Below are positions 1 through 64,000 of a stretch of DNA of 64,000 nucleotides, in pieces. The position numbers were made by a program, and so were the translations under genes. The notes below the pieces were generated by a model. It was given only the letters and a program-made list of their open reading frames with translations, did not search any database and had not been told where the DNA came from. Position 1 is the stretch's first letter. Each line of letters opens with the position of its first letter. This stretch comes from Escherichia coli (lineage in GTDB: Bacteria > Pseudomonadota > Gammaproteobacteria > Enterobacterales > Enterobacteriaceae). Where the stretch lies: NCBI RefSeq assembly GCF_044324875.1, contig NZ_CP172185.1; one strand, 5' to 3'.

Positions 1-1317
1 CGCCCGCTCCCGCAAGGTGAGTGGCAACAATTTCTCCTTTCTGATTGATGATGGAGGCATCGGTAGAGCCTGCACCTAAGTCCAGAATTGCCAGTGGACG
101 TGTGGTTCCAGGGGTAGTCAAGGCCCCCTGAATGGCGGCTTCTGCTTCTGCGCCTCCGACCTGAACATCAACATGCAGTTTTTGCTTAATTTCACTGGCG
201 ATCATTGCCATTTGCAGACGGTCGGATTTCACCATAGAGGCAATACCCACAGCCTGTTCCAGTGAAAATTCACCTGCCAGGCCGCCGGTTACGCTGACGG
301 GGACAGAGGTATCTATCGCCAGCAAATCCTGAATAAAAATTTCGTTGCTGGGTTTGTTGGTCAGTTCCGCCATGGTCTGGCGAACATGTTCCAGCATTCC
401 GCCGATGTTGGTGCCTGGTTCTCCCGTCACGTTTTCCAGTTTTGGGCACTCACCGACCGCTTTCATAATGGCATCGGCACCAGCAGCTACATCAACGCGC
501 GTTGTGCGCCCGGCAGAAAGCAGTTCGATATTTCCGGCGGGTATCGAACGGGCTTTAACGTCGCCAGAAGGCGTTTTCACTACCACTGCTGAACGGTTGC
601 CGATTAGCGCCCGCGCGACAGGAACAATATTTTTAGTCTCTTCAGCATTGAGGGCGAAAACGGTGGCAATCCCATACGGGTTAGACAGGGTTTCGATAAC
701 TTTCCCGGGAACGGCAACTTCAATTGCAGCCAGCATGCCGAGCGGAATACGATCGATGTAGAGGACTTCATCAACAATAGGTACAGCAATTTCCAGGCGG
801 TTACTGACCAGCACGCCATCGTCGCGTTGCAGAATAACGCCAGTCAGCTGATATCCGGCACGTACGGAGGCGTTTATCATCGTCGCGATATCGGCAAAAT
901 CAAATGCCGATGACACCACCAGGATGTAAGGTGTGTCCGCCGGGCGTGTTAATAACTCTTGCGGAGTGATGGTGAGCCCTACGCCCAGCCCCACTCCGCC
1001 CGGAGTTTTCGGGTTGTGACCGATCATGGTTGATTCGGTGATGATGGTTTCAGTGATGGTTTCCATCGCCACATCACCAATGACCGGAGTTGCTTCGTTG
1101 ATACGAATAAGCGAAATATCGCTAACATTGATGCCGACTTTTTTCGTTGCCTGTGCGAGCGCCTCCTGAATACCATGGACGTTACGCAACGTACCTTTAA
1201 TTCCGGTGGTTTCCGCCAGGGCGCTACTCACGAACGACAACTCTCCAGTTGCACTGAGCGTTGCCAGCGCAATCTCTGTTGATGAGTTGCCGATATCAAT
1301 GCCTGCTATATATCGCA
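1..1317 (-). CDS. pduG: Diol dehydratase reactivase large subunit, partial (C-terminus beyond window start)
   Basis: Reverse complement at 1317 reads MRYIAGIDIGNSSTE..., and the minus frame stays open to the window edge; sits directly downstream of pduCDE as in the Salmonella pdu operon. Confidence 0.75.
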
Positions 1318-1327
1318 TAGTTCGTCC

Positions 1328-1846
1328 TTAATCGTCGCCTTTCAGTTTTTTGCGCTCGACATAAAGCTCCGCAGCTTCACGGACAAATGCAGCACAAATT
1401 TTGGCCTGATAACGCCGTTCAAGATCGTCAGCAATGGCAATAAGTTCTTGCTTAGTCGAACGATAAGGGCGTAACGCATTGTAGATTTCGAGGATGCGAT
1501 CATCCGGTACTGAGGTAAGCTCAGCGGCGCGTTCAAAATTCATCGCCAGGCGATCGCGACCAGCATCTCTGGCAATCGCGGCCTGAATACGCAATGTTTC
1601 AGGGGTTATACGCATATCCTGGGCGGTGACGTTATCGCTGAGTACATTTTCCAGAGTGAAATCGTCGAGCGTTTTATTGGTCGCCGTTTTAACCCATTCC
1701 GGATGTTTATTTGCCAGCGGATAATCCGTCACTTTGGCGCTCTGTATTGATGCGTTGGGGACCGCAGAAACAGAAGCTGCATCCTGTAAACTGTTCATGC
1801 GGTTCAACACGTCCCTGACCATCGACTCAATTGCATCGGTATTCAT
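1328..1846 (-). CDS. pduE: Propanediol dehydratase small subunit
   Basis: 172 aa ORF starting MNTDAIESMVRDVL..., which I recognise as PduE; operon position after pduD. Confidence 0.85.
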   Translation of the reverse strand: MNTDAIESMVRDVLNRMNSLQDAASVSAVPNASIQSAKVTDYPLANKHPEWVKTATNKTLDDFTLENVLSDNVTAQDMRITPETLRIQAAIARDAGRDRLAMNFERAAELTSVPDDRILEIYNALRPYRSTKQELIAIADDLERRYQAKICAAFVREAAELYVERKKLKGDD

Positions 1847-1860
1847 GAAGATTTCCTTTG

Positions 1861-2529
1861 TTAAAACGTCACGCGCAGTTCTTGCGGTTTTTTGCCAGTG
1901 ACCACGTACTTCGTCTCTTTGATATGCAAAATGGCAGATTTAGCCTGGTATTTCGGCCGCGCCATTTGATCGTTGAGGGTCGGCACCGGTTGTGGAGACT
2001 CACGCTTTGCATAACGCGCGGCGTTTTTGCCAATCTGACGATAAGTTTCCAGCGTCAACAAAGGCGCTTGAGGGAATAGTTCCAGGTTAGACAAGGGAGG
2101 AAGACCCTGCTGGTGGATAACCGTTGTGCCTTTCGACTGAATACCGATAGCAATACCTGAACCACTAAGACGATCGCCTTCGACTGCTACGAATGCGACA
2201 TCGGACGATTTAAAGCAGCGAATCACACGGGCTTTAATGCCTTCTTCTTCGATACCAGCAATCACTTCGCGCAAGATGTTTTTATGCGGAATACCGATGA
2301 TATTGACGGTTTGCGCCAGGCCGAACGCCGGGCCTACAGCAATAATGACTTCATCTTGCTGAGTGCCTTGTTGGGCTTCGCCAATTTCGGTCAGAAAAGT
2401 TCCGGTATCTGGCGCGGAAGAGACAGTTGCACAGGCAGGTGCGCGAAATGAAACGGGCTTGTCGCTGGTTTGCATTTCTGCCAGCACGTCTTCGATAATC
2501 TGACGCAGTAATTTTTCGTTAATTTCCAT
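1861..2529 (-). CDS. pduD: Propanediol dehydratase medium subunit
   Basis: 222 aa ORF starting [16 protein letters not shown]..., PduD-like; between pduC and pduE. Confidence 0.85.
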
Positions 2530-2538
2530 TTCTCACCC

Positions 2539-4203
2539 TTAGTCAATTTCGTTGGGATCAAGTGCACCGGGAATATTTTTGATCTCTTCCCAGCGTTCCC
2601 CTTGCAGGCGGTAACCTGTAGCCGGTCCGGCGTAATCATTGATGTCATTGACCGCTGAGAGCACTTGTCCGTCATCGACGATGATGGCTGAGGTATGGAG
2701 ATAATCGCCGGTCAGTTTTGCTTTTTGCATGTTGAGCATGTCCTGGGCGACATCGGTAAAACCGCCTTGCGCCAGGGCTTTCACCACTTCCAGGCTGTTA
2801 CGGTTTTTATTGATAATCTCCTGGGCGAACTTGATGTCTTCCACAATATTGCGCTCAGGCATATCTTTCGAACCGTGGGCATAGGTTGCCGCTTCGACTT
2901 CTTCATCGGTAATAGGCGGTAGTCCCATACCGGCAAAGACAGCCTGTAAAGCGCGAGCGGCTTTATTGCGGATAGCGATAACATCTTCTTCGCGTACTGG
3001 TCGCAGCCCGCCATCAACCTTCAGGTCACGCTGAATGACGTTGTAATCATCGAAGTCTTCAGCATCTTCGTTTGAACCAGCAAACATGTTGTCGTAGTTC
3101 GGCACAGCGGAAAAACCGGAAGAGATAAAGTCGGTACCTGGCAGAAACTGCATCAGGAAACGTGCGGTACGGCGCATATCCGAGTGGGTAAAGGTCTGGT
3201 CATTACTGGAAGCGCATTCCAGATCCAGCGATGAGCAAATTAAGTTTTCCGCTAATACTGCGCGGATGCCTGATGGCACAGCCGATGGGACACCGATGCA
3301 GCTTACCGAACCATTCTGCAGACCCTGAACGCCTGCGGCTTTAGTGATGTAAATGCAACGAGCCTCGAGATAAAGCATTGATTTGCCTTCCGCGTAACCC
3401 ATCTGTACTTCTGAGCCGGAGCCGGAAGTAAAGCGCATTTTTAAGCCGCGAGAAGCATAAGATGACGCGAGAAACCCTTTTGACCACGGGGTATCATCGC
3501 CATCGGTGAAAACAGGTTCTGTACCATAGACAGAAATTGTTTCGGCGTAACAGGTGTGGCCTAACATACCGAGTTTCAGTTCGGTGGCTTCTTCCAGTGA
3601 ACACTGGGTCAAGACGCCCGGACGTCCCACCTGTGAGCCGACCAGCAGGGCGATGGCGTTGAACGGTGCATAGCGAGCAACGGCAACGGTGGTTTCCTGT
3701 TCATCAAACCCGCGCCATGCGCCTTCAGCTGCGTCGGCGGCAATTTGTACCGGGTTATCTTTAACGTTGGTGACGTGAGCCTGTTGTGATGGTGTTCGAC
3801 GGGCGCGCATTTTCTGCATCGCCATCATCATCTCTACCACGTTCATCTGCGAAACCACTTCGACGATTTTTGCAGGCGTCATTGCTGTGGTAAGGGGAAC
3901 GATATCGCTACGTTTGACATTTGGATCGCACAACATATTGGCAAGTTTTACCGAATCCATCGCGATGACTTCTTCGGCGCGAGCGAGATTGATGCCGTAG
4001 CGGGCGATAAAGTGGTCGATCAGGTCAAACTGGCTGGCGGGTTTTCCATCCAGTTCGGTAACGACGCCGTTAACAATTTTGATTGACGGTTTAGGATCGT
4101 TCGGGCTTTCCATCGCAATGAAGCCTTCTTCAATCCACTCTTTAACGAAACCGTCCTGGTTGACCGGGCGTTTTGCCAGTGCTTCAAATCTTTTCGATCT
4201 CAT
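2539..4203 (-). CDS. pduC: B12-dependent propanediol/glycerol dehydratase large subunit
   Basis: 554 aa ORF, the size and sequence of a diol dehydratase large subunit. Confidence 0.9.
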   Translation of the reverse strand: MRSKRFEALAKRPVNQDGFVKEWIEEGFIAMESPNDPKPSIKIVNGVVTELDGKPASQFDLIDHFIARYGINLARAEEVIAMDSVKLANMLCDPNVKRSDIVPLTTAMTPAKIVEVVSQMNVVEMMMAMQKMRARRTPSQQAHVTNVKDNPVQIAADAAEGAWRGFDEQETTVAVARYAPFNAIALLVGSQVGRPGVLTQCSLEEATELKLGMLGHTCYAETISVYGTEPVFTDGDDTPWSKGFLASSYASRGLKMRFTSGSGSEVQMGYAEGKSMLYLEARCIYITKAAGVQGLQNGSVSCIGVPSAVPSGIRAVLAENLICSSLDLECASSNDQTFTHSDMRRTARFLMQFLPGTDFISSGFSAVPNYDNMFAGSNEDAEDFDDYNVIQRDLKVDGGLRPVREEDVIAIRNKAARALQAVFAGMGLPPITDEEVEAATYAHGSKDMPERNIVEDIKFAQEIINKNRNSLEVVKALAQGGFTDVAQDMLNMQKAKLTGDYLHTSAIIVDDGQVLSAVNDINDYAGPATGYRLQGERWEEIKNIPGALDPNEID

Positions 4204-4221
4204 AAATCTGCCTCAGAAAAT

Positions 4222-5034
4222 TCAGATGTAGGAAGGGCGATCGTTTTTCGGTGTATCGCCGAGAGTCGAAAGCACGGTTTTACCGATTTCGCGTGCGGAG
4301 ATGACCGCCTGGCGGACTGCGCCGGAGTCACCCGAGATAATCAGAATGACTTCATTGCTGTAGCTGGTGCCTTGCGCGGGGGAGCTGTATGCCACAACAT
4401 CCACATTGGCGGACTTCAGCGCGGTGTCTGCCATCAGAACACCCACCGCAGCCGGAGCGCCGACAATAACGCCGCAAGCCCGTCCCAGTGGAGCGCCAAA
4501 CGCTTTTTCCAGTGCATAGCTGGCGCGGGCGGTATATTGCAGTTCAAGATGTCCGGCTTCGTTGGCATAGACATCGCCAAAGGTTCGATCGAGTTCTTTC
4601 AGGGCAACTTCAATACCGCGTTTCACGTCGGAAACATCGTTGCCACCTAAGAGGATCAATGAGCCGTGTCCGGCACCGCCTTTAGTATCGCGAGGAAGTT
4701 CAATGCTAATAACTTCAGTATTGGTTGCTTTTACCGCTTCATCAGCGGCCATAATGTGTGGACCTGCGCCAATACGCGCACCCAGAATGCCAATGGAACG
4801 ATAGCGTTTTTCAAGTTTCATTGCGTCCAACAGGGCGCTATCAACGTTCGCAATGACCAGACCTACAGTGTCGCCAATAGCGGTGCCAACAAATTCTGTT
4901 AACGTGCAGCTTTTTTCTGCCATAGCCGTCTCTCGTATTTGATGAGTGGTTTTCGGGAGAACCTCATGCTCTGGCGTCGCTACGCGAGCGATGACCTGCG
5001 CCATGATCTGTTCGACCAGTTCATTGCTGCTCAT
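4222..5034 (-). CDS. pduB: Microcompartment shell protein PduB
   Basis: 270 aa ORF between pduA and pduC; tandem BMC-domain shell protein by sequence and position. Confidence 0.85.
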
Positions 5035-5315
5035 GGGTTAATTCCCTTTGGTAAGATTTTTTCGACATCGGTATGTGGGCGGGGAATAACGTGCACGGCT
5101 TTTACTTCGCCGACGTTACGCGCAGCTGCGGCACCTGCGTCTGTTGCCGCTTTTACCGCCCCGACATCACCACGAACGATGACGGTCACCAGCCCGGAAC
5201 CTATTTTTTCGTAGCCGACCAGCAAAACATTTGCCGACTTCACCATGGCGTCTGCGGCCTCTATGGCGGCAGTTAAGCCTTTGGTTTCTACCATTCCTAA
5301 CGCTTCTTGTTGCAT
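5031..5315 (-). CDS. pduA: Microcompartment shell protein PduA
   Basis: 94 aa [33 protein letters not shown]..., near-identical to the PduA I remember; first gene of the pdu operon. Confidence 0.9.
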
Positions 5316-5826
5316 AAAGACCTCGCCTGGATTTTTTTGACGATATGACTATAAAAAAAAGCGAGGAAAAAGAATGGCTGACTTAATCGGCTAATGAGAA
5401 AAATTAATAGAGAACAAATATTATAAAATTGCTTTTATGAACTATATGTTGTTAATTTATTAGTTGTTTTGTGGATATTTCAATGTGAATTAATTGCGTT
5501 GGCTAGTGAGTTTAATCGCGAGTAATATTTTGTGGGGGGGTGTTCGAGGAAGGAACTGTGATATTTGTTTCAATTTTATTATGTCATGATGGCAATTTTT
5601 TATTATAAAAGTTTGGCGGTAATTATTACTTTCAACACTGATTAACGCTGTGTTGCATGATTCGGTAATGACAATAATTTGTTATGTTAGCACGATTTTT
5701 ACACGAGTCTGTCATGCATGTTAGCAATATTTTCTGCAGAGCAATTTTTTATAGTTGCGCTCGATATATACAACAATCAGCGCATAGTTGGCTGATAAAG
5801 AAAAACTCCGTAAAGAAGGTGTCACT
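5316..5826. promoter_or_regulatory. AT-rich divergent control region between pduA and pduF
   Basis: About 500 bp AT-rich intergenic DNA between divergently oriented pduA and pduF; this is where the pdu and pduF-pocR promoters lie in Salmonella. No individual site was identified. Confidence 0.4.
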
Positions 5827-6636
5827 ATGAATGATTCACTCAAGGCGCAATGCGTTGCCGAGTTTTTGGGCACCGGACTGTTCCTCTTTTTTGGCATTGG
5901 TTGTTTGTGCGCCCTGAAACTTGCCGGGGCAAGTCTGGGACTGTGGGAAATTTGTATCATTTGGGGGTTAGGGATTTCGCTTGCTGTTTACCTTACGGCA
6001 GGTATTTCCGGCGCTCATCTCAACCCGGCAGTTACCATTGCTCTGTGGCTGTTTGCCTCTTTCCCAGCCCGTAAAGTGCTGCCATTTTGTGTGGTGCAAT
6101 TAGCGGGTGCCTTTGGTGGTGCGGTTCTGGCATATTTTCTCTACAGCAGTTTGTTTACCGATTTTGAATCTGCTCACAATATGGTGCGTGGTAGTGCAGA
6201 AAGTTTACAACTCGCCAGTATCTTCAGTACTTATCCGGCAGCGGCGATTAATGTATGGCAAGCTGCGTTGGTCGAAGTGGTCATAACGTCCATGTTAATG
6301 GGGTTGATTATGGCGTTGACCGATGACGGTAATGGCGTACCCAAAGGACCGCTTGCGCCTTTACTTATTGGTATTCTGGTTGCTGTTATTGGTGCTTCTA
6401 CCGGACCATTAACCGGTTTTGCCATGAATCCAGCGCGTGATTTTGGACCTAAAATTTTCACCTGGCTTGCGGGTTGGGGGGAAATTGCGATGACTGGTGG
6501 ACGCAATATTCCTTATTTCATTGTACCCATTATTGCACCGATCATTGGCGCATGTGTTGGTGCGGCGATTTATCGCTATCTCATTGCAAAGAATTTACCT
6601 GTCAATAGTGTTACACCTAAAGAAATCAGCGAATAA
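5827..6636 (+). CDS. pduF: Propanediol diffusion facilitator (MIP/aquaporin family)
   Basis: ORF track frame 5788..6636; likely start at internal MNDSLKAQC... preceded by an AAGGTG ribosome-binding site; multiple transmembrane segments and MIP-type NPA motifs (NPAVT, NPARD). Confidence 0.85.
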   Translation: MNDSLKAQCVAEFLGTGLFLFFGIGCLCALKLAGASLGLWEICIIWGLGISLAVYLTAGISGAHLNPAVTIALWLFASFPARKVLPFCVVQLAGAFGGAVLAYFLYSSLFTDFESAHNMVRGSAESLQLASIFSTYPAAAINVWQAALVEVVITSMLMGLIMALTDDGNGVPKGPLAPLLIGILVAVIGASTGPLTGFAMNPARDFGPKIFTWLAGWGEIAMTGGRNIPYFIVPIIAPIIGACVGAAIYRYLIAKNLPVNSVTPKEISE

Positions 6637-6838
6637 CGAAATAATCTGGCAGCTATAAACGTTTATTTTTTTACTGTTTGTGATCTGCTTTCCGAACTTA
6701 TTAAAAAGTCTCCCGCTTCACGGAGGCTTTTGTTATTGTCCTTTGTGCTTCTCGTCAGTAAATCATCAGGGATGATGTGAAGATTAAATGTAAAACAATT
6801 GTTTTGCTATAACAATAAATTAACTGGGAGGTTTTATC

Positions 6839-7753
6839 ATGATTTCTGCGGCGACACTTAATTCAGAACTCATTAATAAAATCGCGCAGGATTTTGCGCA
6901 GGCGACCAGCCTTGCGGTTGTCGTGGTCAATATTCACGGCGATGAAATTTCCGAGCTGTTTAACTTCACTCCATTTTGTCAGATGATGCGGCAACACTCT
7001 CAGCTTAGCACTCGATGTCGCATGAGCGATCGTTGTGGGGGCCTGGAAGCCTCTAAATCCGATCAGCCTTGTATTTATCGCTGTCATGCCGGATTAACCG
7101 ATTTCTCTATTCCACTGGTAATCGCCGGACATTTAGTTGGTTTTGTATTGTGCGGGCAAGTTCGTCTGCGTAATGATGATGTCGATTTGGTCGATATTCT
7201 GAATGTCGATGATTGCTGGCAGGCAGATCCCGAATTACTTAATGAATTTCGCAAAGTCCCTGAGATGGATTACTCAAGAGTTATGGCCTCTGCTGATTTG
7301 TTGAAGTTGATTGTGGAAAATTGCCTCAAAAAACAACTCAATTTTGTTGTTATTAAAGAGAACAAATTTCAGTCAGATTCGGTGCGCCAGACTCGTGCGC
7401 CTAATCCCCACGACAATAAAATGAAAAAAGCTTTACGCTATATTGATGCGCATTTATCAGACGATTTGCGTCTGGAAGATGTCGCCTCGCACGTTTATCT
7501 AAGCCCTTATTATTTCAGCAAGTTATTTAAGAAATACCATGGGATTGGGTTTAATGCGTGGGTAAACCAACAACGGATGGCCAGCGCTCGTGAGTTACTG
7601 TGCCATAGTGACTGGAGCATCGCCAGCATTGCGCGTAATTTAGGTTTTTCGCAAACCAGTTATTTTTGCAAAGTTTTCCGTCAGACTTATCAGGTTACGC
7701 CGCAGGTGTATCGGCAGCAAGTGAATGAAAATGCGGCGATGGAAACGGTATAG
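6839..7753 (+). CDS. pocR: AraC-family regulator of pdu/cob
   Basis: 304 aa ORF with a C-terminal AraC-type HTH domain (…YLSPYYFSKLFKKYHGIGFNAW…); position between pduF and the cob leader. Confidence 0.85.
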   Translation: MISAATLNSELINKIAQDFAQATSLAVVVVNIHGDEISELFNFTPFCQMMRQHSQLSTRCRMSDRCGGLEASKSDQPCIYRCHAGLTDFSIPLVIAGHLVGFVLCGQVRLRNDDVDLVDILNVDDCWQADPELLNEFRKVPEMDYSRVMASADLLKLIVENCLKKQLNFVVIKENKFQSDSVRQTRAPNPHDNKMKKALRYIDAHLSDDLRLEDVASHVYLSPYYFSKLFKKYHGIGFNAWVNQQRMASARELLCHSDWSIASIARNLGFSQTSYFCKVFRQTYQVTPQVYRQQVNENAAMETV

Positions 7754-7859
7754 AGTAAATGCCAAAAAAAAGGAAGGTTTAAATAAACGCTGGAATGAAT
7801 AATTAACGTTATTTACGTGTTATGGGAAAAGTGAAATCAGCTCATAACATACGCTGACA

Positions 7860-8060
7860 GGTGTGGCACATTTGTGCCAGGGAAGAGGGTGAAAATCCCT
7901 CGCAGCCCCCGCTGCTGTAATGCTGACAAACCCGAAAATGCCACTGATCGCGAGATTGGGAAGGTCGGGTGAGGATGACGCTAAGCCAGAAGACCAGTCT
8001 GTCAGTCAATACCAACAACTTCGGTGGGAAGTGGGTTGCCCGGAAGCGTCCGGTAGAGTA
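7860..8060 (+). ncRNA. Cobalamin (B12) riboswitch-like leader
   Basis: Contains GTGCCAGGGAAGAGGGTGAAAATCCC, GCAGCCCCCGCTGCTGTAA, GCCACTG and a B12-box-like AAGCCAGAAGACCAGTC, all resembling conserved cobalamin-riboswitch segments as in the btuB and cob leaders. Confidence 0.7.
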
Positions 8061-8235
8061 CTGGCGCGTCTTTATACCCCTACCACCCTGAAAGGATCAG
8101 GGTATGGCGGCATCATTTAGTTCTTTCATCGCAGTGCCAACAGGCACCAGAGCTGCACTTAAGGTGTGGCAATCTTGTTTCATGGCTCATCAACCAGACC
8201 GCCATTACAGGAAACTAAGTGGAGGGCGAGGGACA

Positions 8236-8672
8236 TGAAAACGATAAGACCCGAATCGATAGCTCTTTTTTGCCTCTTATCTGGAGATGCGGACCTGGCG
8301 AAACAATTGGCTGAAATATTGCCAATAACTTGTTTTGTTGGTGAGGACTGGCAGCAAGATTTCCAGCCTCTTGACGGTGGGCCTGTGCAATCGTTATCAG
8401 ATGTGTATGGCGATTATTCAGTGCTGCTATTGATAGCAGCTGAAAGCGAGATATCCGTACCAGAATGGCTCGCTCATTCTGAAGGAACGACGGTAATTGT
8501 GATTGCAGAACACAATGCCCGTTTGCTGACTGGTCCGGCTGGTGGGGCTGTAGCATTGATCCATTATCTGAATGAAATCTGTCATTCCAGAGAAACCGCT
8601 GTCAATGACGCATTTTGTCGTACGTTAACACGAGGAAGTCTGGCTATTCCGCAATGCCATCTTCTTTCGTAA
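8236..8672 (+). CDS. Hypothetical protein downstream of the B12 riboswitch (possible remnant of a deleted cbi region)
   Basis: ORF track frame 8166..8672; internal ATG (MKTIRPES...) preceded by GGAGGG; no family recognised. Confidence 0.3.
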
Positions 8673-8805
8673 TGGATTGAGAATGCTGGATTTTTAATTA
8701 TATTACGCGCAGTATTAATCGCGTAAATGTTTTGCGGTCAGCAACGGTGGGGGATCCATTGTTCTGTTCAATGAATACCATCATACAAATGAATCAGGAG
8801 TCGGT

Positions 8806-9351
8806 ATGATGATTTTGGTGACGGGGGGCGCACGGAGCGGGAAGAGTCGCCACGCAGAGGCGCTTATTGGGGACTCTTCACAGGTTCTGTATATCGCCAC
8901 CTCGCAAATCCTTGATGATGAGATGGCTGCACGGATAGAACATCATCGGCAAGGCCGCCCGGCGCACTGGCGCACGGTGGAGCGCTGGCAACATCTTGAT
9001 GAATTAATTCATGCAGACATTAACCCGCATGAAGCTGTGTTGCTGGAATGCGTTACCACAATGGTGACTAATCTGTTGTTTGATTATGGCGGCGATAAAG
9101 ACCCTGATGAATGGGATTATCAGGCGATGGAACAGGCAATTAATGCTGAGATTCAGTTGTTGATTGCTGCCTGCCAACGTTGCCCCGCGAAGATTGTATT
9201 AGTGACTAACGAAGTGGGAATGGGGATTGTGCCGGAGAGTCGTCTGGCACGACATTTTCGTGATATTGCCGGGCGGGTAAATCAGCAGCTGGCCGCTGCG
9301 GCAAATGAAGTGTGGCTGGTGGTTTCGGGTATTGGAGTAAAAATCAAATGA
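8806..9351 (+). CDS. cobU: Adenosylcobinamide kinase / adenosylcobinamide-phosphate guanylyltransferase
   Basis: 181 aa [25 protein letters not shown]... with P-loop; matches E. coli CobU. Confidence 0.95.
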
Positions 9352-10091
9352 GTAAATTATTTTGGGCGATGCTCTCTTTTATTACGCGTCTGCCTGTGCC
9401 GCGTCGCTGGTCCCAGGGACTGGATTTCGAGCATTATTCTCGCGGTATTATTACTTTTCCTTTAATTGGTTTATTGCTTGGCGCGATTAGCGGGCTGGTC
9501 TTCATGGCGTTGCAGGCATGGTTTGGCGTACCACTGGCGGCACTGTTTAGCGTACTTGTGCTGGCGCTTATGACCGGGGGATTCCACCTGGACGGCCTCG
9601 CCGATACTTGTGATGGCGTATTTTCTGCACGTAGCCGCGATCGCATGTTGGAAATCATGCGTGATAGCCGTTTAGGTACCCACGGCGGTCTGGCATTGAT
9701 TTTTGTTGTACTGGCAAAGATTTTGGTGTTAAGCGAGTTGGCTTTGCGTGGCGAACCGATCCTTGCATCGCTGGCGGCAGCATGCGCGGTCAGCCGCGGG
9801 ACTGCCGCATTATTGATGTATCGTCATCGTTATGCCCGGGAAGAAGGGCTTGGCAATGTGTTCATTGGCAAAATTGATGGGCGACAAACCTGCGTCACAC
9901 TCGGTTTAGCCGCTATTTTTGCTGCTGTATTATTGCCAGGTATGCATGGTGTGGCTGCTATGGTGGTGACGATGGTGGCGATTTTCATCCTCGGTCAGCT
10001 TCTCAAACGTACGCTGGGCGGGCAAACCGGCGATACGCTGGGAGCAGCCATAGAGCTTGGTGAACTGGTCTTCCTGCTGGCACTGCTATAA
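9348..10091 (+). CDS. cobS: Cobalamin synthase
   Basis: Start [17 protein letters not shown]... overlapping the cobU stop (ATGA); polytopic membrane protein matching CobS. Confidence 0.95.
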
Positions 10092-10102
10092 AGAGACGTG
10101 AC

Positions 10103-11182
10103 ATGCAAACACTTGCCAATTTACTGAATACGATCCCTGCCATCGATCCTGCCGCTATGTCGCGTGCACAACGGCATATTGACGGGTTACTCAAACCTGT
10201 TGGTAGCCTGGGAAGGCTGGAGGCGCTTGGCGTACAACTGGCGGGAATGCCGGGGTTGAATGGCATACCGCATGTGGGCAAAAAAGCGGTACTGGTTATG
10301 TGTGCCGATCACGGCGTCTGGGAGGAAGGGGTCGCTATTTCCCCAAAAGAAGTCACAGCCATTCAGGCTGAAAATATGACCCGCGGAACAACCGGCGTGT
10401 GTGTGCTGGCAGCACAAGCGGGCGCTAACGTCCACGTAATTGATGTTGGTATTGATACTGCTGAGCCTATCCCCGGGCTTATCAACATGCGTGTCGCACG
10501 AGGTAGCGGCAATATTGCTTCAGCTCCGGCAATGAGTCGCCGTCAGGCTGAAACGTTGCTTTTGGACGTCATATGTTATACGCGGGATCTGGCAAAAAAC
10601 GGTGTCACGCTGTTTGGTGTAGGTGAATTGGGGATGGCAAACACGACACCGGCAGCGGCGATAGTGAGCACAATCACTGGCCGGGCTCCTGAAGAAGTGG
10701 TTGGGATTGGCGCAAACCTGCCGACAGATAAACTGGCTAATAAAATTGATGTTGTGCGACGGGCGATTACGTTGAATCAACCAAATCCGCAGGATGGCGT
10801 TGATGTCCTGGCAAAAGTGGGTGGATTTGATTTGGTCGGAATGGCTGCCGTGATGTTAGGCGCTGCGTCCTGCGGTTTACCGGTGTTGCTGGATGGATTT
10901 CTTTCTTATGCTGCTGCGCTCGCAGCCTGCCAGATGTCTCCTGCAATCAAACCGTATCTCATTCCTTCTCACCTGTCGGCAGAAAAAGGGGCGCGTATAG
11001 CGCTGTCACATTTGGGGCTGGAGCCTTATCTCAATATGGAGATGCGTTTAGGTGAGGGGAGTGGCGCAGCTCTGGCGATGCCCATCATCGAAGCTGCTTG
11101 TTCGATATACAACAACATGGGCGAACTTGCTGCCAGTAATATTGTTCTACCGGGGAATACGACTTCTGATTTGAACAGTTAA
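10103..11182 (+). CDS. cobT: Nicotinate-nucleotide--dimethylbenzimidazole phosphoribosyltransferase
   Basis: 359 aa [35 protein letters not shown]..., matching CobT. Confidence 0.95.
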
Positions 11183-11243
11183 AAACGAAAAGTCTGATAA
11201 AAGCTATACTTAACCGATAGCTTTCGCGACTTAGGAAAGGGAC

Positions 11244-12179
11244 ATGATGCGTCGTGTAAATATTTTTTGCTCATTTGCTCTACTTTTTGCCAGCCATAAT
11301 AGCCTGGCGGTAACTTATCCATTACCTCCAGAGGGTAGCCGTTTAGTGGGACAATCGCTTACTGTAACTGTTCCTGATCACAATACCCAGCCGCTGGAGA
11401 CTTTTGCCGCACAATACGGGCAAGGGTTAAGTAACATGCTGGAAGCGAATCCGGGCGCTGATGTTTTCTTGCCGAAGTCAGGCTCGCAACTCACCATTCC
11501 GCAGCAACTGATTTTGCCCGCCACTGTTCGTAAAGGGATTGTGGTTAACGTCGCTGAGATGCGTCTTTATTACTACCCACCAGACAGTAATACTGTGGAG
11601 GTTTTTCCTATTGGTATCGGCCAGGCTGGGCGAGAAACCCCGCGTAACTGGGTGACTACCGTTGAACGTAAACAAGAAGCACCAACCTGGACGCCAACGC
11701 CGAACACCCGGCGCGAATATGCGAAACGAGGGGAGAGTTTGCCCGCATTTGTTCCTGCGGGGCCCGATAATCCCATGGGGCTGTACGCGATTTATATTGG
11801 CAGGTTGTATGCCATCCACGGTACCAATGCCAATTTTGGTATTGGGCTCCGGGTAAGTCAGGGCTGTATTCGTCTGCGCAATGACGATATCAAATATCTG
11901 TTTGATAATGTTCCTGTAGGTACTCGTGTGCAACTTATTGATCAGCCAGTGAAATACACAACGGAACCGGATGGTTCAAAGTGGCTGGAAGTTCATGAGC
12001 CGCTGTCGCGCAATCGTGCTGAATATGAGTCTGACCGAAAAGTGCCATTGCCGGTAACCCCATCTTTGCGGGCGTTTATCAACGGGCAAGAAGTTGATGT
12101 GAATCGCGCAAATGCTGCGTTGCAACGTCGATCGGGAATGCCTGTGCAAATTAGTTCTGGTTCAAGACAGATGTTTTAA
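11244..12179 (+). CDS. ldtA: L,D-transpeptidase
   Basis: 311 aa ORF with signal peptide and a YkuD-type L,D-transpeptidase region; position after cobT as for erfK/ldtA in E. coli. Confidence 0.9.
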
Positions 12180-12200
12180 GAGCGTTGGTAATTAGAAAGC

Positions 12201-12230
12201 AAAAAGCCTGCTAGAAAGCAGGCTTTTTTG
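12201..12230. terminator. Intrinsic terminator hairpin between ldtA and tRNA-Asn
   Basis: AAAAAGCCTGC-TAGAAA-GCAGGCTTTTTT: perfect stem flanked by an A-run and a T-run, so it could act in both directions. Confidence 0.6.
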
Positions 12231-12234
12231 AATT

Positions 12235-12310
12235 TGGCTCCTCTGACTGGACTCGAACCAGTGACATACGGATTAACAGTCCGCCGTTCTACCGACTGAA
12301 CTACAGAGGA
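12235..12310 (-). tRNA. asnV: tRNA-Asn (anticodon GUU)
   Basis: Reverse complement reads TCCTCTGTAGTTCAGTCGGTAGAACGGCGGACTGTTAATCCG...GGTTCGAGTCCAGTCAGAGGAGCCA, the E. coli tRNA-Asn sequence; gene name assigned by position. Confidence 0.95.
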
Positions 12311-12635
12311 ATCGTGTGAACGGGGCGCATATTAATGGCAGTGCATGGTGATGTCAAAGGGTGAAATGCATTTTTTTGTTTGTTTGCTGTCAATTTCAAC
12401 AAAGTGGTGAGCTTTCAATCTTATTGGTAATGAACCATCGTGGTGCATACCCTCCTTTTATGGGGCAGGGGAACGCGACAGCTGATAAAAAGAGCCAATG
12501 ACGAACCTATCATAATCTCTTATTTGACAGTTGGTTAGCTTGTACATCAACGCCAAAATAAAACTGGCAAGCATCTTGCAATCTGGTTGTAAGTAATGGC
12601 GGCACTTGGGCCGATTCTTATAAACCGGAGGCAAC

Positions 12636-13553
12636 ATGAACTTCAGACGCCTGAAATACTTCGTAAAAATTGTAGATATTGGTAGCCTGACCCAGGCTGC
12701 TGAAGTATTGCATATCGCACAACCAGCGCTCAGTCAGCAGGTTGCCACACTGGAAGGTGAGTTAAATCAACAGCTTTTGATTCGCACAAAACGGGGCGTT
12801 ACGCCAACTGACGCCGGAAAAATTCTCTATACCCATGCGCGGGCCATTTTACGTCAGTGTGAGCAGGCCCAACTGGCGGTGCATAACGTTGGTCAGGCAT
12901 TATCGGGGCAAGTCTCGATTGGCTTTGCGCCAGGAACCGCTGCGTCATCCATCACCATGCCCTTATTACAGGCGGTTCGCGCTGAATTCCCGGAGGTCGT
13001 TATCTATCTTCATGAAAATAGCGGTGCAGTGCTTAACGAAAAACTGATAAATCACCAACTCGATATGGCGGTGATTTATGAGCATTCCCCTGTGGCTGGT
13101 GTATCCAGTCAGGCTTTACTGAAAGAAGATCTTTTTCTGGTAGGAACTCAAGATTGCCCGGGGCAAAGCGTTGATGTTAATGCTATTGCGCAAATGAACC
13201 TCTTTCTCCCCAGTGATTACAGTGCTATTAGACTTCGTGTTGATGAGGCTTTTTCCCTACGGCGACTCACGGCAAAAGTCATTGGTGAAATTGAGTCTAT
13301 TGCCACGCTTACCGCAGCGATTGCCAGCGGCATGGGCGTTGCAGTATTACCCGAATCGGCCGCGCGTTCGTTATGTGGCGCAGTAAATGGGTGGATGTCA
13401 CGCATTACCACTCCTTCCATGAGTCTCTCTTTGTCATTAAATTTACCCGCCAGAGCGAACTTATCGCCACAGGCACAGGCAGTGAAAGAGTTGTTAATGT
13501 CAGTGATGAGTTCTCCAGTGATGGAAAAAAGGCAGTGGCAATTGGTGAGCTAA
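12636..13553 (+). CDS. nac: LysR-family nitrogen assimilation control protein
   Basis: 305 aa ORF with N-terminal LysR HTH (MNFRRLKYFVKIVDIGSLTQAAEVLHIAQPALSQQV...). Confidence 0.9.
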   Translation: MNFRRLKYFVKIVDIGSLTQAAEVLHIAQPALSQQVATLEGELNQQLLIRTKRGVTPTDAGKILYTHARAILRQCEQAQLAVHNVGQALSGQVSIGFAPGTAASSITMPLLQAVRAEFPEVVIYLHENSGAVLNEKLINHQLDMAVIYEHSPVAGVSSQALLKEDLFLVGTQDCPGQSVDVNAIAQMNLFLPSDYSAIRLRVDEAFSLRRLTAKVIGEIESIATLTAAIASGMGVAVLPESAARSLCGAVNGWMSRITTPSMSLSLSLNLPARANLSPQAQAVKELLMSVMSSPVMEKRQWQLVS

Positions 13554-13654
13554 GCGTTATATCGGGATGGAATAAGATGCGGGTTTTTATTATTTGTTAT
13601 GCCGGGCATTAGACTTTAACAATAACGGGATATCTGAACTGCCCGGAGTTTACC

Positions 13655-14605
13655 GTGAATTTCCAACAACTAAAGATAATCCGCGAGGCTGCACGTCAGG
13701 ATTACAACCTGACAGAGGTTGCGAATATGCTTTTTACCTCACAGTCAGGCGTCAGCCGTCACATTCGGGAACTGGAGGATGAACTTGGCATCGAAATATT
13801 TGTTCGACGAGGTAAGCGACTGCTGGGCATGACTGAACCGGGCAAAGCATTACTGGTCATTGCAGAACGCATTCTTAATGAAGCCAGTAATGTTCGTCGG
13901 CTTGCAGACCTGTTTACCAACGATACGTCTGGCGTTCTCACTATTGCAACGACGCATACTCAGGCACGTTATAGCTTGCCTGAGGTCATTAAAGCTTTTC
14001 GCGAACTTTTCCCGGAGGTTCGGCTGGAGCTAATCCAGGGTACGCCACAGGAAATTGCGACGTTGTTGCAAAATGGCGAAGCTGATATTGGTATCGCCAG
14101 CGAGCGTTTGAGTAATGACCCGCAGCTCGTCGCCTTCCCGTGGTTTCGTTGGCACCATAGTTTGCTTGTTCCACTCGATCATCCCTTGACGCAAATTACA
14201 CCGTTGACGCTGGAATCAATAGTGAAGTGGCCGTTAATCACTTACCGACAGGGGATTACGGGGCGCTCACGTATTGATGACGCATTTGCCCGCAAAGGTT
14301 TGCTGGCAGATATTGTATTAAGTGCGCAGGATTCTGATGTCATTAAAACCTATGTTGCTCTTGGGCTGGGGATTGGATTAGTTGCCGAACAATCCAGCGG
14401 CGAACAAGAGGAAGAGAATTTAATCCGTCTGGATACGCGGCATCTTTTCGATGCCAATACTGTATGGTTGGGACTGAAGCGAGGGCAACTTCAACGTAAC
14501 TATGTCTGGCGCTTTCTGGAACTTTGTAATGCAGGACTGTCAGTTGAGGATATCAAGCGCCAGGTGATGGAGAACAGTGAAGAGGAAATTGATTATCAGA
14601 TATAG
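13655..14605 (+). CDS. cbl: LysR-family regulator Cbl
   Basis: 316 aa ORF MNFQQLKIIREAARQDYNLTEVANMLFTSQSGVSRHIRELE...; CysB-like, adjacent to nac as in E. coli. Confidence 0.9.
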   Translation: MNFQQLKIIREAARQDYNLTEVANMLFTSQSGVSRHIRELEDELGIEIFVRRGKRLLGMTEPGKALLVIAERILNEASNVRRLADLFTNDTSGVLTIATTHTQARYSLPEVIKAFRELFPEVRLELIQGTPQEIATLLQNGEADIGIASERLSNDPQLVAFPWFRWHHSLLVPLDHPLTQITPLTLESIVKWPLITYRQGITGRSRIDDAFARKGLLADIVLSAQDSDVIKTYVALGLGIGLVAEQSSGEQEEENLIRLDTRHLFDANTVWLGLKRGQLQRNYVWRFLELCNAGLSVEDIKRQVMENSEEEIDYQI

Positions 14606-14606
14606 C

Positions 14607-14634
14607 AAAAAGCCCGCTATAAAAGCGGGCTTTT
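14607..14634. terminator. Intrinsic terminator hairpin after cbl
   Basis: AAAAAGCCCGC-TATAAA-GCGGGCTTTT immediately after the cbl stop. Confidence 0.6.
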
Positions 14635-14642
14635 CAGAAATT

Positions 14643-14718
14643 TGGCTCCTCTGACTGGACTCGAACCAGTGACATACGGATTAACAGTCCGCCGTTCTAC
14701 CGACTGAACTACAGAGGA
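14643..14718 (-). tRNA. asnU: tRNA-Asn (anticodon GUU)
   Basis: Same 76-nt tRNA-Asn sequence on the minus strand. Confidence 0.95.
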
Positions 14719-14878
14719 ATCGCTGTTGAGGCACATCTTAACGGCGAAAAATCTTTTGTCAAACCCGATTTTTAAATTTCCCAACTGTTTGCCGTTTCTA
14801 TCAACAGTTTGTTGCATTTGCAGACAATTTGTTGGCGAAAATCTTTGCAGCTTTGCTGATTCTCCCTCATTATTTGAA

Positions 14879-16366
14879 ATGTGGTTTCACTTTCTGCAAT
14901 TAAGGTCGGCTTTGAATATCTCCTCTGCTTTACGCCAGGTTGTTCACGGCACTCGCTGGCACGCCAAACGCAAGAGTTACAAAGTGTTGTTCTGGCGCGA
15001 GATAACCCCGCTTGCTGTTCCTATCTTCATGGAGAACGCCTGTGTCCTGTTGATGGGTGTCCTGAGCACTTTTCTGGTCAGCTGGCTGGGAAAAGATGCG
15101 ATGGCCGGCGTGGGATTGGCGGACAGCTTCAATATGGTCATTATGGCATTTTTTGCGGCTATCGATCTTGGTACCACTGTCGTTGTGGCATTTAGTCTCG
15201 GTAAGCGGGATCGACGACGAGCGAGGGTGGCGACGCGGCAGTCATTGGTGATCATGACGTTGTTTGCCGTGCTGTTGGCAACGCTTATTCATCATTTTGG
15301 CGAACAAATTATTGATTTCGTTGCGGGTGATGCCACGACAGAAGTTAAAGCACTGGCGTTGACTTATCTGGAGCTGACGGTACTCAGTTATCCAGCAGCT
15401 GCCATCACTTTGATTGGTAGTGGTGCACTTCGTGGTGCAGGGAATACGAAAATACCGCTACTGATTAACGGTAGCCTGAATATTCTTAATATTATTATTA
15501 GCGGCATATTGATTTACGGCCTTTTCTCCTGGCCGGGACTGGGATTTGTCGGGGCTGGGTTGGGTTTAACCATTTCTCGTTATATTGGCGCAGTGGCAAT
15601 TTTGTGGGTGCTGGCGATTGGTTTTAATCCTGCGCTAAGGATTTCGTTAAAGAGCTATTTTAAACCGCTGAATTTTAGCATTATCTGGGAAGTCATGGGG
15701 ATTGGTATTCCAGCAAGTGTCGAATCAGTATTATTTACCAGTGGTCGGTTATTAACCCAAATGTTCGTTGCCGGGATGGGGACCAGTGTTATTGCCGGAA
15801 ATTTTATCGCGTTTTCAATTGCGGCTCTTATCAACTTACCCGGAAGTGCGCTCGGCTCTGCTTCTACGATCATTACAGGCCGAAGGTTGGGAGTAGGGCA
15901 GATAGCGCAAGCAGAGATTCAGTTGCGGCATGTGTTCTGGCTGTCCACTCTTGGATTAACGGCCATCGCCTGGCTAACGGCTCCCTTTGCCGGGGTTATG
16001 GCATCGTTTTACACCCAGGATCCACAGGTTAAACATGTCGTTGTGATTCTGATTTGGCTAAATGCTTTATTTATGCCTATTTGGTCTGCCTCATGGGTGC
16101 TACCCGCTGGATTTAAGGGTGCTCGCGATGCACGTTACGCCATGTGGGTTTCTATGTTGAGCATGTGGGGTTGCCGGGTTGTAGTCGGTTATGTGCTGGG
16201 AATCATGCTTGGCTGGGGTGTGGTTGGTGTCTGGATGGGAATGTTTGCCGACTGGGCTGTGCGGGCCGTGCTGTTTTACTGGCGAATGGTTACTGGACGT
16301 TGGCTGTGGAAATATCCTCGACCTGAGCCGCAAAAGTGTGAAAAAAAGCCAGTTGTGTCGGAATAA
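14879..16366 (+). CDS. yeeO: MATE-family efflux transporter
   Basis: ORF track frame 14726..16366; start moved to an internal Met to give the roughly 495 aa I recall for YeeO; many transmembrane segments. Confidence 0.85.
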   Translation: MWFHFLQLRSALNISSALRQVVHGTRWHAKRKSYKVLFWREITPLAVPIFMENACVLLMGVLSTFLVSWLGKDAMAGVGLADSFNMVIMAFFAAIDLGTTVVVAFSLGKRDRRRARVATRQSLVIMTLFAVLLATLIHHFGEQIIDFVAGDATTEVKALALTYLELTVLSYPAAAITLIGSGALRGAGNTKIPLLINGSLNILNIIISGILIYGLFSWPGLGFVGAGLGLTISRYIGAVAILWVLAIGFNPALRISLKSYFKPLNFSIIWEVMGIGIPASVESVLFTSGRLLTQMFVAGMGTSVIAGNFIAFSIAALINLPGSALGSASTIITGRRLGVGQIAQAEIQLRHVFWLSTLGLTAIAWLTAPFAGVMASFYTQDPQVKHVVVILIWLNALFMPIWSASWVLPAGFKGARDARYAMWVSMLSMWGCRVVVGYVLGIMLGWGVVGVWMGMFADWAVRAVLFYWRMVTGRWLWKYPRPEPQKCEKKPVVSE

Positions 16367-16466
16367 ACGACAAAGTGCAGATTATTTCAGCAAACGATTT
16401 CAAATTTAAAAAACAGGCTTTGACATTGTGGATGAGCGTCGCTAATATTCGCCTCGTTCTCACGAT

Positions 16467-16542
16467 TCCTCTGTAGTTCAGTCGGTAGAACGGCGGACTG
16501 TTAATCCGTATGTCACTGGTTCGAGTCCAGTCAGAGGAGCCA
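16467..16542 (+). tRNA. asnW: tRNA-Asn (anticodon GUU)
   Basis: Plus-strand TCCTCTGTAGTTCAGTCGGTAGAACGGCGGACTGTTAATCCGTATGTCACTGGTTCGAGTCCAGTCAGAGGAGCCA. Confidence 0.95.
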
Positions 16543-16603
16543 AATTTTAGTTTTGAGACATCTCTATGAGTCTCAAGACAGTTAAAAAATAAAAATTATT
16601 TTT

Positions 16604-16638
16604 ACCCGGTTACCTTGTAAAAAGTGACCGGGTTTTTT
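16604..16638 (+). terminator. Intrinsic terminator after asnW
   Basis: ACCCGGTTACCTTGTAAAAAGTGACCGGGTTTTTT: hairpin plus T-run. Confidence 0.55.
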
Positions 16639-16996
16639 GATTTCTGTGTTTCGTGCGCTTAATCGAGTCTCACGCTTCAGTGAGCAAATTGCCCCTCCCC
16701 AACAGACATCACGATTCGCAAGGTCAAAAACTCTGTTCCATGAAGTACCGTACAAAGACAAAGAGAAAAATGCCTTATGCGGGATGTCGCTATCGCGTCT
16801 TTATCGGGAAACTATGCGTAATTGCCACTTTGCCTTCTGTAATCAGAAAAAGAAGAACTGGAATTTTAATAAATATTATTTCTCTGGGAATGGGGGGTTT
16901 TTATAAGCAATATGACGAGTTGAATATTATATTTTTTATAAGGATTATATGAGATTAAAGAAATCTGCCATAAAGACAGATTTCTTTAAAATATAA

Positions 16997-17713
16997 TTAG
17001 AGATTTGCGACGTTATGATAAACTTTTTGAACATCGTCGTCATCTTCAAGGGCATCAACAAGCCCTTCAAAGATTTCTAAATCTTCTGGGGAAAGCTCAA
17101 CTTCAGATTGAGCAATCATTTCTAATTCTGTTGTTGAGAACTCAGTGATTCCAGCTGCTTTTAGAGCCGCGATTCCTTTATGAAGGTCAGTAGGTTCAGT
17201 ATAAATAACAATATTACCTTCTTCTTCAGTTACATCACGAACATCAACTTCAGCTTCAAGTAAAATTTCAAAAATATGGTCAGGGTCTGTTCCTTTAAAT
17301 ACAATCACACCCGTATTGTCAAACATATAGCTGACAGAGCCTGCCGCTCCGATATTGCCGCCTTTTTTATTGAAAATTGTGCGAACGTTAGCAATCGTAC
17401 GGTTAACATTTGAAGTCAATGTCTCAGCGATAATCATTGAGCCATTAGGACCAAAGCCTTCATAACGGCCCTGCACGAACGTTTCATCTCCGCCGCCTTT
17501 GGCTTTATCAATTGCTTTATCAATAACGTGCTTTGGAACTTGTGCCTGCTTTGCTCGTTCAATAACGAATTTTAAAGATGTGTTTAATTCTGGATCGGGT
17601 TCACCTTGTTTGGCAGCGGCATAGATTTCTACACCGAATTTTGCATAAATTTTAGACGTCGCACCGTCTTTAGCCGTTTTTTTAGCAACAATATTGGCCC
17701 ATTTACGTCCCAC
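16997..17713 (-). CDS. yeeN: YebC/PmpR-family transcriptional regulator
   Basis: 238 aa [30 protein letters not shown]..., the conserved YebC-family N-terminus. Confidence 0.9.
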
Positions 17714-18054
17714 TGGAATGATCTCCTCGAAAATTTATTTACATTACTGGTAAATCGTTAACATGTGTTAATTCGGCATATTATATCATAACAGGAAAAA
17801 TCTCGTCTATTAGAAATAAAAATATTCTAAAGCCATAATATTATATTTAATCTCATAAAAACTAATGTTGTTGGCGGGATTTTTTATAATTGTGTTTTGA
17901 AAGCATACTTGCTTATAATATGTGGAAATCATTAAGGCTATAATAAAACTCGTATCCGCCCCAGGAAGCAAACAGCCTGCTTTATTGCAGGCTATTTGCT
18001 GGATGACTTACTAAATCCTTCACATCTATTCCTGATAAAAAGGAACAGAACTTA

Positions 18055-19509
18055 TTACCGGAACGGCGGCTCATTAAATGTTCGTAATTTACGTGAATGC
18101 AGTCGGTCGCCTTCTGCGCGCAGCAAATCGATCGCCCGAATGCCAATTTGCAGGTGTTCGGAAATAGCGCCTTCATAAAAACGGTTAGCCTGACCGGGAA
18201 GTTTAATCTCACCATGCAACGGTTTATCTGAAACACACAGTAGTGTCCCGTATGGCACGCGGAAACGATATCCTTGCGCGGCAATGGTTGCACTTTCCAT
18301 ATCAATTGCTACGGCCCGGCTTAAGTTAAAACGAAGTGCAGAAGCTGAGTAACGTAATTCCCAGTTCCTGTCATCTGTGGTTACCACAGTGCCAGTACGT
18401 AGCCGCTGTTTAACTTCCTCACCGGGCCTGCCGCTGACTAACTTGGTAGCGTCATAAAGCGCACGTTGCACTTCAGCAATGCTCGGAATAGGAATATCGG
18501 GCGGCAGTACCGCATCAAGAACGTGGTCATCGCGTAAATAAGCGTGTGCAAGTACATAATCTCCAATGGCCTGGCTTTCACGTAAGCCACCACAGTGACC
18601 AATCATCAACCAGACATCCGGGCGTAGCACCGCCAGATGATCGCAGATGGTTTTAGCATTTGACGGTCCCACGCCAATATTCACCAGAGTAATACCCTGA
18701 CCATCGGCGGTAATTAAATGCCATGCTGGCATCTGGTGTTTTTTCCATGCAAGGTCGGAAATGGCTTCTTCTGGCGCTTCGGTTTCGGCGGTGATCCAGT
18801 TCCCGCCAGCACAAGAAAGGGCAATGTAGGGACTATCAGGGTCGAGGATCTGGCTGCATCCCCAACGAACGAATTCATCCACATAACGTGTGTAGTTGGT
18901 AAACAAGACGAACGGCTGAAAATGTTCAACTGGCGTACCGGTATAATGGCGCAACCGCGCGAGGGAAAAATCGACGCGGCGCGCATCAAAATGCGATAGC
19001 GGGGAGAATTCAGTTGGATGATAAATGCCGTCTGCAGTTTCATCGCCAATTTGCGCCAGTTCTGTTGTCGGGAAATAGCGAGTTAACCCAGCGCTCATTG
19101 AGCGATCAAGTGTCAATTCAGAGCCATCGATGACATAAGGATAAGGGATTTCATGCTGCGAGGGTTGCACCGAGATATGCGCACCATAATCCTGATACAG
19201 CAACGTAAGTTGTTCATTGAGATACGAACGAAAGAGAGTAGGGCGAGTAATCGTGGTGGTGTAGCTGCCTGCGTGGGTAAAACGACCAAATGCGCGCGTT
19301 TTGGGGGGATTGGTTGTGCTACCGTCCCAGGTTACGGTCAGTGATGGATAGACAAAAAGACCTTGTTTGCGGGCGTTTTCATCAGGTAATTCGCCACTTG
19401 TAATATATTTGCCAATGGCGTTGCGTAATGCGACTACAGATTGCTCATACAGCGCGTCGAGTTTATCCAGTGCCTGAGCTGGGGTCAGACCGGAGCCCTT
19501 ATTATTCAT
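18055..19509 (-). CDS. amn: AMP nucleosidase
   Basis: ORF track frame 18055..19614; start moved to internal MNNKGSGLTPAQALDKL... giving 484 aa as I recall for Amn. Confidence 0.9.
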   Translation of the reverse strand: MNNKGSGLTPAQALDKLDALYEQSVVALRNAIGKYITSGELPDENARKQGLFVYPSLTVTWDGSTTNPPKTRAFGRFTHAGSYTTTITRPTLFRSYLNEQLTLLYQDYGAHISVQPSQHEIPYPYVIDGSELTLDRSMSAGLTRYFPTTELAQIGDETADGIYHPTEFSPLSHFDARRVDFSLARLRHYTGTPVEHFQPFVLFTNYTRYVDEFVRWGCSQILDPDSPYIALSCAGGNWITAETEAPEEAISDLAWKKHQMPAWHLITADGQGITLVNIGVGPSNAKTICDHLAVLRPDVWLMIGHCGGLRESQAIGDYVLAHAYLRDDHVLDAVLPPDIPIPSIAEVQRALYDATKLVSGRPGEEVKQRLRTGTVVTTDDRNWELRYSASALRFNLSRAVAIDMESATIAAQGYRFRVPYGTLLCVSDKPLHGEIKLPGQANRFYEGAISEHLQIGIRAIDLLRAEGDRLHSRKLRTFNEPPFR

Positions 19510-19610
19510 GTGTGTCTCCTGTTCCATACAATTACCGCACATCCGATAGTATGTCACAGAAATGTGAAACAAAAGTGTAAGGCGAAGATCGGATGATCTT
19601 CGCCAGACTA

Positions 19611-20927
19611 TCAAGCGCGTAGATTATCTTTCATCAACAAAGCGGTCATTGCGGAAATCAGGCATCCAGCCAGCAAATAAATGGCGACGCTATGCCAGTT
19701 CCCGGCAAAGTAAGTGATGAGTGCAGCGGCAATAAAAGGTGTAAATCCACCGCCAACCACACTGGCAACCTGATAACCGACTCCTGCACCACTATAGCGA
19801 TAACTGGCACCAAACATTTCGGTAAACATCGGTTGTTGCACACACACCACCATGTCATGCGCAATGTTTGCCAGCATTATGGAGAAGAAAACTATCCAGA
19901 AAATAGATTGTGTTTCAAGCGCCATAAAGAAAGGAAATGCGCTCAACGTTCCGATTAACGCGCCTGTGATATAAACCCTGCGGCGACCAAAACGATCGGC
20001 AAGCCAGGCAAAACAGGGAATGGTCAGGCAGCTTAATCCACCTACCAGCAAACCAATATTAAGGAAAAGTTCGCGCGGTAACCCCATATTCTGGGTTGAA
20101 TAATTAAGTGCGAAGGCGGTAACGATGTACATCGTCAGCAACTCGCACAGTCGTAGCGCAATAATCTTCAGGAAAGCACCGGGATGTCGTAATAGTGCTT
20201 CGATAACCGGAATGCGTTTTTTCGCGGCCGCTTGATTATGTTGCTGTTGTTCGAATTCCGCGGACTCCTCCATGCCATTACGCACCCACAATGCTCCCAG
20301 TACCAGTACGATGCTAAACAGGAAAGGAATGCGCCAGCCCCAGCTTAAAAACTGTTCGTCAGTCGTCATCATACTGATCAATGAAACCAGTCCAGTTGAA
20401 AGCAGTAAACCTACACCGTAGCCAACTTGTACACCGCTACTGTAAAAGGCTTTTTTATTTTTCGGTGCACTTTCAACGGAAAGTAACGCTGCGCCTCCCC
20501 ATTCGCCGCCGACGGCAAATCCCTGTATGGCACGCAGCGTCACCAGTAAAATGGGGGCCCACCACCCAATGGTCGAGAAGGAAGGAAGAATACCAATCAA
20601 GGCTGTCGCGATGCCCATCATCCAGACGGTCAGCATTAACATGCGCTTACGTCCCAGCCGGTCGCCAAAGTGACCGAAAATGACACCGCCGAGCGGACGG
20701 AAAAGGAATCCGACGCCAAAGGTGGCAAATGCGGCGAGCGTTCCCATAGCCGGGCTTACTTGCGGGAAAAACTCGCGATTAAACACCAGTGCGGCGGTAA
20801 TGCCATAGAGTAAAAAATCATACCAGTCGACGACGGCACCAGCGAAACTGCCTAACGCAGCTCGTCGGGCGCGACTTAACGAAAGCGTCCCTTCATCGGG
20901 ACGAGTGGAGATGAGCGTGGAGTCCAT
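19611..20927 (-). CDS. shiA: Shikimate transporter (MFS)
   Basis: 438 aa ORF with 12 predicted transmembrane segments; size and sequence match ShiA. Confidence 0.9.
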   Translation of the reverse strand: MDSTLISTRPDEGTLSLSRARRAALGSFAGAVVDWYDFLLYGITAALVFNREFFPQVSPAMGTLAAFATFGVGFLFRPLGGVIFGHFGDRLGRKRMLMLTVWMMGIATALIGILPSFSTIGWWAPILLVTLRAIQGFAVGGEWGGAALLSVESAPKNKKAFYSSGVQVGYGVGLLLSTGLVSLISMMTTDEQFLSWGWRIPFLFSIVLVLGALWVRNGMEESAEFEQQQHNQAAAKKRIPVIEALLRHPGAFLKIIALRLCELLTMYIVTAFALNYSTQNMGLPRELFLNIGLLVGGLSCLTIPCFAWLADRFGRRRVYITGALIGTLSAFPFFMALETQSIFWIVFFSIMLANIAHDMVVCVQQPMFTEMFGASYRYSGAGVGYQVASVVGGGFTPFIAAALITYFAGNWHSVAIYLLAGCLISAMTALLMKDNLRA

Positions 20928-21241
20928 AATGATCCTGTTTGTACTGTCTTTTTATAATTAGTATGGAAAAGGTAACTCACATTGCCGTCGATCTATAAAC
21001 GAACCTTATGAGACTACCTCGACAGAGCGCATCTGCAAATGATTTTATGGCTGATTAACGGCAACATGAAAAATTCGCTGGAAGATGAAAGTACAGGAGT
21101 TGCTGGTGTTGTTTAAGGATTAAGCAGAGCACCCACAGGTTCGAGATATGAAACATAAAAGTCCGCATATGCACAAAATGGCACCCTGATGAGTCTGATA
21201 GACTGCATTGCATTATAACCAGTAGGGAGGCGAGGTTAATT

Positions 21242-22294
21242 ATGTTTTTAGCATCATTGTTGAGACGTATTGCATTTAGTTACTACGATTATAAAGCTAA
21301 TAATTTCAATATTGGAAAAACAGAGTTTGTTGTCATCCATATTCCCGATCAAATTGGCGATGCTATGGCCATCTTTCCAGTTATTCGGGCGCTTGAACTG
21401 CATAAAATTAAGCATCTTTTAATTGTTACTTCGACTATTAATTTAGAAGTCTTTAATGCGCTCAAACTTGAACAGACTAAATTAACATTAGTCACAATGA
21501 CTATGCAGGATCACGCAACATTAAAAGAAATAAAAGATTTAGCGAAGAACATAACACAGCAATACGGTACGCCGGATCTTTGTATAGAGGCGATGCGTAA
21601 AAAGAACCTGAAAACAATGTTATTTATCAGTCAGTTGAAAGCAAAAACGAATTTTCAGGTTGTCGGTTTAACCATGAAGTGCTATTCCCCTTTGTGTAAG
21701 ACTGCGTCCCGGATGGATCAGAATCTCCGGGCTCCCGTACCCATGACATGGGCATTTATGATGCGTGAGGCGGGTTTTCCAGCAGTCAGGCCAATATATG
21801 AATTGCCATTAAGCGAGGATGCACTCGATGAGGTGCGCGAGGAAATGCGATCGTTAGGATCTTACATTGCGCTTAATTTAGAAGGTAGCTCGCAGGAGCG
21901 TACATTTTCATTATCGATTGCAGAAAATCTAATAGCAAAAATTCAAAGTGAAACAGATATACCAATAGTGATCGTTCATGGACCCAAAGGGGAAGATAAA
22001 GCCAGGGAACTAGTGAATAGTTATAATAATGTCTACCGTTTATCCTTGTCACCCTCGATTAAACGTTCAGCAGCAATCATAAAAGATGCTTATATCGCAA
22101 TAACACCTGACACCTCAATATTACATATGGCAAGTGCCTATAATACCCCCGTTGTTGCAATTTATGCTGATTACAAAACGCGATGGCCCGCAATGGCCGA
22201 TGTCTCGGAGTCAGTCGTCGTTGGGCAAAAAATTGACAATATAAGTCTGGATGAATTCGCAAAGGCATTAAAAAGTGTTTTGGCGAGAATATGA
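21242..22294 (+). CDS. yeeL: Glycosyltransferase family 9 (heptosyltransferase-like) protein, intact
   Basis: 350 aa uninterrupted ORF between shiA and yeeJ, at the position of the yeeL pseudogene of K-12 (from memory). Confidence 0.7.
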   Translation: MFLASLLRRIAFSYYDYKANNFNIGKTEFVVIHIPDQIGDAMAIFPVIRALELHKIKHLLIVTSTINLEVFNALKLEQTKLTLVTMTMQDHATLKEIKDLAKNITQQYGTPDLCIEAMRKKNLKTMLFISQLKAKTNFQVVGLTMKCYSPLCKTASRMDQNLRAPVPMTWAFMMREAGFPAVRPIYELPLSEDALDEVREEMRSLGSYIALNLEGSSQERTFSLSIAENLIAKIQSETDIPIVIVHGPKGEDKARELVNSYNNVYRLSLSPSIKRSAAIIKDAYIAITPDTSILHMASAYNTPVVAIYADYKTRWPAMADVSESVVVGQKIDNISLDEFAKALKSVLARI

Positions 22295-22873
22295 GGCAGT
22301 ATTTATGCATATTAATGCCGATCTGTTATGAACGGTGGTGTCATCAATACTCTGTGGCTGGTCAATCATTACAGAAAGCCAGTCTTTGGAGCAAAGCTGT
22401 ACTCACCGGATACGATCATAGTCACATCGAACGCGATTCTGGCGGAACCAAAACATTGTAATGTATTTCACCATCATAAATAAGGCAATCTAAACTTTAA
22501 CTCCCGTTAACTGCCATACATTATTATGAGTGGCGCTGATGTAATTTGTAATAGTGAAATATGAATTAATGTTGTTTGTACGTCCTAACATATCTTCCTT
22601 CTTGATGTAATTAGCTAAACATTAACGTGATTTGACTACATAGCAACAATGGTAGCTATCAAAAATAGCTCATGTACTTCGTTTCCTGCTGGCATGGAAC
22701 AGGTGGTTATATCGTGTGTGAAAGCTTTTATAAAAAGTAAGGAGGCTCGACTATCTTTAAACTAACAGGGGGTATGGGAAAATGCAGGTATATTAATGGA
22801 GCGTTTGACAGCAAACGAATATAAAAGCAGAGCGCCCCGAATGGAGCACTCTGTAAGAAAATATAGCGAAAAA

Positions 22874-31489
<8,616 letters not shown>

Positions 31490-31801
31490 GCTTACCTTCC
31501 CTGAACGAGCTAACATAAATGCGCCCTTTCTAGCACAGCGAAAAAAAGTAAATCCTGATAGCAATATGATTGAAAATTAATAACTTTTCGTTAAGCAGTT
31601 TTGGGTGTGAGTTGCAAGGGGGAGACTACTGAATTACTCAAGTTTTATAATCGAGGGGAAAATGGTGATGGCGTCCATAGCAAAACGCCCTCAACCATTA
31701 AGGTCGAGGGCGCTTAAGATGTCAAAAACCCGCTATCCGTTAAAAAGCAATGCTCAACTAAGGTCAGTGACATTGGGCTAAAAAAGCGAATTTTTAGAAT
31801 T

Positions 31802-31877
31802 TGGCTCCTCTGACTGGACTCGAACCAGTGACATACGGATTAACAGTCCGCCGTTCTACCGACTGAACTACAGAGGA
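31802..31877 (-). tRNA. asnT: tRNA-Asn (anticodon GUU)
   Basis: Fourth copy of the identical 76-nt tRNA-Asn sequence, minus strand. Confidence 0.95.
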
Positions 31878-31977
31878 ATCGTGTGAACGGGGCGCATATT
31901 ACTTAGCGGTACCTTGTCTGTCAACACTAAATTTCATAAGTCATTTCAATTGGTTAATTAATCTGCAAAGTTGTTAA

Positions 31978-32775
31978 TTAATGAACATTCGTCGTCGAAA
32001 ACGAGTCTGTATCATTAGCGTGATGCAGTCTCTGCAAAGGATCTTGTTGATAAAATTGGCAGAAACGTTGCCACAATGAAGGGAAACGAGGAGCAAAAAG
32101 TTCTGGGGCGCTAAAGAAATATTCAGAAAGTACGGCAAAACATTCAGCAGGATCACTGGCAGCATAAGCATCAATGCTCGCCGCATTCACGCCAACTAAT
32201 TCGATTTCTTCCTGAATGTTGTTCATTGCAGCATGAAGATCGTGTTCCCAGCCAGCAACCTCACGCAACGGAATAAAGGGAACTCCGCTGGCGCGATCGC
32301 CGTTACGGGTGTCCAGCTTATGAGCGACTTCATGAATAATCAGGTTAAAACCAGAAGCATCAAAAGAATCTTGTATATCCAACCAGTTCAAAACGATAGG
32401 CCCTTGCTGCCAGCTCTGACCTGACTGAACAATACGTTGGTTATGCACCAGACCGATATCGTCTTCCCATTCATCATCGACCACAAATGGCGCAGGATAA
32501 ATTAAGACTTCATGAAAACCATCCAGCCATTCCAGTCCTAACTCCAGAACGGGAAGGCAAAATAGAAGTGCTATCCGGCAGCTTCTTAATGAATCCAGTT
32601 CAAAGCCCTGTAAAGGAACAAGCCGCTTTTGCTGTAAAAAACGTTCGGCAAGAGTGACTAATTTGCTTTGTTCCTGTTCCGTCAGACACGTTAAAAGGGG
32701 GATCGATAGTGCTTCCTGCCAGGGAAGGGCAGTTTGATGTGCTGATTCTTGTACTTTCCAGGGCCACTTAATCAT
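31978..32775 (-). CDS. mtfA: Zinc-dependent peptidase MtfA (Mlc titration factor A)
   Basis: ORF track frame 31978..32814; start at internal MIKWPWK...; HEXXH zinc motif ([10 protein letters not shown]). Confidence 0.9.
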
Positions 32776-32867
32776 CGTTTTGCTCGCAAACTCGTCACTT
32801 GAACAAAATTGCACGGACAGGGACTGTTAAAATGCCAAATTTCCTGGCATCATGGCAACCATCTGAA

Positions 32868-32957
32868 CGGAGAGATGCCGGAGCGGCTGAACGGACCGGT
32901 CTCGAAAACCGGAGTGGGGGCAACTCCACCGGGGGTTCAAATCCCCCTCTCTCCGCC
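32868..32957 (+). tRNA. serU: tRNA-Ser (anticodon CGA)
   Basis: GGAGAGATGCCGGAGCGGCTGAACGGACCGGTCTCGAAAACCGGAGTGGGGGCAACTCCACCGGGGGTTCAAATCCCCCTCTCTCCGCCA: long-variable-arm class II tRNA with anticodon CGA. Confidence 0.9.
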
Positions 32958-33002
32958 AAAATTCAATCACTTATACATCATTAAGTCAGTGACAAAAATC
33001 AC

Positions 33003-33038
33003 ACTTGGAATTACTTGGAATATTTTCTTGGAATATTT
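33003..33038. repeat. Three direct CTTGGAAT repeats next to the attachment site (candidate integrase arm-type sites)
   Basis: CTTGGAAT at about 33003, 33013 and 33026, with GGAATATTTT occurring twice; lies between the tRNA-Ser 3' end and the integrase 3' end. Confidence 0.35.
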
Positions 33039-34036
33039 TCAGGTAACGGGACATCAAGTGTTGGTGAAACTTTAACCTTCCGGTCATAGATTAGCACTTG
33101 CCCTTCGGTTTTGTGACCAGAGAAAAGTTGCTTATCCCGGCTGCTTCCTTCATAGTCTGAAATTCCTTTCGCCTTCAGATCATGAAAGGTGAAGTCGGTT
33201 AAAATACCTGAAACTTTGCCTGCGCGATTTCTTGCTTCTACCCACATTTCGTTAAAGCCTTTGTACATATATCGGTTGCCGTATTGATTGCTGATCACAT
33301 AGGCGGATTTTGGTAACTGTTTTGCTTTTTCGACCGCTGCCTGTAATCGTGGACTCCATGCTTTTATCTGTTTTTTCCCTGTTTTCCCTTGCTGGATAAA
33401 GATCCCGTCGTTTCCAATCTGCTCCCATTTCAGCGATAACACATCGGAAACCCTCGCTGCACACAGATAGGCAATTTCCATTGCGATAAAAACAGGAAGG
33501 GGTGCCACGCTTAATACTGCCTGGTATTCTTTGTCGGTTACATATCGTTCGCGGTTTTTGGCCTTGAATTTACTTACTCCTGCACATGGGTTAGCCTTCA
33601 CGTACCCTCGCTCATACCCCCAACTGTAAACACGGGACATACTGCTTTTTTCATGGTTGGCTTGCGTTTTACTCTGTTCCCCTCTTTTGTCCATGTATCG
33701 ACGGATGTGTTCTGGTTTTATGGAATCCGCTGGTACCTTACCGAATACGGCAAGCAACTTTTTTTGATGTTGCAGATAATCTTTTTGTGTTCTTGGACTA
33801 AGGTCACTGTAACAGGCGCTGGCGAGGAATTTTTCCCACAAGCGACCGAATGTCATTGCACGATCGCGATTATTTACAGTTTCCTCATACTTTTTCCATA
33901 AAGCAGCTAAACCATCCTTGATGGCGGTTAGTGTTACAGATTCTCTGGATGTTGGTTTCCATACATAACTATATTTATTTGGGTATACATTTGGAGGTAA
34001 TTTTTCGTGTTCAGGATTTTTCCTTCGTCTTCCCAT
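33011..34036 (-). CDS. int: Tyrosine recombinase (phage integrase)
   Basis: 341 aa ORF adjacent to the tRNA and reading toward it; C-terminal region has tyrosine-recombinase-like R...HxxR...Y spacing (…FTFHDLKAKGISDYEGS…HKTEGQVLIYDRK…). Confidence 0.85.
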   Translation of the reverse strand: MGRRRKNPEHEKLPPNVYPNKYSYVWKPTSRESVTLTAIKDGLAALWKKYEETVNNRDRAMTFGRLWEKFLASACYSDLSPRTQKDYLQHQKKLLAVFGKVPADSIKPEHIRRYMDKRGEQSKTQANHEKSSMSRVYSWGYERGYVKANPCAGVSKFKAKNRERYVTDKEYQAVLSVAPLPVFIAMEIAYLCAARVSDVLSLKWEQIGNDGIFIQQGKTGKKQIKAWSPRLQAAVEKAKQLPKSAYVISNQYGNRYMYKGFNEMWVEARNRAGKVSGILTDFTFHDLKAKGISDYEGSSRDKQLFSGHKTEGQVLIYDRKVKVSPTLDVPLPENIPRKYSK

Positions 34037-34239
34037 CAGATCGCACCAAAATTCGGCTCTACCTCGCGTGGTGGTAAAGTTTTATTGCAGGTAAATAGAT
34101 CCCGGCTGACAATCGGTTTGCCACTACGATTGGTATAGAACGGAAGCCCGTTTTCCATTAACCATTTTCGCTGGTGGCTTGCATATTTGCAGCCCGTTAA
34201 TATTAGCAATTCATCTTCGGTTAAAAATAAGCTGCTCAT
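34036..34239 (-). CDS. xis: Excisionase-like small DNA-binding protein
   Basis: 67 aa ORF immediately upstream of int with overlapping stop/start; size and position typical of Xis. Confidence 0.6.
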   Translation of the reverse strand: MSSLFLTEDELLILTGCKYASHQRKWLMENGLPFYTNRSGKPIVSRDLFTCNKTLPPREVEPNFGAI

Positions 34240-34297
34240 AGCTATATCTCATAACCGCCGCTAACTATATGCGGTTAGCGGCGATTAGGGTTGAACA

Positions 34298-36751
34298 TTA
34301 AAAATCAGCCTGATTCGGGATCAGTTTTTGTATAGTGGCTGTTACGTATTTTGCCTGGTGAAGAGCGTCATCCAGAGCATTATGGCGCACGCCTTCGAAT
34401 GGAATTACGCTTCTGGCATTGAAGTCTGTGATTTTCCCCATCTCAACGATTGTGCGTACATCACGATCGTTGCTGTAATGCCACGGACAGGGGATGTCCA
34501 GACGTTCGTATGAGGTGCGCAAAATTGCGTTATCGAACGTTGCGCCATTACCCCACACCTGAACGAATTTTTCATCAGAGTGTTCATTGACGAATTGCCG
34601 AAAACGCAAAAGGGCATCTTTCATTTTTACCTGGTCAGTTAAAATGGCAGCTCTGGCTTCGCTGGACTGCTTCAGCCACCATTCGATGGTGCCACCATCA
34701 GGAACAGCCCCTGTATTCATTGCGTCAGTCAGGCTGATAACGATATAAAATACCGGCCCGATTTCCCCTGTTTCCGGGTCGAAGAAAACCGCACCAATAA
34801 CTACTATGGGTGCATTGGTGTTGGCTCCCATTGTTTCAAGGTCGACTGACAGGTGATTCCATACTCTGCTGGTGGATGTGATTTCACGATGACCGTTCAT
34901 CTTAATTAAGGAATTTTCTGTTTCGCCAGTTTTATTATCGCTGGCGTGGCCCTGAGCGCCGCCAGTGTTCTCCTTGTGCGGATGCTCAGTGCCTTCCGTT
35001 TCCTCCGGATTTTTTTCCTGAGATTCAGCCTGATTTTCTCCATTGAATGTTTCCTGGTATGTTGCGTCACCCATTACTGAGCCACAATCAGGGCAGTTGC
35101 CGCCGCTGGTCTGACCGCAGGCGGTGCAGACTTTTTCCGGTTCCTGTTGCGCTACTGGCTCAGGTTGTTTCGTTTCTGGCTCGTTTTGTAACGCATTTTG
35201 GCTGTTTTGTTCCGCTTTCTGGTCGTTCTGTTCCGTTTCTTGCTGGTTCTGGTTCACTGAATCGCGAGTCTGGACTCCCTTAACCCATTTCAGATCATTC
35301 GGGTCGCTAATCCCTTCAACGAACTCACCACGCGAGGCCGCCAGTAATTTGTCTGCATCGACAGGATTTTTGGGCGGAATGTTTTTCCTAGCTTCATGGA
35401 GTTCTGCCCGCAGTTTCTGATATTTCGCATCAACAGAATTCACCTGCGGCTGAGCATCCAGCGGCTGCGTGTCCGGATGATGTTCAGTTGTATCCGGTTC
35501 CACTGTTTCAGTCGTTGGCTGTTCATCTGCCATTGCGCCAGACGGTTGCGGTTTTTCTTCATCATCCTGTTTTCCTTCTTCTGTTACACGCTGCGGCATT
35601 GGGGCAGAGGAACGACCGCAGGCAATATCCACGATTTCCGGATCAGGGTTGGCATGATCGGTTTCGGTCAGCACTTTATTCAAGTATTCGGTGACGCGCT
35701 GGGGCATAGCCTCTATACCAACCGGTGCTTCTTTCACGGAGGCAACCACGATGGCGCGGGAATAATCCATCCCGCCTGGCATGTTCAGAAAAGCCTTAAG
35801 GAAGACGGAGAAACAGGGATCATTTTCTGCGATAATTTCGTTAACACGTCTGGTATGTGAAGGATGCATGTTGTAAATATCCACATCCATCGAACGAGCC
35901 AGTTTTCCTGTAGCAACATCGAATGCCATTGACGCATTATCATGCACAAAACCTTCGCCGCGATCGGTAAGAATACCGCCGCCAGCGTTAGCGCCGGATG
36001 GTGTGCGACTGATGCGAGAAACACGATTTCCTTTCATCCACTCTTTTGTAAGCAGACCACGATCAGTGTAGTCAGCGTCCAGGTATGCTTCGATGAAGGA
36101 GGTCATCAGTCCCAGGTCTGAATTTACGGGGGCGGGAAAAACTTTGTCAGTGTCCCGCACCAGTTTGTACAAATCCCGAATCTCCAGCGGTTCGAGTTGC
36201 GCTGCTTTATTTGAGATGGCCAGCGCGGTAACGGCGGGAAGTTTTTCTTCCTGTGCGTTATGTAATGAGCGCAGTTCATCCCGCGAAACGTGCGTTACTG
36301 GTTTTTCGCCGCCGTGTTGCGCCAGCCAGCGAACAGGCAGAATCTGACCTGAAACCGGCAGAAGCATATTCTCCTCAATCTCAGTCATGTCTTCGCCATT
36401 AACATTGGTGTTGTCAGTGCTGGCTGGTTTGTCCTGCGCGGATGGCGGAGGCGCGATAAATATCATTGTGATGCCATCTTCGCCGCCTTTTTCATACCGG
36501 TTACAGAATTCGGTATCAAACACGCCTTCCGGTGGAAGGTCATCAACAACGGGCAAATGGACGCGAACAGGTTTTTTAAAGTCGTCTTCATCATAATCGT
36601 TATCATCCATTGCGGTAATGCAGCGGGAGATGGCAACAGATAATTTTTTTGCTGTAGTCCAGTAAAAACCACCTTTAATCCCAAGGCGTTTTCTGACTTT
36701 GTCATTTTTAGCTTCGCAATATAGCGCAAAAGTTTCTTTATCAGTGCTCAT
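34298..36751 (-). CDS. Large early protein with internal Cys4 zinc-ribbon and C-terminal DnaQ-like (DEDDh) 3'-5' exonuclease domain
   Basis: 817 aa; CTACGQ...CPDCG motif; C-terminus has DLETMG ... HNALDDA spacing like DEDDh exonucleases; occupies the recE-like position but I do not see a RecE/lambda-Exo type nuclease motif. Confidence 0.55.
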
Positions 36752-36870
36752 TGATAAACCTCATTGCTGTTTTAAGGTTGTGCGAATCCCTGCCATTGCT
36801 GGCATATAAGAATCGACCCTTATGTATTTATTAAGCTGAATGTCGTATTGGGTCAGTTATTTATTACAGC

Positions 36871-37092
36871 TCACCATGCCACCGCCTTTACAGGTAAACC
36901 ATCACGACCGAGGAAGACTTTAATCATGCGGTCAGTAATGCATGTTTTTGTAGTGAAATCACGGATATAAAGTTTTTGCTTTTCGATATTGTTTGCCGAG
37001 GCGATATATGTCCGGCCTTCGTAAATAACGTAATCGCCGGGAGTGACGCACTGGCGTGGTATTTCATCGGTTCCGAAGTGATGAGCAATCAT
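36871..37092 (-). CDS. Hypothetical small early-left protein
   Basis: 73 aa ORF with AAGGAG ribosome-binding site 7 nt upstream of the ATG. Confidence 0.45.
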
Positions 37093-37137
37093 AATAATCT
37101 CCTTAATAATTTGTGATATGAAGGAAATTCCAGAAAA

Positions 37138-37692
37138 CTATTTAATACTCAGCAACTGCTCGACGGTCATATTTTTAATTGCGCCCCGGTTTATGAGAGT
37201 CCATCCCTGCTTTTCCAGATAAAAACGGAAAGTATCCAGAGTACAGACCAGTGCGCCATCAGGAACTGTTTCGGTGAATTTGATGTAGCCGTGTTCGTCG
37301 AAGCGGATAACCAGGGTGCGGCCATCACCCGGGATTATTTTGTCAGCGGGTGTGGTGTTATTCCGGCGCAGTTCTTCCTCCATGCGGTCGAACTCGGCAA
37401 TGTAGGCTTCCTTGAATGCAGCGGCCTTTTTGCCCGTGAAGCCCATCACAAGGAAAACGAAGCCGTTTTTGGTGATTTGGTACATTGGGAGTTTGCGTCC
37501 TGTTGAGTCGGTGTATTCGCTCGCCTTAAAATTAAGGGCAGTGAACTCAGCGGAGCAGTCCAGTAATTTTATTTTTTGGATAACATTGTCGTGACGCTTG
37601 CCAAAGAATTCCGCGATCGCAACAGACGTAGTGACAGCGCGACCATTTTCAATGGTTACGTCAGGGTGAGAAAGGGTAAGGGTAGTAGCCAT
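37138..37692 (-). CDS. Rha-family phage regulatory protein (antirepressor-like)
   Basis: ORF track frame 37138..37989; likely start at internal MATTLTLSHPDV...; Rha-like motif ...VTTSVAIAEFFGKRHDNVIQKIKLL.... Confidence 0.65.
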   Translation of the reverse strand: MATTLTLSHPDVTIENGRAVTTSVAIAEFFGKRHDNVIQKIKLLDCSAEFTALNFKASEYTDSTGRKLPMYQITKNGFVFLVMGFTGKKAAAFKEAYIAEFDRMEEELRRNNTTPADKIIPGDGRTLVIRFDEHGYIKFTETVPDGALVCTLDTFRFYLEKQGWTLINRGAIKNMTVEQLLSIK

Positions 37693-37861
37693 AATGGCAG
37701 CCTCCACGTTGAGTATTGATAACTCACCACCGAGGCTTTCCACGACCATAATGGTGGTGAGACGTACAGGGGTGGAAATACCGGTCAACGTAGAACCCGG
37801 CCAGCCTTGCGGCTGCCCTGCACGCCCCACCATAATCTGAATGTGGCTGTGCTTCACGCAT

Positions 37862-37886
37862 AAAAAAACCGCCTGAGCGCGGTTGT
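37862..37886 (-). terminator. Intrinsic terminator on the minus strand upstream of rha
   Basis: Minus strand reads AACCGCGCTCAGGCGGTT followed by a U-run (plus strand TAAAAAAACCGCCTGAGCGCGGTT). Confidence 0.45.
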
Positions 37887-38501
37887 GCGCTACGTTTGAC
37901 TTCGGGTTTCCACGCCCGGCACCCGGTTTATGAGGTGCAGGTGCACTATAATTCCACCCGTACTGGTTTTCAATAGCTACATTCAACATTTTCTCTTACC
38001 TTTCATCACCGAAGTGAACTTTGTTGATGCGGTGCCAGGTGCCTCCAGGTGACGTTAACCAGTTAACAATTAACGCCGGATACAGAGAATCCACCCATAA
38101 CTCTGTTTTTGGTTTTAACTGTTCCACGTGCGATCAGCCGCATTCACCACATCACAAAATTCACTTTAAAAAGGGCGGCAGAGCAGTCACGGAGTAAAAC
38201 TGATACCGCAAAACGTCACCAGAAAATTGATAACAGATGGCGTTGCAGCGGGGTTGTCACTCAGGCGCATGGTCAACCTGACAACCCGGTGTCCTCAAGG
38301 GGAAGGGAACCCCGCCATGCTTACCGCCGCGCCATTTCGCGGAGTGCCACAACCGGAAGCGGACGGTCGACGAAAATTTAACGACAGGCTATATATGAAC
38401 CAGCTACCTCGCCGTGCGCTTTCGTGTTGTGTGCCTGCTTTTAACCACGTCAGGCGAGGTGGTATCCTCTGAGGGGTCTGTTACCCGAGAGGAAATTGGT
38501 T

Positions 38502-38702
38502 ATGAATACAATCAAGTTTTCTTGCCCAGAATGTGGTGGCGAAGTCTTCGACACATCCTTTAAGCCGCAGGGCTCTGACAGTTTCGCGGGAGCCATCTGC
38601 AAAAATTGTGGTCACCTTGTAACTGAAGATGAGTCCTCGCAATTCGATGAGGAAATCGTTGACAATATCTTCGGTGTAATCACCGGAGCCTTTCTGAAGT
38701 AA
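38502..38702 (+). CDS. Small zinc-ribbon protein (CxxC...CxxC)
   Basis: MNTIKFSCPECGG...CKNCGH...; GAGG 8 nt upstream of the ATG; opposite orientation to neighbouring early genes. Confidence 0.5.
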   Translation: MNTIKFSCPECGGEVFDTSFKPQGSDSFAGAICKNCGHLVTEDESSQFDEEIVDNIFGVITGAFLK

Positions 38703-39068
38703 AGGCACATACCGCTTAGTTACCGCTCTGATAATTCTTACCTGCCCGGCAATGGCGCTGATGTCAATATAAAGCGCCATTGCTGCTTCTTTGCCGATCC
38801 CGGGATGCCTTCCATTCTGATGTTTGACTTCGCCCACTGAGAAATCCTCTGTTTCCCCTTAACGCCGGGGTAGCGGAACAAAAACCTGCTGCATAGTTAA
38901 AGTTAAACCCTGCCGTCATGTTCATACGCCTCGGGCTGGCTACTTAACCCCTGACCACTGCCTGGTAACTCGAAGTATTGCCCTGCGTTCTGTGGGGCGG
39001 GGTGGGTTGGTGAAATTAGTTTATACAAAAATAAACTTAACAGTCAATCTGCAACTTAACTAAACAGT

Positions 39069-39098
39069 AAAAAATAACACTCTCTTTGAGAGTGTTTA
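39069..39098 (-). terminator. Intrinsic terminator downstream of the RelE/ParE-like toxin gene
   Basis: AACACTCTC-TTT-GAGAGTGTT perfect 9-bp stem, followed on the minus strand by a U-run. Confidence 0.5.
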
Positions 39099-39121
39099 AG
39101 GCTGTGTTGATGGGCAGAGGG

Positions 39122-39406
39122 TTATGTTACAGGGAACTGTCGGCGGGTATGGACTACGTTTACTATTTCAATACTTGAGGTTGTCACGCGGTACAGAATT
39201 ATATAATTGGGGTGAGCCACAATCTCACGTAAGCCTGGCACTCTGTCGCTTGGGGGGTATAAATACGGATGTTCGGATAATGGCAGCACACACCCCCTTA
39301 ATCGCTGCCATAAGCGTTCTGCCGCATCTATGTCGAAACGAGCAATGTAACTAGTTATATCATCCAGGTCGGTATCTGCGCTTTCAGGCCATAACACAGG
39401 TAACAT
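39122..39406 (-). CDS. RelE/ParE-family type II toxin
   Basis: 94 aa ORF abutting the stop of an upstream small ORF; typical size and basic C-terminal region for RelE/ParE-family toxins. Confidence 0.7.
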   Translation of the reverse strand: MLPVLWPESADTDLDDITSYIARFDIDAAERLWQRLRGCVLPLSEHPYLYPPSDRVPGLREIVAHPNYIILYRVTTSSIEIVNVVHTRRQFPVT

Positions 39407-39598
39407 TTACTGTTCACTCCGTTCCTTGCGTATTTTAGCAAAGCGTTCTGCCATTCTGCGCTCAACTTCGTCATGGGGAATTGCTGGGCGCGGATCTGCA
39501 AGGCTTGCAGCTACTTTGGCTCGCAGCCATTCGTTGTAACTGTTTTCTTGTTCAATAGTTTCAAACTCAGAAACCATTGGTGAAAGGGCCGTATTCAT
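39407..39598 (-). CDS. Putative antitoxin partner of the RelE/ParE-like toxin
   Basis: Start at internal MNTALSPMVSEF... with GGAGG 7 nt upstream; 63 aa acidic protein directly upstream of and abutting the toxin gene. Confidence 0.55.
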   Translation of the reverse strand: MNTALSPMVSEFETIEQENSYNEWLRAKVAASLADPRPAIPHDEVERRMAERFAKIRKERSEQ

Positions 39599-39627
39599 GG
39601 CACACCTCCGTCTGTGTATGGTGGTCA

Positions 39628-40026
39628 TTATGCCCGATGCCCTTTCCGGGCAGCGAGCCATCTTTCAATTGTGCGATCCATTAACTCTTTTTTGTCTTTC
39701 ATCTCCTGAAGCATTTGCTCTTGATCTTCCTCTGGAAATGCCTCAAATGTTTGAAGTAGCTCCTTTTGCCTAGGAGTTATTTTTATTATATCTTGTATTC
39801 TGTCATTTTTTTCTTCATTTAACGGTAAGAAGAACCAATACTGAGGATATCCTGTTGCTTCAGATAGTTTATCTAGATTAGCTGCTGTAGGGCTTGAGAT
39901 ACCACAAACCCATCTTTGAACGGATTGTTGAGTAATGCCAATTCTGCGCGCAAGTTCTGCCTGGCTCCAGCCTGTTACCAACAAAAGCTTCCTAATTCTA
40001 AGAGCACTAATTTCGAGTACACCCAT
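39628..40026 (-). CDS. XRE-family HTH regulator (repressor-like, paralog A)
   Basis: ORF track frame 39628..40101; HTH segment SQAELARRIGITQQSVQRW; C-terminal 45 aa paralogous to the neighbouring gene; start codon uncertain. Confidence 0.6.
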   Translation of the reverse strand: MGVLEISALRIRKLLLVTGWSQAELARRIGITQQSVQRWVCGISSPTAANLDKLSEATGYPQYWFFLPLNEEKNDRIQDIIKITPRQKELLQTFEAFPEEDQEQMLQEMKDKKELMDRTIERWLAARKGHRA

Positions 40027-40060
40027 CTGATATATCTTGTTTTTAAGAGTATGCTTCCCA

Positions 40061-40432
40061 TCAGGCGCGGCGACCTTGCTGCGCCAACCAACGTGCGACA
40101 AAATCTTCCATTGCTTCTTTTTTGTTTCTTAGTTCTTTTATGATCTCTTGCTGTTCATTATCAGGAAATGCACTAAATATTTGTAGCAATTCCAGCTGGT
40201 TAGGGGTTAATGCTATAGCTCTTGATGATGGAGACTCTGTTATGTCTTCTGGCTCAATATCAAGATAACCCCCTGGCATCCCATATGTTTGTTCAATACG
40301 TCTAGCTGCTTTTTCGCCAAACGTAGCCTTACCGCTCATTAACTGAGATAAGTAACTTTTCTCTTTGGGTGGCAAAGTTCTGTCTTTGAACCACTCTTTG
40401 AGGCGTAAACGCCGAATCTCTCTTGTTTCCAT
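40061..40432 (-). CDS. HTH regulator (CI-like repressor lacking a peptidase domain, paralog B)
   Basis: 123 aa; C-terminal segment LTPNQLELLQIFSAFPDNEQQEIIKELRNKKEAMEDFVARWLAQ resembles that of paralog A; divergent from the Cro-like gene. Confidence 0.65.
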   Translation of the reverse strand: METREIRRLRLKEWFKDRTLPPKEKSYLSQLMSGKATFGEKAARRIEQTYGMPGGYLDIEPEDITESPSSRAIALTPNQLELLQIFSAFPDNEQQEIIKELRNKKEAMEDFVARWLAQQGRRA

Positions 40433-40535
40433 ACATGCATTATCTTTAGTAATTGCGAAATAAGCAAATACTTGACTGGTTTATTTAGTTACGTATAAAC
40501 TTTTGCTTGCACTAAAGTATGTTGAGATCGAAATC

Positions 40536-40823
40536 ATGACTCTAAAGGAATTCATCAAATCATTAAAAACTGGAGAAGCAAAAAAATTTGCTGCCAACCT
40601 TGGTGTGTCTCCGTCCTTCTTGTCTCAAATGGCATCTGGCAGTTCACCAGTGTCTCCTGTTCGTGCGTTAATGATAGAAGCAGAAACTGCAGGGCATGTT
40701 ACAAGAAGAGAGTTGAGGCCGAATGACTGGGATCTTATATGGCCGGAATACACCGGAATTACGCCCCCTTCAAGTCATAAATATGAGCTTAACACCAAAA
40801 AAGTTGATGGGGTTGATTCATGA
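40536..40823 (+). CDS. Cro/YdaS-like small DNA-binding protein
   Basis: Start at internal MTLKEFIKSLKTGEAKKFAANLGVSPSFLSQM...; divergent from the repressor genes. Confidence 0.55.
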   Translation: MTLKEFIKSLKTGEAKKFAANLGVSPSFLSQMASGSSPVSPVRALMIEAETAGHVTRRELRPNDWDLIWPEYTGITPPSSHKYELNTKKVDGVDS

Positions 40824-41245
40824 AAATCAAACATGAGCACATCCGCATGGCGATGAATGCCTGGGCGCATCCGGACGGCGAAAAAGTACCGGCTGCGAAA
40901 ATTACCAAAGCGTATTTCGAACTGGGTATGACGTTCCCGGAACTGTACGACGACAGCCACCCTGAAGCCCTGGCGCGTAATACCCAGAAAATTTTCCGCT
41001 GGGTAGAGAAAGACACCCCTGATGCAGTTGAAAAAATTCAGGCGTTGTTACCAGCGATCGAAAAGGCAATGCCACCTTTGCTGGTGGCCAGAATGCGCAG
41101 CCACAGTTCAGCTTATTTTCGGGAGCTGGTGGAGATGCGGGAACGACTGGTGAGAGACGCTGATGATTTTGTCGCGGTGGCAATAGCTGGCTTCAACCAG
41201 ATCAACCGTGGTGGCCCGGCCGGAAATGCTGTGGCTGTGCATTGA
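40820..41245 (+). CDS. YdaT-like / CII-position early regulator
   Basis: 141 aa ORF overlapping the Cro-like stop; gene order resembles Rac ydaS-ydaT-ydaU-ydaV. Confidence 0.4.
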   Translation: MKIKHEHIRMAMNAWAHPDGEKVPAAKITKAYFELGMTFPELYDDSHPEALARNTQKIFRWVEKDTPDAVEKIQALLPAIEKAMPPLLVARMRSHSSAYFRELVEMRERLVRDADDFVAVAIAGFNQINRGGPAGNAVAVH

Positions 41246-41316
41246 TCGGCAATATTCATACCGGATCTCTTTCGGTAATACGTGATTAAAAAGATTCGGT
41301 ATCTGAAGAGGTTAGT

Positions 41317-42387
41317 ATGGCTAATGCCTGGCTCAGATTATGGCATGACATGCCAAATGACCCCAAGTGGCGAACCATTGCCCGGGTGTCAGGTCAGCCA
41401 ATTGCAACAGTGATGGCTGTGTATATCCACCTCCTGGTGAGCGCGTCACGAAATGTCACGCGAGGTCACATTGATGTCACGACCGAGGATTTGGCAAGTG
41501 CGCTCGATGTGACAGAAGAGATGATTGATTCAATTTTGCAGACGATGCAGGGGCGGGTACTTGATGGTGATTTAATCACTGGATGGGAAAAACGCCAGGT
41601 GCTGAAAGAGGACAACGGCAATATTTCGCAAACCGCAAAATCTCCTGCAGAGCGCAAGAGGGCGCAGCGAGAGAGGGAAAGAAAGCGGGAACAAAATGGC
41701 GATTGTCACGGCGCGTCACGAAATGTCACGCACATGTCACGACGAGTCACGACAGATAAAGATACAGATAAAGATACAGATCAAGAAGATCAAAACACTA
41801 TGGTCCATGGCGTGAAAAACGCCACGAACCAGGCTGGGGATGTTCAGACCGTCAATCCTGATCAGCCCGCAGGCACGACACCGGAAGCCGATTCAGCGTA
41901 TGCGCTGAAAGCCGATTCGGGCGCTGTGCAGCAGGCGATGACCGCAGGGTCGGAGCAATCACACCAACTGCAGCAGCCTGAAGCCGATTCCGCGATTCAG
42001 CGGGAAGCCGATCGGGTAGTCCCGGAAAACACCGGGCAGCCTGTGGGACGAGTGGATTATCCGGATGTGTTCGAACAGGTCTGGCGGGAATACCCGTTGC
42101 GTGCCGGGGCAAACCCGAAGAAATCCGCTTTCAGTGCCTGGAAGGCCAGATTACGCGAGGGGGTGCCACCGCAGGTCATGCTGGATGGTGTGAGGCGTTA
42201 CGCGAGGTACCTGGCGGCGACCGGGAAAGCGGGAACGGAATTTGTTCAGCGGGCGACAACGTTTTTTGGACCTGACCGGAATTTTGAAAACCCCTGGTTG
42301 CTCCCGACTGGCGGGACGAACAACCAGCGTTGTGTGAATCATATTTCCGAACCGGATACCGAAATTCCACCAGGTTTCAGGGGGTGA
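41317..42387 (+). CDS. Replication initiation protein (YdaU-like) with internal origin iterons
   Basis: 356 aa; N-terminal MANAWLRLWHDMPNDPKWRTIARVSGQP...; the gene body contains two clusters of GTCACG repeats. Confidence 0.6.
   Translation: MANAWLRLWHDMPNDPKWRTIARVSGQPIATVMAVYIHLLVSASRNVTRGHIDVTTEDLASALDVTEEMIDSILQTMQGRVLDGDLITGWEKRQVLKEDNGNISQTAKSPAERKRAQRERERKREQNGDCHGASRNVTHMSRRVTTDKDTDKDTDQEDQNTMVHGVKNATNQAGDVQTVNPDQPAGTTPEADSAYALKADSGAVQQAMTAGSEQSHQLQQPEADSAIQREADRVVPENTGQPVGRVDYPDVFEQVWREYPLRAGANPKKSAFSAWKARLREGVPPQVMLDGVRRYARYLAATGKAGTEFVQRATTFFGPDRNFENPWLLPTGGTNNQRCVNHISEPDTEIPPGFRG
41444..41752. repeat. Candidate replication-origin iterons (GTCACG repeats at about 10-bp spacing, two clusters)
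   Basis: Cluster 1 at about 41444..41481 (four GTCAC copies); cluster 2 at about 41705..41752 (five GTCACG copies at 10-11 bp spacing); followed by A-rich GATAAAGATACAGATAAAGATACAGATCAAGAAGATCAAAAC. Confidence 0.5.
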
Positions 42388-42393
42388 AGGATT

Positions 42394-43140
42394 ATGAAAA
42401 ATATAGCGGCAGGAGGTGTTCTTGAACGTATCCGCAAGCTGGCACCACAGCATGTAACCGCGCCGTACCGGACGGCAGAAGAGTGGCGTGAGTGGCAACT
42501 TGCGGAAGGCCAGAAACGTTGCGAGGAGATCAACCGTCAGAATCGTCAGTTACGGGTGGAAAAAATTCTGAATCGCTCCGGTATCCAGCCGTTGCACCGC
42601 AAATGTTCGTTTGCGAATTACTGGGTGCAGAACGACGGCCAGCGATATGCGCTGAGCCAGGCAAAATCCATCGCGGACGTACTGAGAACCGGATGCACAA
42701 ATTTCGTGTTCAGCGGTAAGCCGGGTACCGGAAAAAATCACCTGGCAGCCGCCATCGGTAATCATCTTCTGGCGAAAGGTCGCAGCGTGATTGTGGTCAC
42801 GGTGGCTGATGTGATGCTGGCGCTACACGGCATCTACGATAACAAAAACTCAGGCGAAAAATTTTTGCAGGGTTTGTGTGACGTTGACCTGCTGGTTCTG
42901 GATGAGATTGGCATGCAGCGTGATACGCGCAACGAACAGGTCACACTGAACCAGATCGTCGATCGCAGAACAGCCGCGATGCGCAGTGTCGGGATGCTGA
43001 CGAACCTGAATCATACCGCAATGAGCACCCTGCTTGGCGGGCGCGTGATGGACCGCATGACCATGAACGGTGGGCGCTGGGTGAATTTTAACTGGGAGAG
43101 CTGGCGTGCGAATGTCGGTCAGCCAGGAATTGAAAAGTAA
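42394..43140 (+). CDS. DnaC/IstB-like AAA+ helicase loader
   Basis: 248 aa with Walker A GKPGTGKNHLAAAIG and Walker B LLVLDEIG; follows the initiator gene. Confidence 0.75.
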   Translation: MKNIAAGGVLERIRKLAPQHVTAPYRTAEEWREWQLAEGQKRCEEINRQNRQLRVEKILNRSGIQPLHRKCSFANYWVQNDGQRYALSQAKSIADVLRTGCTNFVFSGKPGTGKNHLAAAIGNHLLAKGRSVIVVTVADVMLALHGIYDNKNSGEKFLQGLCDVDLLVLDEIGMQRDTRNEQVTLNQIVDRRTAAMRSVGMLTNLNHTAMSTLLGGRVMDRMTMNGGRWVNFNWESWRANVGQPGIEK

Positions 43141-43163
43141 TTTTATCGGGGAGAAAAAATTTA

Positions 43164-43934
43164 ATGGAAACCGTTTTAGACGCACTGAAAGCAATGGGAA
43201 AAGCCACGTCGGTAGAATTGGCTACGCGACTTGATATCAGTCGTGAAGAAGTTCTGAACGAGCTGTGGGAACTCAAAAGAAATGGCCTCGTTGATAAAAC
43301 TGGTCACATCTGGTTTCTGGCTGGCGAAGGTGAATCCCGGGTAACCGAAGAGCGACCAGTAAAATCTGAAGCACAGGATATGCTGACCGGGGAGGTTGAA
43401 CAAAAAGTTACCGCAGACATGATGATTGAGTTTATCAGTCAGGAGGGGGCTAAAACGTGTGAGGAACTGGCGGGTAAGTTCGGTGTCAGCACTCGCAAGG
43501 TTGCTTCCACACTGGCGGTAGTAACCGCAACGGGGCGGCTGGCACGCGTTAATCGGAACGGTAAATTTAGTTACTGCATGCCGGGCGATAATTTACCGGC
43601 AGAGCCGAAAGCTGCACCGGTAACGAAAACGGCTGGTAAGGCCTTTCCTCAGCCAGCAGGTGTTGCGTTACCAGTACAGGAAGCTGCAACACAGGAAGAA
43701 ATTACAACAGATACTGTGGCGGACATTGTGCAGTCGCTGCCATCGTTTACTGAAACGCGAGCGGATGACCTGGTTTTACCATCGCTGCATATGGCAAACC
43801 GCGAATTGCGTCGGGCGAAAAATCATGTTCAGAAGTGGGAGCGAGTCTGCGCCGCGCTGCGGGAGCTGAACAAGCACCGGGATATTGTTCGACAGATTAC
43901 TGATTCTTCCCGCCGTGTTGTATCGGAAAAGTGA
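43164..43934 (+). CDS. Hypothetical phage protein (predicted winged-helix domains)
   Basis: 256 aa ORF in operon continuity; no family recognised with confidence. Confidence 0.5.
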   Translation: METVLDALKAMGKATSVELATRLDISREEVLNELWELKRNGLVDKTGHIWFLAGEGESRVTEERPVKSEAQDMLTGEVEQKVTADMMIEFISQEGAKTCEELAGKFGVSTRKVASTLAVVTATGRLARVNRNGKFSYCMPGDNLPAEPKAAPVTKTAGKAFPQPAGVALPVQEAATQEEITTDTVADIVQSLPSFTETRADDLVLPSLHMANRELRRAKNHVQKWERVCAALRELNKHRDIVRQITDSSRRVVSEK

Positions 43935-44344
43935 TTGCCGGAGGCGCTTATGGCAAAAGTATTTACACAAGAAGAGCGGGAAAAATTAAAGGGCAGGTTG
44001 TCGAACTCGTGCGACAGAGCGGGCGCGAGACGTTACGACAACTGGAAGCGAAAACAGGTGCGACAAGATATCTGCTGAGCGTTCTTGCCAGAGAGCTGGT
44101 TGCCAGTGGTGATGTATACAATTCAGGCTACGGATTATTCCCGTCTGAGCAGGCGCGTAAAGACTGGCAAAACGCCCGCAAAAAACTATCAAGGGAAAAG
44201 GTGAAAAAACCGGTTGTGGTTGATCCTGACCTTATCTGGTCATTACCAGACGGAGAAATACGCCGCTACGACAGGCGCCTGAATATAATCTGTCGCGAGT
44301 GCCGGAAGAGCGAAGCTATGCAGCGTGTACTGGCATTTTATTAA
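43931..44344 (+). CDS. Hypothetical phage protein
   Basis: 137 aa ORF with GTG start overlapping the upstream stop. Confidence 0.45.
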   Translation: MIAGGAYGKSIYTRRAGKIKGQVVELVRQSGRETLRQLEAKTGATRYLLSVLARELVASGDVYNSGYGLFPSEQARKDWQNARKKLSREKVKKPVVVDPDLIWSLPDGEIRRYDRRLNIICRECRKSEAMQRVLAFY

Positions 44345-44549
44345 GGAAATGTTAGGTATTTTAGACGTTACTAGATTAAAGAGCATTAGTTCAGATGTGA
44401 ATTGACATTTTCATGGCGCAGGGTAGAGCTAGTGTGGTTGTCCGCTTTGCGTCAAAACCAGATATTACCAGATTTAGACATATATTCCCGATAGCCCTGC
44501 TCTGATGCTACACTCTGTGCTATTTTCATGACCCCCAATAAAAATATTT

Positions 44550-45215
44550 ATGACTATTGCTGATTTCAAACGGCCTAAATTGGAGCTCCCGAACGGGGCA
44601 AACAAACTACTACTGCACTCTTGCTGTGCTCCATGTTCCGGTGAAGTGATGGAGGCGCTTCAGGCCTCGGGAATCGACTACACCATCTTTTTCTACAACC
44701 CGAACATTCATCCTCAGAAAGAGTATTTAATTCGTAAGGATGAAAATATTCGCTTTGCTGAACAACACGGCGTGCCGTTTATCGATGCTGATTACGACAC
44801 CGACAACTGGTTTGAACGTGCCAAAGGAATGGAATGGGAGCCTGAGAGGGGGATCCGTTGTACCATGTGTTTTGACATGCGTTTTGAGCGGACAGCGTTG
44901 TACGCTGCTGAAAATGGTTTCAGTGTGATCAGCAGTTCACTGGGCATTTCACGCTGGAAAAATATGCAGCAGGTTAACGAGTGTGGGCGGCGAGCTGTTG
45001 CGCATTATCCGGGTATGGTGTACTGGGATTATAACTGGCGCAAGCAGGGCGGCTCGTCCCGTATGATTGAAATCAGCAAGCGCGAAAAATTCTATCAGCA
45101 GGAATATTGTGGCTGTGTGTATTCTCTGCGCGATACCAATCTACACCGCAAATCTCAGGGACGCCCTCTTATAAAAATTGGCCAACTCCACTACGGAAAA
45201 GAAGAGAAGGAGTGA
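44550..45215 (+). CDS. DUF208 / QueH-like protein (putative B12-independent epoxyqueuosine reductase)
   Basis: 221 aa with N-terminal [14 protein letters not shown] motif and further conserved Cys (…[10 protein letters not shown]…, …EYCGCVYS…), resembling what I remember of the DUF208/QueH family; own promoter-like region upstream. Confidence 0.55.
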
Positions 45216-45451
45216 TTTTATGGATCACCTTTCTGATTGATTTCATATTGGCGAGGTGACGGGAGTTAAGTAGAATTGCTGCGGGTGCTTGAGGCTATCT
45301 GCCTCGGGCATGAACACCAACGGCAGATAGAGAAAAGCCCCAGTTAACATTATGCGTCCTGCAAGACGCTTAACATTAATCTGAGGCAGAATCTATGTCT
45401 AGCAAATGTAGGTTAGCCTCTTACGTGCCGAAAGGCAAGGAGAAGCAGGCT

Positions 45452-45607
45452 ATGAAGCAGCAAAAGGCGATGTTAGTCGCCCTGATCGTCATCTGTATTA
45501 CCGTCATTGTGACGGCACTGGTAACGAGGAAAGACCTCTGCGAGGTACGAATCCGAACCGGCCAGACGGAGGTCGCTGTCTTCACAGCTTACGAACCTGA
45601 GGAGTAA
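45452..45607 (+). CDS. hok: Hok/Gef-family type I toxin
   Basis: MKQQKAMLVALIVICITVIVTALVTRKDLCEVRIRTGQTEVAVFTAYEPEE, 51 aa, near-identical to chromosomal Hok/Gef peptides; the ORF track frame extends in-frame upstream to 45395. Confidence 0.8.
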   Translation: MKQQKAMLVALIVICITVIVTALVTRKDLCEVRIRTGQTEVAVFTAYEPEE

Positions 45608-45711
45608 GAGACCAGGCGAGGGAGAAATCCCTCGCCACCTCTGATGTGTCAGGCATTCTCAACGCACCCGCACTTAACCCGCTTCGGCTGTTCCTTAGTT
45701 TGTCCTGATTT

Positions 45712-46065
45712 TTATTTATTACTAATACATGATTTAATTCCTTGAATCCTCTTGTTTTTTCCATTGGTAGGATCTAACACACCTCGAAGAGAATAAAAAT
45801 CAATAGTGGTAGAGCCGTCTGCTGACTTATAAATGTCGGCATTATCTGCAACTGCTAATACACTGTAATATTTACCAATTTTTTGAGAAGTGATAGTATA
45901 CAAGAGAGGTACACGTTGCCACTCACTGAGAATGCATTCTTGTATTTCTTGTGGTGGAGAATTTGTTTTAAATGAAATGATAATATCCTGCTCTTCTCTA
46001 TAATTATAAGGGTTTACGCATCCAGAAATTGCGAAAGAAAACAGAAGAATAATGATCCTGTTCAT
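45712..46065 (-). CDS. Small lipoprotein of unknown function
   Basis: ORF track frame 45712..46095; start at internal MNRIIILLFSFAISGC (signal peptide plus lipobox-like ISGC); gene is AT-rich by eye. Confidence 0.55.
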   Translation of the reverse strand: MNRIIILLFSFAISGCVNPYNYREEQDIIISFKTNSPPQEIQECILSEWQRVPLLYTITSQKIGKYYSVLAVADNADIYKSADGSTTIDFYSLRGVLDPTNGKNKRIQGIKSCISNK

Positions 46066-46127
46066 TTTTTTGCCTCTTTTGAAAATATTACTCAATTATT
46101 TTAGTTGCGGTGTGTTATAAGCATTAA

Positions 46128-46427
46128 CTATAAAATATTAGATTCATAATTTTGTCCGCCGTGGTAAACGCCAGCGATAAAGACTTTATTGCCATCAACG
46201 GCAAAAGCAATAATCGTTCTGTGTCGGAAATGAGTTACCCGCATCCCCTGGCGAATATCATCGCGTTTATTGCCCCGATGCGGGAATGTAGAAAACCCAT
46301 CAAGATAATCAAGAAGCGCATTGGCATAATTGTCAGCAATGACGCTTCTTGCTTTCTCCGTTATATATCTGTGCAGGTTTATTATCTGCTGTTCGGCCTC
46401 GGGGGTAATGATGACTTCATATGTCAT
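46128..46427 (-). CDS. parE: ParE/RelE-family type II toxin
   Basis: 99 aa MTYEVIITPEAEQQIINLHRYI...; immediately downstream of a ParD-like gene. Confidence 0.7.
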   Translation of the reverse strand: MTYEVIITPEAEQQIINLHRYITEKARSVIADNYANALLDYLDGFSTFPHRGNKRDDIRQGMRVTHFRHRTIIAFAVDGNKVFIAGVYHGGQNYESNIL

Positions 46428-46432
46428 GCAGA

Positions 46433-46690
46433 TTACTTCCCGGATCGAATCGCGGCGCGAACCTGTGAAATGGAGCGTCCGTTGTTTGGATTTTCGCGGA
46501 TAGAATCAAGAGAGGGGGCGGCTGAATGCGTTAACCACGCTTCGATTGCTTTATCGCGCTCATTCAGTGCACGAAGCCCTTCACGAATGACCTCGCTTTC
46601 TGAAGCATAGGCACCGGAAGCCACACGGGCGCGCACCATGTCAGCCATCTCGTTAGTTAATGTAATGCTGAATTGTTGGGTTGTACGCAT
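46433..46690 (-). CDS. parD: ParD-like antitoxin
   Basis: Start at internal MRTTQQFSITLTNEMADMVRARVASGAYASESEVIREGLRAL... (ParD-like N-terminus); 5 nt upstream of parE. Confidence 0.65.
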   Translation of the reverse strand: MRTTQQFSITLTNEMADMVRARVASGAYASESEVIREGLRALNERDKAIEAWLTHSAAPSLDSIRENPNNGRSISQVRAAIRSGK

Positions 46691-46825
46691 GGTAAACCTC
46701 ACGGAGTAGGATAGAACACTATTCGATGATAGCACGCTGCCTGTTGACGACAACAGAAATCAGAGACAATATTGCCGCACGCCAGCCTGAACAACTGGCA
46801 CCTGCTGCGCCAGCAGAGAAAACAA

Positions 46826-47098
46826 ATGGCGCACAATACCAAAAATCACAATTCTGATGCCGTTCGTGCCAGCAGGCATGGGCGGCGTTCGCGCGTATTT
46901 AAAACCGACTGGTACCAACACCCTCCATGCACTGAAGAACAGGCCGAATGGCTGATTCAGTGTTACCGCAGACACGGATACGAGATTAAGAAAGCCCTCA
47001 GCCTCGATTATCGTCACTGGATAATCTCCGTCAGGCTTCCTTACTCAGAACGCCCACCGCGTCCGTCCCGCACATACCAGCAACGTATCTGGAGGTAA
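46826..47098 (+). CDS. Hypothetical phage protein
   Basis: ORF track frame 46772..47098; probable start at internal MAHNTKNH...; stop followed by the next gene's ribosome-binding site. Confidence 0.4.
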   Translation: MAHNTKNHNSDAVRASRHGRRSRVFKTDWYQHPPCTEEQAEWLIQCYRRHGYEIKKALSLDYRHWIISVRLPYSERPPRPSRTYQQRIWR

Positions 47099-47099
47099 C

Positions 47100-48158
47100 G
47101 TGCGGGTATTACTTCGACCTGTTCTGGTACCGGAACTCGGGCTGGTGGTCCTTAAGCCCGGTCGTGAATCCATGCCGGTATTTCACAATCCTCGAGTGCT
47201 GGTGGAGCCGGAACCGAAAAGTATGTGCGGCCTGCCATCCGGAGTCGTCCCTGCCGTTCGCCAGCCGCTGGCGGAGGATAAATCATTACTGCCATTTTTC
47301 AGCGATGATCGGGTGATTCGTGCTGTTGGCGGCGCTGGGGCACTGTCTGACTGGCTGTTGCGTCATGTCAAATCCTGCCAGTGGCCTCATGGTGACTATC
47401 ATCACAGTGAAATCGTCATACATCGTTACGGTACCGGCGCGATGGTGTTGTGCTGGCACTGCGACAACCAGCTGCGTGACCAGACATCCGAATCACTCGA
47501 GCAACTTGCTCATCAAAACCTGTCAGCATGGATGATTGACGTCATCGGTCACGCAATAAGCGGTACGCAGGAGCGTGAATTATCTCTGGCTGAATTATCC
47601 TGGTGGGCGGTCCGCAATCAGGTGGCGGACGCGCTTCCGGAGGCAGTATTACGTCGTTCTCTGGGGTTACGTGCGGAAAAAATCCGCTCCTTGTACCGCG
47701 AAAGCGACATCGTACCGGGAGAGCAGACCGTCACCAGCATACTGAAGCAGCGCACAAAAAATATTGCGCTACCGCCTCTCGTCCACCAGCAACAGAACCC
47801 ACCACAGGAAGAGACGGTGGTCAGCATTGCCGTTGATCCGGAGTCACCGGCTCAGTATCTCCAGCGCCAGAAACCACAACGGGAAGAGATGCCTGTATAC
47901 ACGCGCTGGGTAAAAACGCAGAAATGCATGACGTGCGGTAATCAGGCAGATGATCCGCATCACATCATTGGTCATGGACTGGGAGGGATGGGAACAAAGG
48001 CTGATGATTTGTTTGTTATTCCGCTGTGCCGTAAATGTCATAACGAACTGCACGCCGGGGTAAAAGATTTTGAAGAAAAACACGGCAGCCAGCTGTTGTT
48101 GCTGATTCGTTTTTTAATGCACGCGAGAAATTCAGGTGTCCTGAAGTGGAAAGCATAA
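47100..48158 (+). CDS. DUF968-like nin-region protein with C-terminal Cys/His HNH-like motif
   Basis: GTG start after GGAGG; C-terminus CMTCGN...DPHHIIGHGLGGMGTKADDLFVIPLCRKCHNELH; sits before rusA. Confidence 0.5.
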   Translation: MRVLLRPVLVPELGLVVLKPGRESMPVFHNPRVLVEPEPKSMCGLPSGVVPAVRQPLAEDKSLLPFFSDDRVIRAVGGAGALSDWLLRHVKSCQWPHGDYHHSEIVIHRYGTGAMVLCWHCDNQLRDQTSESLEQLAHQNLSAWMIDVIGHAISGTQERELSLAELSWWAVRNQVADALPEAVLRRSLGLRAEKIRSLYRESDIVPGEQTVTSILKQRTKNIALPPLVHQQQNPPQEETVVSIAVDPESPAQYLQRQKPQREEMPVYTRWVKTQKCMTCGNQADDPHHIIGHGLGGMGTKADDLFVIPLCRKCHNELHAGVKDFEEKHGSQLLLLIRFLMHARNSGVLKWKA

Positions 48159-48524
48159 ATGACTGAAAGCATAGAATTTGTTTTGCCTTACCCGCCAACG
48201 GTGAACACCTACTGGCGACGTCGTGGCAGCACATATTTTGTATCAAAAGCCGGTGAGCGTTATCGCCGTGATGTGGCGCTCATTGTTCGCCAGCAGCGGC
48301 TGAAGTTAAACCTGTCCGGACGGCTGGCGATAAAGATTATTGCAGAGCCACCGGATAAACGTCGTCGTGACCTGGACAATATCCTGAAAGCACCACTGGA
48401 TGCGCTGACGCATGCCGGACTTCTCATAGACGACGAGCAGTTTGATGAAATCAATATTGTGCGCGGTCAGCGCGTTCCTGGGGGGCGGCTGGGCGTGAAG
48501 ATTTACAAAATTGAGAGTGAGTGA
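48159..48524 (+). CDS. rusA: Holliday junction resolvase RusA
   Basis: 121 aa MTESIEFVLPYPPTVNTYW... with the RusA acidic motif RRRDLDN. Confidence 0.85.
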   Translation: MTESIEFVLPYPPTVNTYWRRRGSTYFVSKAGERYRRDVALIVRQQRLKLNLSGRLAIKIIAEPPDKRRRDLDNILKAPLDALTHAGLLIDDEQFDEINIVRGQRVPGGRLGVKIYKIESE

Positions 48525-49111
48525 TCGTAAATATGATATACCCGGAAATTACAGGCAAAAGCGGCGAGCATTTACGTCTAAAAACGCTGGAAGCCGTCTG
48601 GATCCAGGGGAAATTACGGATGTGGGGGCGTTGGTCGTATATCAGTGGAGGGACTAGCGGTAACATGTTTAACCAACTGCTTGTATCCAGCAAAATTACC
48701 AAAACTGCAATCAACGATGCGCTGCGCCGTATGAAAAAGTCAGGCATTACGAAACCAGAGCTCGAAGCTTATTTGCGCGAAATACTCAACAGTAAAAACA
48801 AAAGTAGTCTGGCGTTTTGCTCGGACGATGAAGGCCTGAAGATTGACGGTGTGATCGCCTCGGTGCTGATGAATAATGATTACCGTTCTCTATACGGTGT
48901 GATTGTTGGCCGGTATCGTCTGCGTAAGAGCAAGTTGCAAATGGCCAATGAGCTTCATATTAAACATCCTGACTGGGCGCTCATTACCTGTCGCCGCCGA
49001 GTTGACACATGGATAAGTTTGGCCGAATCGCTCCTGTACGTTCCACTATGTGATGCGTTTGGCACAAATAGCGACAGATTTAAATTGCAAAGTGAGCAAG
49101 AAAGTGCTTGA
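48521..49111 (+). CDS. Putative late-gene antiterminator (Q-position protein)
   Basis: 196 aa ORF between rusA and the lysis cassette; assignment is positional only. Confidence 0.4.
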   Translation: MIVNMIYPEITGKSGEHLRLKTLEAVWIQGKLRMWGRWSYISGGTSGNMFNQLLVSSKITKTAINDALRRMKKSGITKPELEAYLREILNSKNKSSLAFCSDDEGLKIDGVIASVLMNNDYRSLYGVIVGRYRLRKSKLQMANELHIKHPDWALITCRRRVDTWISLAESLLYVPLCDAFGTNSDRFKLQSEQESA

Positions 49112-49510
49112 ATTGTGATAAGCTCGGGACGAAAAGCGAACTGAGCAACATAATAGTAAGAACCCGCCATTGTGCGGGTTTTTTTGTCTGCACAACAGGT
49201 AAGAGCACTGAACCCGCAGACCTCGCGGAACTGGTGAAAGGTGCCGCGCAGTGCTCTTATCGTTGTGGTGAAGCTCAATGGCGAGCTAGCAGATAGGCGA
49301 CAGTGAAAATACTAGTCATGTATCTGACCGCCGCGCGTACTGCAATCGGCAGCGCACCGATGGAAGCCGGTTCGATTCCGGCCGCCACAACCCAAACTGA
49401 GCCGTAGCCACTGGCTGTCCTGAACTCCTCAGTGATAGTTACGCTGCGGCCTTCTTTTTCCCCTTCCTAATACAAGAACTACGCAATCCGTTACTGGCGG
49501 AGGCGTTGCT

Positions 49511-49726
49511 ATGAAATCCATGGATAAGATAACAACGGGTGTCGCCTATGGCACCTCGGCAGGCAGTGCCGGGTACTGGTTTTTACAGTGGCTTGATCAG
49601 GTTAGTCCGTCACAGTGGGCTGCTATTGGTGTGCTGGGGAGTCTGGCACTGGGCTTTCTGACTTATCTGACGAATCTGTATTTCAAAATTAAAGATGATC
49701 GGCGCAAAGTGGCGCGGGGAGAGTAG
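49511..49726 (+). CDS. Holin (phage 21 S21 pinholin-like, dual-start motif)
   Basis: [71 protein letters not shown], closely matching what I recall of S21 including the Met-Lys-Ser-Met dual start. Confidence 0.85.
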
Positions 49727-49729
49727 GCG

Positions 49730-50041
49730 ATGAATAAAAAATACGAACTGGTTATTAAAGGGATAAGTAGTCACCCGGATAAGGTTGTGGTTACTGTGGC
49801 GCTGGAGAGCGACGGCTATCCGACGCTGTTTTCGCCGCATGTGGTGATTAAGCTTGATCGTGTTGACGGCGCAGCGCTGGAGCTTTATGAAGCAGAGGCG
49901 AAAAAACGAGCGAAGAAGATTTTTATGGATGCTGCTGCCGGGTTATGTGAAGCGTGGTCGTTGCCGGAAAAGCGCCTCCATTCAGAGGCGCGGTATACCA
50001 TAAAAATTAACGGTTCAGATAACTCAATTGCTGGTTTTTAA
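49730..50041 (+). CDS. Hypothetical protein translationally coupled to the holin
   Basis: 103 aa ORF starting 4 nt after the holin stop with GGAGAG upstream; no transmembrane segment or recognised motif. Confidence 0.5.
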   Translation: MNKKYELVIKGISSHPDKVVVTVALESDGYPTLFSPHVVIKLDRVDGAALELYEAEAKKRAKKIFMDAAAGLCEAWSLPEKRLHSEARYTIKINGSDNSIAGF

Positions 50042-50277
50042 CCTTTTGTCTCAGTTGGCTTTCCAATATCTTTCATTGGTAGCAGCATTTCGATATTGCT
50101 TTTGATATATGGATTATCTGCATGTTCTGTTAATTGATAAATGATAGCATTTTTTTCATTCTGGTCTAATACAGAAAACATAACTGCAATCATATATTTA
50201 AGAGCCTCAATTTCTCCTGTTGTTGAGTTGGGGGATGAACAGTCCGCTGTAACATTAATAAAAGTTTCTTTTTTCAT
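50038..50277 (-). CDS. Hypothetical protein, convergent, AT-rich
   Basis: 79 aa ORF with AAGGA ribosome-binding site; 3' end overlaps the 3' end of the upstream plus-strand gene by 4 nt; visibly AT-rich. Confidence 0.45.
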   Translation of the reverse strand: MKKETFINVTADCSSPNSTTGEIEALKYMIAVMFSVLDQNEKNAIIYQLTEHADNPYIKSNIEMLLPMKDIGKPTETKG

Positions 50278-50401
50278 ATCAGATCCTTAGATGGGGTAGC
50301 TCAGCCAACCACCCGAGCCTTAACCGGAACGCCAGTGCCCACTACACTACTGGCGGGCTGAGGCTTTAACATATCCAGGGTTCAGAAAACGATAAATATC
50401 C

Positions 50402-50935
50402 ATGAGCACAAAAATCAGATACGGCCTGTCGGCTGCCGTTCTGGCGTTGATTGCTGCAGGTGCATCCGCTCCCGTCATTCTTGACCAGTTTCTGGACGAA
50501 AAAGAAGGTAATCACACTACGGCATACCGTGATGGCTCCGGTATATGGACCATCTGTCGGGGTGCCACGATGGTGGATGGAAAACCCGTTTTTCCCGGTA
50601 TGAAACTGTCGAAGGAAAAATGCGACCAGGTCAACGCCATCGAACGGGATAAGGCGCTGGCATGGGTGGAGCGCAATATTAAAGTTCCACTGACCGAAGC
50701 ACAGAAAGCGGGTATTGCGTCATTCTGTCCCTATAACATTGGCCCCGGTAAGTGTTTCCCGTCGACGTTTTATAAGCGGCTGAATGCCGGTGATCGTAAG
50801 GGCGCATGCGAGGCGATTCGCTGGTGGATAAAAGATGGTGGGCGCGATTGCCGCATACGTTCAAATAACTGCTATGGACAGGTTATTCGTCGTGACCAGG
50901 AAAGCGCATTAGCCTGTTGGGGAATAGATCAGTGA
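50402..50935 (+). CDS. Phage lysozyme (T4-lysozyme fold) with N-terminal signal-anchor, SAR-endolysin-like
   Basis: N-terminal hydrophobic [21 protein letters not shown] followed by catalytic E-x8-D-x5-T ([16 protein letters not shown]). Confidence 0.8.
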
Positions 50936-51399
50936 GCAGAGTCGCCGCGATTATTTATGCTCTGGTTATCTGCACTATCGTCTGCCTGTCGTGGGCGGTC
51001 AATCATTACCGTGATAACGCCATAGCCTACAAAGAACAGCGTGATAAAAAAGTCAGTGAGCTGAAGCAGGCGATCGCCACCATCGCTGACATGCAGCAGC
51101 GTCAGCGTGATGTTGCTGCGCTCGATGCAAAGTACTCGAGAGAATTAGCCAATGCGAAAGCTGAAAATGAAACTCTGCGCGCTGATGTTGCCGCTGGTCG
51201 TAAGCGCCTGCGGGTCAATGTCAGTTGCTCCGAAGCCGTGCGTGAAGCCACCGGACCCACCAGCGTGGATAATGCAACCAGCCCCCGACTGGCAGACACC
51301 GCTGAACGGGATTATTTCACCCTCAGAGAACGGTTGATGACGATGCAGAAGCAACTGGAAGGGGCACAGGAGTATATCCGCACTCAGTGCATTAAGTAG
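50932..51399 (+). CDS. Spanin, inner-membrane subunit (Rz)
   Basis: GTG start overlapping the endolysin stop; [38 protein letters not shown]... closely matches lambda Rz from memory. Confidence 0.8.
51152..51337 (+). CDS. Spanin, outer-membrane lipoprotein subunit (Rz1), embedded in Rz in the +1 frame
   Basis: [21 protein letters not shown]...[32 protein letters not shown]: lipobox and proline-rich region matching lambda Rz1. Confidence 0.8.
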
Positions 51400-51441
51400 C
51401 CTTTTTATCGTGGTAAACATTTCGCAGGGTATGAGGTATTT

Positions 51442-51792
51442 ATGCCATCACGAATCCCACGCGCCTGCCGTAAGCGTGGATGTGCAGGTACAACCACAGA
51501 CAGTTCTGGTTACTGCGATAAACATCGTGGCGAAGGATGGGTACAGCATCAACGCGGACTGAGCCGCCACCAGCGTGGCTATGGCTCGAAATGGGATGCC
51601 ATACGTGCGCGCATACTGAAGCGTGATAATCATCTGTGTCAGAACTGCCTGTGCAATGGGAGAGCTGTTGAAGCCAGAACTGTGGACCACATCATTCCGA
51701 AAGCTCATGGTGGCACGGATGCAGACAGTAACCTGCAGAGTCTGTGCTGGCCCTGTCATAAAGCAAAAACAGCGCGCGAACGCATCAATTGA
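51442..51792 (+). CDS. HNH endonuclease (terminase-associated)
   Basis: 116 aa with ...CQNC...DHIIPKAHGG...NLQSLCWPCH...; directly upstream of the terminase small subunit. Confidence 0.8.
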   Translation: MPSRIPRACRKRGCAGTTTDSSGYCDKHRGEGWVQHQRGLSRHQRGYGSKWDAIRARILKRDNHLCQNCLCNGRAVEARTVDHIIPKAHGGTDADSNLQSLCWPCHKAKTARERIN

Positions 51793-51939
51793 TAACAGCT
51801 CCCATCTGCAGGGGAGGGGCGGGTCAAATCTCTGCAACCCAGGCTGCTCAGTACCGCCGCCTTGCCTTTCCTCGCATCGCCGCAGGTTCGAAAACTTTTT
51901 TTTGGAAAGTTATTAAATGATTGATAGGTAAAACCGATT

Positions 51940-52422
51940 ATGTCAGGACCCCCGAAAACCCCGCCACGCCTGCATTTGATACGAGGCAACCCCTCAAAGC
52001 GCCCCGTTAAAGACCCAAAAAAAACCGCTAAAAAGGATGAAAAAGGTCTCCCTAAAATTCCGCAACATTTAGGGTCGCAGGGGAAGTACTGGTTCAGGCG
52101 AATGGCGGAAGAACTGAATGCGGAAGGGATCATTTCTCAGCTTGATGCGCGTGCACTCGAGTTACTGGTGGAAGCCTACACCGAATACCGGCATTACTGC
52201 GAAACACTCGATGTTGAGGGGTATACCTACCGCACGGAAACGCAGAACGGTGATGTGCTGATTAAGGCACACCCGGCTGCTGCGATGAAAGCGGATGCCT
52301 GGAAGCGGATCCGGGCGATGCTTGCAGAATTTGGTATGTCACCGGCAAGCCGGGCGAAAGTAAATACCGCCGGACCGGATGATGTTGATCCGCTGGCGGA
52401 GCTTTTAAAAGCGAGAGACTGA
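51940..52422 (+). CDS. Terminase small subunit
   Basis: 160 aa ORF immediately preceding and abutting the terminase large subunit. Confidence 0.7.
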   Translation: MSGPPKTPPRLHLIRGNPSKRPVKDPKKTAKKDEKGLPKIPQHLGSQGKYWFRRMAEELNAEGIISQLDARALELLVEAYTEYRHYCETLDVEGYTYRTETQNGDVLIKAHPAAAMKADAWKRIRAMLAEFGMSPASRAKVNTAGPDDVDPLAELLKARD

Positions 52423-54179
52423 TGGCAAAAGTGGCTGACGGGATCCGCTACGCCGAACGTGTTGTTGCAGGAGAAATTGTTGCTGGCGAATTTGTCCGCC
52501 TAGCCTGCCAGCGTTTTCTTGATGATCTGAAGTACGGCGAAGAGCGGGGGATTTATTTCAGTGAACCCCGTGCGCAGCACATCCTGAATTTCTACAAATT
52601 TGTGCCCCATGTGAAAGGGGCGCTGGCAGGCCAGCCCATTGAGTTGATGGACTGGCATGTATTTATCCTCATTAATATTTTTGGTTTTGTCATTCCGCTG
52701 GTGAATGAAGAGACCGGGGAAGTTGTCATGCGCAGCGATGGCAGCGGACGCCCGGTGATGGTGCGCCGGTTCCGGACGGCGTACAACGAAGTCGCCCGTA
52801 AAAACGCAAAATCAACCCTGTCATCGGGTATCGGCCTGTATATGACGGGGGCAGATGGTGAAGGCGGTGCTGAGGTTTATTCAGCCGCAACCACGCGTGA
52901 TCAGGCCAGAATTGTGTTTGAAGACGCCAAAAATATGGTCAGAAAAGCCCGGTCGACACTCGGGCGGTTGTTTGATTTCAACAAGCTGGCGATTTACCAG
53001 GAGCAGAGCGCATCAAAATTTGAGCCGCTTTCCTCGGATGCAAACAATCTGGACGGTCTGAACATCCACTGCGCCATTATTGATGAGCTGCATGCACATA
53101 AAACCCGTGACGTGTGGGACGTTCTGGAAACGGCAACCGGTGCCCGTCTGCAGTCCCTTTTATTTGGTATCACCACGGCAGGGTTTAACAAGGAAGGGAT
53201 TTGTTACGAGCAGCGTGATTACGCCATCAAGGTATTGCGTGGCTATAACAGCGACGTGGAGGGCGCGGTAAAAGACGACTCCTACTTTGCGATTATTTAC
53301 ACCCTCGATGAGGGAGATGATCCGTTTGATGAAACGGTCTGGCAGAAAGCGAATCCCGGCCTGGGCATCTGTAAACGCTGGGATGATCTGCGTCGCCTGG
53401 CGAAAAAAGCGAAAGAACAGGTCTCTGCGCGGGTGAATTTTTTTACCAAACACATGAATGTGTGGGTCACTGCCGAATCAGCCTGGATGGACATGATTAA
53501 GTGGGAGAAGTGCGAATATATTGCTCCACGACATGAGCTGAAAACATATCCCATGTGGGTCGGCGTTGACCTTGCTCATAAGATTGATATCTGTGCAGCG
53601 GCAAAACTCTGGCGAACGGATAACGGGCATGTTCATGCCGATTTTAAATTCTGGCTTCCGGAAGGACGGCTGGAACGATGCTCGCGGCAGCAGGCAGAAC
53701 TTTACCGGAAGTGGGCGGAGATGGATAAGCTGATTCTGACGGATGGTGATGTTATCGATCATGGCCAGATAAAAAGTGACTTACTGGAATGGACTGGTGG
53801 TGAAAACCTCAGGGAACTGGGATTTGACCCGTGGAGCGCGATGCAGTTCAGCCTGGCACTGGCTGAAGAAGGGATACCGCTGGTGGAGGTTCCGCAGACG
53901 GTTCGCAATCTGTCAGAGGCCATGAAGGAAACGGAATCACTGGTCTATGCCGGGCGTTTCCATCACAGCAATCACCCGGTCATGAACTGGATGATGTCTA
54001 ACGTTACGGTGAAACCGGACAAAAACGACAATATCTTCCCGAATAAATGCACGCCGGAAGCCAAAATCGACGGCCCTGTTGCGCTTTTTACAGCCATGAG
54101 CCGCCTTCTGGTAAATGGCGGGGACGTGAATGACTTTCTGTCCACGCTTGATCCTGATGAGGACCTGTTAATTCTGTGA
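52422..54179 (+). CDS. Terminase large subunit
   Basis: 585 aa; size and position fit a terminase ATPase/nuclease. Confidence 0.85.
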   Translation: MAKVADGIRYAERVVAGEIVAGEFVRLACQRFLDDLKYGEERGIYFSEPRAQHILNFYKFVPHVKGALAGQPIELMDWHVFILINIFGFVIPLVNEETGEVVMRSDGSGRPVMVRRFRTAYNEVARKNAKSTLSSGIGLYMTGADGEGGAEVYSAATTRDQARIVFEDAKNMVRKARSTLGRLFDFNKLAIYQEQSASKFEPLSSDANNLDGLNIHCAIIDELHAHKTRDVWDVLETATGARLQSLLFGITTAGFNKEGICYEQRDYAIKVLRGYNSDVEGAVKDDSYFAIIYTLDEGDDPFDETVWQKANPGLGICKRWDDLRRLAKKAKEQVSARVNFFTKHMNVWVTAESAWMDMIKWEKCEYIAPRHELKTYPMWVGVDLAHKIDICAAAKLWRTDNGHVHADFKFWLPEGRLERCSRQQAELYRKWAEMDKLILTDGDVIDHGQIKSDLLEWTGGENLRELGFDPWSAMQFSLALAEEGIPLVEVPQTVRNLSEAMKETESLVYAGRFHHSNHPVMNWMMSNVTVKPDKNDNIFPNKCTPEAKIDGPVALFTAMSRLLVNGGDVNDFLSTLDPDEDLLIL

Positions 54180-54326
54180 AACAGCTTATTACTGATATGA
54201 CCGGGCTGATCGGTTTCGGTCTGCTCACTGCTGGCGTTTATCTGTATGCAGGTCTGCCAGCGTCTCTGATCCTGTCCGGCTGTTTGTTACTGCTTTATGC
54301 ACTGGTGGTGTCCATGAGGAGAAAAC

Positions 54327-55553
54327 ATGCTTCTTGATGCTCTGTTTCGCAGTGAACCTCTGGAAAATCCCTCGGTTCCGGTAACCGGAGAGACAGCTGA
54401 GACGGATAATATTTTTGCCCGGGATGTGTATGTCAGTCCGGAAACATCCATGAAGCTGGCTGCTGTCTATGCCTGTATTTATGTTATTTCATCCAGTGTG
54501 GCTCAGATGCCCCTGCATGTGATGCGAAAAACGGATGACCAGGTTCATCCGGCACGCGATCACCCGTTGTTCTGGCTCGTTCATGATGAACCGAATGCCT
54601 GGCAGACCAGCTATAAGTGGCGGGAACTGAAGCAGCGTCATGTGCTGGGGTGGGGCAATGGTTATACGTGGGTAAAACGTAATCGTCGTGGCGAGGTTAC
54701 CAGTCTTGAATGCTGTATGCCATGGGAAACCACGTTACTTAACACCGGTGGGCGTCATACCTACGGGGTGTATAACGAAGAGGGCGCATTTGCGGTAAGT
54801 CCGGACGACATGATCCATATCAGGGCACTGGGAAACAATCAGAAAATGGGACTGAGTCCGATCATGCAGCATGCTGAAACCATTGGCATGGGGATGAGCG
54901 GCCAGCAGTATACCAGTGCCTTTTTTAATGGTAACGCGCGTCCTGCCGGTATTATTTCTGTGAAAAATGAACTGAACGAACAGAGCTGGAGCAGGCTTAA
55001 AAATATGTGGCAGCGGGCGGTGACAGGGCTTCGCAGTCAGGAAAATAAAACTATGCTCCTGCCCGCGCAACTGGATTACCGTGCTCTGACAGTTTCACCG
55101 GTGGATGCTCAGATCATTGATATGACCAAACTGAACAGGTCGATGATTGCCGGGATTTTTAATGTCCCGGCGCACATGATTAATGACCTGGAAAAAGCCA
55201 CGTTTTCGAATATTACACAGCAGGCGATTCAGTTTGTTCGCTACACGATGATGCCCTGGGTTGCGAACTGGGAGCAGGAGCTTAACCGCCGCCTGTTTAC
55301 CCGTACAGAACGGGCTGCCGGGTATTACGTTCGTTTCAACCTCACGGGGTTGCTCCGTGGGACCCCACAGGAGCGTGCGCAGTTCTATCACTTTGCCATT
55401 ACAGATGGCTGGATGAGCCGGAATGAAGCCAGGGCATTTGAGGACATGAACCCGGTTGACGGTCTGGATGAAATGCTGGTCAGCGTAAATGCAGCAAATC
55501 CGTTGAATAACTTTAAAGATACGAAAGGCAAAGAGGAAAAGGACGATGAATGA
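54327..55553 (+). CDS. Portal protein (HK97 family)
   Basis: 408 aa following the terminase. Confidence 0.8.
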   Translation: MLLDALFRSEPLENPSVPVTGETAETDNIFARDVYVSPETSMKLAAVYACIYVISSSVAQMPLHVMRKTDDQVHPARDHPLFWLVHDEPNAWQTSYKWRELKQRHVLGWGNGYTWVKRNRRGEVTSLECCMPWETTLLNTGGRHTYGVYNEEGAFAVSPDDMIHIRALGNNQKMGLSPIMQHAETIGMGMSGQQYTSAFFNGNARPAGIISVKNELNEQSWSRLKNMWQRAVTGLRSQENKTMLLPAQLDYRALTVSPVDAQIIDMTKLNRSMIAGIFNVPAHMINDLEKATFSNITQQAIQFVRYTMMPWVANWEQELNRRLFTRTERAAGYYVRFNLTGLLRGTPQERAQFYHFAITDGWMSRNEARAFEDMNPVDGLDEMLVSVNAANPLNNFKDTKGKEEKDDE

Positions 55554-56148
55554 CCGTGAAATCCGTTGTTACAGCGGTGAGGTGCGTGCTGAGAAGCATG
55601 ACGATAACCCGGCGCACATTATCGGTTATGGATCGGTGTTTGACAGTCGTTCTGAGCTGATATTCGGTTCATTCCGCGAAATCATCCGGCCCGGCGCTTT
55701 TGACGATGTGCTTGGTGATGATGTACGCGCACTGTTTAACCACGATCCTAATTTTATTCTTGGGCGTAGTGCAGCAGGCACGCTGAATCTTTCAGTTGAT
55801 GAACGTGGATTGCGCTATGACATCCAGGCTCCGGAGACACAGACCATTCGTGACCTGGTGCTGACCCCGATGCAACGCGGAGATATTAACCAGTCATCTT
55901 TCGCTTTCCGTGTCGCCCGTGACGGCGAGGAGTGGTATCAGGATGAGGACGGGGTTGTTATTCGCGAGATAACCCGCTTTTCCCGCCTGTTTGATGTCAG
56001 CCCGGTGACATATGCGGCCTATCAGGAGGCAGAATCTGGCGTTCGCTCGATGAAAGCCTGGCAGGAAGCGCGGGCGAGTGGTGCGCTGAAGAAAGCTGTT
56101 AATGAACGAATGGCGCGTGAGCGCCTTTTGACCCTTCTTAATGCATAA
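55546..56148 (+). CDS. Prohead protease (HK97 family)
   Basis: 200 aa between portal and major capsid genes. Confidence 0.75.
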   Translation: MNDREIRCYSGEVRAEKHDDNPAHIIGYGSVFDSRSELIFGSFREIIRPGAFDDVLGDDVRALFNHDPNFILGRSAAGTLNLSVDERGLRYDIQAPETQTIRDLVLTPMQRGDINQSSFAFRVARDGEEWYQDEDGVVIREITRFSRLFDVSPVTYAAYQEAESGVRSMKAWQEARASGALKKAVNERMARERLLTLLNA

Positions 56149-56162
56149 GGATACTACTGACG

Positions 56163-57380
56163 ATGAAACTTCATGAGATGAGGCAAAAACGAAACACCAT
56201 TGCAAAGGATATGCGTGCACTGCATGAAAAAATTGGTGATAACGCATGGACTGATGAGCAACGGGCAGAGTGGAACAGGGCGAAAGCTGAGCTGGATGCG
56301 CTGGATGAGCAAATCGCCCGTGAAGAAGAGTTGCGCCGTCAGGATCAGGCATATGTGGATGAGTCCGGGCCGGAAGAGCGCCAGAATAATGAGGCGGAGA
56401 ACGGGAAAAAGGCGGTGGAAGAGAAGCGTGCTGCGGCATTTAACCGTTTTCTGCGTGCCGGATTTGCAGAACTGAATGCTGAAGAGCGTAATCTGATGCG
56501 TGAACTGCGGGCTCAGGGTGTAACAACGGATTCTCAGGGCGGATATACGGTGCCCACGCAGATGCGTAACAAAATCATTGACGCCATGAAGGCTTATGGC
56601 GGGATTGCCGGTGTGGCACAACTTCTGACCACATCAACCGGGCAGGATATCACCTGGTCAACGTCTGACGGCACGACTGAAGAGGGCGAACTGCTGGCGG
56701 AAAATACAGCCGCAACGGAGCAGGATGTGACGTTCGGGACTGCTATTCTGGGGGCTAAAAAGCTGTCATCAAAAATAATTCGTGTGTCCAATGAGCTGCT
56801 CCAGGACAGTGGGGTGGATATTGAATCTTATCTGGCAAACCGTATTGCCCAGCGTATTGGTCGTGGAGAGGCAAAATATCTGGTTCAGGGGACCGGAACG
56901 GGATCACCGTTACAGCCAAAAGGGCTGGCAGCGTCGGTGACGGGAACCATCCAGACTGCAGCTTCTGCCGCTTTCACCTGGAAAGAAATGAATGCCCTGA
57001 AACATGCCATTGATCCGGCATATCGTGGTGGGCCGAAATACCGCTGGGCATTCAATGATGCCACATTGCAGACTATTGAACAGATGGAGGATGGACAGAA
57101 ACGCCCGTTATGGCTTCCGGATATTGCAGGCGGTACGCCAGCTACTGTGCTGGGGATCCCTTATGTTATTGATCAGGCTATTGACGGGATTGGTACCGGG
57201 AAAAAATTCATTTTCCTGGGGGATTTCAACCGCTTTATCATTCGCCGCGTTACTTATATGGAGCTGAAACGTCTGGTTGAGCGTTATGCTGAGTTTGATC
57301 AGGTAGCATTTCTTGCTTTCCATCGTTTTGACTGTGTGCTGGAAGATGTGGCAGCCATCAAGGCGCTCACTGGCAAATAA
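56163..57380 (+). CDS. Major capsid protein (HK97 fold)
   Basis: 405 aa with N-terminal coiled-coil/scaffold-like delta region (MKLHEMRQKRNTIAKDMRALHEKI...). Confidence 0.8.
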   Translation: MKLHEMRQKRNTIAKDMRALHEKIGDNAWTDEQRAEWNRAKAELDALDEQIAREEELRRQDQAYVDESGPEERQNNEAENGKKAVEEKRAAAFNRFLRAGFAELNAEERNLMRELRAQGVTTDSQGGYTVPTQMRNKIIDAMKAYGGIAGVAQLLTTSTGQDITWSTSDGTTEEGELLAENTAATEQDVTFGTAILGAKKLSSKIIRVSNELLQDSGVDIESYLANRIAQRIGRGEAKYLVQGTGTGSPLQPKGLAASVTGTIQTAASAAFTWKEMNALKHAIDPAYRGGPKYRWAFNDATLQTIEQMEDGQKRPLWLPDIAGGTPATVLGIPYVIDQAIDGIGTGKKFIFLGDFNRFIIRRVTYMELKRLVERYAEFDQVAFLAFHRFDCVLEDVAAIKALTGK

Positions 57381-57456
57381 CCACACGTTGTTCAGTTACA
57401 GACCGCGCCGACGCGGTTTTTTTATGCCCGCACAGTGTTGCGGGCAGGAGTTTCTG

Positions 57457-57774
57457 ATGGCAGCAATAGTGGAAAAACTCAGGACGCAGTGCCGTATTGA
57501 TACAGATGATGCAACTGATGATGAGTTACTGATGCTGTATTTCCGGGCTGCCTGTCGTAAGGCAGAAAACTTTATCAACCGTAAGCTCTATGAGGAGACG
57601 GTGCCGGAGGATGATCCTGAAGGGGTGCTTATTGCTGATGATGTTTTGCTGGCGCTCATGTTGCTGGTCGGGCACTGGTACGAAAACCGGGAAAATTCCT
57701 CAGATGTCAGCAAGGCTCCCATACCGTTTGGTTTTTCCTCTCTTCTGGAGCCTTATCGTTTTATTCCTTTGTAG
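57457..57774 (+). CDS. Head-tail connector protein
   Basis: ORF track frame 57313..57774; start at internal MAAIVEKLRTQ... after GCAGGAG; size and position. Confidence 0.6.
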   Translation: MAAIVEKLRTQCRIDTDDATDDELLMLYFRAACRKAENFINRKLYEETVPEDDPEGVLIADDVLLALMLLVGHWYENRENSSDVSKAPIPFGFSSLLEPYRFIPL

Positions 57775-57782
57775 GAGGAGCC

Positions 57783-58121
57783 ATGCAGGCGGGAAGATTA
57801 CGCGATCGTGTGGTTATTCTGAATGCCACCACCGTTCGCTCTCCGTCAGGGCACCCGGTGGAGACGATGACGGAGGGAGCCACCGTATGGGCAGAGGTTA
57901 AAGGGATCAGTGGACGGGAACGTATATCGGGCGGTGCGGAAACCGCTCAGGCTACCGTGAGAGTCTGGATGAGATTCCGGCGCGATGTGACAGCAACTTC
58001 ATGTCTGAAAGTGCTGACTGGTGCATTCAAAGGAGCGATTCTGAGTATAGACGGTCCGCCGATACCGGATGCACGTGCCACCCGGATTGAAATACTCTGC
58101 TCTCAGAAGGGGAATGTGTGA
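57783..58121 (+). CDS. Head closure / head-tail adaptor protein
   Basis: 112 aa, positional. Confidence 0.6.
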   Translation: MQAGRLRDRVVILNATTVRSPSGHPVETMTEGATVWAEVKGISGRERISGGAETAQATVRVWMRFRRDVTATSCLKVLTGAFKGAILSIDGPPIPDARATRIEILCSQKGNV

Positions 58122-58567
58122 TGGATTTCAGTCTTGATTTTTCCGGCCTGGCAGATATTGCACGGGATCTGGAGACGCTCAGCAGGGCAGAAAACAATAA
58201 GGTACTGCGCGATGCCACCCGTGCCGGTGCTGAAATTATGCGGGATGCGGTTGTTGAACGTGCGCCGGAGCAAACCGGGAAACTGAAGAAAAATGTGGTT
58301 GTTCTCACTCAGCGTTCAAAGCGTCGGGGGGAAATTATCTCGGGTGTCCACATTCGCGGACGGAACCTGCGAACCGGAAACAGTGATAACAGCATGAAAG
58401 CCAGCGATCCCCGGAATGCGTTTTACTGGCGCTTTGTCGAACTGGGCACGGTAAATATGCCCGCACATCCGTTCATTCGTCCGGCGTTTGATACGACTGA
58501 GGAACTGGCGGCACGGGTTGCCATACAGAGAATGAATCAGGCTATTGATGAGGTATTAAGTAAATGA
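58118..58567 (+). CDS. Tail completion protein (HK97 gp10-like)
   Basis: 149 aa, overlapping start/stop with neighbours. Confidence 0.6.
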   Translation: MMDFSLDFSGLADIARDLETLSRAENNKVLRDATRAGAEIMRDAVVERAPEQTGKLKKNVVVLTQRSKRRGEIISGVHIRGRNLRTGNSDNSMKASDPRNAFYWRFVELGTVNMPAHPFIRPAFDTTEELAARVAIQRMNQAIDEVLSK

Positions 58568-58908
58568 GGGAGGCCGCACTGTATTCCCGGCTCTCTGAGC
58601 TGGCCGGAGGACAGGTTTACCCTTATGTGGTCCCGCTGACGGAGGGAAAGCCTGCGGTATCTCCGCCGTGGCTGGTGTTTTCTGTGGTGTCTGATACCGC
58701 ATCTGATGTGCTTGATGGTCAGGCTGAATCCAGAATTACCGTGCAGATCGATGTCTGGGCAAGGATACCTGATGACGCAGATAATATCCGTGAGCAGGCG
58801 CTTGATGCGGTAAGGCAACTTGCACCCTCCGTTATTTCTAAAACGCAGGGTTATGATCCTGATTCCCGTCTGAGCAGAGCCACGCTTGAATTTCAGGTAA
58901 TAGCCTGA
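58564..58908 (+). CDS. Tail-component protein
   Basis: 114 aa; positional. Confidence 0.5.
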   Translation: MREAALYSRLSELAGGQVYPYVVPLTEGKPAVSPPWLVFSVVSDTASDVLDGQAESRITVQIDVWARIPDDADNIREQALDAVRQLAPSVISKTQGYDPDSRLSRATLEFQVIA

Positions 58909-58967
58909 GGTCGTTAATGATTTTACCCACCCGCCGCTGGCGGGTTTTTTATTTTCAGGAGACGAGT

Positions 58968-59672
58968 ATGCCCTCGAATTTTGAACGTTCGCAACTGACG
59001 AAAATTATGATTTCGTCCGTACCGGTAAGGAAAGAAACACTGGATTCTGCCAGTTTTCTTGAACTGAGCTGTACGATTAAAGAGGTTCAGTTTACCGCCG
59101 GGCAGAAACAGGACATTGACGTCACCACGCTGTGTTCTGTTGAGCAGGAGAATATCAACGGTCTTGGGGCTGCTTCAGAGATTTCCATGTCAGGAAATTT
59201 TTATGTCAATGCTGCCCAGAACGCGTTGCGCAGTGCCTATGACAATGACGCCACGTATGGCTTTAAAGTTATTTTTCCGTCAGGCAACGGATTTACCTTT
59301 ATGGCAGAGGTGCGTCAGCATACCTGGTCTGCAGGTACTAACGGCGTGGTGGCTGCCACATTTTCCCTTCGCCTGAAAGGTAAGCCTGTGCTGACCACAC
59401 AGTTGCTGAAAGTTAAGCTTGACTTAAAAAGTACGCTGAAAGTCTCTACCGGCAATAAACTGGAAATGGTGGTTGAGGCTGCCGGTGGTGTGCCGCCTTA
59501 TTCTTATGTCTGGAAGAAAGGTGGTTCTCCTGTTGCCGGACAGACGGCGGCAACGTTCAGTAAGGCATCCGCAGTATCCGGTGATGCCGGTGCGTATACC
59601 TGCGAGATTTCTGATTCAGCAAGCCCTGTTAACAAGGTGACCTCCACTTCCTGCACTGTTACCGTCAGTTAA
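58968..59672 (+). CDS. Major tail protein with C-terminal Ig-like domain
   Basis: ORF track frame 58917..59672; start at MPSNFERSQ... after CAGGAGACGAGT; C-terminal segment ...GGVPPYSYVWKKGGSPVAGQTAATFSKASAVSGDAGAYTCEISD... looks Ig-like. Confidence 0.65.
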   Translation: MPSNFERSQLTKIMISSVPVRKETLDSASFLELSCTIKEVQFTAGQKQDIDVTTLCSVEQENINGLGAASEISMSGNFYVNAAQNALRSAYDNDATYGFKVIFPSGNGFTFMAEVRQHTWSAGTNGVVAATFSLRLKGKPVLTTQLLKVKLDLKSTLKVSTGNKLEMVVEAAGGVPPYSYVWKKGGSPVAGQTAATFSKASAVSGDAGAYTCEISDSASPVNKVTSTSCTVTVS

Positions 59673-60058
59673 TGAGGATAGATGTGATGACTAAAAATAT
59701 CCGTAATCTGGCACTGGCAACGATGTCGGGGTTTCGCCATAAAACTGTTGATGTGCCTGAATGGGAAGGGGCAACGGTTGTGTTACGGGAACCTTCTGCA
59801 GAAGCCTGGTTGCGCTGGCAGGAGATCGTTAAAGCAAAAGATGATGAGACACCGTTATCCGTTGCGGAGCGCGCCCGCCGAAATCTGAAAGCGGATGTTG
59901 AACTGTTCATCGATGTTCTGTGTGATACCGGACTGCAACCTGTATTTTCAGAGGATGATCGTGAACAGGTGATTGCCGTGTATGGCCCGGTGCATGCGCG
60001 GCTTCTTCGTCAGTCACTGGAACTGATCAGTGATGCCGGAGAGGTTAAAAAAAAGTAG
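59672..60058 (+). CDS. Tail assembly chaperone (gpG-like)
   Basis: 128 aa between major tail and tape measure genes; ends in a slippery A AAA AAG heptamer. Confidence 0.6.
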   Translation: MRIDVMTKNIRNLALATMSGFRHKTVDVPEWEGATVVLREPSAEAWLRWQEIVKAKDDETPLSVAERARRNLKADVELFIDVLCDTGLQPVFSEDDREQVIAVYGPVHARLLRQSLELISDAGEVKKK

Positions 60059-60360
60059 CGCTTCCGGGGATGCGTTTTCTGATGATGCTGGCGCTCAGGA
60101 TGGGGCGCACATTGTCAGAATTACGCCGGGAAATGTCCGCATCAGAAATCATGATGTGGGCAGAATTTGACAGGTTCAGCCCGCTGGGGGACGAACGGGC
60201 TGATATCCGGGCTGCCCAGATAGTTTCTGCGGTTTACGGTGCGCAGGGTGTCAAAGTACCACTGAATGACGCGCTTCTTCAGTGGGAACAAGAGCTGACA
60301 GAAGGCGCCTCAGATCCATTTGCCGGACTGGAAAACGCGCTTTTAACCGTGTCTCAGTGA
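60055..60360 (+). CDS. Tail assembly chaperone extension (gpT-like), predicted to be reached by -1 frameshift
   Basis: Downstream ORF is in the -1 frame relative to the gpG-like gene and open from the slip site. Confidence 0.5.
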   Translation, partial: VALPGMRFLMMLALRMGRTLSELRREMSASEIMMWAEFDRFSPLGDERADIRAAQIVSAVYGAQGVKVPLNDALLQWEQELTEGASDPFAGLENALLTVSQ

Positions 60361-60400
60361 GTCAACATAACCGCTTCGGCGGTTTTTTTTCGTCCGGAGA

Positions 60401-63400
60401 GTGAGTGTGGCGACATTACGTGAACTGATTATTAAAATCTCGGCAAATTCCCGGTCATTCCAGTCAGAGATCTCCCGGGCTTCGCGTATGGGGCAGGATT
60501 ACTACCGTACCATGCAGAACGGAGGCCGACAGTCCGCTGCTGTATCCCATGAAATGCGGCGTGCACTGGCAGAAGTGACGGATCAGATAAATACAGCTAA
60601 ATCTTCGGCACTGAACATGGCGGGGGCATTTGCCGGGGCTTTTGCTACCGGTCATCTTATTTCTCTCGCCGATGAGTGGAATTCAGTAAATGCCCGTCTG
60701 AAGCAGGCCTCACAGTCCAGTGATGATTTTCAGTCATCACAGCGTGAATTAATGGCGATCAGCCAGAGAACGGGGACGGCTTTTTCTGATAACGCCAGCC
60801 TTTTTGCCCGCTCTGCAGCTTCCATGCGGGAGTATGGTTACAGTTCTGAGGAGGTACTGAAAGTCACCGAGGCGATCTCCACGGGCCTGAAATTATCCGG
60901 TGCCAGTACAGCAGAAGCCAGTTCGGTGATCACGCAGTTCAGTCAGGCTCTGGCGCAGGGAGTGCTGCGCGGTGAAGAGTTTAACTCGGTGAATGAGAGT
61001 GGCGATCGTGTTATTCGTGCTCTGGCTGCGGGAATGGGAGTTGCCCGTAAGGATCTGAAGGCCATGGCGGATAACGGAAAGTTGACCGCCGATAAGGTTG
61101 TTCCTGCACTGATTAGTCAGCTTGGGGCATTACGTGATGAATATGCGGCAATGCCTGATACGGTTTCATCCTCTGCAACCAAAGTTGAAAACGCCTTTAT
61201 GGCCTGGGTTGGTGGTGCGAACGAGGCAAGCGGAGTGACGAAGACGCTCTCCGGTGTGCTGAATGGTATTGCAGGCAATATTGACACCGTGGCAACCGCT
61301 GCCGGTGCTCTGGTTGCCGTCGGGGTAGCCCGATATTTTGGCAATATGGCGTCGTCTGCTGGATCTGCAACTGCCGGATTAATTACTGCAGCCAGAAACG
61401 AAGTGGCTCTTGCTGAAGTGCAACTTCGGGGGACACAGATAGCAACCGCCAGGGCGCGTGCGGCGGTTTATCGTGCGCAACAGGCGGTTGTTGCTGCTCG
61501 CGGTACCGAAAGGCAGGCCGCAGCAGAAGCGAAGCTGACAGCTGCCCAGGCGTCACTTACCCGTAATATTGCGGCCAGAACAGCGGCACAGACAACGCTG
61601 AATAATGTTACGTCAGTGGGGAGTCGTTTATTAAGTGGCGCGCTGGGGCTGGTTGGTGGTGTGCCGGGGCTTGTCATGCTGGGGGCTGCGGCCTGGTACA
61701 CGATGTATCAGAATCAGGAGCAGGCCAGAGAATCTGCACGCCAGTATGCCGCAACAATCGACGAAATTCGCCAGAAAACGTCGGCAATGTCGCTTCCTGA
61801 AGCGTCAGATAATGAGGAAAAGACGCGACAGGCACTGAAGGAGCAAAACAGGTTAATTGACGAGCAGAAAAGTAAGATTAAATCCTTACAGGAAAAAATT
61901 GCTGGCTATCAGTATGTGCTGGCAAATCCGGGTTGGACAACCGATAACGGTTTTATGATTAACCACATGACGTCGGTAAAAACTGTCACAGAAGGGCTTG
62001 CAGAAGCAACAAATCAACTGGCAGTTGAACAGTCTCGCCTCACTCAAATGCAGGGCAAAGCGCAATCCATTCAGGATGTGCTTGCCGGGCTGGAGGAGCG
62101 ACGGGTGGCGTTGATCCGTCAACAGGCAGCGGAACAAAACAAAGCGTATCAGTCCCTGTTGATCATGAATGGGCAGCATACCGAGTTTAATCGCCTTCTC
62201 GGGCTCGGTAATGAATTACTTCAGCAGCGACAGGGGCTGGTGAATGTACCGTTACGGCTACCACAGGCAACCCTGGATGATAAACAGCAGACCGCACTGA
62301 ATAACAGCGAGCGCGAACTGGCTCTGTCCCGCCTGAAGGGGGAAGCCCGTGAGCGTGCCCGCCTGGGTTATGCTGCGGATGATCTCGGCTTTGTGGGAGA
62401 GGCGTATCAGACAGCAAGACTGAATTATATAAATAACTCACTGGATGCATGGCGAAATAACCAGGCAAATAAACCCAAAGCGCATAAAAAGACCGAAGCG
62501 GAAAAAACAGAAGATACTTATAAGCGACTGATTAAACAGCAAAAAGAGCAAATAGCACTGGCAGGGCAGAATACTGAACTGGCTAAGATGAAATATCAGG
62601 TCAGCAAGGGCGAATTATCAACCCTGTCAGAAGCGCAGAAAAAAACGCTTTTGCAGAATGCAGCACTCATCGACCAGAAAAAGATTCGTGAGCAGCTTGC
62701 TGCGTATGAGAGCAGTCTGGCGGACAGTAATGCCAGTGTCAGAGCATCAAATGAGGCTCAGTTACTGGGATATGGTGAAGGCTCACGGATGCGTGAACGA
62801 CTTCAGGAAATGTGGAGCATCCGGCAGGAGTTTGAGCAGAAAAATAACGAGCTACTGAGACAGTATCAGGCCGGAGAAATTGAAGAAGCCCTGTGGAAAC
62901 AGGAAAAATCTCTGAATGAAAAATATCTGGAAGAGCGTCTCAGCGATCAGCAGGATTATTATGCAAAGGCTGATGCTTTACGCAGTAACTGGAATGCCGG
63001 ACTCCAGGAGGGACTGACGAACTGGGCAGACAGTGCCACCGATTATGCTTCGCAGGCGGCAGATGCTGTCGTTTCCACTATGGACGGGCTGGTATCAAAT
63101 ATTTCCGATGCACTGGCCGGAAATGTTGTGGACTGGAGAAACTGGGGGAGTTCAATTCTCCAGGAAGTTTCAAAAATTCTGATGAACGCTGCCATCGTTA
63201 ACGGGCTGAAGTCACTTTCCAAAAGCATGTCCGGTGCCGGAGGATGGCTTGGTACAGTCGGCGACTGGCTTTCCGGTGCAGTGGCAAACGCAAAAGGTGG
63301 TGTTTATACATCGGCAAATCTGAGTGCTTACAGTAACACCATTGTGGATACCCCGACGTATTTTGCTTTTGCGAAAGGTGCCGGGCTGATGGGCGAGGCC

Positions 63401-63646
63401 GGGCCTGAAGCTATCATGCCACTGACTCGGGCAGCGGACGGCTCTCTTGGAGTCAGAGCCATTGGCAATGTGAATGGTGGCGGTGGATTTGTTTATTCTC
63501 CCGTGTATCACATCAGCATTCAGAATCAGGGGAGCAATGGCGAGATAGATGCGCGCTCAGCCAGGGGACTGGTGGATCTGATCGACAGCAGGGTTGTGTC
63601 AGTTATGCAGTCATCGCGTCGGGATGGAGGATTGTTGAGTGGGTGA
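60401..63646 (+). CDS. Tail tape measure protein
   Basis: 1081 aa, Ala/Gln-rich with long coiled-coil-like stretches, located after the chaperone pair. Confidence 0.85.
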   Translation: MSVATLRELIIKISANSRSFQSEISRASRMGQDYYRTMQNGGRQSAAVSHEMRRALAEVTDQINTAKSSALNMAGAFAGAFATGHLISLADEWNSVNARLKQASQSSDDFQSSQRELMAISQRTGTAFSDNASLFARSAASMREYGYSSEEVLKVTEAISTGLKLSGASTAEASSVITQFSQALAQGVLRGEEFNSVNESGDRVIRALAAGMGVARKDLKAMADNGKLTADKVVPALISQLGALRDEYAAMPDTVSSSATKVENAFMAWVGGANEASGVTKTLSGVLNGIAGNIDTVATAAGALVAVGVARYFGNMASSAGSATAGLITAARNEVALAEVQLRGTQIATARARAAVYRAQQAVVAARGTERQAAAEAKLTAAQASLTRNIAARTAAQTTLNNVTSVGSRLLSGALGLVGGVPGLVMLGAAAWYTMYQNQEQARESARQYAATIDEIRQKTSAMSLPEASDNEEKTRQALKEQNRLIDEQKSKIKSLQEKIAGYQYVLANPGWTTDNGFMINHMTSVKTVTEGLAEATNQLAVEQSRLTQMQGKAQSIQDVLAGLEERRVALIRQQAAEQNKAYQSLLIMNGQHTEFNRLLGLGNELLQQRQGLVNVPLRLPQATLDDKQQTALNNSERELALSRLKGEARERARLGYAADDLGFVGEAYQTARLNYINNSLDAWRNNQANKPKAHKKTEAEKTEDTYKRLIKQQKEQIALAGQNTELAKMKYQVSKGELSTLSEAQKKTLLQNAALIDQKKIREQLAAYESSLADSNASVRASNEAQLLGYGEGSRMRERLQEMWSIRQEFEQKNNELLRQYQAGEIEEALWKQEKSLNEKYLEERLSDQQDYYAKADALRSNWNAGLQEGLTNWADSATDYASQAADAVVSTMDGLVSNISDALAGNVVDWRNWGSSILQEVSKILMNAAIVNGLKSLSKSMSGAGGWLGTVGDWLSGAVANAKGGVYTSANLSAYSNTIVDTPTYFAFAKGAGLMGEAGPEAIMPLTRAADGSLGVRAIGNVNGGGGFVYSPVYHISIQNQGSNGEIDARSARGLVDLIDSRVVSVMQSSRRDGGLLSG

Positions 63647-63980
63647 ACTTAAAATTTTTAGGTGGCTCCCCAGGGAGGGGATGGAGACGACACGAAAGCC
63701 ATCTGTTATTACGGTAAAGTTCGGTGACGGATATGAACAGCGAAGGGCGGGTGGTCTGAATGCAGATCTGAAAACGTTTAAACCGGTATTTCGTGTCACA
63801 GATGAATATTCCCGCGCAGCACTGGACAGTTTTTTATCCCGTCATGCCGGGGTTCGTGCTTTTTTATGGCGACCACCAAAATACAACAGAACTGTCCGGG
63901 TTGTCTGCAGGGAGTGGAGTATTTCGGATAATGCCATGTATACCGATTTTAGCTGTACCTTTGAAGAGGTTACTCACTGA
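63639..63980 (+). CDS. Minor tail protein (lambda gpM-like)
   Basis: 113 aa; ...VKFGDGYEQRRAGGLNADLKTF...FLWRPP... closely resembles lambda M from memory. Confidence 0.8.
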   Translation: MGELKIFRWLPREGMETTRKPSVITVKFGDGYEQRRAGGLNADLKTFKPVFRVTDEYSRAALDSFLSRHAGVRAFLWRPPKYNRTVRVVCREWSISDNAMYTDFSCTFEEVTH

Positions 63981-64000
63981 TGCAGGATCTACAGCCGCAA

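Follow-up and report, generated by a model that had tools for sequence, protein, structure and literature searches.

The first 7,753 nucleotides of a 64,000-nucleotide stretch of Escherichia coli DNA (NCBI RefSeq assembly GCF_044324875.1, contig NZ_CP172185.1; the whole stretch is referred to here as the window) carry propanediol utilization (pdu) genes that run off its left edge, raising the question as to whether these are the beginning of an intact operon, and how they come to lie next to cobUST. An earlier note on this DNA had recognized pdu microcompartment genes with a divergent pduF-pocR pair, and the open reading frames, six-frame translation and profile matches agree with it. The observation is thus real and was correctly spotted, and it is already known from other strains: the start of the window very probably covers the promoter-proximal third of the pdu locus on the chromosome of a pdu-positive E. 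coli lineage, where it lies, as usual, between tmaR (yeeX) and cobUST. This is the form that the enterobacterial pdu-cob regulon takes in Escherichia.

The pdu genes, pduF and pocR in the window

The window holds just the first six pdu genes, as the earlier note had stated, all on the minus strand and with the sixth cut by the window edge. The operon begins with pduA (5031-5315), which encodes a 94-residue hexameric BMC shell protein matching the S. enterica PduA crystal-structure chain 3ngk_A (E=1.7e-52), and which is also called PduA in the annotation of relatives. It is followed by pduB (4222-5034), coding for a tandem-BMC-domain shell protein of 270 residues (NF011944 equivalog, 474 bits against a cut-off of 173), so both BMC shell types, the hexameric and the tandem-domain, are encoded in the window. 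The next three genes code for the B12-dependent diol dehydratase PduCDE, whose three subunits are all full-length and above their NCBIfam cut-offs: the large subunit, PduC (2539-4203, 554 residues; NF011979, 1073 bits against 788), aligns end to end with residues 1-554 of the K. oxytoca diol dehydratase alpha chain (PDB 1dio_A, 1218 bits), and the medium subunit, PduD (1861-2529, 222 residues), and the small subunit, PduE (1328-1846, 172 residues), match NF011616 (392 bits against 248) and the NF011971 equivalog (355 bits against 282) over their full lengths. The last of the six, pduG (2-1318), encodes the diol dehydratase reactivase alpha subunit and is interrupted by the window edge, which leaves codons 1-439 of 610. 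All 439 visible codons are open in six-frame translation, and they match profile positions 1-437 of the 599 in TIGR04491 (658 bits against a cut-off of 400); the complete 610-residue protein is found in two near-identical contigs, L012 and L018, described below.

Divergent from these genes, on the plus strand, are pduF (5827-6636) and pocR (6839-7753), which together form the regulatory unit of the locus. PduF is a propanediol diffusion facilitator of 269 residues belonging to the MIP channels (Pfam MIP, 205 bits; TIGR00861, 223 bits) and bears the same name in the annotation of relatives. PocR, an AraC-family activator of pdu and cob that responds to 1,2-propanediol, is 304 residues long, contains the Pfam PocR sensory domain and HTH_AraC, and scores 549 bits against the cut-off of 500 for the NF047788 equivalog; its stop codon ends exactly at position 7753. 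Curated NCBIfam equivalog or subfamily cut-offs are therefore exceeded by PduG, PduE, PduD, PduC, PduB and PocR, and the pdu genes, pduF and pocR are all open and full-length as far as they are visible. These matches establish the identities and order of the genes and their intactness within the window.

The putative control region between the divergent units (5316-5826) is AT-rich, the G+C content dipping here to about 42%. Its alignment with the corresponding sequences of E. whittamii, Salmonella and Citrobacter has a mean column identity of 76%, with a conserved pduA-proximal leader and several short blocks in common. A simple promoter scan of positions 5200-8900 gave three hits against a mean of 6.9 in shuffled sequence, and being below the shuffled level it says nothing about pdu or pocR promoters.

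The interval between pocR and cobU

The earlier note placed the pdu locus directly beside cobUST in a Salmonella-like arrangement. The site is correct, but the adjacency is not direct: about 1.05 kb (7754-8805) intervenes between pocR and cobU, containing one cobalamin riboswitch and two remnant open reading frames. The likeness to Salmonella holds to the left of this interval, where pduA-G, pduF and pocR are ordered and oriented as in S. enterica, and extends to a cob leader with a riboswitch downstream of pocR; identity to the S. enterica counterparts is 86-98% for the Pdu proteins, PduF and PocR, and their mechanism is presumably the same. It fails between pocR and cobU, where Salmonella and about 50 further enterobacterial species have cbiA-cbiP and this block is gone here. 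The published Salmonella order is pduBAF-pocR-cbiABCDETFGHJKLMNQOP-cobUST (PMC5282855), and in the Salmonella loci that we compared (L039 and L046), as in Citrobacter, Klebsiella, Yersinia and others, pocR is likewise followed by cbiABCDETFGHJ and further genes, whereas the Escherichia locus lacks the 17 cbi genes and retains only the scars cbiA' and cbiG-N'. It is because the intervening B12-synthesis genes of Salmonella have been deleted here that pdu adjoins cobUST.

The left part of the interval is the cob leader, with an adenosylcobalamin riboswitch at 7842-8016 on the plus strand that matches all of Rfam model RF00174 (positions 1-189 of 189; 104.7 bits against a gathering score of 31.5). 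Positions 7838-8112 align at 83-86% with the Salmonella and Citrobacter cob leaders, reaching the cbiA start codon, and BLAST homology with Salmonella stops 9 nucleotides into cbiA. The conserved cbiA ribosome-binding region and ATG are followed by a plus-strand open reading frame of 44 codons (8104-8238), the cbiA' remnant recognized by translation and alignment, whose resemblance to the CbiA N-terminus is weak and spans about 15 codons. Its TGA overlaps the ATG of a second plus-strand frame of 145 codons (8235-8672) in the sequence ATGA.

The 145-codon frame is a degenerate remnant of the CbiG N-terminal domain. It matches only profile positions 1-125 of the 351 in NF004463 (CbiG; 63.7 bits against a cut-off of 546), a Pfam profile search gave no match for it, and it is 41-46% identical to the N-terminus of Salmonella CbiG; homologues are confined to Escherichia and Shigella, the dN/dS ratio is 0.41-0.57, and relatives are annotated as either 'hypothetical' or 'cobalamin biosynthesis protein'. 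We considered a cbiA-cbiP fusion and rejected it, as the match is to the CbiG N-terminus only; a functional CbiG was rejected on score, coverage and dN/dS, the C-terminal domain being without a match. When Salmonella CbiA-J were used as tblastn queries, all ten genes were found in about 50 other enterobacterial species, and the sole match in the Escherichia loci was this same CbiG N-terminus at 41-46%. The interval thus carries the scars of a cbi deletion.

To the right, on the plus strand, lie cobU (8806-9351; NF004469, 245 bits against a cut-off of 161), cobS (9348-10091) and cobT (10103-11182), all three in agreement with how relatives are annotated; CobU and CobT are 83% and 79% identical to the S. 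enterica PDB chains 1c9k and 1jh8. Since the cbi genes are deleted, the strain would salvage B12 and be unable to make it, and propanediol use would depend on imported B12, or on imported cobinamide completed by CobUST.

There is a small chance that the stretch between pocR and cobU is more than a deletion scar, and constitutes a working leader together with a reading frame that has a function of its own. The riboswitch, the ribosome-binding site and ATG of cbiA, and the cbiA' and cbiG-N' frames with their stop/start overlap could form such a leader, which could place cobUST of pdu-positive Escherichia under induction by PocR and repression by B12; K-12, in which the leader is lost, would then be without this control of cobUST. 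Since dN/dS is below 1 for the 145-codon frame, which is uninterrupted in E. coli, E. albertii, E. marmotae and E. whittamii, this frame might have gained its own role in corrinoid handling. We regard the interval primarily as what the cbi deletion left behind.

The operon beyond the window edge

The left edge of the window cuts pduG and leaves 13 of the 19 operon genes outside, and we have compared the window with three near-identical contigs from draft assemblies, which differ from it by no mismatch in 12,259 nucleotides (L014), one in 17,753 (L012) and one in 11,318 (L018). Contigs that match this closely, with 0-1 mismatches over 11-18 kb, carry the complete operon pduABCDEGHJKLMNOPQSTUV, ending at tmaR 9.2 kb to the left of the window. 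In L018 the genes run uninterrupted from pduG through pduV, and comparison with NCBIfam or Pfam profiles shows all the distal genes to be of full length. The closest complete genome has the same 19-gene operon, with pduA-pduV between tmaR and the series pduF-pocR-riboswitch-ORF-cobUST; in both this genome and L018 the last operon gene is pduV, which a gap of about 100 bp separates from the convergent tmaR. Among the genes outside the window, those for the shell proteins PduJ, PduK, PduT and PduU are present in L018, as is a full-length gene for PduN, the pentameric vertex protein of the EutN/CcmL fold, of which the source genome would have a corresponding copy; both L018 and the closest complete genome encode full-length versions of the aldehyde dehydrogenase PduP, the phosphotransacylase PduL and the alcohol dehydrogenase PduQ. 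The presence of the full operon in such near-identical contigs makes it likely that the operon is intact in the source genome.

A different outcome would be a decaying pseudo-operon, disrupted at some point in the 9.2 kb beyond the left edge, of which the six visible genes are non-functional leftovers. Such decay does occur: pduS is split in two pdu-positive strains (L005 and L008), an IS element sits between pduN and pduO in another (L019), ISEc33 interrupts the locus in one genome (H42), and in a further pair (H53 and H54) it is truncated at the equivalent of window position 953. Against this, pduG-pduV is full-length and uninterrupted in contigs with 0-1 mismatches over 11-18 kb, every visible pdu gene of the window is intact, and within Escherichia the dN/dS values of pduC, pduB, pduF and pocR are only 0.01-0.07 (0.01 for pduC), indicating purifying selection and long-term constraint in the lineage. 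We therefore consider decay here to be quite improbable, and favor an intact operon.

The same pduABCDEGHJKLMNOPQSTUV operon with divergent pduF-pocR occupies the same chromosomal site, from tmaR to cobUST, in other pdu-positive E. coli, among them the adherent-invasive strain LF82 as well as many commensals, ETEC and STEC, and we see no structural difference from the window. The Salmonella operon was reportedly described by Bobik et al. in 1999 as ending in pduW, for a propionate kinase, and pduX, for a threonine kinase; the complete relatives are without these two distal genes. PduX is needed for de novo B12 synthesis only (PMC5282855). Where the tabulated LF82 genes correspond, their lengths match those found here, and LF82 expresses pduB through pduV, as tabulated (PMC6379400). 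Growth on or degradation of 1,2-propanediol that depends on B12, as well as polyhedral bodies, have been published for other pdu-positive E. coli (PMC9220930, PMC6379400).

From homology and this published work we infer how the locus would function. By analogy with Salmonella, PduF would admit 1,2-propanediol, and PocR would sense it and activate both the pdu promoter and that of the cob leader. The microcompartment shell would be built by PduA and PduB with the downstream products PduJ, PduK, PduN, PduT and PduU, and inside it the adenosylcobalamin-dependent PduCDE would make propionaldehyde, with PduGH as its reactivase. The aldehyde would be processed by PduP, PduL and PduQ and the cofactor recycled by PduO and PduS, while CobUST would carry out nucleotide-loop assembly, salvaging cobinamide to cobalamin. 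The last ATP-yielding step presumably falls to the housekeeping AckA/TdcD. Propanediol use in a Pdu microcompartment is a recognized fitness trait of gut E. coli, in which the pathway would work only with B12 that the host or the microbiota supplies. Adherent-invasive strains associated with Crohn's disease are enriched for this trait, and the published frequency of pdu is about 50% in adherent-invasive E. coli and 20% in others (PMC9220930).

Distribution, loss from K-12 and origin

The absence of the pdu genes from K-12, mentioned in the earlier note, is confirmed in MG1655. Both sides of the locus, cobUST-ldtA-nac-cbl and tmaR-yeeA-sbmC, are the same in K-12 as in the window at about 97% identity, but IS5H and the cryptic prophage CP4-44 replace most of the segment from pduV through pduA, together with pduF, pocR, the riboswitch and the 5' portion of the 145-codon frame. 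Inside yoeF, K-12 keeps a 183-nucleotide remnant of the 3' end of pduV, and, as yeeH', the final 172 nucleotides of the 145-codon frame; a literature search on yoeF, yeeH and pduV found nothing relevant. Remnants of pduV and the 145-codon frame are present at the deletion ends in nearly all pdu-negative E. coli, and the end-points of the K-12 loss are common to most E. coli. Several classes of deletion end-point occur, at window positions 8501, 8332, 8546 and about 8620. Because these remnants persist at both ends, the lack of pdu is the derived state, and that of K-12 a secondary loss. This and the lack of a B12 synthesis pathway correct the earlier picture of the locus; neither alters current understanding, the locus being an ordinary one that is already described.

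The locus is patchily distributed, occurring in 646 of 5426 complete E. coli genomes (~12%, or about one in eight) and always on the chromosome, so that the strain belongs to a minority. While this patchiness, the low G+C content of the pduF-pocR segment (41-45%) and the Salmonella-like impression might point to a genomic island recently acquired from Salmonella, Citrobacter or Klebsiella beside a native cobUST, we find this very hard to credit, since dS against all three genera is saturated, at or above about 1 (on which ground recent transfer from Salmonella in particular was rejected), the pdu dS among Escherichia species of 0.2-0.35 is similar to or below that of flanking genes (0.16-0.33 for cobS, and about 0.34-0.73 for cobU, cobT and ldtA), representatives of E. 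whittamii and other Escherichia species have an identical site and layout, and the remnants in pdu-negative strains mark absence, not presence, as derived. We read the pdu locus instead as one of vertical descent.

Nucleotide identity between the window and complete E. coli genomes is 98-99%, with a best value of 99.0%. The exact allele of the window is absent from the complete-genome set and is found, with 0-1 mismatches, in draft assemblies; a protein look-up with PduE gave matches of 97.9-99.4%.

The pdu locus and its continuation beyond the window

Six pdu genes lie head to tail on the minus strand, as seen in the ORF list and, at the left edge, by six-frame translation: pduG (2-1318; 439 codons of a gene whose full protein has 610 aa, open to the window edge), pduE (1328-1846), pduD (1861-2529), pduC (2539-4203), pduB (4222-5034) and pduA (5031-5315). 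An AT-rich control region of 511 bp (5316-5826) separates pduA from pduF (5827-6636), which encodes a MIP-family channel by profile; pduF is followed on the same plus strand by pocR (6839-7753) and, downstream of it, cobU, cobS and cobT (8806-11182). PduE, PduD, PduC, PduB and PocR exceed the curated NCBIfam cut-offs with full-length coverage, as does PduG within the limits of a gene cut by the window edge. PduC matches the Klebsiella oxytoca diol dehydratase alpha subunit across residues 1-554, and crystal-structure chains of S. enterica PduA match the window PduA (E=1.7e-52). The identities of the pdu and pocR genes are secure, and since the ORF list, translation and NCBIfam and structure matches agree, the coordinates and gene list of the earlier note are correct, including its statement that only the first six pdu genes (pduA to pduE, and pduG) are in the window. 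The pduF-pocR spacer contains an Rfam match to the Salmonella sRNA STnc230 (6695-6778, minus strand; 74.8 bits, gathering score 50), overlapping a bidirectional terminator-like hairpin at 6704-6731.

Three near-identical contigs were reached by exact-protein look-up with the PocR allele of the window and with the complete PduG of its lineage; they differ from the window by no mismatches in 12,259 nt (L014), one in 17,753 nt (L012) and one in 11,318 nt (L018). L018 carries uninterrupted pduG, H, J, K, L, M, N, O, P, Q, S, T, U and V, whose proteins cover NCBIfam or Pfam profiles end to end wherever a profile exists; the operon ends 9,217 nt to the left of window position 1 and is followed by convergent tmaR (yeeX) and yeeA. 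The layout is identical in the closest complete genome. The window itself ends in pduG, and it is on these near-identical contigs that we consider the operon very probably complete in the source genome. Among other pdu-positive strains, pduS is split in L005 and L008, L019 has an IS element in the pduN-pduO interval, a complete genome (H42) has an ISEc33 insertion in the locus, and in two more (H53 and H54) the locus is truncated inside pduG.

The likely mechanism is carried over by homology from the Salmonella system, where it is established knowledge. PduF would admit 1,2-propanediol, and propanediol-bound PocR would activate the promoters of pdu and of the cob leader. PduA, PduB and other shell proteins would form a microcompartment in which the adenosylcobalamin-dependent PduCDE turns propanediol into propionaldehyde; PduGH, PduO and PduS would keep the cofactor active, and PduP, PduL and PduQ would yield propionyl-CoA, propionyl-phosphate and 1-propanol. 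Because the cbi genes are absent, the cofactor would have to come from imported B12 or cobinamide, finished by CobUST, and because PduW is absent, propionyl-phosphate would be used by AckA or TdcD, a step that we infer ourselves from the Salmonella work.

The locus is real, mostly well described and already known. The pdu operon has been reported in ~50% of adherent-invasive E. coli isolates and 20% of the others (PMC9220930), and expression of pduB through pduV, as tabulated, has been described in LF82, with gene lengths equal to those here for every listed gene that has a counterpart (PMC6379400). In the closest complete genome the NCBI annotation pipeline names all genes of the locus, riboswitch included.

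Remnants of the cbi genes between pocR and cobU

The Salmonella order is pduBAF-pocR-cbiABCDETFGHJKLMNQOP-cobUST (PMC5282855). We compared pocR neighbourhoods, one genome per species, scoring each locus with the window proteins and Salmonella CbiA-J. In about 50 species, of Salmonella, Citrobacter, Klebsiella, Phytobacter and Yersinia among others, the cbi genes follow pocR in the order cbiA, B, C, D and so on, so that the arrangement proposed earlier as Salmonella-like is not: here the cbi block is gone. Likewise, cobUST does lie downstream of pocR but not directly beside it, with 1.05 kb separating cobU from pocR. In these neighbourhoods the order pocR-riboswitch-short ORF-cobUST was found only in the Escherichia loci L022-L025.

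The interval contains a plus-strand cobalamin riboswitch (7842-8016; Rfam, 104.7 bits against 31.5), and the remainder of the cob leader is 83-86% identical to those of Salmonella and Citrobacter as far as the ribosome-binding region of cbiA and an ATG at 8104. By translation, this ATG opens a 44-codon remnant of cbiA (8104-8238, plus), whose stop codon overlaps the start (ATGA) of a 145-codon ORF (8235-8672, plus). The ORF is 41-46% identical to the N-terminus of Salmonella CbiG and matches the CbiG profile over positions 1-125 of 351 only (63.7 bits, where the cut-off is 546); a Pfam search gave no match, and a homologue search found relatives only in Escherichia and Shigella. Between species it is 67-97% identical and stays open; its dN/dS is 0.41-0.57, as opposed to 0.01-0.17 for neighbour genes at comparable divergence. 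Judged by these comparisons, the ORF is the N-terminal domain of CbiG in decayed form, and the riboswitch, leader, cbiA remnant and ORF are the deletion scars of a formerly complete cbi operon. In relatives, pduW and pduX are absent from the distal end of the operon; absence of pduX fits loss of the cbi genes, since de novo B12 synthesis is the only process that requires PduX (PMC5282855). Because the riboswitch and cbiA start codon are retained, we suggest that cobUST may still be B12-repressible in pdu-positive strains. Possible novelty is limited to one point, that the leader from riboswitch to ORF might be functional rather than a scar.

Probable loss of the locus from K-12 and most E. coli

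The cobUST part of the first 12 kb is matched in 5419 of 5426 complete E. coli genomes, but the pdu part (1-7753) in only 646 (11.9%), always on the chromosome and at 97.7-99.0% identity. Because the core genes flanking the locus are ~97% identical to K-12, the window belongs to E. coli, or to an organism that cannot be told apart from it, in a lineage other than K-12. The earlier note is right that pdu is absent from K-12: the cryptic prophage CP4-44, with IS5H and IS2F, occupies the site between cobU and tmaR, and only remnants of pduV and the 145-codon ORF are kept. K-12 homology resumes at window position 8501, inside the ORF, as pseudogene yeeH' (8069-8155 of the K-12 locus, L021), and the last 183 nt of pduV are the 3' part of K-12 yoeF (20576-20932 of that locus).

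At least the 3' end of pduV is present in 5410 of the 5426 genomes, at least 80% of pduH-V in only 636, and the pduV remnant alone in ~4,770. The 183-nt end-point is identical in the sampled pdu-negative genomes, and the other is 8501 in most of them, with minor classes at ~8332, 8546 and 8620; these common end-points point to one dominant, putatively ancestral deletion. Within Escherichia, pdu dS is 0.2-0.35, comparable with that of cobS (0.16-0.33) and below that of cobU, cobT and ldtA (~0.34-0.73); it is saturated against Salmonella, Citrobacter and Klebsiella. From end-points and divergence rather than a phylogeny, we infer that Escherichia has long carried the locus, and that K-12 and most E. 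coli would be pdu-negative by secondary loss, with one deletion allele dominant.

Related loci and other features of the window

Outside named Escherichia, Enterobacteriaceae isolate RIT691 (L077, 10999-13985) has pocR, a cob leader and an ORF like the 145-codon ORF, then directly nac and cbl, lacking cobUST and ldtA in this layout; it is a further decay stage of the same arrangement. In Hafnia paralvei (L069, 11669-13000) an independent deletion downstream of pocR has removed everything from cbiA to most of cbiF but has left cbiG intact, and 'Escherichia sp. MOD1-EC7003' has a PocR 84% identical and a full Salmonella-like cbi block. A 'Citrobacter sp.' metagenome-assembled genome contig (L022) has an E. 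coli-type locus (PocR 98% identical), and one Streptomyces assembly includes a 383-nt contig with a 98% pocR fragment; both appear to be mis-binned or contaminant sequences in public assemblies.

Elsewhere in the window, four identical tRNA-Asn(GTT) genes (12235-12310, 14643-14718, 16467-16542 and 31802-31877) are scattered among nac, cbl, yeeO, yeeN, amn, shiA and a glycosyltransferase gene; none of the four has an island inserted in this strain. A very large minus-strand ORF of 2896 aa (22874-31564) corresponds to the Ig-like-domain inverse autotransporter YeeJ, in a region only ~94-96% identical to the best complete genomes. A lambdoid prophage, integrated beside tRNA-Ser(CGA) (32869-32958), extends from 32869 to at least 63646. 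The ORF at 33011-34036 is its likely integrase, and the prophage has Rfam matches to C4 antisense RNA, isrK, DicF and sok; its best matches in E. coli genomes span only 75% of the query and are 93% identical.

What the first reader, a model, noticed from the sequence alone, without database searches (positions are those of the whole stretch)
7855..8672. Cobalamin riboswitch-like leader followed by an orphan ORF and cobUST, implying deletion of the cbi genes
In Salmonella the B12 riboswitch precedes the long cbi operon that ends in cobUST. Here a riboswitch-like leader with a B12-box is followed only by a 145-aa ORF of unknown family and then cobUST, consistent with an internal deletion that left the leader and the salvage genes. 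The intact pdu operon alongside means this strain probably depends on imported corrinoids while possibly still regulating salvage by B12.
Basis: partly seen in the sequence, partly recalled or inferred. Interest (0 to 1): 0.5.

Follow-up and report, generated by a model that had tools for sequence, protein, structure and literature searches.

The report
B12 riboswitch before gutted cob operon
This E. coli carries a genuine vitamin-B12 riboswitch, the counterpart of the Salmonella cob-operon leader, in front of an operon that two very old deletions reduced to two small leftover reading frames plus the salvage genes cobUST, and those leftovers have been kept open by selection across the genus Escherichia.

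Summary
A full-length cobalamin riboswitch lies at 7842-8016 (Rfam RF00174, 104.7 bits). A 145-codon ORF follows at 8235-8672 (the finding was one base off), then cobU, cobS and cobT.

The "orphan" ORF does have a family. It is the N-terminal domain of CbiG (41% identical to Salmonella CbiG residues 1-119) with a new tail. It starts at the ancestral cbiA ATG, directly behind the conserved ribosome-binding-site hairpin. It runs through a trace of the cbiF 3' end and stops in an ATGA overlap with the cbiG' start. The 133-nt spacer before cobU is the decayed 3' end of cbiP. So two deletions (cbiA..cbiF and cbiG..cbiP) gutted a Salmonella-type operon.

They are ancient. The same architecture occurs in E. 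albertii, E. marmotae, E. whittamii and E. fergusonii, and in about 12% of complete E. coli genomes, always together with pocR/pdu. The aptamer and expression platform are 92-94% conserved, and both small ORFs stay open (omega about 0.35). This holds even where cobUST is degraded or lost.

Most likely B12 represses translation of the 44-codon ORF, and through coupling and polarity represses cbiG' and partly cobUST. That regulation is inferred, not shown. Interest is moderate.

The parts
6839..7753 (+). pocR, the regulator of pdu and cob; left-hand context of the leader
   Evidence: NCBIfam NF047788 at 549 bits against a cut-off of 500. It is present in 641-644 of 5,426 E. coli genomes, matching the count (643-644) for the riboswitch-ORF region.
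7754..7841 (+). 88-nt interval between the pocR stop and the aptamer; a promoter is presumed here, or transcription reads through from pocR
   Evidence: No sigma-70-like site and no terminator-like site were found here. It is 82% conserved within Escherichia and not alignable to the much longer Salmonella interval.
7842..8016 (+). Cobalamin (AdoCbl) riboswitch aptamer, with the B12 box at 7983-8001
   Evidence: RF00174 at 104.7 bits, E 3.7e-25, full model. Orthologues in five other Escherichia lineages score 105-113 bits and Salmonella scores 107. Mean identity is 94% within Escherichia and 84% to Salmonella.
8017..8103 (+). Expression platform, ending in the RBS hairpin ACCCTGA (8085-8091) / loop AAGGA (8092-8096, Shine-Dalgarno) / TCAGGGT (8097-8103)
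   Evidence: It aligns with the Salmonella cob leader, and the hairpin and flanking CCCCTACCACCC are invariant in all seven sequences. The hairpin appears in both the MFE and centroid folds. Identity within Escherichia is 92%.
8104..8238 (+). 44-codon upstream ORF: the ancestral cbiA start codon plus a few codons, fused to a trace of the cbiF 3' end, with its stop TGA overlapping the next ATG (ATGA)
   Evidence: ATGGCGGCA is identical to the Salmonella cbiA start, and homology to Salmonella ends after 8112. The ORF is 44 codons with the ATGA overlap in 6 lineages and in all 8 E. coli sampled. E. fergusonii has 49 codons and a 20-nt overlap, as between Salmonella cbiF and cbiG. A cbiF 3' DNA profile hits the ORF body in three lineages at 9.6-21.9 bits, against at most 0 bits in 600 shuffles. 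The window's own copy is below the reporting threshold.
8221..8225 (+). GGAGG Shine-Dalgarno for the 145-codon ORF, 9 nt before its ATG
   Evidence: Read directly from the sequence. A purine-rich GGAGG/GGGAGG is present in the other Escherichia lineages in alignment A1.
8235..8672 (+). cbiG' ORF of 145 aa: the CbiG N-terminal domain (residues 1 to about 124) plus a new tail of about 20 residues; its last few codons lie in out-of-frame cbiP-derived DNA
   Evidence: NF004463 E 1e-17. tblastn to Salmonella CbiG 1-119 gives 41% identity. An enteric CbiG HMM covers positions 1-124, E 1e-21. The AF2 model (pLDDT 72.7) matches CbiG N-terminal domains at TM 0.60-0.66 and 3eeq. Omega is 0.28-0.62. It is transcribed in strain LF82 as LF82_328 (PMC4509574).
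8673..8805 (+). Spacer before cobU: the decayed last ~145 nt of cbiP; contains a promoter-like site TTGAGA-16-TATATT at 8677-8704
   Evidence: nhmmer with a profile of the last 240 nt of cbiP from 63 enterics aligns collinearly to about 8667-8802 (profile positions 97-237), with E from 3e-6 to 3e-3 across lineages. The promoter-like site matches 10 of 12 positions. This is the only upstream DNA that K-12-type strains keep next to IS5.
8806..9351 (+). cobU (adenosylcobinamide kinase / guanylyltransferase)
   Evidence: NF004469 at 245 bits against a cut-off of 161.
9348..10091 (+). cobS (cobalamin synthase)
   Evidence: TIGR00317 at 304 bits against a cut-off of 110.
10103..11182 (+). cobT (dimethylbenzimidazole phosphoribosyltransferase); followed by ldtA, as in Salmonella and Citrobacter
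   Evidence: NF000996 at 461 bits against a cut-off of 306. Synteny with ldtA is shown.

Best explanation
What it is (shown). This is the head and tail of a Salmonella-type cob operon, at the same chromosomal site (pdu-pocR-cob...cobUST-ldtA), after two old deletions. What survives, in order: the AdoCbl riboswitch, its RBS-sequestering hairpin and the cbiA start codon; a 44-codon ORF made of the cbiA start joined to a trace of the cbiF 3' end; a 145-codon ORF that is the N-terminal domain of cbiG with a new tail, overlapping the 44-codon ORF by ATGA; the decayed last ~145 nt of cbiP; and intact cobUST.

How it most likely works (inferred from the orthologous Salmonella leader). Without B12, the hairpin at 8085-8103 is opened and ribosomes start at the old cbiA ATG (8104). 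They terminate at the ATGA overlap and re-initiate on cbiG', which also has its own GGAGG. Continuous translation protects the transcript, so transcription reaches cobUST. With AdoCbl bound, the hairpin hides the Shine-Dalgarno sequence and the ATG. The roughly 570 nt of ORF then go untranslated, so cbiG' expression falls and read-through into cobUST falls by polarity. cobUST keeps a basal, riboswitch-independent promoter in the cbiP-derived spacer. That spacer is the only upstream DNA left in K-12-type strains.

What is selected. The open frames and the regulatory RNA are clearly under selection, and the cbiG' peptide is under moderate constraint. I therefore take cbiG' to have some B12-repressed role of its own, in addition to passing regulation on to cobUST.
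For: Riboswitch: 104.7 bits over the full model. Orthologues in all Escherichia lineages tested and in Salmonella score 105-113 bits.

Orthology of the leader: the alignment runs through the invariant hairpin and ATGGCGGCA and then stops. Identity to Salmonella is 84% in the aptamer, 73% in the platform, 100% over the ATG plus 8 nt, and 25% afterwards.

Remnants, in operon order: cbiA start; cbiF 3' trace; cbiG codons 1-124; cbiP 3' end. In more than 50 cbi-complete enteric loci, cbiP abuts cobU. ldtA follows cobT in Salmonella, Citrobacter and Pseudocitrobacter as it does here.

Age: the same architecture is found in E. albertii, E. marmotae, E. whittamii, strain E69 and E. fergusonii.

Selection on the RNA: the aptamer is 94% and the platform 92% identical within the genus, against 72-82% for the neighbouring weakly constrained segments.

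Selection on the frames: under neutral substitution alone, the 145-codon frame survives a divergence of 0.2 with probability about 0.05-0.07, and 0.35-0.45 with probability about 0.004-0.013. The 44-codon frame survives with probability about 0.3 and 0.1-0.16. Yet both are open in 7 of 7 lineages and in 8 of 8 E. coli sampled, with the ATGA overlap conserved in all except E. fergusonii, which has a 20-nt overlap.

Selection on the peptide: omega is 0.28-0.62. Three independent pairs give bootstrap 95% intervals of 0.17-0.64. Neutral survivors have a median of 0.7-0.8 and a 5th percentile of about 0.5. Within E. coli, piN/piS is 0.37.

Translation signals: the Shine-Dalgarno AAGGA sits in the hairpin loop, GGAGG precedes cbiG', and AGGAG precedes cobU.

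Transcription: LF82_328 shows RPKM 13-17 in culture (PMC4509574).

Background from memory, not checked here: in Salmonella the cob leader represses cbiA translation through this hairpin in response to AdoCbl (Richter-Dahlfors & Andersson 1992; Ravnum & Andersson 2001; Nahvi et al. 2004). K-12 cobUST has its own promoters (Lawrence & Roth 1995).
Against: No experiment here shows ligand binding, B12-dependent repression, coupling or polarity.

No promoter was found in the 88 nt upstream of the aptamer. The approximately 190 nt of 5' leader and the promoter region of Salmonella are not conserved, so even the transcription start is unknown.

cobUST probably has its own promoter, so riboswitch control of salvage may be small.

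E. fergusonii lacks cobUST altogether. E. albertii has a multiply disrupted cobU and no cobT. Both keep the riboswitch and both ORFs, so control of cobUST cannot be the only selected output.

The residues invariant in all true CbiGs (GATGIAVR, DPAVVVIDE, SGHxGGAN) are deleted or changed, so cbiG' cannot have the CbiG activity, and its role is unknown.

Some omega values (0.57-0.62) fall inside the neutral-survivor range.

The cbiF trace is weak, and for the window's own copy it is below the reporting threshold. The second junction is only located to within about 50 nt.

About 88% of E. coli have lost the whole element together with pdu, so it is dispensable in that background.
Confidence: 0.62

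Rival explanations
1. The regulated product that matters is the cbiG' protein itself. On this view it is an exapted CbiG N-terminal domain that serves B12-dependent propanediol metabolism when B12 is scarce, for example by handling or sequestering corrinoids or by partnering a Pdu or B12-uptake component. cobUST control would be incidental.
For: The riboswitch, the 44-codon ORF and cbiG' stay intact in E. fergusonii (no cobUST) and in E. albertii (dead cobU, no cobT). Constraint is concentrated in the domain core: residues 1-45 and 85-114 have omega of about 0.15-0.35, while the tail is near neutral. A strong GGAGG has been acquired. The predicted fold is a complete CbiG N-terminal domain. In E. 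coli the element is co-inherited strictly with pocR/pdu. It is transcribed in LF82.
Against: The motifs conserved in all CbiGs are destroyed. No stand-alone relatives exist outside Escherichia: only 32 hits among 1.84 billion representatives. Omega of about 0.35 is weak constraint. C-terminal length variants (136 aa) and N-terminally deleted versions circulate in E. coli and Shigella. No function can be proposed from sequence. The age of cobUST loss in E. fergusonii and E. albertii is unknown, and albertii cobS is still at omega 0.03.
Confidence: 0.25
2. The two ORFs matter only as translated spacers. Selection keeps them open so that the riboswitch's translational decision is passed on to downstream transcription by preventing Rho-dependent termination. 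Their peptide sequences would be irrelevant.
For: Frame and length are conserved much better than sequence: 44 codons with the ATGA overlap, and a fixed stop position at 144-145 codons. Omega for the 44-codon ORF ranges from 0.15 to 0.96. The tail of cbiG' is nearly neutral. A natural in-frame fusion of the two ORFs exists (P0001).
Against: Omega in the cbiG' core lies below the neutral-survivor distribution. E. fergusonii has nothing from the cob operon downstream to protect.
Confidence: 0.1
3. An inert relic: the riboswitch and both ORFs are decaying leftovers that simply have not yet been erased.
For: About 88% of E. coli have lost them. cbiG' is only about 41% identical to real CbiGs, while CobU is 82% identical to its Salmonella counterpart. 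The catalytic motifs are gone.
Against: The aptamer and platform are 92-94% conserved across species whose synonymous divergence is 0.3-0.5, and up to about 1.3 to E. fergusonii. The joint neutral probability of both frames surviving in all lineages is far below 1e-6 from substitutions alone. Omega is below 1, with bootstrap intervals that exclude 1.
Confidence: 0.03

Closest known systems
Salmonella enterica cob operon leader (AdoCbl riboswitch with RBS hairpin upstream of cbiA)
   Same: It is an orthologue. It has the same position after pocR, the same aptamer (84% identity, 107 vs 105 bits), the same B12 box, an identical RBS hairpin and an identical first 9 nt of cbiA. It sits at the same chromosomal site, with ldtA after cobT.
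   Different: In Salmonella it controls a 20-gene operon, cbiA-cbiP-cobUST. Here it controls a 44-codon fusion ORF, a truncated cbiG and (perhaps) cobUST. Escherichia also lacks the approximately 190-nt 5' part of the Salmonella leader and its promoter region.
E. coli btuB leader (the well-studied cobalamin riboswitch of E. coli K-12)
   Same: Same Rfam family. By established knowledge it uses the same logic, translational repression through an RBS-sequestering structure with secondary effects on the transcript.
   Different: It is a different locus with a different regulated gene. This second riboswitch exists only in the roughly 12% of E. coli that carry pdu/pocR. No comparison with btuB was run here.
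CbiG, cobalt-precorrin-5A hydrolase (PDB 3eeq homologue; Pfam CbiG_N, CbiG_mid and CbiG_C)
   Same: Residues 1 to about 124 are homologous to the CbiG N-terminal domain, and the predicted fold matches.
   Different: It lacks the middle and C-terminal domains. It scores 64 bits against a cut-off of 546 and has no Pfam hit. It has lost motifs invariant in enteric CbiGs. It is confined to Escherichia.
E. coli K-12 cobUST locus (IS5, a 'cobalamin biosynthesis protein' pseudogene, then cobUST; Lawrence & Roth 1995)
   Same: Same cobUST genes and the same cbiP-derived spacer. The K-12 pseudogene is the 3' end of this cbiG' ORF (window 8501-8672) at about 92% identity.
   Different: K-12-type strains lost pdu, pocR, the riboswitch, the 44-codon ORF and two thirds of cbiG'. 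A third class of about 200 genomes has a deletion joining pduV' to cbiG' at window 8332.
Translationally coupled upstream ORFs and leader ORFs that transmit a regulatory signal to downstream genes
   Same: A short ORF whose initiation is the regulated step, with its stop overlapping the next start (ATGA).
   Different: Here the short ORF is a deletion product, cbiA' fused to 'cbiF, rather than a dedicated leader peptide. Coupling is inferred, not shown.

Membership tests
Cobalamin riboswitch (Rfam RF00174) | Covariance-model score at or above the curated gathering threshold, over the whole model | tested here: met
   104.7 bits against 31.5, E 3.7e-25, model positions 1-189 of 189.
Cobalamin riboswitch (Rfam RF00174) | Conserved B12 box in the 3' part of the aptamer | tested here: met
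   AAGCCAGAAGACCAGTCTG at 7983-8001 aligns to the consensus AGCCAGGAGACCuGCC.
Cobalamin riboswitch (Rfam RF00174) | Lies in the 5' leader of cobalamin-related genes, followed by an expression platform | tested here: met
   It is followed by the RBS hairpin at 8085-8103, the cbiA-derived ATG at 8104, cbiG' and cobUST.
Cobalamin riboswitch (Rfam RF00174) | Binds adenosylcobalamin and changes gene expression | not testable with these tools
   This needs in-line probing or ITC, and reporter fusions.
Salmonella-type cob operon leader (orthology) | Collinear alignment from the aptamer through the RBS hairpin to the cbiA start codon, downstream of pocR | tested here: met
   Alignment A1 shows the hairpin and ATGGCGGCA invariant, with homology ending after 8112.
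Salmonella-type cob operon (cbiA-cbiP-cobUST) | Complete set of cbi biosynthetic genes between the leader and cobU | tested here: not met
   Only fragments of cbiA, cbiF, cbiG and cbiP remain. No cbiP DNA is present in any complete E. coli genome.
CbiG (cobalt-precorrin-5A hydrolase) | Score above the NCBIfam equivalog cut-off | tested here: not met
   NF004463 scores 64.4 bits against a cut-off of 546, and only profile positions 1-125 of 351 are matched.
CbiG (cobalt-precorrin-5A hydrolase) | Three-domain architecture: CbiG_N, CbiG_mid and CbiG_C | tested here: not met
   No Pfam domain is detected even at E <= 10. The protein ends about 20 residues after the N-terminal domain.
CbiG (cobalt-precorrin-5A hydrolase) | Motifs invariant among enteric CbiGs (GATGIAVR..LAP, DPAVVVIDE, SGHxGGAN) | tested here: not met
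   The first two carry 4-aa and 3-aa deletions, and the third reads TGPAGGAV.
CbiG N-terminal domain (fold) | Homology and predicted fold of the N-terminal alpha/beta domain | tested here: met
   The enteric CbiG HMM covers positions 1-124 at E 1e-21. Profile A3 hits 3eeq_A at E 3.6e-11. AFDB50 hits outside Escherichia are nearly all CbiG, at TM 0.60-0.66 and rmsd 2.3-3.5 over about 120 columns. The model is of moderate confidence (pLDDT 72.7).
cobUST nucleotide-loop assembly (corrinoid salvage) genes | CobU, CobS and CobT each above curated cut-offs and full length | tested here: met
   245 vs 161, 304 vs 110 and 461 vs 306 bits.

The most novel reading that the evidence does not exclude
The 145-aa cbiG' product is a functional, Escherichia-specific small protein exapted from the CbiG N-terminal domain. 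It would be expressed only when B12 is scarce, under riboswitch control, and it would serve the B12-dependent Pdu lifestyle. It would be retained for that role even after the salvage genes were lost in E. fergusonii and E. albertii. This would be a case of a biosynthetic-enzyme fragment and its riboswitch surviving the operon's destruction because the pair acquired a new job.
Probability: 0.3. Interest if true: 0.6.

Novelty: new variant of a known kind. Interest (0 to 1): 0.4.

Why it matters
First, it shows that pdu-positive E. coli (including AIEC LF82 and EPEC E2348/69) carry a second cobalamin riboswitch besides btuB. Its regulon is a three-part relic, which makes it a compact natural system for asking what a riboswitch controls once most of its operon is gone.

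Second, the ordered remnants (cbiA', 'cbiF, cbiG', 'cbiP), the orthologous leader and the shared pocR and ldtA flanks show that an Escherichia ancestor held a complete Salmonella-type cob operon at this very site, next to pdu. This bears directly on the Lawrence-Roth 'loss and reacquisition' account of B12 synthesis in enteric bacteria. The simplest reading is differential loss.

Third, two leftover reading frames have been kept open for the whole history of the genus. That gives a testable example of either exaptation of an enzyme fragment or selection for translation as such.

Fourth, and practically: the ORF is annotated variously as 'hypothetical protein', 'cobalamin biosynthesis protein' or 'CbiG'. 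It should not be counted as B12 biosynthetic capacity in pathway or metagenome profiling.

Tried and rejected
(1) Single recent deletion in this strain. Rejected: the same junctions occur in five other Escherichia lineages.

(2) Does the ORF tail or the spacer encode cbiP or cbiG in frame? tblastn and protein HMMs gave only weak hits (E 0.1-1). Only a DNA profile of the cbiP 3' end gave a collinear match.

(3) A weak CbiG C-terminal HMM hit in the third frame upstream of the ORF (E 0.3-1). Treated as noise.

(4) The apparent similarity of the 44-codon ORF's 'RHYRK' to the CbiF C-terminus 'HEYRK'. Rejected as positional homology: it lies 30 nt from the corresponding place and in another frame.

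(5) An intrinsic terminator or attenuator inside the 44-codon ORF (hairpin 8152-8170 plus a T-run). The folds are weak (-5 to -10 kcal/mol; z from +0.04 to -1.6 in the five lineages that have the hairpin). It is absent in E. fergusonii, and the count of such sites equals the shuffle expectation. Not supported.

(6) The inverted repeat TTACGCG-N10-CGCGTAA in the spacer. It is not conserved across species.

(7) Stand-alone CbiG_N proteins elsewhere as a known family. An exhaustive HMMER search found only Escherichia copies and a few full or fragmentary CbiGs.

(8) A riboswitch upstream of cobU in other enteric genera that lack cbiP next to cobU, or that keep only cbiP (Kluyvera, Trabulsiella, Kosakonia cowanii, Yokenella, Franconibacter). 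None was found within 10 kb.

(9) A full cbi operon in any complete E. coli genome. None.

(10) Literature. Four full-text searches found no description of this remnant architecture. They found only the LF82 'CbiG' transcript entry. The Lawrence & Roth papers could not be opened, so what I say about them is from memory.
Full report
OBSERVATION. The window is E. coli: 7754-8805 is 96-98% identical to RefSeq E. coli chromosomes. An Rfam scan of the whole window places a full-length Cobalamin riboswitch (RF00174) at 7842-8016 on the + strand. It scores 104.7 bits against a gathering score of 31.5, with E 3.7e-25 and model positions 1-189 of 189, and the B12 box lies at 7983-8001. The ORF named in the finding starts at 8235, not 8236, and ends at 8672 (145 aa). 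cobU (8806-9351), cobS (9348-10091), cobT (10103-11182) and pocR (6839-7753) all exceed their curated NCBIfam cut-offs. pduA, pduB and pduF lie to the left. PGAP annotates the same riboswitch and a 'hypothetical protein' in related genomes.

WHAT THE 'ORPHAN' ORF IS. It has no Pfam hit. However, its residues 1-118 match the enteric CbiG equivalog NF004463 (E 1e-17, 64 bits against a cut-off of 546). Salmonella CbiG residues 1-119 align to window 8235-8570 at 41% identity (E 4e-21). An HMM built from 50 enteric CbiGs covers positions 1-124 (E 1e-21). An alignment-based AlphaFold model (pLDDT 72.7) matches CbiG N-terminal domains almost exclusively in AFDB50 once Escherichia copies are set aside (TM 0.60-0.66, rmsd 2.3-3.5 over about 120 columns). 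Among solved structures it has its highest TM-score to the CbiG homologue 3eeq (TMq 0.53), and the sequence profile hits 3eeq_A at E 3.6e-11. The ORF is therefore the N-terminal domain of CbiG plus a new tail of about 20 residues. It is not a CbiG enzyme. The middle and C-terminal domains are missing. The motifs invariant in every enteric CbiG (GATGIAVR..LAP, DPAVVVIDE, SGHxGGAN) carry 4- and 3-residue deletions or substitutions.

I aligned the pocR-to-ORF interval of six Escherichia lineages with the Salmonella pocR-cbiA interval. The Escherichia leader is orthologous to the Salmonella cob leader from the aptamer, through an invariant hairpin, to ATGGCGGCA. The hairpin is ACCCTGA / AAGGA / TCAGGGT at window 8085-8103, and ATGGCGGCA is the start of Salmonella cbiA. 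Identity to Salmonella is 84% in the aptamer, 73% in the platform, 100% over the ATG plus 8 nt, and 25% (random) afterwards. From that ATG (8104) a 44-codon frame runs to a TGA at 8236-8238, overlapping the ATG of the cbiG' ORF (ATGA). The first of its residues still resemble CbiA: MAASFSSFIAVPTGT against MAARHHAFILAGTGS. A DNA profile of the last 200 nt of cbiF, with all cbiG sequence excluded, hits the body of this small ORF collinearly in three lineages at 21.9, 15.3 and 9.6 bits. The best of 600 shuffles scored 0 bits, and the window's own copy fell below the reporting threshold. In E. fergusonii the small ORF is 49 codons and overlaps the next ORF by 20 nt, exactly as Salmonella cbiF overlaps cbiG.

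THE SPACER BEFORE cobU. In every cbi-complete enteric locus fetched (more than 50 loci, spanning Salmonella, Citrobacter, Klebsiella, Raoultella, Kosakonia, Buttiauxella and others), cbiP ends at the cobU start. A DNA profile of the last 240 nt of cbiP aligns collinearly with window 8667-8802 (profile positions 97-237). E values range from 3e-6 to 3e-3 across lineages, with the core ATTACGCGCAGTATTAATCGC. The 133-nt spacer is therefore the decayed 3' end of cbiP. It contains a promoter-like site, TTGAGA-16-TATATT, at 8677-8704 (10 of 12 positions).

RECONSTRUCTION. The order is: leader and cbiA start | deletion 1 (cbiA to about 110 nt before the end of cbiF) | cbiF 3' trace | cbiG codons 1 to about 124 | deletion 2 (mid-cbiG to about 145 nt before the end of cbiP; junction located to within about 50 nt) | cbiP 3' trace | cobUST | ldtA. 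ldtA also follows cobT directly in Salmonella, Citrobacter and Pseudocitrobacter, and pocR precedes the leader in Salmonella. The complete operon therefore once sat at this very site.

AGE AND DISTRIBUTION. The same architecture is present in E. coli strain E69, a divergent lineage whose CobU is only 92% identical to the window's. It is also present in E. whittamii, E. marmotae, E. albertii and E. fergusonii. In each it comprises a riboswitch of 105-113 bits, the small ORF and a cbiG' ORF of 144-156 codons. The shared cbiG' tail motif (FC..L.RG) shows that deletion 2 predates the E. fergusonii split. Within E. coli, 643-644 of 5,426 complete genomes carry the full element, and the count for pocR (641-644) is the same. 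About 200 more genomes have a deletion joining pduV' to cbiG' at window 8332. The rest, including K-12, keep only 8501-8805 next to IS5, annotated as a 'cobalamin biosynthesis protein' pseudogene. No complete E. coli genome has cbiP. Relatives of the ORF outside Escherichia and Shigella do not exist as a stand-alone family: an exhaustive search found 32 hits among 1.84 billion representatives. Other enteric genera that lack cbiP next to cobU, or keep only cbiP, have no riboswitch within 10 kb upstream.

SELECTION. Mean pairwise identity within Escherichia is 94% for the aptamer and 92% for the platform. It is 82% for the pocR-aptamer interval and 82% for the small ORF. It is 80-87% for the first 114 codons of cbiG', 72% for its tail and 80% for the spacer. 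Synonymous divergence in neighbouring genes is 0.3-0.5 among the five closer lineages and above 1.2 to E. fergusonii. For cbiG', omega is 0.28-0.62, against 0.02-0.08 for pocR and pduF and 0.11-0.18 for cobU. Three phylogenetically independent pairs give bootstrap 95% intervals of 0.17-0.64. Residues 1-45 and 85-114 are the most constrained, and the tail is close to neutral. A neutral substitution-only simulation gives the null expectations. The 145-codon frame survives with probability 0.05-0.07 at d = 0.2 and 0.004-0.013 at d = 0.35-0.45. The 44-codon frame survives with probability about 0.3 and 0.10-0.16. Surviving frames have an NG86 omega with a median of 0.7-0.8 and a 5th percentile of about 0.5. 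Both frames are nevertheless open in all seven lineages. They are also open in all eight diverse E. coli examined, each with the ATGA overlap, and piN/piS there is 0.37. So the RNA element is under strong selection, the reading frames are under clear selection to stay open, and the cbiG' peptide is under moderate selection.

A COMPLICATION. In E. fergusonii (two assemblies) cobUST is absent. cbiG' is followed by a REP-like element and then ldtA. In E. albertii (six contexts) cobU has lost its ATG and carries several deletions and many stops, and cobT is deleted. cobS, however, remains at omega 0.03. Both species keep the riboswitch (113 bits) and both ORFs. Control of cobUST therefore cannot be the only reason the element is kept.

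MECHANISM (inferred). By orthology with the Salmonella leader, AdoCbl binding should close the RBS hairpin and block initiation at the cbiA ATG. (The Salmonella mechanism is established knowledge recalled from memory and was not re-verified here.) In this locus that ATG opens the 44-codon ORF. Its ATGA overlap suggests termination and re-initiation on cbiG', which also has its own GGAGG at 8221-8225. When the roughly 570 nt are not translated, polarity should lower read-through into cobUST. cobUST nevertheless has a candidate promoter of its own in the cbiP-derived spacer, the only upstream DNA K-12 retains. RNA-seq of strain LF82 shows the ORF (LF82_328, annotated 'CbiG') transcribed at RPKM 13-17. 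That is comparable to pocR (7-11) and well above most pdu genes in plain culture (PMC4509574). No promoter was identified in the 88 nt upstream of the aptamer and no terminator after pocR, so co-transcription with pocR is possible. None of the regulatory steps is demonstrated.

COMPARISON AND NOVELTY. The riboswitch is a member of RF00174 and an orthologue of a classic, well-studied leader. Its presence is already recorded by automatic annotation. The loss of cbi genes from E. coli is textbook (Lawrence & Roth 1995 and 1996; titles confirmed, contents from memory). I did not find the following described in four literature searches: the ordered four-gene remnant structure; the 44-codon cbiA'-'cbiF ORF coupled to cbiG'; the genus-wide age of the deletions; and the evidence that the leftovers are maintained by selection even where cobUST is gone. 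I therefore rate it a new variant of a known kind, of moderate interest.

LIMITS. The cbiF trace and the second junction rest on weak DNA-profile matches. Omega estimates use pairwise NG86 on seven lineages. Some pairs fall within the neutral-survivor range. Recombination is evident from the heterogeneous dS (cobS of E. albertii 1.0-1.2, against 0.45-0.56 for cbiG') and could distort divergence-based arguments. The time since cobUST was lost in E. fergusonii and E. albertii is unknown.

Noticed in passing
window 6695-6778 (-): The enterobacterial sRNA STnc230 (RF02075, 74.8 bits) lies between pduF and pocR on the opposite strand. The same element sits at the same place in Salmonella and in the other Escherichia loci.
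   Followed up: partly
window 12238-12310 (-), 14646-14718 (-), 16467-16539 (+), 31805-31877 (-): There are four identical tRNA hits (72.6 bits each). RefSeq annotates tRNA-Asn at the positions in related E. coli genomes that correspond to the first two. The fourth lies about 15 kb from the third, which suggests an island inserted at an asn tRNA. A further tRNA is at 32869-32955 (+).
   Followed up: no
window 37750-38224 (-): A cluster of prophage-type small RNAs: C4 antisense RNA (37750-37837), isrK (37862-37938) and DicF (38173-38224). This indicates a prophage or remnant.
   Followed up: no
window 45283-45457 (+): A sok antitoxin RNA (RF01794, 114.9 bits), implying a hok/sok-type toxin-antitoxin locus.
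   Followed up: no
protein P0062 (E. coli, 374 aa): In at least one E. coli assembly a deletion fuses pocR in frame to the 3' part of cobU. It removes the riboswitch, both small ORFs and the cobU 5' end.
   Followed up: partly
protein P0001 (188 aa, one Logan assembly): A natural variant in which the 44-codon ORF and cbiG' are fused into a single reading frame (MAASFSS...RKLWRARGMKTIKPES...).
   Followed up: partly
L023 and L081 (Escherichia sp. MOD1-EC7003): This genome has the native remnant locus (cbiG' tail plus cobU, 94% identical to the window's CobU). On another contig it has at least cbiH through cbiP followed by cobU, with a CobU only 81% identical (the contig ends inside cbiH). This is either re-acquisition of B12 synthesis by horizontal transfer or assembly contamination.
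   Followed up: no
L100 (E. coli LH85-a) and about 200 other E. coli genomes; junction at window 8332: A third class of E. coli locus. One deletion joins a truncated pduV directly to the cbiG' ORF at window 8332, removing pduA-U, pduF, pocR and the riboswitch. PGAP still calls a 111-aa 'hypothetical protein' there.
   Followed up: partly
L085 8349-9092 (E. albertii cobS): cobS stays under strong purifying selection (omega 0.03) in E. albertii even though cobU is a pseudogene and cobT is deleted. Its dS to other Escherichia (1.0-1.2) is two to three times that of the adjacent pocR and cbiG' genes, which suggests a different history for that segment.
   Followed up: partly
L084 13.9-20.9 kb (E. 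fergusonii): Downstream of ldtA, on the opposite strand, E. fergusonii carries a glycyl-radical-enzyme microcompartment cluster (PFL-like enzyme, radical-SAM activase, BMC shell proteins, PTAC). A second microcompartment locus therefore lies within a few kb of pdu.
   Followed up: no
window 8501-8805 vs K-12 (L002 4001-4296): The cbiG'-tail and spacer DNA of K-12-type strains is only about 92% identical to this window, while pdu+ strains are 96-98% identical to it. That is a larger gap than the 96-98% seen among the pdu+ genomes, hinting at old, diverged pdu+ and pdu- haplotypes or at recombination.
   Followed up: no

Follow-up and report, generated by a model that had tools for sequence, protein, structure and literature searches.

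Four identical tRNA-Asn genes in the K-12 layout in an Escherichia coli chromosomal region, and rearrangements bounded by these genes in other E. coli genomes

Identity and arrangement of the tRNA-Asn genes

The window, which is the whole stretch of 64,000 nt of E. coli DNA that was analysed, contains four tRNA-Asn genes of identical sequence. The locus has the layout of the K-12 reference and shows none of the rearrangements or insertions described below for other E. coli genomes. Taken as a whole, the data are best explained if the four genes are the tRNA-Asn(GUU) genes asnV, asnU, asnW and asnT of the chromosome, and this assignment is made with high confidence. ARAGORN detected five tRNA genes in the window, four for tRNA-Asn(GTT) and one for tRNA-Ser(CGA) (serU, 32869-32958, + strand). 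The four Asn copies were also recognized by Rfam, and their names were assigned by synteny with K-12:

12235..12310, - strand: asnV, tRNA-Asn(GTT) copy 1, between ldtA and nac
14643..14718, - strand: asnU, tRNA-Asn(GTT) copy 2, between cbl and yeeO
16467..16542, + strand: asnW, tRNA-Asn(GTT) copy 3, between yeeO and yeeN
31802..31877, - strand: asnT, tRNA-Asn(GTT) copy 4, between yeeJ and mtfA

Each copy reached 72.6 bits with the Rfam model RF00005, which has a gathering score of 29, and carried the anticodon GTT at position 34-36 according to ARAGORN. Only asnW was located on the + strand, and the distance spanned from asnV to asnT was 19,643 nt. The initial annotation, which had reported four identical tRNA-Asn genes on strands -, -, + and - within about 20 kb, was thus confirmed by ARAGORN and Rfam. 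The 76-nt sequences of asnV, asnU, asnW and asnT, including the encoded CCA end, were 100% identical; four exact 76-mers could not arise by chance. The same tRNA-Asn sequence was present in every E. coli locus fetched, including that of K-12. The junction searches in 5,426 complete E. coli genomes gave a median of 4 tRNA-Asn matches per genome, which is in keeping with a tRNA-Asn complement made up of just these four genes, as in K-12.

From their identity to the K-12 genes and from the promoter matches, the four genes are predicted to be transcribed and their products to be charged with asparagine. The four copies together would supply the sole asparagine isoacceptor. Strong purifying selection acting on the tRNA would keep them identical, and gene conversion between the copies probably contributes to this. 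The GC skew on the + strand was +0.06 for the whole window, suggesting that asnW is co-directional with replication while asnV, asnU and asnT are oriented head-on.

Predicted transcription units and extent of the repeats

Upstream of each copy, and at an equal distance from it, a promoter match consisting of TTGACA, a spacer of 16-17 nt and TAATAT was found. The matches agreed with the consensus at 10 of 12 positions, and the -10 hexamer of asnU reads TAAGAT. When the upstream regions were aligned, the -35 and -10 hexamers, a G+C-rich stretch past the -10 hexamer and the sequence CGAT before the mature 5' end were common to all four. Hairpins with a run of T residues followed all four copies, directly in the case of asnV and asnU and at a distance of about 60 nt from asnW and about 90 nt from asnT. 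The promoter-like sites were obtained by scan and alignment, the hairpin of asnV by scan and folding, and the other hairpins by folding:

12329..12357, - strand: asnV promoter-like site, TTGACA-17-TAATAT, followed by the G+C-rich GCGCCCC
14735..14762, - strand: asnU promoter-like site, TTGACA-16-TAAGAT
16420..16448, + strand: asnW promoter-like site, TTGACA-17-TAATAT
31896..31924, - strand: asnT promoter-like site, TTGACA-17-TAATAT, followed by GCGCCCC
12201..12228, - strand: asnV intrinsic terminator hairpin and T-run
14607..14634, - strand: asnU terminator-like hairpin and T-run
16604..16638, + strand: asnW terminator-like hairpin and T-run
31682..31713, - strand: asnT candidate terminator, G+C-rich hairpin and T-run

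On the basis of the sigma-70-type consensus matches and the hairpins, every copy appears to form a single-gene transcription unit of its own.

Exact identity continued past the tRNA ends for only 4-6 nt, except in the pair asnV and asnT, in which the 24 nt immediately upstream of the tRNA were identical. The similarity extending beyond the 76 nt was due to partly alike promoter-proximal flanks, and the following repeats were obtained when flanks were included:

asnU/asnW: inverted, 85 nt, 100% identity
asnV/asnW: inverted, 104 nt, 97% identity
asnW/asnT: inverted, 107 nt, 96% identity
asnV/asnT: direct, 125 nt, 94% identity

Past 85-125 nt the flanks were unrelated, and over the 100 nt downstream of the copies the ungapped identity was near the random level.

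Comparison with K-12 and related genomes

From the layout of open reading frames and homologous annotation, the order in the window was cobUST-ldtA-asnV-nac-cbl-asnU-yeeO-asnW-yeeN-amn-shiA-GT9-yeeJ-asnT-mtfA-serU. The intervals between the tRNA genes contained the following genes, again identified from open reading frames and annotation:

12636..14605, + strand: nac and cbl, LysR-type regulators, in the asnV-asnU interval (copies in direct orientation)
14879..16366, + strand: yeeO, MATE efflux transporter, in the asnU-asnW interval (copies in inverted orientation)
16997..31564, no single strand assigned: yeeN, amn, shiA, a glycosyltransferase-9 gene (GT9) and yeeJ, in the 15-kb asnW-asnT interval

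The four-gene asn cluster belongs to the standard annotation of K-12. The K-12 asnT-asnW-asnU-asnV locus at about 2.04-2.06 Mb resembled the window in its genes, neighbours and relative orientations, and the exact matches showed the same pattern in K-12 as in the window, asnW alone lying on the strand opposite to that of the other three copies. The spacing of asnV, asnU and asnW was also as in K-12, whereas the distance between asnW and asnT was 15.3 kb in the window and 13.5 kb in K-12, because yeeJ is longer in the window. Two further differences lay outside the cluster: the pdu genes and pocR upstream of cobUST and the prophage beyond serU were both present in the window, while K-12 has neither.

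The gene order and tRNA orientations of the K-12-derived strain KLY were those of the window, and the best complete-genome match also had this layout according to its annotation. Two draft assemblies, found through an exact protein look-up, matched positions 11242-32294 with 100% identity, and a third differed from this region by one base. In the 100%-identical draft assemblies the layout was as in the window over 21 kb. These genomes bear out the earlier statement that a known E. coli arrangement is intact here; the locus of the window is the textbook E. coli architecture in its already known reference layout. No complete RefSeq E. coli genome with more than 99.1% identity over the 8.3-kb core was found.

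A 24-kb query taken from the window was collinear with E. coli chromosomes. It was discarded as a test for rearrangements, as inversions, island insertions and the variability of yeeJ were indistinguishable with it, and synthetic junction queries were used instead. Most of the broken matches of the 24-kb query were attributed to the longer, repeat-bearing yeeJ.

Census of recombinant junctions

Each junction query comprised 676 nt and combined the promoter side of one copy, the tRNA and the downstream region of another copy. Complete E. coli genomes (n = 5,426) that contained the whole query in one piece were counted; an unrearranged genome covers just about 56% of a hybrid query. The following numbers were obtained:

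Native asnV-asnU-asnW block, 8.3 kb including flanks of 2 kb: 4,261/5,426 (78.5%)
Native asnT junction: 2,674/5,426 (49%)
asnV promoter and asnW downstream (asnV/asnW inversion): 265/5,426 (4.9%)
asnW promoter and asnV downstream (reciprocal of the asnV/asnW inversion): 1/5,426, strain SE15
asnW promoter and asnU downstream (asnU/asnW inversion, yeeO flipped): 32/5,426
asnU promoter and asnW downstream (reciprocal of the asnU/asnW inversion): 34/5,426
asnT promoter and asnW downstream (15-kb asnW/asnT inversion): 1/5,426, strain ET5
asnW promoter and asnT downstream (reciprocal of the asnW/asnT inversion): 0/5,426
asnU promoter and asnV downstream: 35/5,426
asnT promoter and asnV downstream (asnV-asnT deletion junction): 0/5,426

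Inversions bounded by tRNA-Asn copies are genuine natural polymorphisms, and assembly errors are an unlikely source of recombinant junctions for repeats of 76-107 nt in complete assemblies. The expectation that inverted copies permit inversion of the intervening segment was borne out at the level of the population by the 265 asnV/asnW genomes, the 32 and 34 genomes with the two asnU/asnW junctions and the single asnW/asnT genome. A comparison of gene order across E. coli had been suggested as a check; it showed the order to be variable, with the native asnV-asnU-asnW block retained in 4,261 of the 5,426 genomes and recombinant junctions present. The inverted segments had sizes of 1.8, 4.3 and 15 kb. 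A flip of yeeO alone occurred in about 0.6% of the 5,426 genomes, and 264 of the 265 asnV/asnW-inverted genomes had no clean reciprocal junction. The census provides rough natural rearrangement frequencies at repeats of 76 nt.

Matches covering 77% of the query with the asnT promoter and the asnW downstream region were considered as old inversions. They were rejected because they came from islands whose leader between tRNA and integrase resembles the sequence 3' of asnW.

Layouts of individual rearranged genomes

The annotated layout of E. coli Nissle 1917 was clbS-integrase-tRNA-yeeO-tRNA-cbl-nac-tRNA-yeeN. The pks island adjoins the copy with the asnW promoter, and this order corresponds to the asnV/asnW inversion. 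An inverted 4,309-bp asnW-asnU-asnV region has been described for pks-positive strains of phylogroup B2 (PMC8209727, PMC8461471); it is bounded by the same repeats, whereas the window is non-inverted and of the K-12 type. In strain KL53 two inversions were combined, and an island was present at the reciprocal side of the asnV/asnW inversion. Strain SE15 (NC_013654.1, 1.967-1.986 Mb) was asnV/asnW-inverted with the clean reciprocal junction, and an island was absent. Beside asnW it contained a second copy of yeeO, which was partial and frameshifted. A clean reciprocal inversion was therefore rejected for SE15, whose layout implies that a segment was duplicated in inverted orientation.

In strain LD27-1 yeeO alone was flipped, and the locus contained no island. 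The matches for the yeeO flip fell into at least five identity classes or flank haplotypes, which suggests, but does not prove, that this flip had several origins. The order mtfA-tRNA-yeeN-amn-shiA-GT9-yeeJ-island in strain ET5 corresponds to the 15-kb asnW/asnT inversion.

Strain CREC-544 (NZ_CP024826.1, 1.943-2.036 Mb), one of the 35 genomes with the asnU promoter and the asnV downstream region, had the order ldtA-tRNA-yeeO. The nac-cbl genes were present at a distance of about 47 kb, flanked by an island integrase with a tRNA-Asn gene and by a type VI secretion island. Relative to the window, they have left the asnV-asnU interval and lie on the side of asnT. The asn sites of this strain were taken by three separate islands. 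Exchange between direct copies thus resulted in translocation and not in deletion in CREC-544, the sole genome inspected of the 35.

The initial annotation had also claimed that direct copies permit deletion, and this was only weakly borne out. Of the 35 genomes with the asnU/asnV junction, the inspected one represents a translocation rather than a loss, and the asnV-asnT deletion junction did not occur in any of the 5,426 genomes. An interpretation of the 35 genomes as nac-cbl deletions was rejected, as nac-cbl was present in 5,418 of the 5,426 genomes and CREC-544 (1 of 35 inspected) has a relocated copy. Judged from the asnV-asnT junction query and from the inspection of 1 of the 35 genomes, simple deletions between direct copies are at most rare.

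No description of the flip of yeeO only, the asnW/asnT inversion or the relocation of nac-cbl was found in a non-exhaustive literature search. These three are minor variations on a known theme. As a tentative suggestion, which we regard as somewhat doubtful, the asn cluster would be a minor hub at which rearrangements other than the published asnV/asnW inversion recur. If flips were frequent, cultures of strains such as that of the window could be mixtures of different orientations.

Origin of the rearrangements

The exact repeats of 76 nt (85-125 nt with flanks) are substrates for homologous recombination, which is a well-known side effect of their identity. Such recombination gives inversions between asnW and any other copy, while exchange between direct copies can lead to translocation or deletion. 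Because the crossovers fall inside identical sequence, the DNA does not reveal which enzyme made the natural inversions; both recombination of the RecA type and the action of an island integrase on a pair of attachment sites are candidates. The yeeO flip is most simply explained by homologous recombination between the perfect inverted repeats of 85 nt, because both junctions were clean and similar in number and because LD27-1 was free of an island. Inversions are also known to arise from rRNA operons or IS copies in opposite orientation, an example being the rrnD/rrnE inversion in W3110. As in the asn case, these are due to recombination between dispersed identical inverted genes; what sets the asn case apart is the shortness of its repeats (76-107 nt) and of the inverted segments (1.8, 4.3 and 15 kb).

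Two routes could have led to the asnV/asnW inversion: an integrase may have used two attachment sites, or a single homologous event may have been carried along by hitch-hiking in successful pks-positive clones. In Nissle 1917 and in KL53, the two genomes inspected, the inversion junction was abutted by an island carrying a P4-type integrase, which makes the integrase route plausible for this inversion. An inversion of the asnV/asnW region has also been proposed to accompany the acquisition of pks (PMC8209727).

It is possible, but on balance unlikely, that the rearrangements were generated by P4-type integrases of islands acting on tRNA 3' ends and not by general homologous recombination. Such an origin would suit the 265 genomes with the asnV/asnW inversion, for which a clean reciprocal junction was found once, the integrase-carrying islands of Nissle 1917 and KL53, the proposed connection with pks (PMC8209727) and the translocated nac-cbl of CREC-544, which is flanked by integrase-bearing islands. 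It does not suit the asnU/asnW inversion, both junctions of which were clean (32 and 34 genomes), nor the island-free locus of LD27-1, although integrases may be encoded elsewhere in these genomes.

A programmed invertible switch like fimS or Hin/Gin, which would flip yeeO or nac-cbl-yeeO to control their expression, is very improbable. Natural inversions whose ends coincide exactly with the tRNA copies do recur, but a recombinase gene is absent in and beside the invertible segments, whose open reading frames in the window are nac, cbl and yeeO. The promoter outside the repeat travels with a full tRNA copy, and inversion alters no connection between promoter and gene. Moreover, the inverted states are rare: the flip of yeeO alone accounts for 0.6% of the genomes and the asnV/asnW inversion for 4.9%. 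There is equally little to recommend a recent segmental duplication in place of long-standing separate genes: the copies are 100% identical and their promoter regions partly alike (asnV and asnT share 24 nt, and the -35/-10 hexamers align), but the flanks are unrelated past 85-125 nt, the intervals hold different genes, the same four-copy layout occurs across E. coli, and Klebsiella pneumoniae has a comparable cluster of four tRNA-Asn genes within 16.4 kb, which are integration sites for ICEKp (PMC6202445).

Attachment sites for genomic islands

The asn genes are the landing sites of the yersiniabactin (HPI) and colibactin (pks) islands. Insertion of pks occurs at asnW, asnU or asnV, and that of HPI at asnT (PMC8209727, PMC8461471). 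The 3' ends of the tRNA-Asn genes are well known as attachment sites for the P4-type integrases of HPI, of the colibactin (pks) island and of integrative conjugative elements. The attachment genes of this asn-tRNA hot spot (HPI at asnT, pks, ICEEc1/ICEKp, Klebsiella) are those present in the window, whereas the island, the integrase and the direct repeat of the tRNA 3' end are missing at all four sites of the window. Among the open reading frames of the window, no integrase was found beside any of the four asn copies; the genes located 3' of asnV, asnU, asnW and asnT were ldtA, cbl, yeeN and yeeJ, respectively. A search across the 64 kb for additional copies of the tRNA 3' end (14-24 nt, at most 1 mismatch) gave none. 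With neither integrase nor border repeat, the four asn sites in the window are empty and contain no tRNA-linked island. This empty K-12-type cluster means that the strain from which the window derives carries neither HPI nor pks at the usual site.

Annotation placed islands with a P4-type integrase immediately 3' of asn genes in the strains Nissle 1917, KL53, CREC-544 and STW0522-31. A stretch of 147 nt just 3' of asnW in the window (16543-16689, + strand) was homologous to the leader between tRNA and integrase of such islands. Identity was 79% over 152 nt to the island leader of STW0522-31 (E 1.5e-31) and 76% to that of CREC-544 (E 5e-25). The whole asnW-yeeN spacer of 454 nt, which contains this stretch, was 97% identical to K-12. 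From these similarities, the 147-nt stretch is read as the putative scar of an old island that is common to most E. coli and of which no integrase gene is left.

Other features of the window

A lambdoid prophage (33011-64000) started 52 nt past serU and ran off the end of the window. The following prophage genes were assigned:

33011-34036, - strand: integrase
34298-36751, - strand: exonuclease
41317-42387: replication initiator
52422-54179: large terminase
54327-55553: portal
56163-57380: major head protein
60401-63646: tape measure

At the position of the prophage, K-12 has yodB directly after serU, and strain 10035776-3 has an IS-disrupted integrase. Two regions inside the prophage, 37750-38224 (- strand) and 45283-45457 (+ strand), gave Rfam matches to C4 antisense RNA (78.6 bits), isrK (67.1 bits), DicF (67.3 bits) and sok antitoxin RNA (114.9 bits).

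At the other end, positions 1-8800 contained pdu-type open reading frames, a pduF-like open reading frame and pocR (6839-7753). An STnc230 sRNA match was located at 6695-6778 (- strand). A cobalamin riboswitch (7842-8016, 104.7 bits) was followed by a short open reading frame (8166-8672) and then by cobU-cobS-cobT. A long cbi gene block is expected after such a riboswitch, but was missing between it and cobU-cobS-cobT in the window. The layout of pdu, pocR, riboswitch and cob genes in CREC-544 was as in the window, and K-12 has IS5 and a cobalamin pseudogene at this position.

The yeeJ gene (22874-31564, - strand) encodes an inverse autotransporter adhesin of 2,871-2,896 amino acids; the K-12 gene is shorter, with 7,077 nt. 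Within yeeJ, tandem repeats were present at 26547-28064, consisting of three units of 609 nt with 93-94% identity and Big_1/Invasin_D3 domains.

Follow-up and report, generated by a model that had tools for sequence, protein, structure and literature searches.

The 64,000-nucleotide stretch of Escherichia coli DNA analyzed here (the window) carries an uninterrupted copy of yeeL, the intact orthologue of a gene that is a pseudogene in strain K-12. Judging from its match to glycosyltransferase family 9 (GT9), its predicted fold, its invariant motifs and its low dN/dS, the YeeL protein looks like an active, selected GT9 enzyme. Our best explanation, which we consider probable from the comparisons below, is that the window carries a functional allele of a cytoplasmic GT9 enzyme with a GT-B fold that takes part in accessory glycosylation of the LPS core or of a lipid-linked glycan, and not in modification of the neighboring adhesin YeeJ.

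Part of this was already known: thousands of E. coli genomes carry the annotation "glycosyltransferase family 9 protein" for yeeL, and the K-12 copy is on record as a pseudogene. The literature on yeeL that we found mentions it as an integration site, as an insertion marker or in mutation lists, and we found no functional study among these reports. The remaining interest is thus in a conserved and apparently functional GT9 enzyme that is missing from the classic laboratory lineages and has never been characterized.

The yeeL locus

The yeeL coding sequence runs from ATG to TGA at exactly 21242..22294 on the + strand (350 codons plus the stop), as the first-pass annotation had reported, and it is a solitary gene for a GT9-family (GT-B fold) protein. 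The position of its ATG agrees with the starts of orthologues from other genera, and a Shine-Dalgarno-like sequence, GGGAGGCGAGG (GGGAGG/GAGG), can be read directly at 21225..21235 (+), 6-11 nt before it. The gene has a low GC content of 0.38-0.43 (~0.39), against a host background of ~0.50.

Upstream lie the divergently transcribed shiA gene (19611-20927, - strand; in the ORF list, with MFS/Sugar_tr domains in the domain search) and, beyond it, amn (18055-19614, - strand; ORF list). The AT-rich region between shiA and yeeL (20928..21241, 314 bp) is the presumed home of the yeeL promoter; in a consensus scan, no sigma-70-like site turned up ahead of the yeeL ATG on the + strand, and the number of sites was that expected from shuffled sequence. 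On the other side, a 579-bp spacer (22295..22873, from ORF coordinates) separates the convergent stop codons of yeeL and yeeJ. Its first ~150 bp are common to most E. coli and the remainder is a minority allele; it also contains a terminator-like hairpin for yeeJ at 22853-22828 on the - strand. The yeeJ-type gene itself (22874-31564, - strand) encodes an inverse-autotransporter adhesin with an IAT_beta domain and 18 Big_1 stretches. The gene order amn-shiA-yeeL-yeeJ-asnT-mtfA-serU is identical in the window and in MG1655.

We also note that the yeeJ-type ORF is unusually long: counted from the first TTG it has 2896 aa, and from the ATG equivalent to that of K-12 ~2871 aa, compared with 2340 aa in MG1655. 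Its 3' end, together with most of the 579-bp spacer, is a minority allele that is covered to at least 80% in only 187-207 of 5426 genomes. This segment is 100% identical to that of the O158:H23 strain CFIAFB20140388, whose gene has been annotated as a pseudogene with an N-terminal truncation.

The window allele and the K-12 allele

The statement in the first-pass annotation that the K-12 locus is a pseudogene is accurate: MG1655 yeeL (b4497; formerly yeeL_1/yeeL_2, b1979/b1980) is flagged as such. It occupies the same shiA-yeeL-yeeJ locus and matches the window ORF in length (1053 bp). The two genes align without gaps or indels at the DNA level across all 1053 columns, and the matching flanking genes together with this colinear, high-identity alignment identify the window ORF as the intact orthologue of K-12 yeeL. 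About 43 of the 1053 nucleotides differ; these comprise 26 synonymous and 16 non-synonymous changes and the stop codon. The translated K-12 gene has one in-frame stop, at codon 235, which is TAA in K-12 and CAA (Gln) at 21944..21946 (+) in the window (DNA alignment column 703). K-12 yeeL is therefore a pseudogene through a single nonsense mutation (Q235*), not a frameshift. This exact alignment had been proposed as a check on the window gene, and the window allele has neither a frameshift nor a stop. E. coli B strain REL606 carries the same lesion as K-12, annotated as an "internal stop", and differs from K-12 yeeL at only two other positions. An O158:H23 strain has CAA at codon 235, as does the window.

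Prevalence and integrity in E. coli

Of 5426 complete E. coli genomes searched by megablast, 5342 have the yeeL locus and 5268 the gene itself (4939 at 80% coverage or more in one piece), a prevalence of ~97-98%. The K-12 TAA allele occurs in 765-768 genomes (exact 61-mer or 34-mer), or ~14% of the 5426, although such k-mer allele counts leave about half of the genomes unclassified, with another common SNP lying nearby. Its carriers include K-12 derivatives, C600, J53, strain C, REL606 (B) and various natural isolates. The intact allele was checked in a sample of six evenly ranked annotated genomes, namely O157:H7 SS17, E24377A, strain 447, 97_3250, O104:H4 2009EL-2050 and XYEH3314. In each of these six, yeeL is intact, as a CDS of 1053 bp with the annotation "glycosyltransferase family 9 protein". 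This near-universal presence, the TAA allele at ~14% and the six intact genomes out of six sampled establish that intact yeeL is the norm in E. coli and that K-12, B and C represent a minority lineage.

The first-pass annotation had implied that intactness set this copy apart. With the gene in 5268-5342 of 5426 genomes, intact in all six of those sampled, and the TAA allele in ~768, that significance does not hold. Through one nonsense codon in an otherwise conserved gene, the laboratory strains K-12, B and C are without a putative enzyme that ~85% of E. coli appear to retain. The window allele is identical to none of the complete genomes (best match 98.8%), and its protein shares 95% identity with the main E. 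coli cluster, which comprises 350-aa proteins (10,923 member sequences).

Further inactivations were found in the form of IS1 and ISSen4 insertions, truncations, deletions and truncated Shigella sonnei protein clusters. Since yeeL has been inactivated repeatedly (by the K-12 nonsense allele, by IS insertions and by the S. sonnei truncations), it is dispensable.

Protein family, fold and selection

YeeL matches the Pfam GT9 model PF01075 with 32.4 bits (cut-off 22; E = 7.4e-8) over residues 207-321 only, which belong to the C-terminal domain; this score above the gathering threshold bears out the GT9-like assignment of the first-pass annotation. The NCBIfam models for the individual LPS enzymes are not matched at their thresholds: heptosyltransferase I (TIGR02193) gives 39.7 bits against a cut-off of 185.3, heptosyltransferase II (TIGR02195) 21.6 against 134.6 and heptosyltransferase III (TIGR02201) 16.6 against 170.2. 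Searches of PDB sequences, with the single protein and with a family profile, gave marginal matches to WaaC and WaaF only (E 0.1-1), and TibC was absent from the matches even at E <= 10. Family assignment required comparison of folds. An AlphaFold2 model of YeeL (20 orthologues) has a pLDDT of 83.9 and a pTM of 0.83 and is confident except in the loop 141-163. Its top Foldseek matches are 3tov, WaaF and WaaC, and it has the two-Rossmann-domain GT-B fold with GT9 enzymes as its nearest solved neighbors.

Among the K-12 GT9 enzymes the best profile match to YeeL is WaaU, with which the YeeL family profile aligns over its full length by hhalign (27-350 to 34-349; probability 81%, E = 1.2e-5), whereas with WaaC it aligns over the C-terminal motif only. 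In a joint alignment of the YeeL relatives with K-12 WaaC, WaaF, WaaQ and WaaU, residues G39, D40, D290 and H295 are invariant, as they also are among 20 YeeL orthologues. The Gly39-Asp40 codons (21356..21361, +) lie in an invariant HIPDQxGDAM motif and align with Gly12-Asp13 of WaaC, and the Asp290-His295 codons (22109..22126, +) lie in a PDTSxxH motif in the C-terminal nucleotide-sugar-binding domain and align with WaaC Asp261-His266. Asp13 serves as the catalytic base of WaaC, in which D261 makes contact with the heptose.

WaaU (RfaK of K-12; putative ADP-heptose:LPS heptosyltransferase IV, acting on the outer core) has the GD and DT..H.A.AY..P..A.Y motifs in common with YeeL, but the two proteins are only ~17% identical, the YeeL loop 141-163 (with C147, C152 and SRMDQ) is missing from WaaU, and yeeL is found between shiA and yeeJ and thus outside the waa (rfa) core cluster, which in K-12 is elsewhere on the chromosome. 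Identity is lower still, 13-15%, to WaaC and WaaF (LPS heptosyltransferases I and II) and to the Veillonella GT9 structure 3TOV; given this and the NCBIfam scores far below cut-off, YeeL is not an orthologue of WaaC or WaaF. An exhaustive profile search for YeeL relatives among 1.84 billion representatives returned 1876 proteins at E <= 1e-3, of which 33 reached E <= 1e-30. By these sequence comparisons, YeeL is its own sharply bounded GT9 sub-family and not an orthologue of any characterized heptosyltransferase.

Residues C114, C147 and C152 and the SRMDQ sequence are invariant in the YeeL family and lie in or near the low-confidence loop 141-163 (residues 114-163 are encoded at 21581-21730 in the window). 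WaaC, WaaF, WaaQ and WaaU have no counterpart of this region, which could be an element specific to the YeeL family for binding an acceptor or a metal.

The dN/dS ratio of yeeL is 0.08-0.31 in measurable pairs, with values of 0.1-0.31 within E. coli and ~0.1 between genera, and 99 alignment columns are invariant across the 20 orthologues, whose identity goes down to 53%. Thus, yeeL is under purifying selection. These values bear on the alternative that yeeL is an intact yet functionally silent xenogeneic gene, H-NS-silenced or unexpressed, that is drifting to loss. Such a reading would fit its AT-richness, the lack of a consensus promoter upstream and the independent losses described above (the nonsense allele of K-12, B and C, the IS insertions, the S. 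sonnei truncations and the deletions). It is difficult to reconcile, however, with the low dN/dS at both depths, with catalytic motifs and 99 columns that have stayed invariant across genera, and with an intact gene in six of six sampled lineages, even beside a decayed yeeJ, and we regard a silent gene as quite improbable.

Relation to the adjacent yeeJ adhesin gene

The first-pass annotation placed yeeL beside a large adhesin gene and proposed from this that its product could modify a surface component. The placement is right, the YeeJ-type ORF being 579 bp away, and a surface component is still a plausible target; it is the adhesin as target that finds little favor in the data, an LPS or lipid-linked glycan being better supported.

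In the adhesin proposal, YeeL would be a protein heptosyltransferase that glycosylates its neighbor YeeJ, in parallel with the AAH/AIDA-I and TibC/TibA pairs. TibC and AAH, which belong to the BAHT family of autotransporter heptosyltransferases, do have a GT9-like GT-B fold and an adhesin-adjacent position, as YeeL has. Were YeeL one of them, its closest relatives would be TibC and AAH, and they are not: TibC ranks structurally well below WaaC, WaaF and 3tov, and it is missing from the PDB sequence matches noted above. Other hallmarks of the BAHT family are an iron-binding Cys motif and a dodecameric assembly; YeeL has its three invariant cysteines, two of which (C147 and C152) fall in the loop modeled with low confidence. 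Nor does yeeL share an operon or its inheritance with an autotransporter substrate gene. The two genes are convergent and do not form an operon. Of the six sampled genomes, all with intact yeeL, two have an intact yeeJ, one has a frameshifted copy and three have a decayed remnant. The yeeJ N-terminal region reaches at least 80% coverage in 2961 of the 5426 genomes (55%; the published yeeJ prevalence is ~40%, PMC5595812), compared with ~97-98% for yeeL. The presence and integrity of yeeL are independent of yeeJ.

YeeJ moreover promotes biofilm formation in K-12 backgrounds, where functional YeeL is missing, and the paper that describes this is silent on both yeeL and glycosylation (PMC5595812). 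In Pseudocitrobacter, the gene order amn-shiA-GT9-mtfA without an adhesin suggests that yeeJ was inserted beside a pre-existing yeeL, and five orthologue contexts besides this one are also without an adjacent adhesin. With convergent genes, intact yeeL next to decayed yeeJ, orthologues that have no adhesin neighbor and a YeeJ that works in K-12, the link that the first-pass annotation drew to the adhesin is not sustained, and we consider it highly unlikely that YeeL is a YeeJ glycosyltransferase.

Genomic contexts of YeeL relatives and the probable acceptor

Orthologues of yeeL occupy at least six different sites on chromosomes. An Escherichia variant of 73% identity has hchA and mtfA on its two sides and no yeeJ; the E. 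albertii orthologue is near yciA and ompW, another orthologue is between maeB and the eut operon, and the Erwinia persicina and Rosenbergiella copies lie downstream of unrelated MFS genes. The close orthologues (53-73% identity) are solitary genes outside LPS clusters, so the case for an LPS-type acceptor rests on more distant relatives. The nearest full-length out-group relatives, four proteins labeled P0108, P0109, P0111 and P0115, are encoded in surface-polysaccharide or LPS-type clusters. The gene for P0108 is flanked by GT2, GT4, another GT9, two Wzy_C, WecG and Bac_transf genes; that for P0109 has GT4, epimerase, GT2, Wzy_C, Bac_transf and GLF neighbors; that for P0111 adjoins Wzy_C, Bac_transf, WecG and GT4 genes; and that for P0115 is directly downstream of a GT8 gene. 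A fifth relative, P0136, from a metagenome contig (L013:1955-4288), is a protein of 777 aa in which an N-terminal Wzy_C domain (O-antigen ligase-type) is fused to a C-terminal YeeL-like GT9 domain. Since Wzy_C domains are also found in protein O-oligosaccharyltransferases, this fusion by itself does not decide strictly between LPS and a protein as the target. The P0136 gene adjoins a GT4/polysaccharide-deacetylase gene.

Taken with the WaaU-like profile match, the out-group relatives in LPS-type clusters and the Wzy_C fusion point to a lipid-linked glycan or the LPS core as the acceptor of YeeL, to which we give somewhat better than an even chance on these comparisons. The comparative context thus counts against adhesin glycosylation and for an LPS-type acceptor, and it narrows the range of worthwhile experiments.

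An MFS gene is next to the yeeL homologue in several genera, divergent in E. coli and Pseudocitrobacter (shiA) and co-directional, ~155 bp upstream, in Rosenbergiella and Erwinia persicina (19611-20927 in the window, L004:8674-9846 and L011:8636-9841). A common transporter partner for YeeL was considered and rejected, as the three MFS proteins have no significant similarity to each other; this adjacency may be coincidence or an insertion-site preference.

Mobility of yeeL and evidence from phages

The low GC content, the multiple insertion sites and a copy in a phage tail gene cluster suggest that yeeL is a mobile accessory gene. The last of these is in Erwinia aphidicola (CP188307.1, here L003), where a homologue 62% identical to YeeL is encoded at 10001-11134 (+) as an opposite-strand insert between sheath and tail-fiber genes. 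Its GC content is 0.41-0.43, against 0.60-0.70 in its surroundings, and its location is the classic one for a moron. The surrounding segment (L003:3800-17700) is a cluster of P2-like tail, baseplate and lysis genes, along with ogr and a gene for a CI-type repressor. As no head genes were called in it, this segment may represent either a tailocin or a degraded prophage.

These observations raise the question of whether YeeL is the product of a mobile "moron"-type gene that masks a phage or tailocin receptor, in the manner of lysogenic conversion or as self-immunity, and that has become fixed in the E. coli chromosome. The low GC content relative to the host background, the spread of orthologues over six or more chromosomal sites and the Erwinia copy inside a P2-like tail and lysis cluster all agree with such an origin, as does a full-length match of YeeL to phrog_27389 (756 bits; function unassigned there). 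Against it, a phage-related context was found for only one of eight orthologue contexts, and a tblastn search of 50,697 GenBank phage records gave no YeeL match. The PHROG family probably stems from prophage predictions with loose boundaries in the vicinity of the asnT and serU integration sites. Bona fide carriage of yeeL by phages was rejected on the strength of that empty tblastn search, despite the PHROG match. The moron reading as a whole we judge to be unlikely, and it would refine the LPS-modification explanation rather than exclude it; a receptor-masking role of YeeL is a reasonable sub-hypothesis of the latter.

Proposed function of YeeL

We return to the explanation that we prefer, an accessory enzyme of LPS-core or lipid-linked glycosylation. 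In this proposal yeeL would have been acquired horizontally as a low-GC, solitary gene. By analogy with other GT9 enzymes its donor would most likely be of the ADP-heptose type, and YeeL would work at the inner face of the inner membrane, where it would add one sugar to the LPS core or to another lipid-linked glycan. The product would be a non-essential decoration, for which the laboratory lineages K-12, B and C have lost the enzyme, and YeeL would not be a dedicated modifier of the YeeJ adhesin.

A bolder form of this proposal, which we offer tentatively and consider rather unlikely, is that YeeL is an active accessory sugar transferase (for example, a heptosyltransferase) that makes a non-stoichiometric decoration of the LPS core or an envelope glycan, and that this decoration has been overlooked. 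If this were true, its absence from the canonical laboratory-strain structures would follow from the Q235* lesion that K-12, B and C all carry. Such a decoration could then modulate receptor recognition by phages or tailocins, at which the Erwinia tail-cluster orthologue hints.

A prophage-like region at serU

Farther along the window, the gene for tRNA-Ser(CGA), serU (32869-32958), is directly followed by a phage integrase gene (33011-34036) and then by a gene for an Exo VIII/Rv2179c-like exonuclease. From there a run of + strand ORFs extends up to a lambda/HK97-type tape-measure gene at 60401-63646. The region from 32869 to 64000 thus looks like a lambdoid prophage that is integrated at serU and runs to the end of the window.

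Follow-up and report, generated by a model that had tools for sequence, protein, structure and literature searches.

What are three short direct repeats doing where a serine tRNA gene adjoins the integrase gene of a prophage? The question arises in a 64,000-nt stretch of Escherichia coli DNA (contig NZ_CP172185.1; hereafter the window), where an earlier note, made from the letters of the DNA, had described triplicated direct repeats at an attachment-site boundary and had proposed that they are arm-type integrase-binding sites. We find this proposal very probably right: the three CTTGGAAT(A/T) repeats would be the P'1-P'2-P'3 arm-type sites to which the neighboring lambda-family integrase binds through its N-terminal domain, and the segment that holds them would be the attL P' arm of a lambdoid prophage inserted in serU.

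An exact motif search returned CTTGGAAT three times across the whole 64-kb window, always on the plus strand, at 33004-33011, 33014-33021 and 33027-33034, which confirms the described triplet and gives start-to-start spacings of 10 and then 13 nt. The count itself is close to the chance expectation of 2.5 per 64 kb; the non-random part is that all three copies fall within 31 nt, a clustering whose probability, roughly estimated from the window-wide rate, is about 1e-5 or less. The earlier note had placed all three repeats between the tRNA-Ser 3' end and the integrase 3' end. This holds for the first copy, the only one outside the int coding sequence, although its 8-mer shares one base with the int stop codon (33011-33013); copies 2 and 3 lie inside the gene, within its last eight codons (...PENIPRKYSK*) and in differing reading frames. 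As candidate arm-type sites, all on the plus strand, the repeats read CTTGGAATT for P'1 (33004-33012, sharing 33011-33012 with the stop codon) and CTTGGAATA for both P'2 (33014-33022) and P'3 (33027-33035), the latter two within int codons.

Because the copies stand in different reading frames and one of them lies outside the open reading frame, the repeat is a feature of the DNA and not an amino-acid repeat. This bears directly on the idea that the constraint acts on protein or RNA, with the motif representing either a repeat in Int or a terminator or regulatory RNA for int or serU. The position of copies 2 and 3 within the coding sequence speaks in its favor, but the encoded tail of Int (residues 322–341) is predicted to be disordered and is fully changed between copy-number variants, the three P' sites of the related Klebsiella phage KpF5 all lie outside int, and a promoter and terminator scan found nothing at the repeats, including no terminator-like hairpin. 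We give this idea next to no credence.

We then considered where the repeats lie relative to the attachment site. ARAGORN identifies serU, encoding tRNA-Ser(CGA), at 32869-32958 on the plus strand, and alignment with the K-12 attB and with attR indicates that the gene has been regenerated in attL, its 5' part being chromosomal and its 3' part phage-derived. The window stops in tail genes, before attR, and the P-arm sites were read from other genomes that share the attL-int module, namely TUM1886 (locus L001), which is 99.9% identical over attL-int and in which the window coordinate equals the L001 coordinate plus 32690. The module, comprising the mtfA end, serU, int, an open reading frame with a DUF4224 domain and an exonuclease gene, is present in 1091 of 5426 complete E. 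coli genomes at ≥80% coverage. In TUM1886 the prophage is about 40 kb long and is bounded by a 62-nt direct repeat that runs from the anticodon stem to the CCA end of the tRNA (window 32897-32958, plus strand). The two copies of this identity block (L001 207-268 and 40533-40594) are 97% identical, and the distal one adjoins yodB. The serU gene is the insertion site of the O157:H7 prophage Sp14/CP-933U and of some Stx phages (PMC8190617, PMC8065619), and Sp14 sits between yodB and tRNA-Ser(cga) (PMC8190617).

The earlier note had named two checks on the attachment site, a second copy of the tRNA 3' end where the prophage stops on its far side and a comparison with an uninterrupted serU locus. 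The first is answered by the 62-nt repeat in the genomes that share the attL-int module, and the second by the empty K-12 locus, which defines attB. Where the note had looked for the core, probably in the last bases of the tRNA, is not borne out: the edge of the identity block and two nucleotide differences put the exchange farther 5'. The first base of the block is tRNA position 29, within the anticodon stem, and the start is identical in the attP of Citrobacter phage Chris1, KpF5 and Salmonella phage ST64B. When attL, attR and the empty K-12 locus are aligned, the phage P arm matches the chromosome from window position 32897 onward. To its right, the variable arm of the tRNA carries two substitutions (plus strand), G at 32916 and C at 32927, in attL, where attR and the K-12 attB have A and T, a compensatory change from an A-U to a G-C pair. 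All attLs examined carry the G/C form, whether they have 2, 3, 4 or 5 copies of the motif. Genome totals are 1178 for the G/C variant of the tRNA and 1151 for the P' arm, a comparison of counts and not a per-genome cross-table; a further 4246 genomes fall in the 95–99% identity band for the tRNA and are taken to have the A/T form of K-12. Given its presence in every attL examined and the agreement of these totals, the G/C version is phage-borne. Since the phage-borne substitutions lie to the right of the exchange point in attL, the crossover should fall within 32897-32915 (plus strand), and we infer strand exchange in the serU anticodon stem-loop, 43–61 nt upstream of the tRNA 3' end, together with the exact 7-bp overlap. 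The anticodon loop, CTCGAAA, occupies 32901-32907 and is flanked by the stem arms CGGT and ACCG, which would act as inverted core-type sites. Through the phage-supplied change at 32916 and 32927, lysogens (about 1178 genomes) therefore express a slightly altered tRNA-Ser(CGA).

The 50 kb of the TUM1886 locus contain CTTGGAAT six times, and all but one of these copies are no more than 130 nt from one or other att core: three at attL and two in the P arm at attR, one direct (40421, plus strand) and one inverted (40486, minus strand). The sixth belongs to a tail-fibre gene. Both arms of attP thus carry a motif that is distinct from the core, twice in the P arm and three times in the P' arm.

With tblastn we collected genuine phage genomes whose integrases are 47–61% identical to that of the window. 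The relatives are Chris1, KpF5, ST64B, ‘Stenotrophomonas’ phage BUCT708, Escherichia phage Evi, Pectobacterium phage ZF40 and phage mEp390. The attP of all seven contains a tRNA 3' fragment that begins at or in the anticodon stem, derived from serU in Chris1, KpF5 and ST64B, from tRNA-Ser(UGA) in BUCT708 and Evi, and from tRNA-Leu(UAA) in ZF40 and mEp390, where the identity was read by eye from the sequence. In an unbiased k-mer count over the eight attP regions, the 8-mers that ranked highest in each region included an arm motif specific to the phage. These motifs are CTTGGAATA in the present prophage, CTTGGTATA in Chris1 and Evi, TGAGAAAAT in KpF5 and ST64B, CTTAGAATA in BUCT708, TTCCTAATA in ZF40 and TTCGCCATT in mEp390. 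Measured from the center of the anticodon to the center of each site, most of the eight attPs have a direct P1 at −113 to −115, an inverted P2 at −50/−51 and direct P'1, P'2 and P'3 sites at about +104, +114 and +127, with P' spacings in the relatives of 10–11 and then 13 nt. The exceptions are ZF40, which shows just two clear P' copies at about +140 and +152; mEp390, whose P' copies lie at +131 to +162; Evi, in which P2 is not recognizable; and BUCT708, in which P1 is degenerate.

The motifs differ among these phages, and so do the N-terminal domains of their integrases, which diverge more than the remainder of the protein. KpF5 and ST64B have a common motif and N-domains that are 85% identical, and within the group of motifs of the form CTTrGwATA the N-domains are 40–53% identical. 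Motif similarity tracks N-domain similarity. Two side observations concern individual phages. In Evi (locus L016), unlike the other seven phages, the attP is inverted relative to int, and the P' cluster includes one additional motif copy in inverse orientation. BUCT708 (locus L015) has an integrase with 61% identity to that of E. coli, and the tRNA-Ser(UGA) 3' fragment in its attP matches that of Evi; for an integration module of this kind, Stenotrophomonas is an odd host to have on record.

Several phage genomes that had come up as possible sources of an attP were set aside. The two near-identical ‘phage’ sequences vB_EcoM-606R7 and vB_EcoS-689R5 are excised prophage predictions that retain mtfA and asnT, and the match of ev099 and mEp332 to the tRNA block is an attR-like junction with chromosomal DNA. 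In these two free phage genomes (ev099, L006 2306-2840; mEp332, L005 about 2300-2838), a 535-bp segment is 97% identical to the attR junction of the serU prophage and lies distant from the phages' own int. The segment includes the two CTTGGAAT copies of the P arm, then the tRNA block of 62 nt, then some 278 bp of the chromosome downstream of serU. It may well be a remnant left when a prophage excised aberrantly or when the phage recombined with a serU prophage resident in its host.

In lambda, the attachment site is laid out as P1-H1-P2-H2-core-H'-P'1-P'2-P'3, with IHF-binding H sites between the arm sites and the core (PMC4880445). We searched the eight attPs for the IHF consensus WATCAANNNNTTR. 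By consensus match only, allowing 0–1 mismatch, sites occur at −91 in 7 of 8 phages, at −36 in 6 of 8 and at +56/+57 in 5 of 8. The last of these is represented in the window by ATTCAATCACTTA (32961-32973, plus strand), one mismatch from the consensus, a candidate H' between the core and P'1, and a match at this position is also found in Chris1, KpF5, ST64B and Evi. The order of candidate IHF and arm sites mirrors the lambda layout. A similar arrangement was noticed in the ‘empty’ K-12 attB flank just downstream of serU (L002 about 1900-1965, minus strand), where a perfect IHF consensus, TATCAATGACTTA, lies at +58 from the anticodon, matching H' of the phage attPs in position, and an arm-like CGTAGAATA lies at +111, matching their P'2. 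This chromosomal flank may be the relic of an ancient P' arm.

The int gene (33011-34036, minus strand, TAA stop at 33011-33013) encodes a 341-aa tyrosine integrase of the lambda family, as judged by Pfam (PF00589 and PF22022), phmmer, and AlphaFold and Foldseek. The catalytic domain is matched by PF00589 at E = 7.8e-12 and the central domain is matched as well. A phmmer comparison with lambda Int (1z1b, E = 9.5e-13) aligns the two proteins from residue 1, with a common MGRRR..LPPN.Y, and pairs R195, K218, H285, H308 and Y317 with lambda R212, K235, H308, H333 and Y342. Where lambda Int has R311, the arginine that closes the R-H-R triad (H-x-x-R), the window integrase has K288 (FHDLK; window 33173-33175). 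This lysine is invariant in all eight family members, among them phages known to be viable or to excise. At threshold, neither Pfam nor NCBIfam recognizes the N-terminal domain, the lambda arm-binding family PF09003 reaching 15.7 bits against a cut-off of 22 and covering residues 1–20 only. An AlphaFold model made from the eight family members predicts a beta-beta-beta-alpha domain at residues 17–59 (pLDDT 74–90) and a disordered segment at residues 322–341, which includes the repeat-encoded part. The best Foldseek matches to the model are full-length lambda Int (1z1b_A, E = 4e-16, 350 aligned columns), a result for the whole protein in which the N-domain was not compared alone. By its predicted fold, Int thus carries an extra, lambda-like N-terminal arm-DNA-binding domain.

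Immediately upstream, and overlapping the int start, lies a 67-aa open reading frame with a DUF4224 domain (34036-34239, minus strand; Pfam PF13986), a candidate excisionase, or recombination directionality factor. An open reading frame in the equivalent position is annotated as an excisionase in ST64B, ZF40 and mEp390. This neighbor raises the question of whether the motif is instead bound by another protein, be it a host factor or the DUF4224 excisionase. As int and the excisionase gene are inherited together, covariation of motif and protein alone cannot separate the two. Lambda-type excisionase sites are nevertheless confined to the P arm (PMC4880445), and here three of the five sites are in P', which makes Xis an unlikely binder; the layout of two plus three sites with intervening IHF-like sites is that of Int arm sites, and Int has an extra lambda-like N-terminal domain that needs such sites. 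Binding by a different protein is, in our estimation, very improbable.

Conserved geometry with differing motifs, the P-arm copies and a lambda-like Int are thus best read together as identifying the repeats as P' arm-type sites. Of this reading, the site architecture, its positional conservation with different motifs in relatives, and the lambda-Int-like predicted fold are direct observations. Its working would be as follows. The full attP would comprise five sites, P1 (direct) and P2 (inverted) in the P arm, which comes to lie at attR, and P'1-3 (direct, at +104, +114 and +127) beside int, and candidate IHF bending sites (about −91, −36 and +57) would separate these from the core. By analogy with lambda, Int molecules would bridge arm sites to the core for strand exchange, the core being the proposed serU anticodon stem-loop at 32897-32915. 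Because the phage carries its own 3' part of the tRNA, serU is regenerated after integration. Binding of Int to the candidate sites, and the participation of IHF and Xis, are what we infer from this arrangement.

The repeats also vary in number, and this variation supports a further explanation that has to be weighed. Tandem Repeats Finder reports a 13-nt unit, CTTGGAATATTTT, in 2.1 copies, corresponding to two identical 13-bp tandem units at 33014-33039 (plus strand) whose number differs among E. coli genomes. Among the 1151 genomes with the P' arm, about 1054 (~92%) have three copies of the motif, about 80 have four, including O157:H7 strains, one has two and at least one has five; named examples are N17 with two copies, O157:H7 TR01 with four and Z1323HEC0355 with five. 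Each step in copy number alters the C-terminal tail of Int completely. Loss of one 13-bp unit, for instance, yields an Int ending in ...PENIPSNSKCDFCH*, a form present in the single genome N17. The locus therefore shows the copy-number polymorphism of an identical unit between strains by which a simple tandem repeat, or VNTR, is recognized.

It could be argued from this that the repeats have no function and arose by slippage, as a small VNTR which tandem duplication of a 13-bp unit produced at the int 3' end and which matters solely by frameshifting the Int C-terminus. P'2 and P'3 do lie in the two identical 13-bp units, natural variants with 2, 3, 4 and 5 copies exist, and the NCBI annotation pipeline PGAP calls int ‘frameshifted’ in TUM1886 (L001 296-1346). 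The same sequence is called intact in other genomes, and the pseudogene label is an annotation artefact of the 13-bp unit polymorphism. Against the idea, a triplet with spacings of 10/11 and 13 nt lies equally far from the anticodon in Chris1, KpF5, ST64B, BUCT708 and Evi, where the motifs differ and the units are non-identical; two more copies occupy conserved P-arm positions some 40 kb away; and three copies dominate among the genomes. Slippage as the whole explanation therefore seems quite unlikely. A narrower version, in which the third copy arose as a recent frameshifting 13-bp duplication, was rejected as the origin of the triplet, as relatives have three sites and only 1 of 1151 genomes has two copies.

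Three sites are found at these positions in relatives whose units are non-identical, too. The triplet is therefore ancestral and very probably functional, and the proneness of the 13-bp unit to slippage explains why copy number drifts between 2 and 5 among E. coli genomes. Slippage accounts for the drift in number, not for the existence of the sites, and VNTR-type polymorphism is compatible with the arm-site explanation. The 13-bp unit might be a contingency locus, in which each unit gained or lost alters the P' site number as well as the C-terminal frame of Int. We regard this as unlikely; if true, such a locus would tune or lock the efficiency with which serU prophages integrate and excise in different E. 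coli lineages, for example in the four-copy O157:H7 Sp14/CP-933U.

How does this attachment site compare with known systems? The repeats belong to a thoroughly known class, and conceptually they are textbook lambda biology. The attP resembles that of lambda in its five sites, of which two belong to the P arm and three stand in tandem in P' beside the int 3' end, and in IHF-type sites, here candidates, between arm sites and core (PMC4880445). The integrase, going by its model, is likewise heterobivalent, as a small N-terminal domain precedes the domains for core binding and catalysis, and the candidate excisionase gene is likewise immediately upstream of int. Other features differ from lambda. 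The lambda arm consensus is C/AAGTCACTAT, to which the motif of this prophage bears no resemblance. The core lies in a tRNA anticodon loop, whereas the lambda attB is in the gal-bio intergenic region, and the P' sites are about 50 nt farther from the core than those of lambda because the 3' part of the tRNA intervenes. The two integrases are only about 20% identical, and the second arginine of the triad is replaced by lysine (K288).

Closer relatives are found among phages that use the same target. ST64B belongs to the same integrase family (its integrase Sb28 is 59% identical), its record notes similarity to the CP-933U integrase, and like Sp14/CP-933U it targets serU; its attP also has the same geometry. 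It differs from the window prophage in its arm motif, TGAGAAAA(A/T), and in its N-domain, which is only 32% identical. As for Sp14/CP-933U, O157:H7 genomes carry this very attL-int module, with four copies of the motif. In the literature searched, no published account was found of the arm sites described here or of those of ST64B or Sp14/CP-933U. With respect to the core, anticodon-centred attachment sites in tRNA genes are said to have been called class ‘A’ by Williams in 2002. The present site resembles this class, as treated by Islander, in its displaced 3' tDNA from anticodon stem to CCA and its regenerated tRNA (PMC4383910). Nothing essential differs, the exchange points here being placed by the identity boundary and the SNPs.

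What the analysis adds is a sequence-level attachment-site map, one that places the crossover region along with five candidate sites in the arms and three for IHF, for a very common prophage family found at serU in about 20% of complete E. coli genomes, including O157:H7 Sp14/CP-933U. It also shows that the group of tRNA-targeting integrases to which ST64B, KpF5, Chris1, ZF40, mEp390 and others belong largely keeps a lambda-like attP geometry and swaps the arm motif. This pattern of kept geometry and swapped motif would be useful for delimiting prophages and for engineering orthogonal integrases.

Finally, we note some features of the prophage and its surroundings. This exact prophage was found in no complete E. 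coli genome of the collection, and its late region likewise had no match there, the best reaching 94% identity over 77%. The best late-gene match proved to be a prophage at icd and not at serU. The late, structural region (window 39001-64000) is a mosaic whose best matches, at about 94% identity, include the APEC E12053 prophage at icd with sitABCD adjoining. On the other side of the attachment site, four tRNA-Asn genes (window 12235-31877) and a 2896-aa open reading frame on the minus strand (22874-31564) adjoin mtfA, where K-12 has the inverse-autotransporter adhesin gene yeeJ.

Follow-up and report, generated by a model that had tools for sequence, protein, structure and literature searches.

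What kind of nuclease occupies the recE position of a lambdoid prophage when no recT lies beside it, and what might it do there? The question is raised by an 817-residue protein encoded in a stretch of Escherichia coli DNA of 64 kb, the whole of which is referred to here as the window. The protein carries a RecE-type N-terminal region joined to a DEDDh exonuclease (RecE-N::DEDDh). Full-length RecE is the form used in linear-linear recombineering, yet its N-terminal 560-600 residues are still listed without a function (PMC11611040). The same N-terminal module stays under purifying selection when joined to a nuclease of predicted opposite polarity with no annealase, in most E. coli genomes, and its carriers include Stx phages and O157:H7 prophages. 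Since the module is conserved with either type of nuclease, the role of the N-terminal region is directly testable.

The gene and its neighbors

The reading frame is the last gene of the early-left operon of the prophage and lies directly upstream of xis-int, in the recE position where a first-pass annotation had placed it. That annotation had also noted the lack of an adjacent recT, which is borne out by the flanking genes, with kil upstream and xis and int downstream:

36871..37092, minus strand: kil (FtsZ inhibitor), directly upstream in the early-left operon (NCBIfam NF008465, E 1.5e-44)
34298..36751, minus strand: RecE-N::DEDDh fusion gene, ATG start, 817 aa (ORF list and translation)
34036..34239, minus strand: excisionase xis (DUF4224), directly downstream of the fusion gene (Pfam and PHROG)
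33011..34036, minus strand: tyrosine integrase int (Pfam PF00589)
47172..48524, plus strand: YdfU-like DUF968/HNH protein and RusA Holliday-junction resolvase (PHROG 96 and PHROG 34)

Pfam assigns two families to the 817-residue protein, PF06630 and PF16473. The kil product is 88% identical to K-12 KilR (tblastn), and int, the left-hand boundary marker of the prophage, adjoins tRNA-Ser(cga) at 32869-32958 (tRNA scan). The YdfU-like protein and RusA, annotated as DUF968 and RusA also in the nearly identical locus L001, are late recombination functions that the phage does carry. A promoter and terminator scan for signals of the fusion gene's own gave background level only, and lambda and Rac consequently serve as the models for the timing of its expression; by analogy with them, the fusion protein would be produced in the lytic cycle, from the early promoter that reads leftward.

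The RecE-type N-terminal region and the fusion junction

Residues 58-616 of the protein align with residues 50-591 of the Rac RecE of K-12 at 70% identity (BLASTP), and BLASTP against K-12 RecE finds no similarity beyond residue 616. The following features were delimited in this part of the gene:

36452..36739, minus strand: small alpha/beta N-terminal domain, aa 5-100
35582..36394, minus strand: helical RecE N-terminal core, aa 120-390, mostly helical and confidently folded (pLDDT >90)
34892..35551, minus strand: acidic/polar linker, aa 401-620, mostly disordered, with two short helices at 438-473
35084..35128, minus strand: zinc-ribbon-like CxxC-x7-CxxC, aa 542-556, inside the linker (sequence)
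34859..34922, minus strand: fusion junction (blastn and tblastn comparison with the Rac, mEp235 and mEp460 sequences; BLASTP end at aa 616)
34868..34875, plus strand: Chi site GCTGGTGG within the fusion junction (pattern search)

The helical core has the highest conservation and occupancy among 99 family members and contains the most conserved motif (DRG..EW..G..RT.sG..AGGG..TDR ... PGxxDYSRA). It is 83% identical to K-12 RecE, with a dN/dS of 0.16, and a structure search found neither a solved nor a viral structural relative of it. The N-terminal regions give dN/dS values of 0.12-0.39, taken, as throughout, only from comparisons in which dS was estimable and not near zero. In the linker, pLDDT falls below 50 at 401-437 and 493-620. 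The internal zinc ribbon reported at first pass is real as a sequence motif (C542-x2-C545-x7-C553-x2-C556); it is common to K-12 RecE and lies in the low-confidence linker. The motif occurs in only 6 of 80 representatives of the family and is therefore specific to one clade. At the junction, the match to Rac recE stops at 34922, and the one to stand-alone phage exonucleases starts at 34859.

The C-terminal exonuclease domain

34337..34858, minus strand: DEDDh 3'-5' exonuclease domain (DexA-like), aa 632-805 (Pfam, alignment, structural model and Foldseek)

The C-terminus is a DnaQ-like domain and not one of the lambda-Exo/RecE fold, as had been proposed from its motif spacing. PF16473 (Rv2179c-like 3'-5' exoribonuclease domain) matches residues 632-805 with an E value of 3.1e-66 and 222.9 bits, where the gathering cutoff is 27 bits, and the match spans profile positions 1-175 of 177. 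All five residues of the catalytic set are present in the alignment (D637, E639, D740, H790 and D795) and are invariant or nearly so in 19 relatives; they complete motifs Exo I, II and III and correspond to D7, E9, D119, H186 and D191 of T4 DexA. An AlphaFold2 model of residues 601-817 has a mean pLDDT of 86.5, with values above 90 across the DEDDh domain. Its top Foldseek match in the PDB is T4 DexA (8kel, E 1e-12, TM 0.68), followed by REXO2/Orn, RNase T and DnaQ; the RNase H-like DnaQ fold is recovered through DexA, REXO2, RNase T, DnaQ and Cap18 at E 1e-12 to 1e-5.

Homology of the C-terminus to the RecE/lambda-Exo nucleases would have overturned this assignment, and none was seen: the 50 PDB matches listed for the C-terminal model include no PD-(D/E)XK fold, and the RecE nuclease family PF12684/DUF3799 is not among the Pfam matches of the protein. 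A PD-(D/E)XK or lambda-Exo fold was rejected on Pfam, BLASTP and the listed structure matches together. Both the 3'->5' polarity and the type of substrate (RNA or DNA, single or double strands) are predictions from the family. The DEDDh domain has a dN/dS of 0.14-0.25, and purifying selection acts on the fusion gene wherever it was measurable.

Recombination partners and Chi sites

Twelve recombination proteins were used as queries in a six-frame tblastn search, which found no match at E<0.1 in the window to RecT, Redbeta, Erf, Sak4, a Rad52-like annealase, two SSBs, Gam, Abc1/2 or lambda Exo. The positive controls (the RecE N-terminus, KilR and the mEp235 and mEp460 Exo proteins) all matched. 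The search of the prophage for an annealase, which could have refuted the first-pass claim, came back empty over these 64 kb, a stretch that stops within the tail genes, short of the prophage's right-hand end. In L001, L035 and L036, all relatives, tblastn likewise matched no annealase, SSB, Gam or Abc at E <= 0.01, and no annealase was found in PPompW, one relative that is delimited by attL and attR. The idea of a concealed annealase, SSB or RecBCD inhibitor was set aside, as none turned up in these six-frame searches or in the PHROG, Pfam and NCBIfam assignment of the early genes.

Within the 31 kb of prophage that the window covers, a pattern search for Chi located 8 sites on the top strand, one of them that of the fusion junction, and 3 on the bottom strand; the 33-kb host flank has 5, and the chance expectation for the whole window is about 2. 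Seven of the 8 top-strand sites lie between att and cos, with cos assumed to be just upstream of the terminase genes (~51.9 kb). Chi enrichment does not extend to every relative: PPompW, a complete prophage, has just 4 sites.

Distribution and relatives

Of 5426 complete E. coli genomes, 4117 (76%) have the segment encoding the DEDDh domain, with matches at as many as 8 places in a genome. Copies in E. coli are publicly named "exonuclease" or "3'-5' exonuclease", and also "3'-5' exoribonuclease". The rarity that the first-pass annotation implied is thus mistaken: the arrangement is the standard one in an E. coli prophage lineage of very large size, and it has already been annotated as a 3'-5' exonuclease. 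The entity is not a discovery, being catalogued, abundant and correctly named at the domain level in public annotation. A literature search found no paper that describes a RecE-N::DEDDh fusion.

Representatives of the RecE N-terminal family fall into approximately 17-20 clusters with a PDDEXK nuclease and 12-15 with DEDDh, and in some members of the latter group the N-terminus has no more than 20-35% identity to that of the 817-residue protein. All sampled DEDDh fusions (those of the window, L001, L002, L011-18, L020-24, L035 and L036) immediately precede xis-int, and no annealase intervenes. The PDDEXK versions are directly followed by recT or by a 271-aa gene with no assigned function. Judged from these sequences, the N-terminal region of RecE behaves like a portable unit that can be joined to nucleases of both types. 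Stand-alone homologues of the DEDDh domain occur in mEp235, in a Rad52-like annealase-SSB-Exo-Abc2 cluster; in RcPacific, where the gene adjoins that of a DNA polymerase; and in Bastille, between recombination exonucleases.

Several apparent variants were set aside. RecE-N::RecT fusions were considered as a third natural architecture; the clear case, P0123 (on one contig, in a Rac-like prophage), was read as a deletion joining recE to recT, and P0261 is a second, putative case. A short variant consisting of the zinc ribbon and DEDDh domain had been suggested by matches to residues 465-817 in PPompW and Stx phages, and in the PPompW_EH2246 record the copy is annotated as a full-length gene with a frameshift. 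The ydfE gene of K-12 was rejected as a direct orthologue, as tblastn gave no similarity to the 817-residue protein at E <= 1e-3. In the Qin prophage of K-12, ydfE is a disrupted gene in the same slot and has the upstream intergenic DNA in common.

A possible role in phage recombination

The domain make-up, the intact catalytic residues, the purifying selection and the fixed position before xis-int are features of the locus itself, as is the lack of a phage annealase, SSB and RecBCD inhibitor in the window, and from them we infer a biological role. The reading preferred here, with a confidence somewhat short of even, is that the fusion is an annealase-independent, 3'-end trimming enzyme of a Chi-rich phage that uses host RecBCD and RecA together with its own RusA. 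The RecE N-terminal two-thirds are retained, as two folded domains and a flexible acidic linker, and the 5'->3' PD-(D/E)XK nuclease of RecE is swapped for a DexA-like DEDDh exonuclease predicted to act on 3' ends. The N-terminal module might take the nuclease to its site of action, either DNA ends or a host factor, where the enzyme would trim linear or broken DNA at its 3' ends or tails with no phage annealase involved. Strand exchange would be left to host RecBCD-Chi and RecA, and resolution to the phage RusA.

Counted in favor of this trimming role are the domains, their selection and modularity, the gene context, the lack of annealase, SSB, Gam and Abc, the clusters in which the stand-alone homologues occur, the Chi sites, and RusA with the YdfU-like protein. 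Counted against it are an N-terminal fold that offers no functional clue, the presence of only 4 Chi sites in PPompW, whose copy of the gene is frameshifted, the background-level promoter and terminator scan, and two points of PMC12315714: homologous recombination is as a rule inhibited and not promoted by 3'-5' exonucleases, and DnaQ-type genes beside int are placed outside the canonical Rec modules. In a further and doubtful extension, RecE-N would be an autonomous, portable targeting or scaffold module, and the fusion a one-protein end processor, independent of annealase and of polarity opposite to RecE, that prepares phage DNA ends for host RecBCD-Chi recombination or itself anneals 5' tails. 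If true, it would provide a third way for lambdoid recombination-dependent growth, beside the Red/RecET-type phages and those with "no Rec module". The fusion gene also bears on the replication and recombination of the many lambdoid phages that lack an annealase or RecBCD inhibitor, and the mode that such phages use affects the mosaic evolution of toxin-carrying prophages.

Annealing of reverse polarity is an unlikely alternative in which the 3' strands would be resected at two ends and the complementary 5' tails would pair with no dedicated annealase, much as in ExoIII-driven in vivo cloning, with the RecE N-terminal region favoring linear-linear joining, e.g., in building concatemers. It draws on a review reporting that full-length RecE, and not the nuclease domain alone, boosts linear-linear recombination (PMC11611040), on the retention of the same N-terminal module with both nuclease types, and on the abstract of bioRxiv 10.1101/454074, in which E. 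coli XthA (3'-5') is reported to drive homology-based in vivo cloning via cohesive ends; however, processivity of the DEDDh domain on duplex ends would have to be assumed, no annealing factor was found, and the richness in Chi points instead to use of RecBCD. A nuclease that excludes competing phages, digesting their 5hmC-type DNA to protect the cell or resident phage as in HREX, is distinctly unlikely. T4 DexA is the closest solved structure among the matches listed, DexA homologues are reported to be widespread in Escherichia, and T4 DNA is degraded by EcD, which spares unmodified DNA and gives protection against T4 (Kang et al. 2025, PMC12153337), but the DexA residues W152 and D169, which are reported to recognize 5hmC, align in this alignment-dependent comparison to S760 and I774 of the fusion. 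Most other family members have Trp at the W152 position. Moreover, D90, a tetramer residue of DexA that is Ala in EcD, is kept as D712 (S87 aligns to K709), and EcD is a different, stand-alone protein that begins MIDTET. A search of the PADLOC-DB 2.0 defense models with the fusion returned 0 families at E <= 0.001, and membership in a defense system was ruled out on this lack of a match.

The same results bear on the first-pass proposal of a non-canonical recombination or anti-defense nuclease. Its recombination or DNA-end half fits the early-left position and the family's links to recombination modules; its anti-defense half fares poorly, as there is no PADLOC match, the residues reported for 5hmC recognition are not conserved, and HREX/EcD, the only experimentally known DexA-like system of E. 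coli, is one of defense and not anti-defense (PMC12153337). PADLOC, the literature search and the residue alignment yielded no evidence for an anti-defense role. Destruction of a nucleic acid of host immunity (signaling oligonucleotides, retron msDNA, or guide or primer RNAs) would suit early expression and the structural kinship to Orn/REXO2, small DEDDh enzymes that degrade short oligonucleotides, but the large RecE-type N-terminal region would then have no obvious role, no homology to known anti-defense proteins was found, and the literature search returned nothing relevant; it is a long shot. Equally improbable is an enzyme that trims the 3' ends of RNA (primers, R-loops or regulatory RNAs), as might be read from a Pfam family named after the M. 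tuberculosis exoribonuclease Rv2179c, from the public name "3'-5' exoribonuclease", and from RNase T, Orn and REXO2 as structural neighbors. Its best sequence and structure match is nevertheless the DNase DexA, the stand-alone relatives belong to DNA recombination and replication clusters, and the exoribonuclease name was transferred by homology. That the gene is a functionless remnant of an accidental recombination between a Rac-like and an mEp-like phage is very improbable indeed, and was already disfavored: a mosaic junction with a Chi site in it, frameshifts in some copies (PPompW) and the disrupted gene that is all K-12 Qin has in this slot are set against an intact reading frame, purifying selection in every measurable region, a conserved catalytic pentad, the same architecture in lineages with N-termini of 20-35% identity, and the spread of the DEDDh segment through 76% of complete E. 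coli genomes, at as many as 8 places in a genome.

Comparison with known systems

Rac RecE (exonuclease VIII) occupies the same operon slot, after kil and before xis-int, and has the zinc-ribbon motif and acidic linker in common with the 817-residue protein. The two differ in the C-terminus, which in RecE is a PD-(D/E)XK 5'->3' nuclease and here is DEDDh, and in what follows: the Rac gene map has recT-ralR-rcbA after recE, in the slot held here by xis. The end of RecE similarity (RecE residue 591) is close to the start of the RecE nuclease domain, defined as residues 564-866 in PMC11611040. The NCBIfam exoVIII equivalog NF007259 matches residues 1-616 only (profile positions 1-602 of 877), and its score of 1027.9 bits is below the cutoff of 1269, which places the protein outside full RecE membership. 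It is not part of a RecET two-component system either, as no annealase is adjacent and xis comes directly next.

The exonucleases of the mEp235 Exo, mEp460 gp26 and epsilon34 type are 54-61% identical to the fusion over the DEDDh domain (54% for mEp235 Exo) with the same catalytic residues. They are proteins of approximately 180-190 aa that lack the RecE-type N-terminus, and the mEp235 Exo gene is packed with those for a Rad52-like annealase, SSB and Abc2, partners that the fusion gene does not have. T4 DexA (PDB 8kel/8ken), the closest solved structure among 50 matches listed, is detected by phmmer at E 1e-7 and is some 22-25% identical to the DEDDh domain with the same catalytic set, and has extra loops that are absent here. 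DexA and EcD ("HREX") are stand-alone proteins, whereas here the DEDDh domain is fused.

PMC12315714 recognizes stand-alone DnaQ-like exonucleases as lambdoid Rec-module or near-int nucleases, and treats DnaQ-type genes next to int as outside the canonical Rec modules; its main text, so far as accessible, describes no RecE-N::DnaQ fusion and does not state the nuclease type of Tritos. By that paper's criterion the present operon, with a nuclease only and that at its int end, is not a canonical lambdoid Rec module. The prophage is instead like the Tritos-type ("nuclease only") and LLS-type ("no Rec module") phages set out there, which also lack annealase, SSB and anti-RecBCD functions. With 8 top-strand Chi sites, where four or more are called for in that paper, and no match to Gam or Abc, it falls with the Chi-rich lambdoid classes that have no RecBCD inhibitor (classes A/B, Table 1 of PMC12315714), among which the paper includes a class with "nuclease only, no annealase".

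RecE N-terminal region joined to a DEDDh exonuclease

A conserved RecE-type N-terminal module is fused to an intact DEDDh exonuclease in this lambdoid prophage, and no phage annealase accompanies it. The ORF list and translation bear out the frame given in the first-pass annotation (34298..36751, minus strand, ATG start, 817 aa), which was also correct in its central claim that the C-terminus is of the DEDDh and not the PD-(D/E)XK type, as seen from Pfam, alignment, structural model and PDB matches. Pfam places PF16473 (Rv2179c-like 3'-5' exoribonuclease domain) at aa 632-805 (E 3.1e-66), and the last 180 residues are 54% identical to the Exo protein of phage mEp235 and 61% identical to its mEp460 counterpart. 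Across 19 aligned sequences, D637, D740, H790 and D795 of the DEDDh set show little or no variation, and E639 is kept in all but one. For aa 601-817, AlphaFold2 gives a model with pLDDT > 90 across the DEDDh domain; its best PDB match among the matches listed is T4 DexA (8kel/8ken, E 1e-12, TM 0.68), also recovered with phmmer, followed by REXO2/Orn, RNase T, a DnaQ domain and Cap18.

The N-terminal region matches PF06630 (Exonuc_VIII) at aa 57-189. By BLASTP, aa 58-616 are 70% identical to residues 50-591 of K-12 RecE (exonuclease VIII of the Rac prophage), with no similarity beyond, and the NCBIfam exonuclease VIII equivalog covers aa 1-616 only (profile positions 1-602 of 877), scoring 1028 against a cutoff of 1269. 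In the AlphaFold2 model made from 99 members of the family, aa 5-100 form a small alpha/beta domain (pLDDT about 80-87), aa 120-390 a confident, mostly helical domain (pLDDT > 90) and aa 438-473 two short helices, while 401-437 and 493-620 are disordered. Inside the latter lies a CxxC-x7-CxxC motif (C542, C545, C553, C556) that is common to K-12 RecE; it is present in only 6 of 80 family representatives, and is therefore a clade-specific insert rather than a family hallmark.

In DNA coordinates, resemblance to Rac recE stops at 34922 and resemblance to stand-alone phage exonucleases begins at 34859; set against published domain limits, this puts the swap point close to the start of the RecE nuclease domain. 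A Chi site, GCTGGTGG, at 34868-34875 (+) falls exactly within this junction of about 60 bp (34859-34922). It could be chance or a trace of the fusion's origin, and it is presumably retained in relatives that share the 'TSTSR' peptide.

Gene order and the missing annealase

The prophage is inserted at a tRNA-Ser gene, and its early-left genes run leftward on the minus strand:

39122-40432, minus: repressor-like genes and the paaR2-paaA2-parE2 toxin-antitoxin module, at the start of the early-left genes
between the toxin-antitoxin module and the Rha/Ash regulator, minus: small gene, function not assigned
37138-37989, minus: Rha/Ash regulator, 283 aa
36871-37092, minus: kil, in the early-left operon, followed by the 817-aa gene
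34036-34239, minus: xis, after the 817-aa gene
33011-34036, minus: int, after xis
32869-32958: tRNA-Ser(cga), insertion site, adjoined by mtfA

Rightward of these genes lie cro, cII, replication genes, QueH, a Hok-like toxin, YdfU, RusA and Q, and beyond Q are ORFs placed where lysis, terminase, head and tail genes belong, with counterparts annotated in the near-identical locus of strain AR_0085 (L001). RusA and YdfU are phage-encoded recombination genes. Profile scans (PHROG, Pfam, NCBIfam) found no annealase, SSB or RecBCD inhibitor among the early genes. Across the whole 64-kb window, tblastn gave no match below E = 0.1 to RecT, Redbeta, Erf, Sak4, a Rad52-like annealase, two SSBs, Gam, Abc1, Abc2 or lambda Exo, with all controls positive (RecE N-terminus, KilR and two Exo proteins); the search was likewise negative in three relatives, one of them a complete attL-attR prophage.

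Several other features of the region were noted. The toxin-antitoxin module proper (39122-40101, minus; ParE toxin of 94 aa, PaaA2 antitoxin of 84 aa, HTH regulator of 157 aa) separates the early-left genes from the repressor; AR_0085 has a near-identical exonuclease gene, but a different immunity region without the module. In the 283-aa regulator, an Ash-family N-terminus (aa 14-108) precedes a Rha regulatory domain (aa 120-205); the gene lies immediately upstream of kil, in the position that racC/ydaE take in Rac. The QueH (epoxyqueuosine reductase) homologue (44550-45215, plus) and the 70-aa Hok-family toxin-like ORF (45395-45607, plus) of the early-right region are also annotated in AR_0085. 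The host flank contains four scattered tRNA-Asn genes (12235, 14643, 16467, 31802) and a 2896-aa protein (22874-31564, minus) of many near-identical repeat units, which we take to resemble the adhesin YeeJ; its listed start is TTG, and the first in-frame ATG would give 2880 aa.

The family of RecE N-terminal regions

An exhaustive search with aa 1-620 yielded 229 clusters at 50% identity. Domain mapping assigned a PDDEXK nuclease C-terminus to about 17-20 clusters, a DEDDh C-terminus to about 12-15 (some with N-termini only 20-35% identical to that of the window protein) and part of RecT to two; many have no recognisable C-terminal domain. In every context read (the window and loci L001, L002, L011-18, L020-24, L035 and L036), the DEDDh fusion is directly upstream of xis-int with no intervening annealase, and the integrases and insertion sites differ among these loci, whereas the gene after a PDDEXK version is recT or one encoding 271 aa without assigned function. 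Pairwise dN/dS, for comparisons with estimable dS that is not near zero, is 0.14-0.25 in the DEDDh domain and 0.12-0.39 in the N-terminal regions; with the family-wide picture, these values indicate that the fusion arose long ago and has been maintained, rather than being a local accident.

Individual members merit mention. The 271-aa protein at L025 (7565-8380), in recT's place beside a RecE homologue that keeps PD-(D/E)XK, has no Pfam match, belongs to PHROG 3657 and is a candidate unrecognised annealase. A 703-aa protein (P0123; L037 4001-6112, GCA_043242935.1), from a single contig in an otherwise Rac-like prophage and the clear case among the two RecT clusters, runs straight from a RecE N-terminus (ending near aa 528) into part of RecT, probably through a deletion that joined recE to recT and removed the nuclease domain. 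K-12 ydfE of Qin (L019 4079-4999), a pseudogene interrupted by IS2E, is found at the equivalent place (dicB-ydfD-ydfE-intQ) and has upstream intergenic DNA in common with the window locus; its coding sequence has no tblastn similarity to the 817-aa protein, and faint YdfE_C Pfam matches occur in the divergent DEDDh fusions P0148 and P0251. In prophage PPompW_EH2246 (L036, complete from attL to attR, containing IS elements and just 4 Chi sites), the exonuclease gene (1670-4137) is annotated as frameshifted, which explains, for this record, an apparent 'short variant' with tblastn similarity to aa 465-817 only.

Possible role of the fusion protein

Stand-alone homologues of the exonuclease sit in DNA-transaction clusters: with a Rad52-like annealase, SSB and Abc2 in mEp235 (annealase-SSB-Exo-Abc2), between Cas4 nuclease and DNA polymerase genes in RcPacific, flanked by recombination exonucleases in Bastille, and, in a Vibrio phage, close to a Gp2.5-like protein. 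A 2025 study (PMC12315714) places DnaQ-like 3'-5' nucleases in lambdoid Rec modules, and sporadically near int, and describes lambdoid phages without anti-RecBCD genes, the 'nuclease only' class included, as Chi-rich in the active orientation; its authors propose that phages without a Rec module make concatemers via host RecBCD-Chi recombination. In the 31 kb of prophage within the window, Chi occurs 8 times on the top strand and 3 times on the bottom strand; the host flank (33 kb) has 5 sites, and chance would give about 2 in the entire window. Of the 8 top-strand sites, 7 fall between att and the probable cos region. One relative is alike (8 active-orientation sites vs 4), and the decayed PPompW prophage, with its frameshifted gene copy, is unlike (3 vs 1). 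Besides the junction site, a second Chi lies in xis (34170-34177), and closely spaced top-strand pairs occur in cII (41080/41125, 45 bp) and at the ydfU start (47141/47198, 57 bp).

From these features we infer, tentatively and at a little less than even probability, that the protein serves targeted, annealase-independent 3'-end trimming in a phage reliant on host RecBCD-Chi/RecA. By analogy with lambda and Rac it would be expressed from the leftward early promoter (a promoter scan of the locus gave background level only); the N-terminal module would target the predicted nuclease, which may trim 3' ends of linear or broken DNA, and the phage would depend on the host pathway plus its own RusA. 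Counted against this role is a statement in PMC12315714 that 3'-5' exonucleases generally oppose recombination. Resection of 3' ends could instead expose 5' tails for annealing of reverse polarity, for which XthA-driven in vivo cloning, as outlined in part of bioRxiv 10.1101/454074, is an analogue, and full-length RecE is known to affect linear-linear joining (PMC11611040); this is unlikely. An HREX-like exclusion nuclease is quite improbable: EcD, a DexA homologue from E. coli, is shown to digest T4 DNA selectively and to protect the cell (Kang et al., PMC12153337), but it is a separate stand-alone protein, W152 and D169, the DexA residues to which 5hmC recognition is attributed, correspond to S760 and I774 in the alignment (the D90 equivalent is kept), and PADLOC has no match for the 817-aa protein. 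An anti-defence role, which the first-pass annotation had allowed for, an RNA-directed role and a functionless relic are each weakly supported or contradicted.

Abundance and relation to known proteins

The RecE-N::DEDDh protein is already catalogued and abundant, and its domain-level name is correct. Among 5426 complete E. coli genomes, 1017 contain a full-length nucleotide match, and the junction-plus-DEDDh segment alone (coverage at least 80%) is present in 4117, at a median of 2 places per genome and a maximum of 8 (O157:H7 EC4115). One identical protein is found in 1547 indexed blocks of the assembly collection, the PF06630+PF16473 architecture is precomputed in 120 of the 120 closest clusters, and records of induced phages and of Stx2a phages contain the gene too. 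Its PGAP name is 'exonuclease' or '3'-5' exonuclease', and other sources have '3'-5' exoribonuclease' or 'exodeoxyribonuclease VIII'. The literature search found no description of a DEDDh nuclease fused to the RecE N-terminal region, of the fusion's consistent annealase absence relative to PDDEXK versions, or of the RecE N-terminal modularity this implies. DnaQ-type nucleases near int in lambdoid phages are already in print (PMC12315714). The fusion has its main value as a handle on the function of the RecE N-terminal region; it also bears on how annealase-less lambdoid phages recombine.
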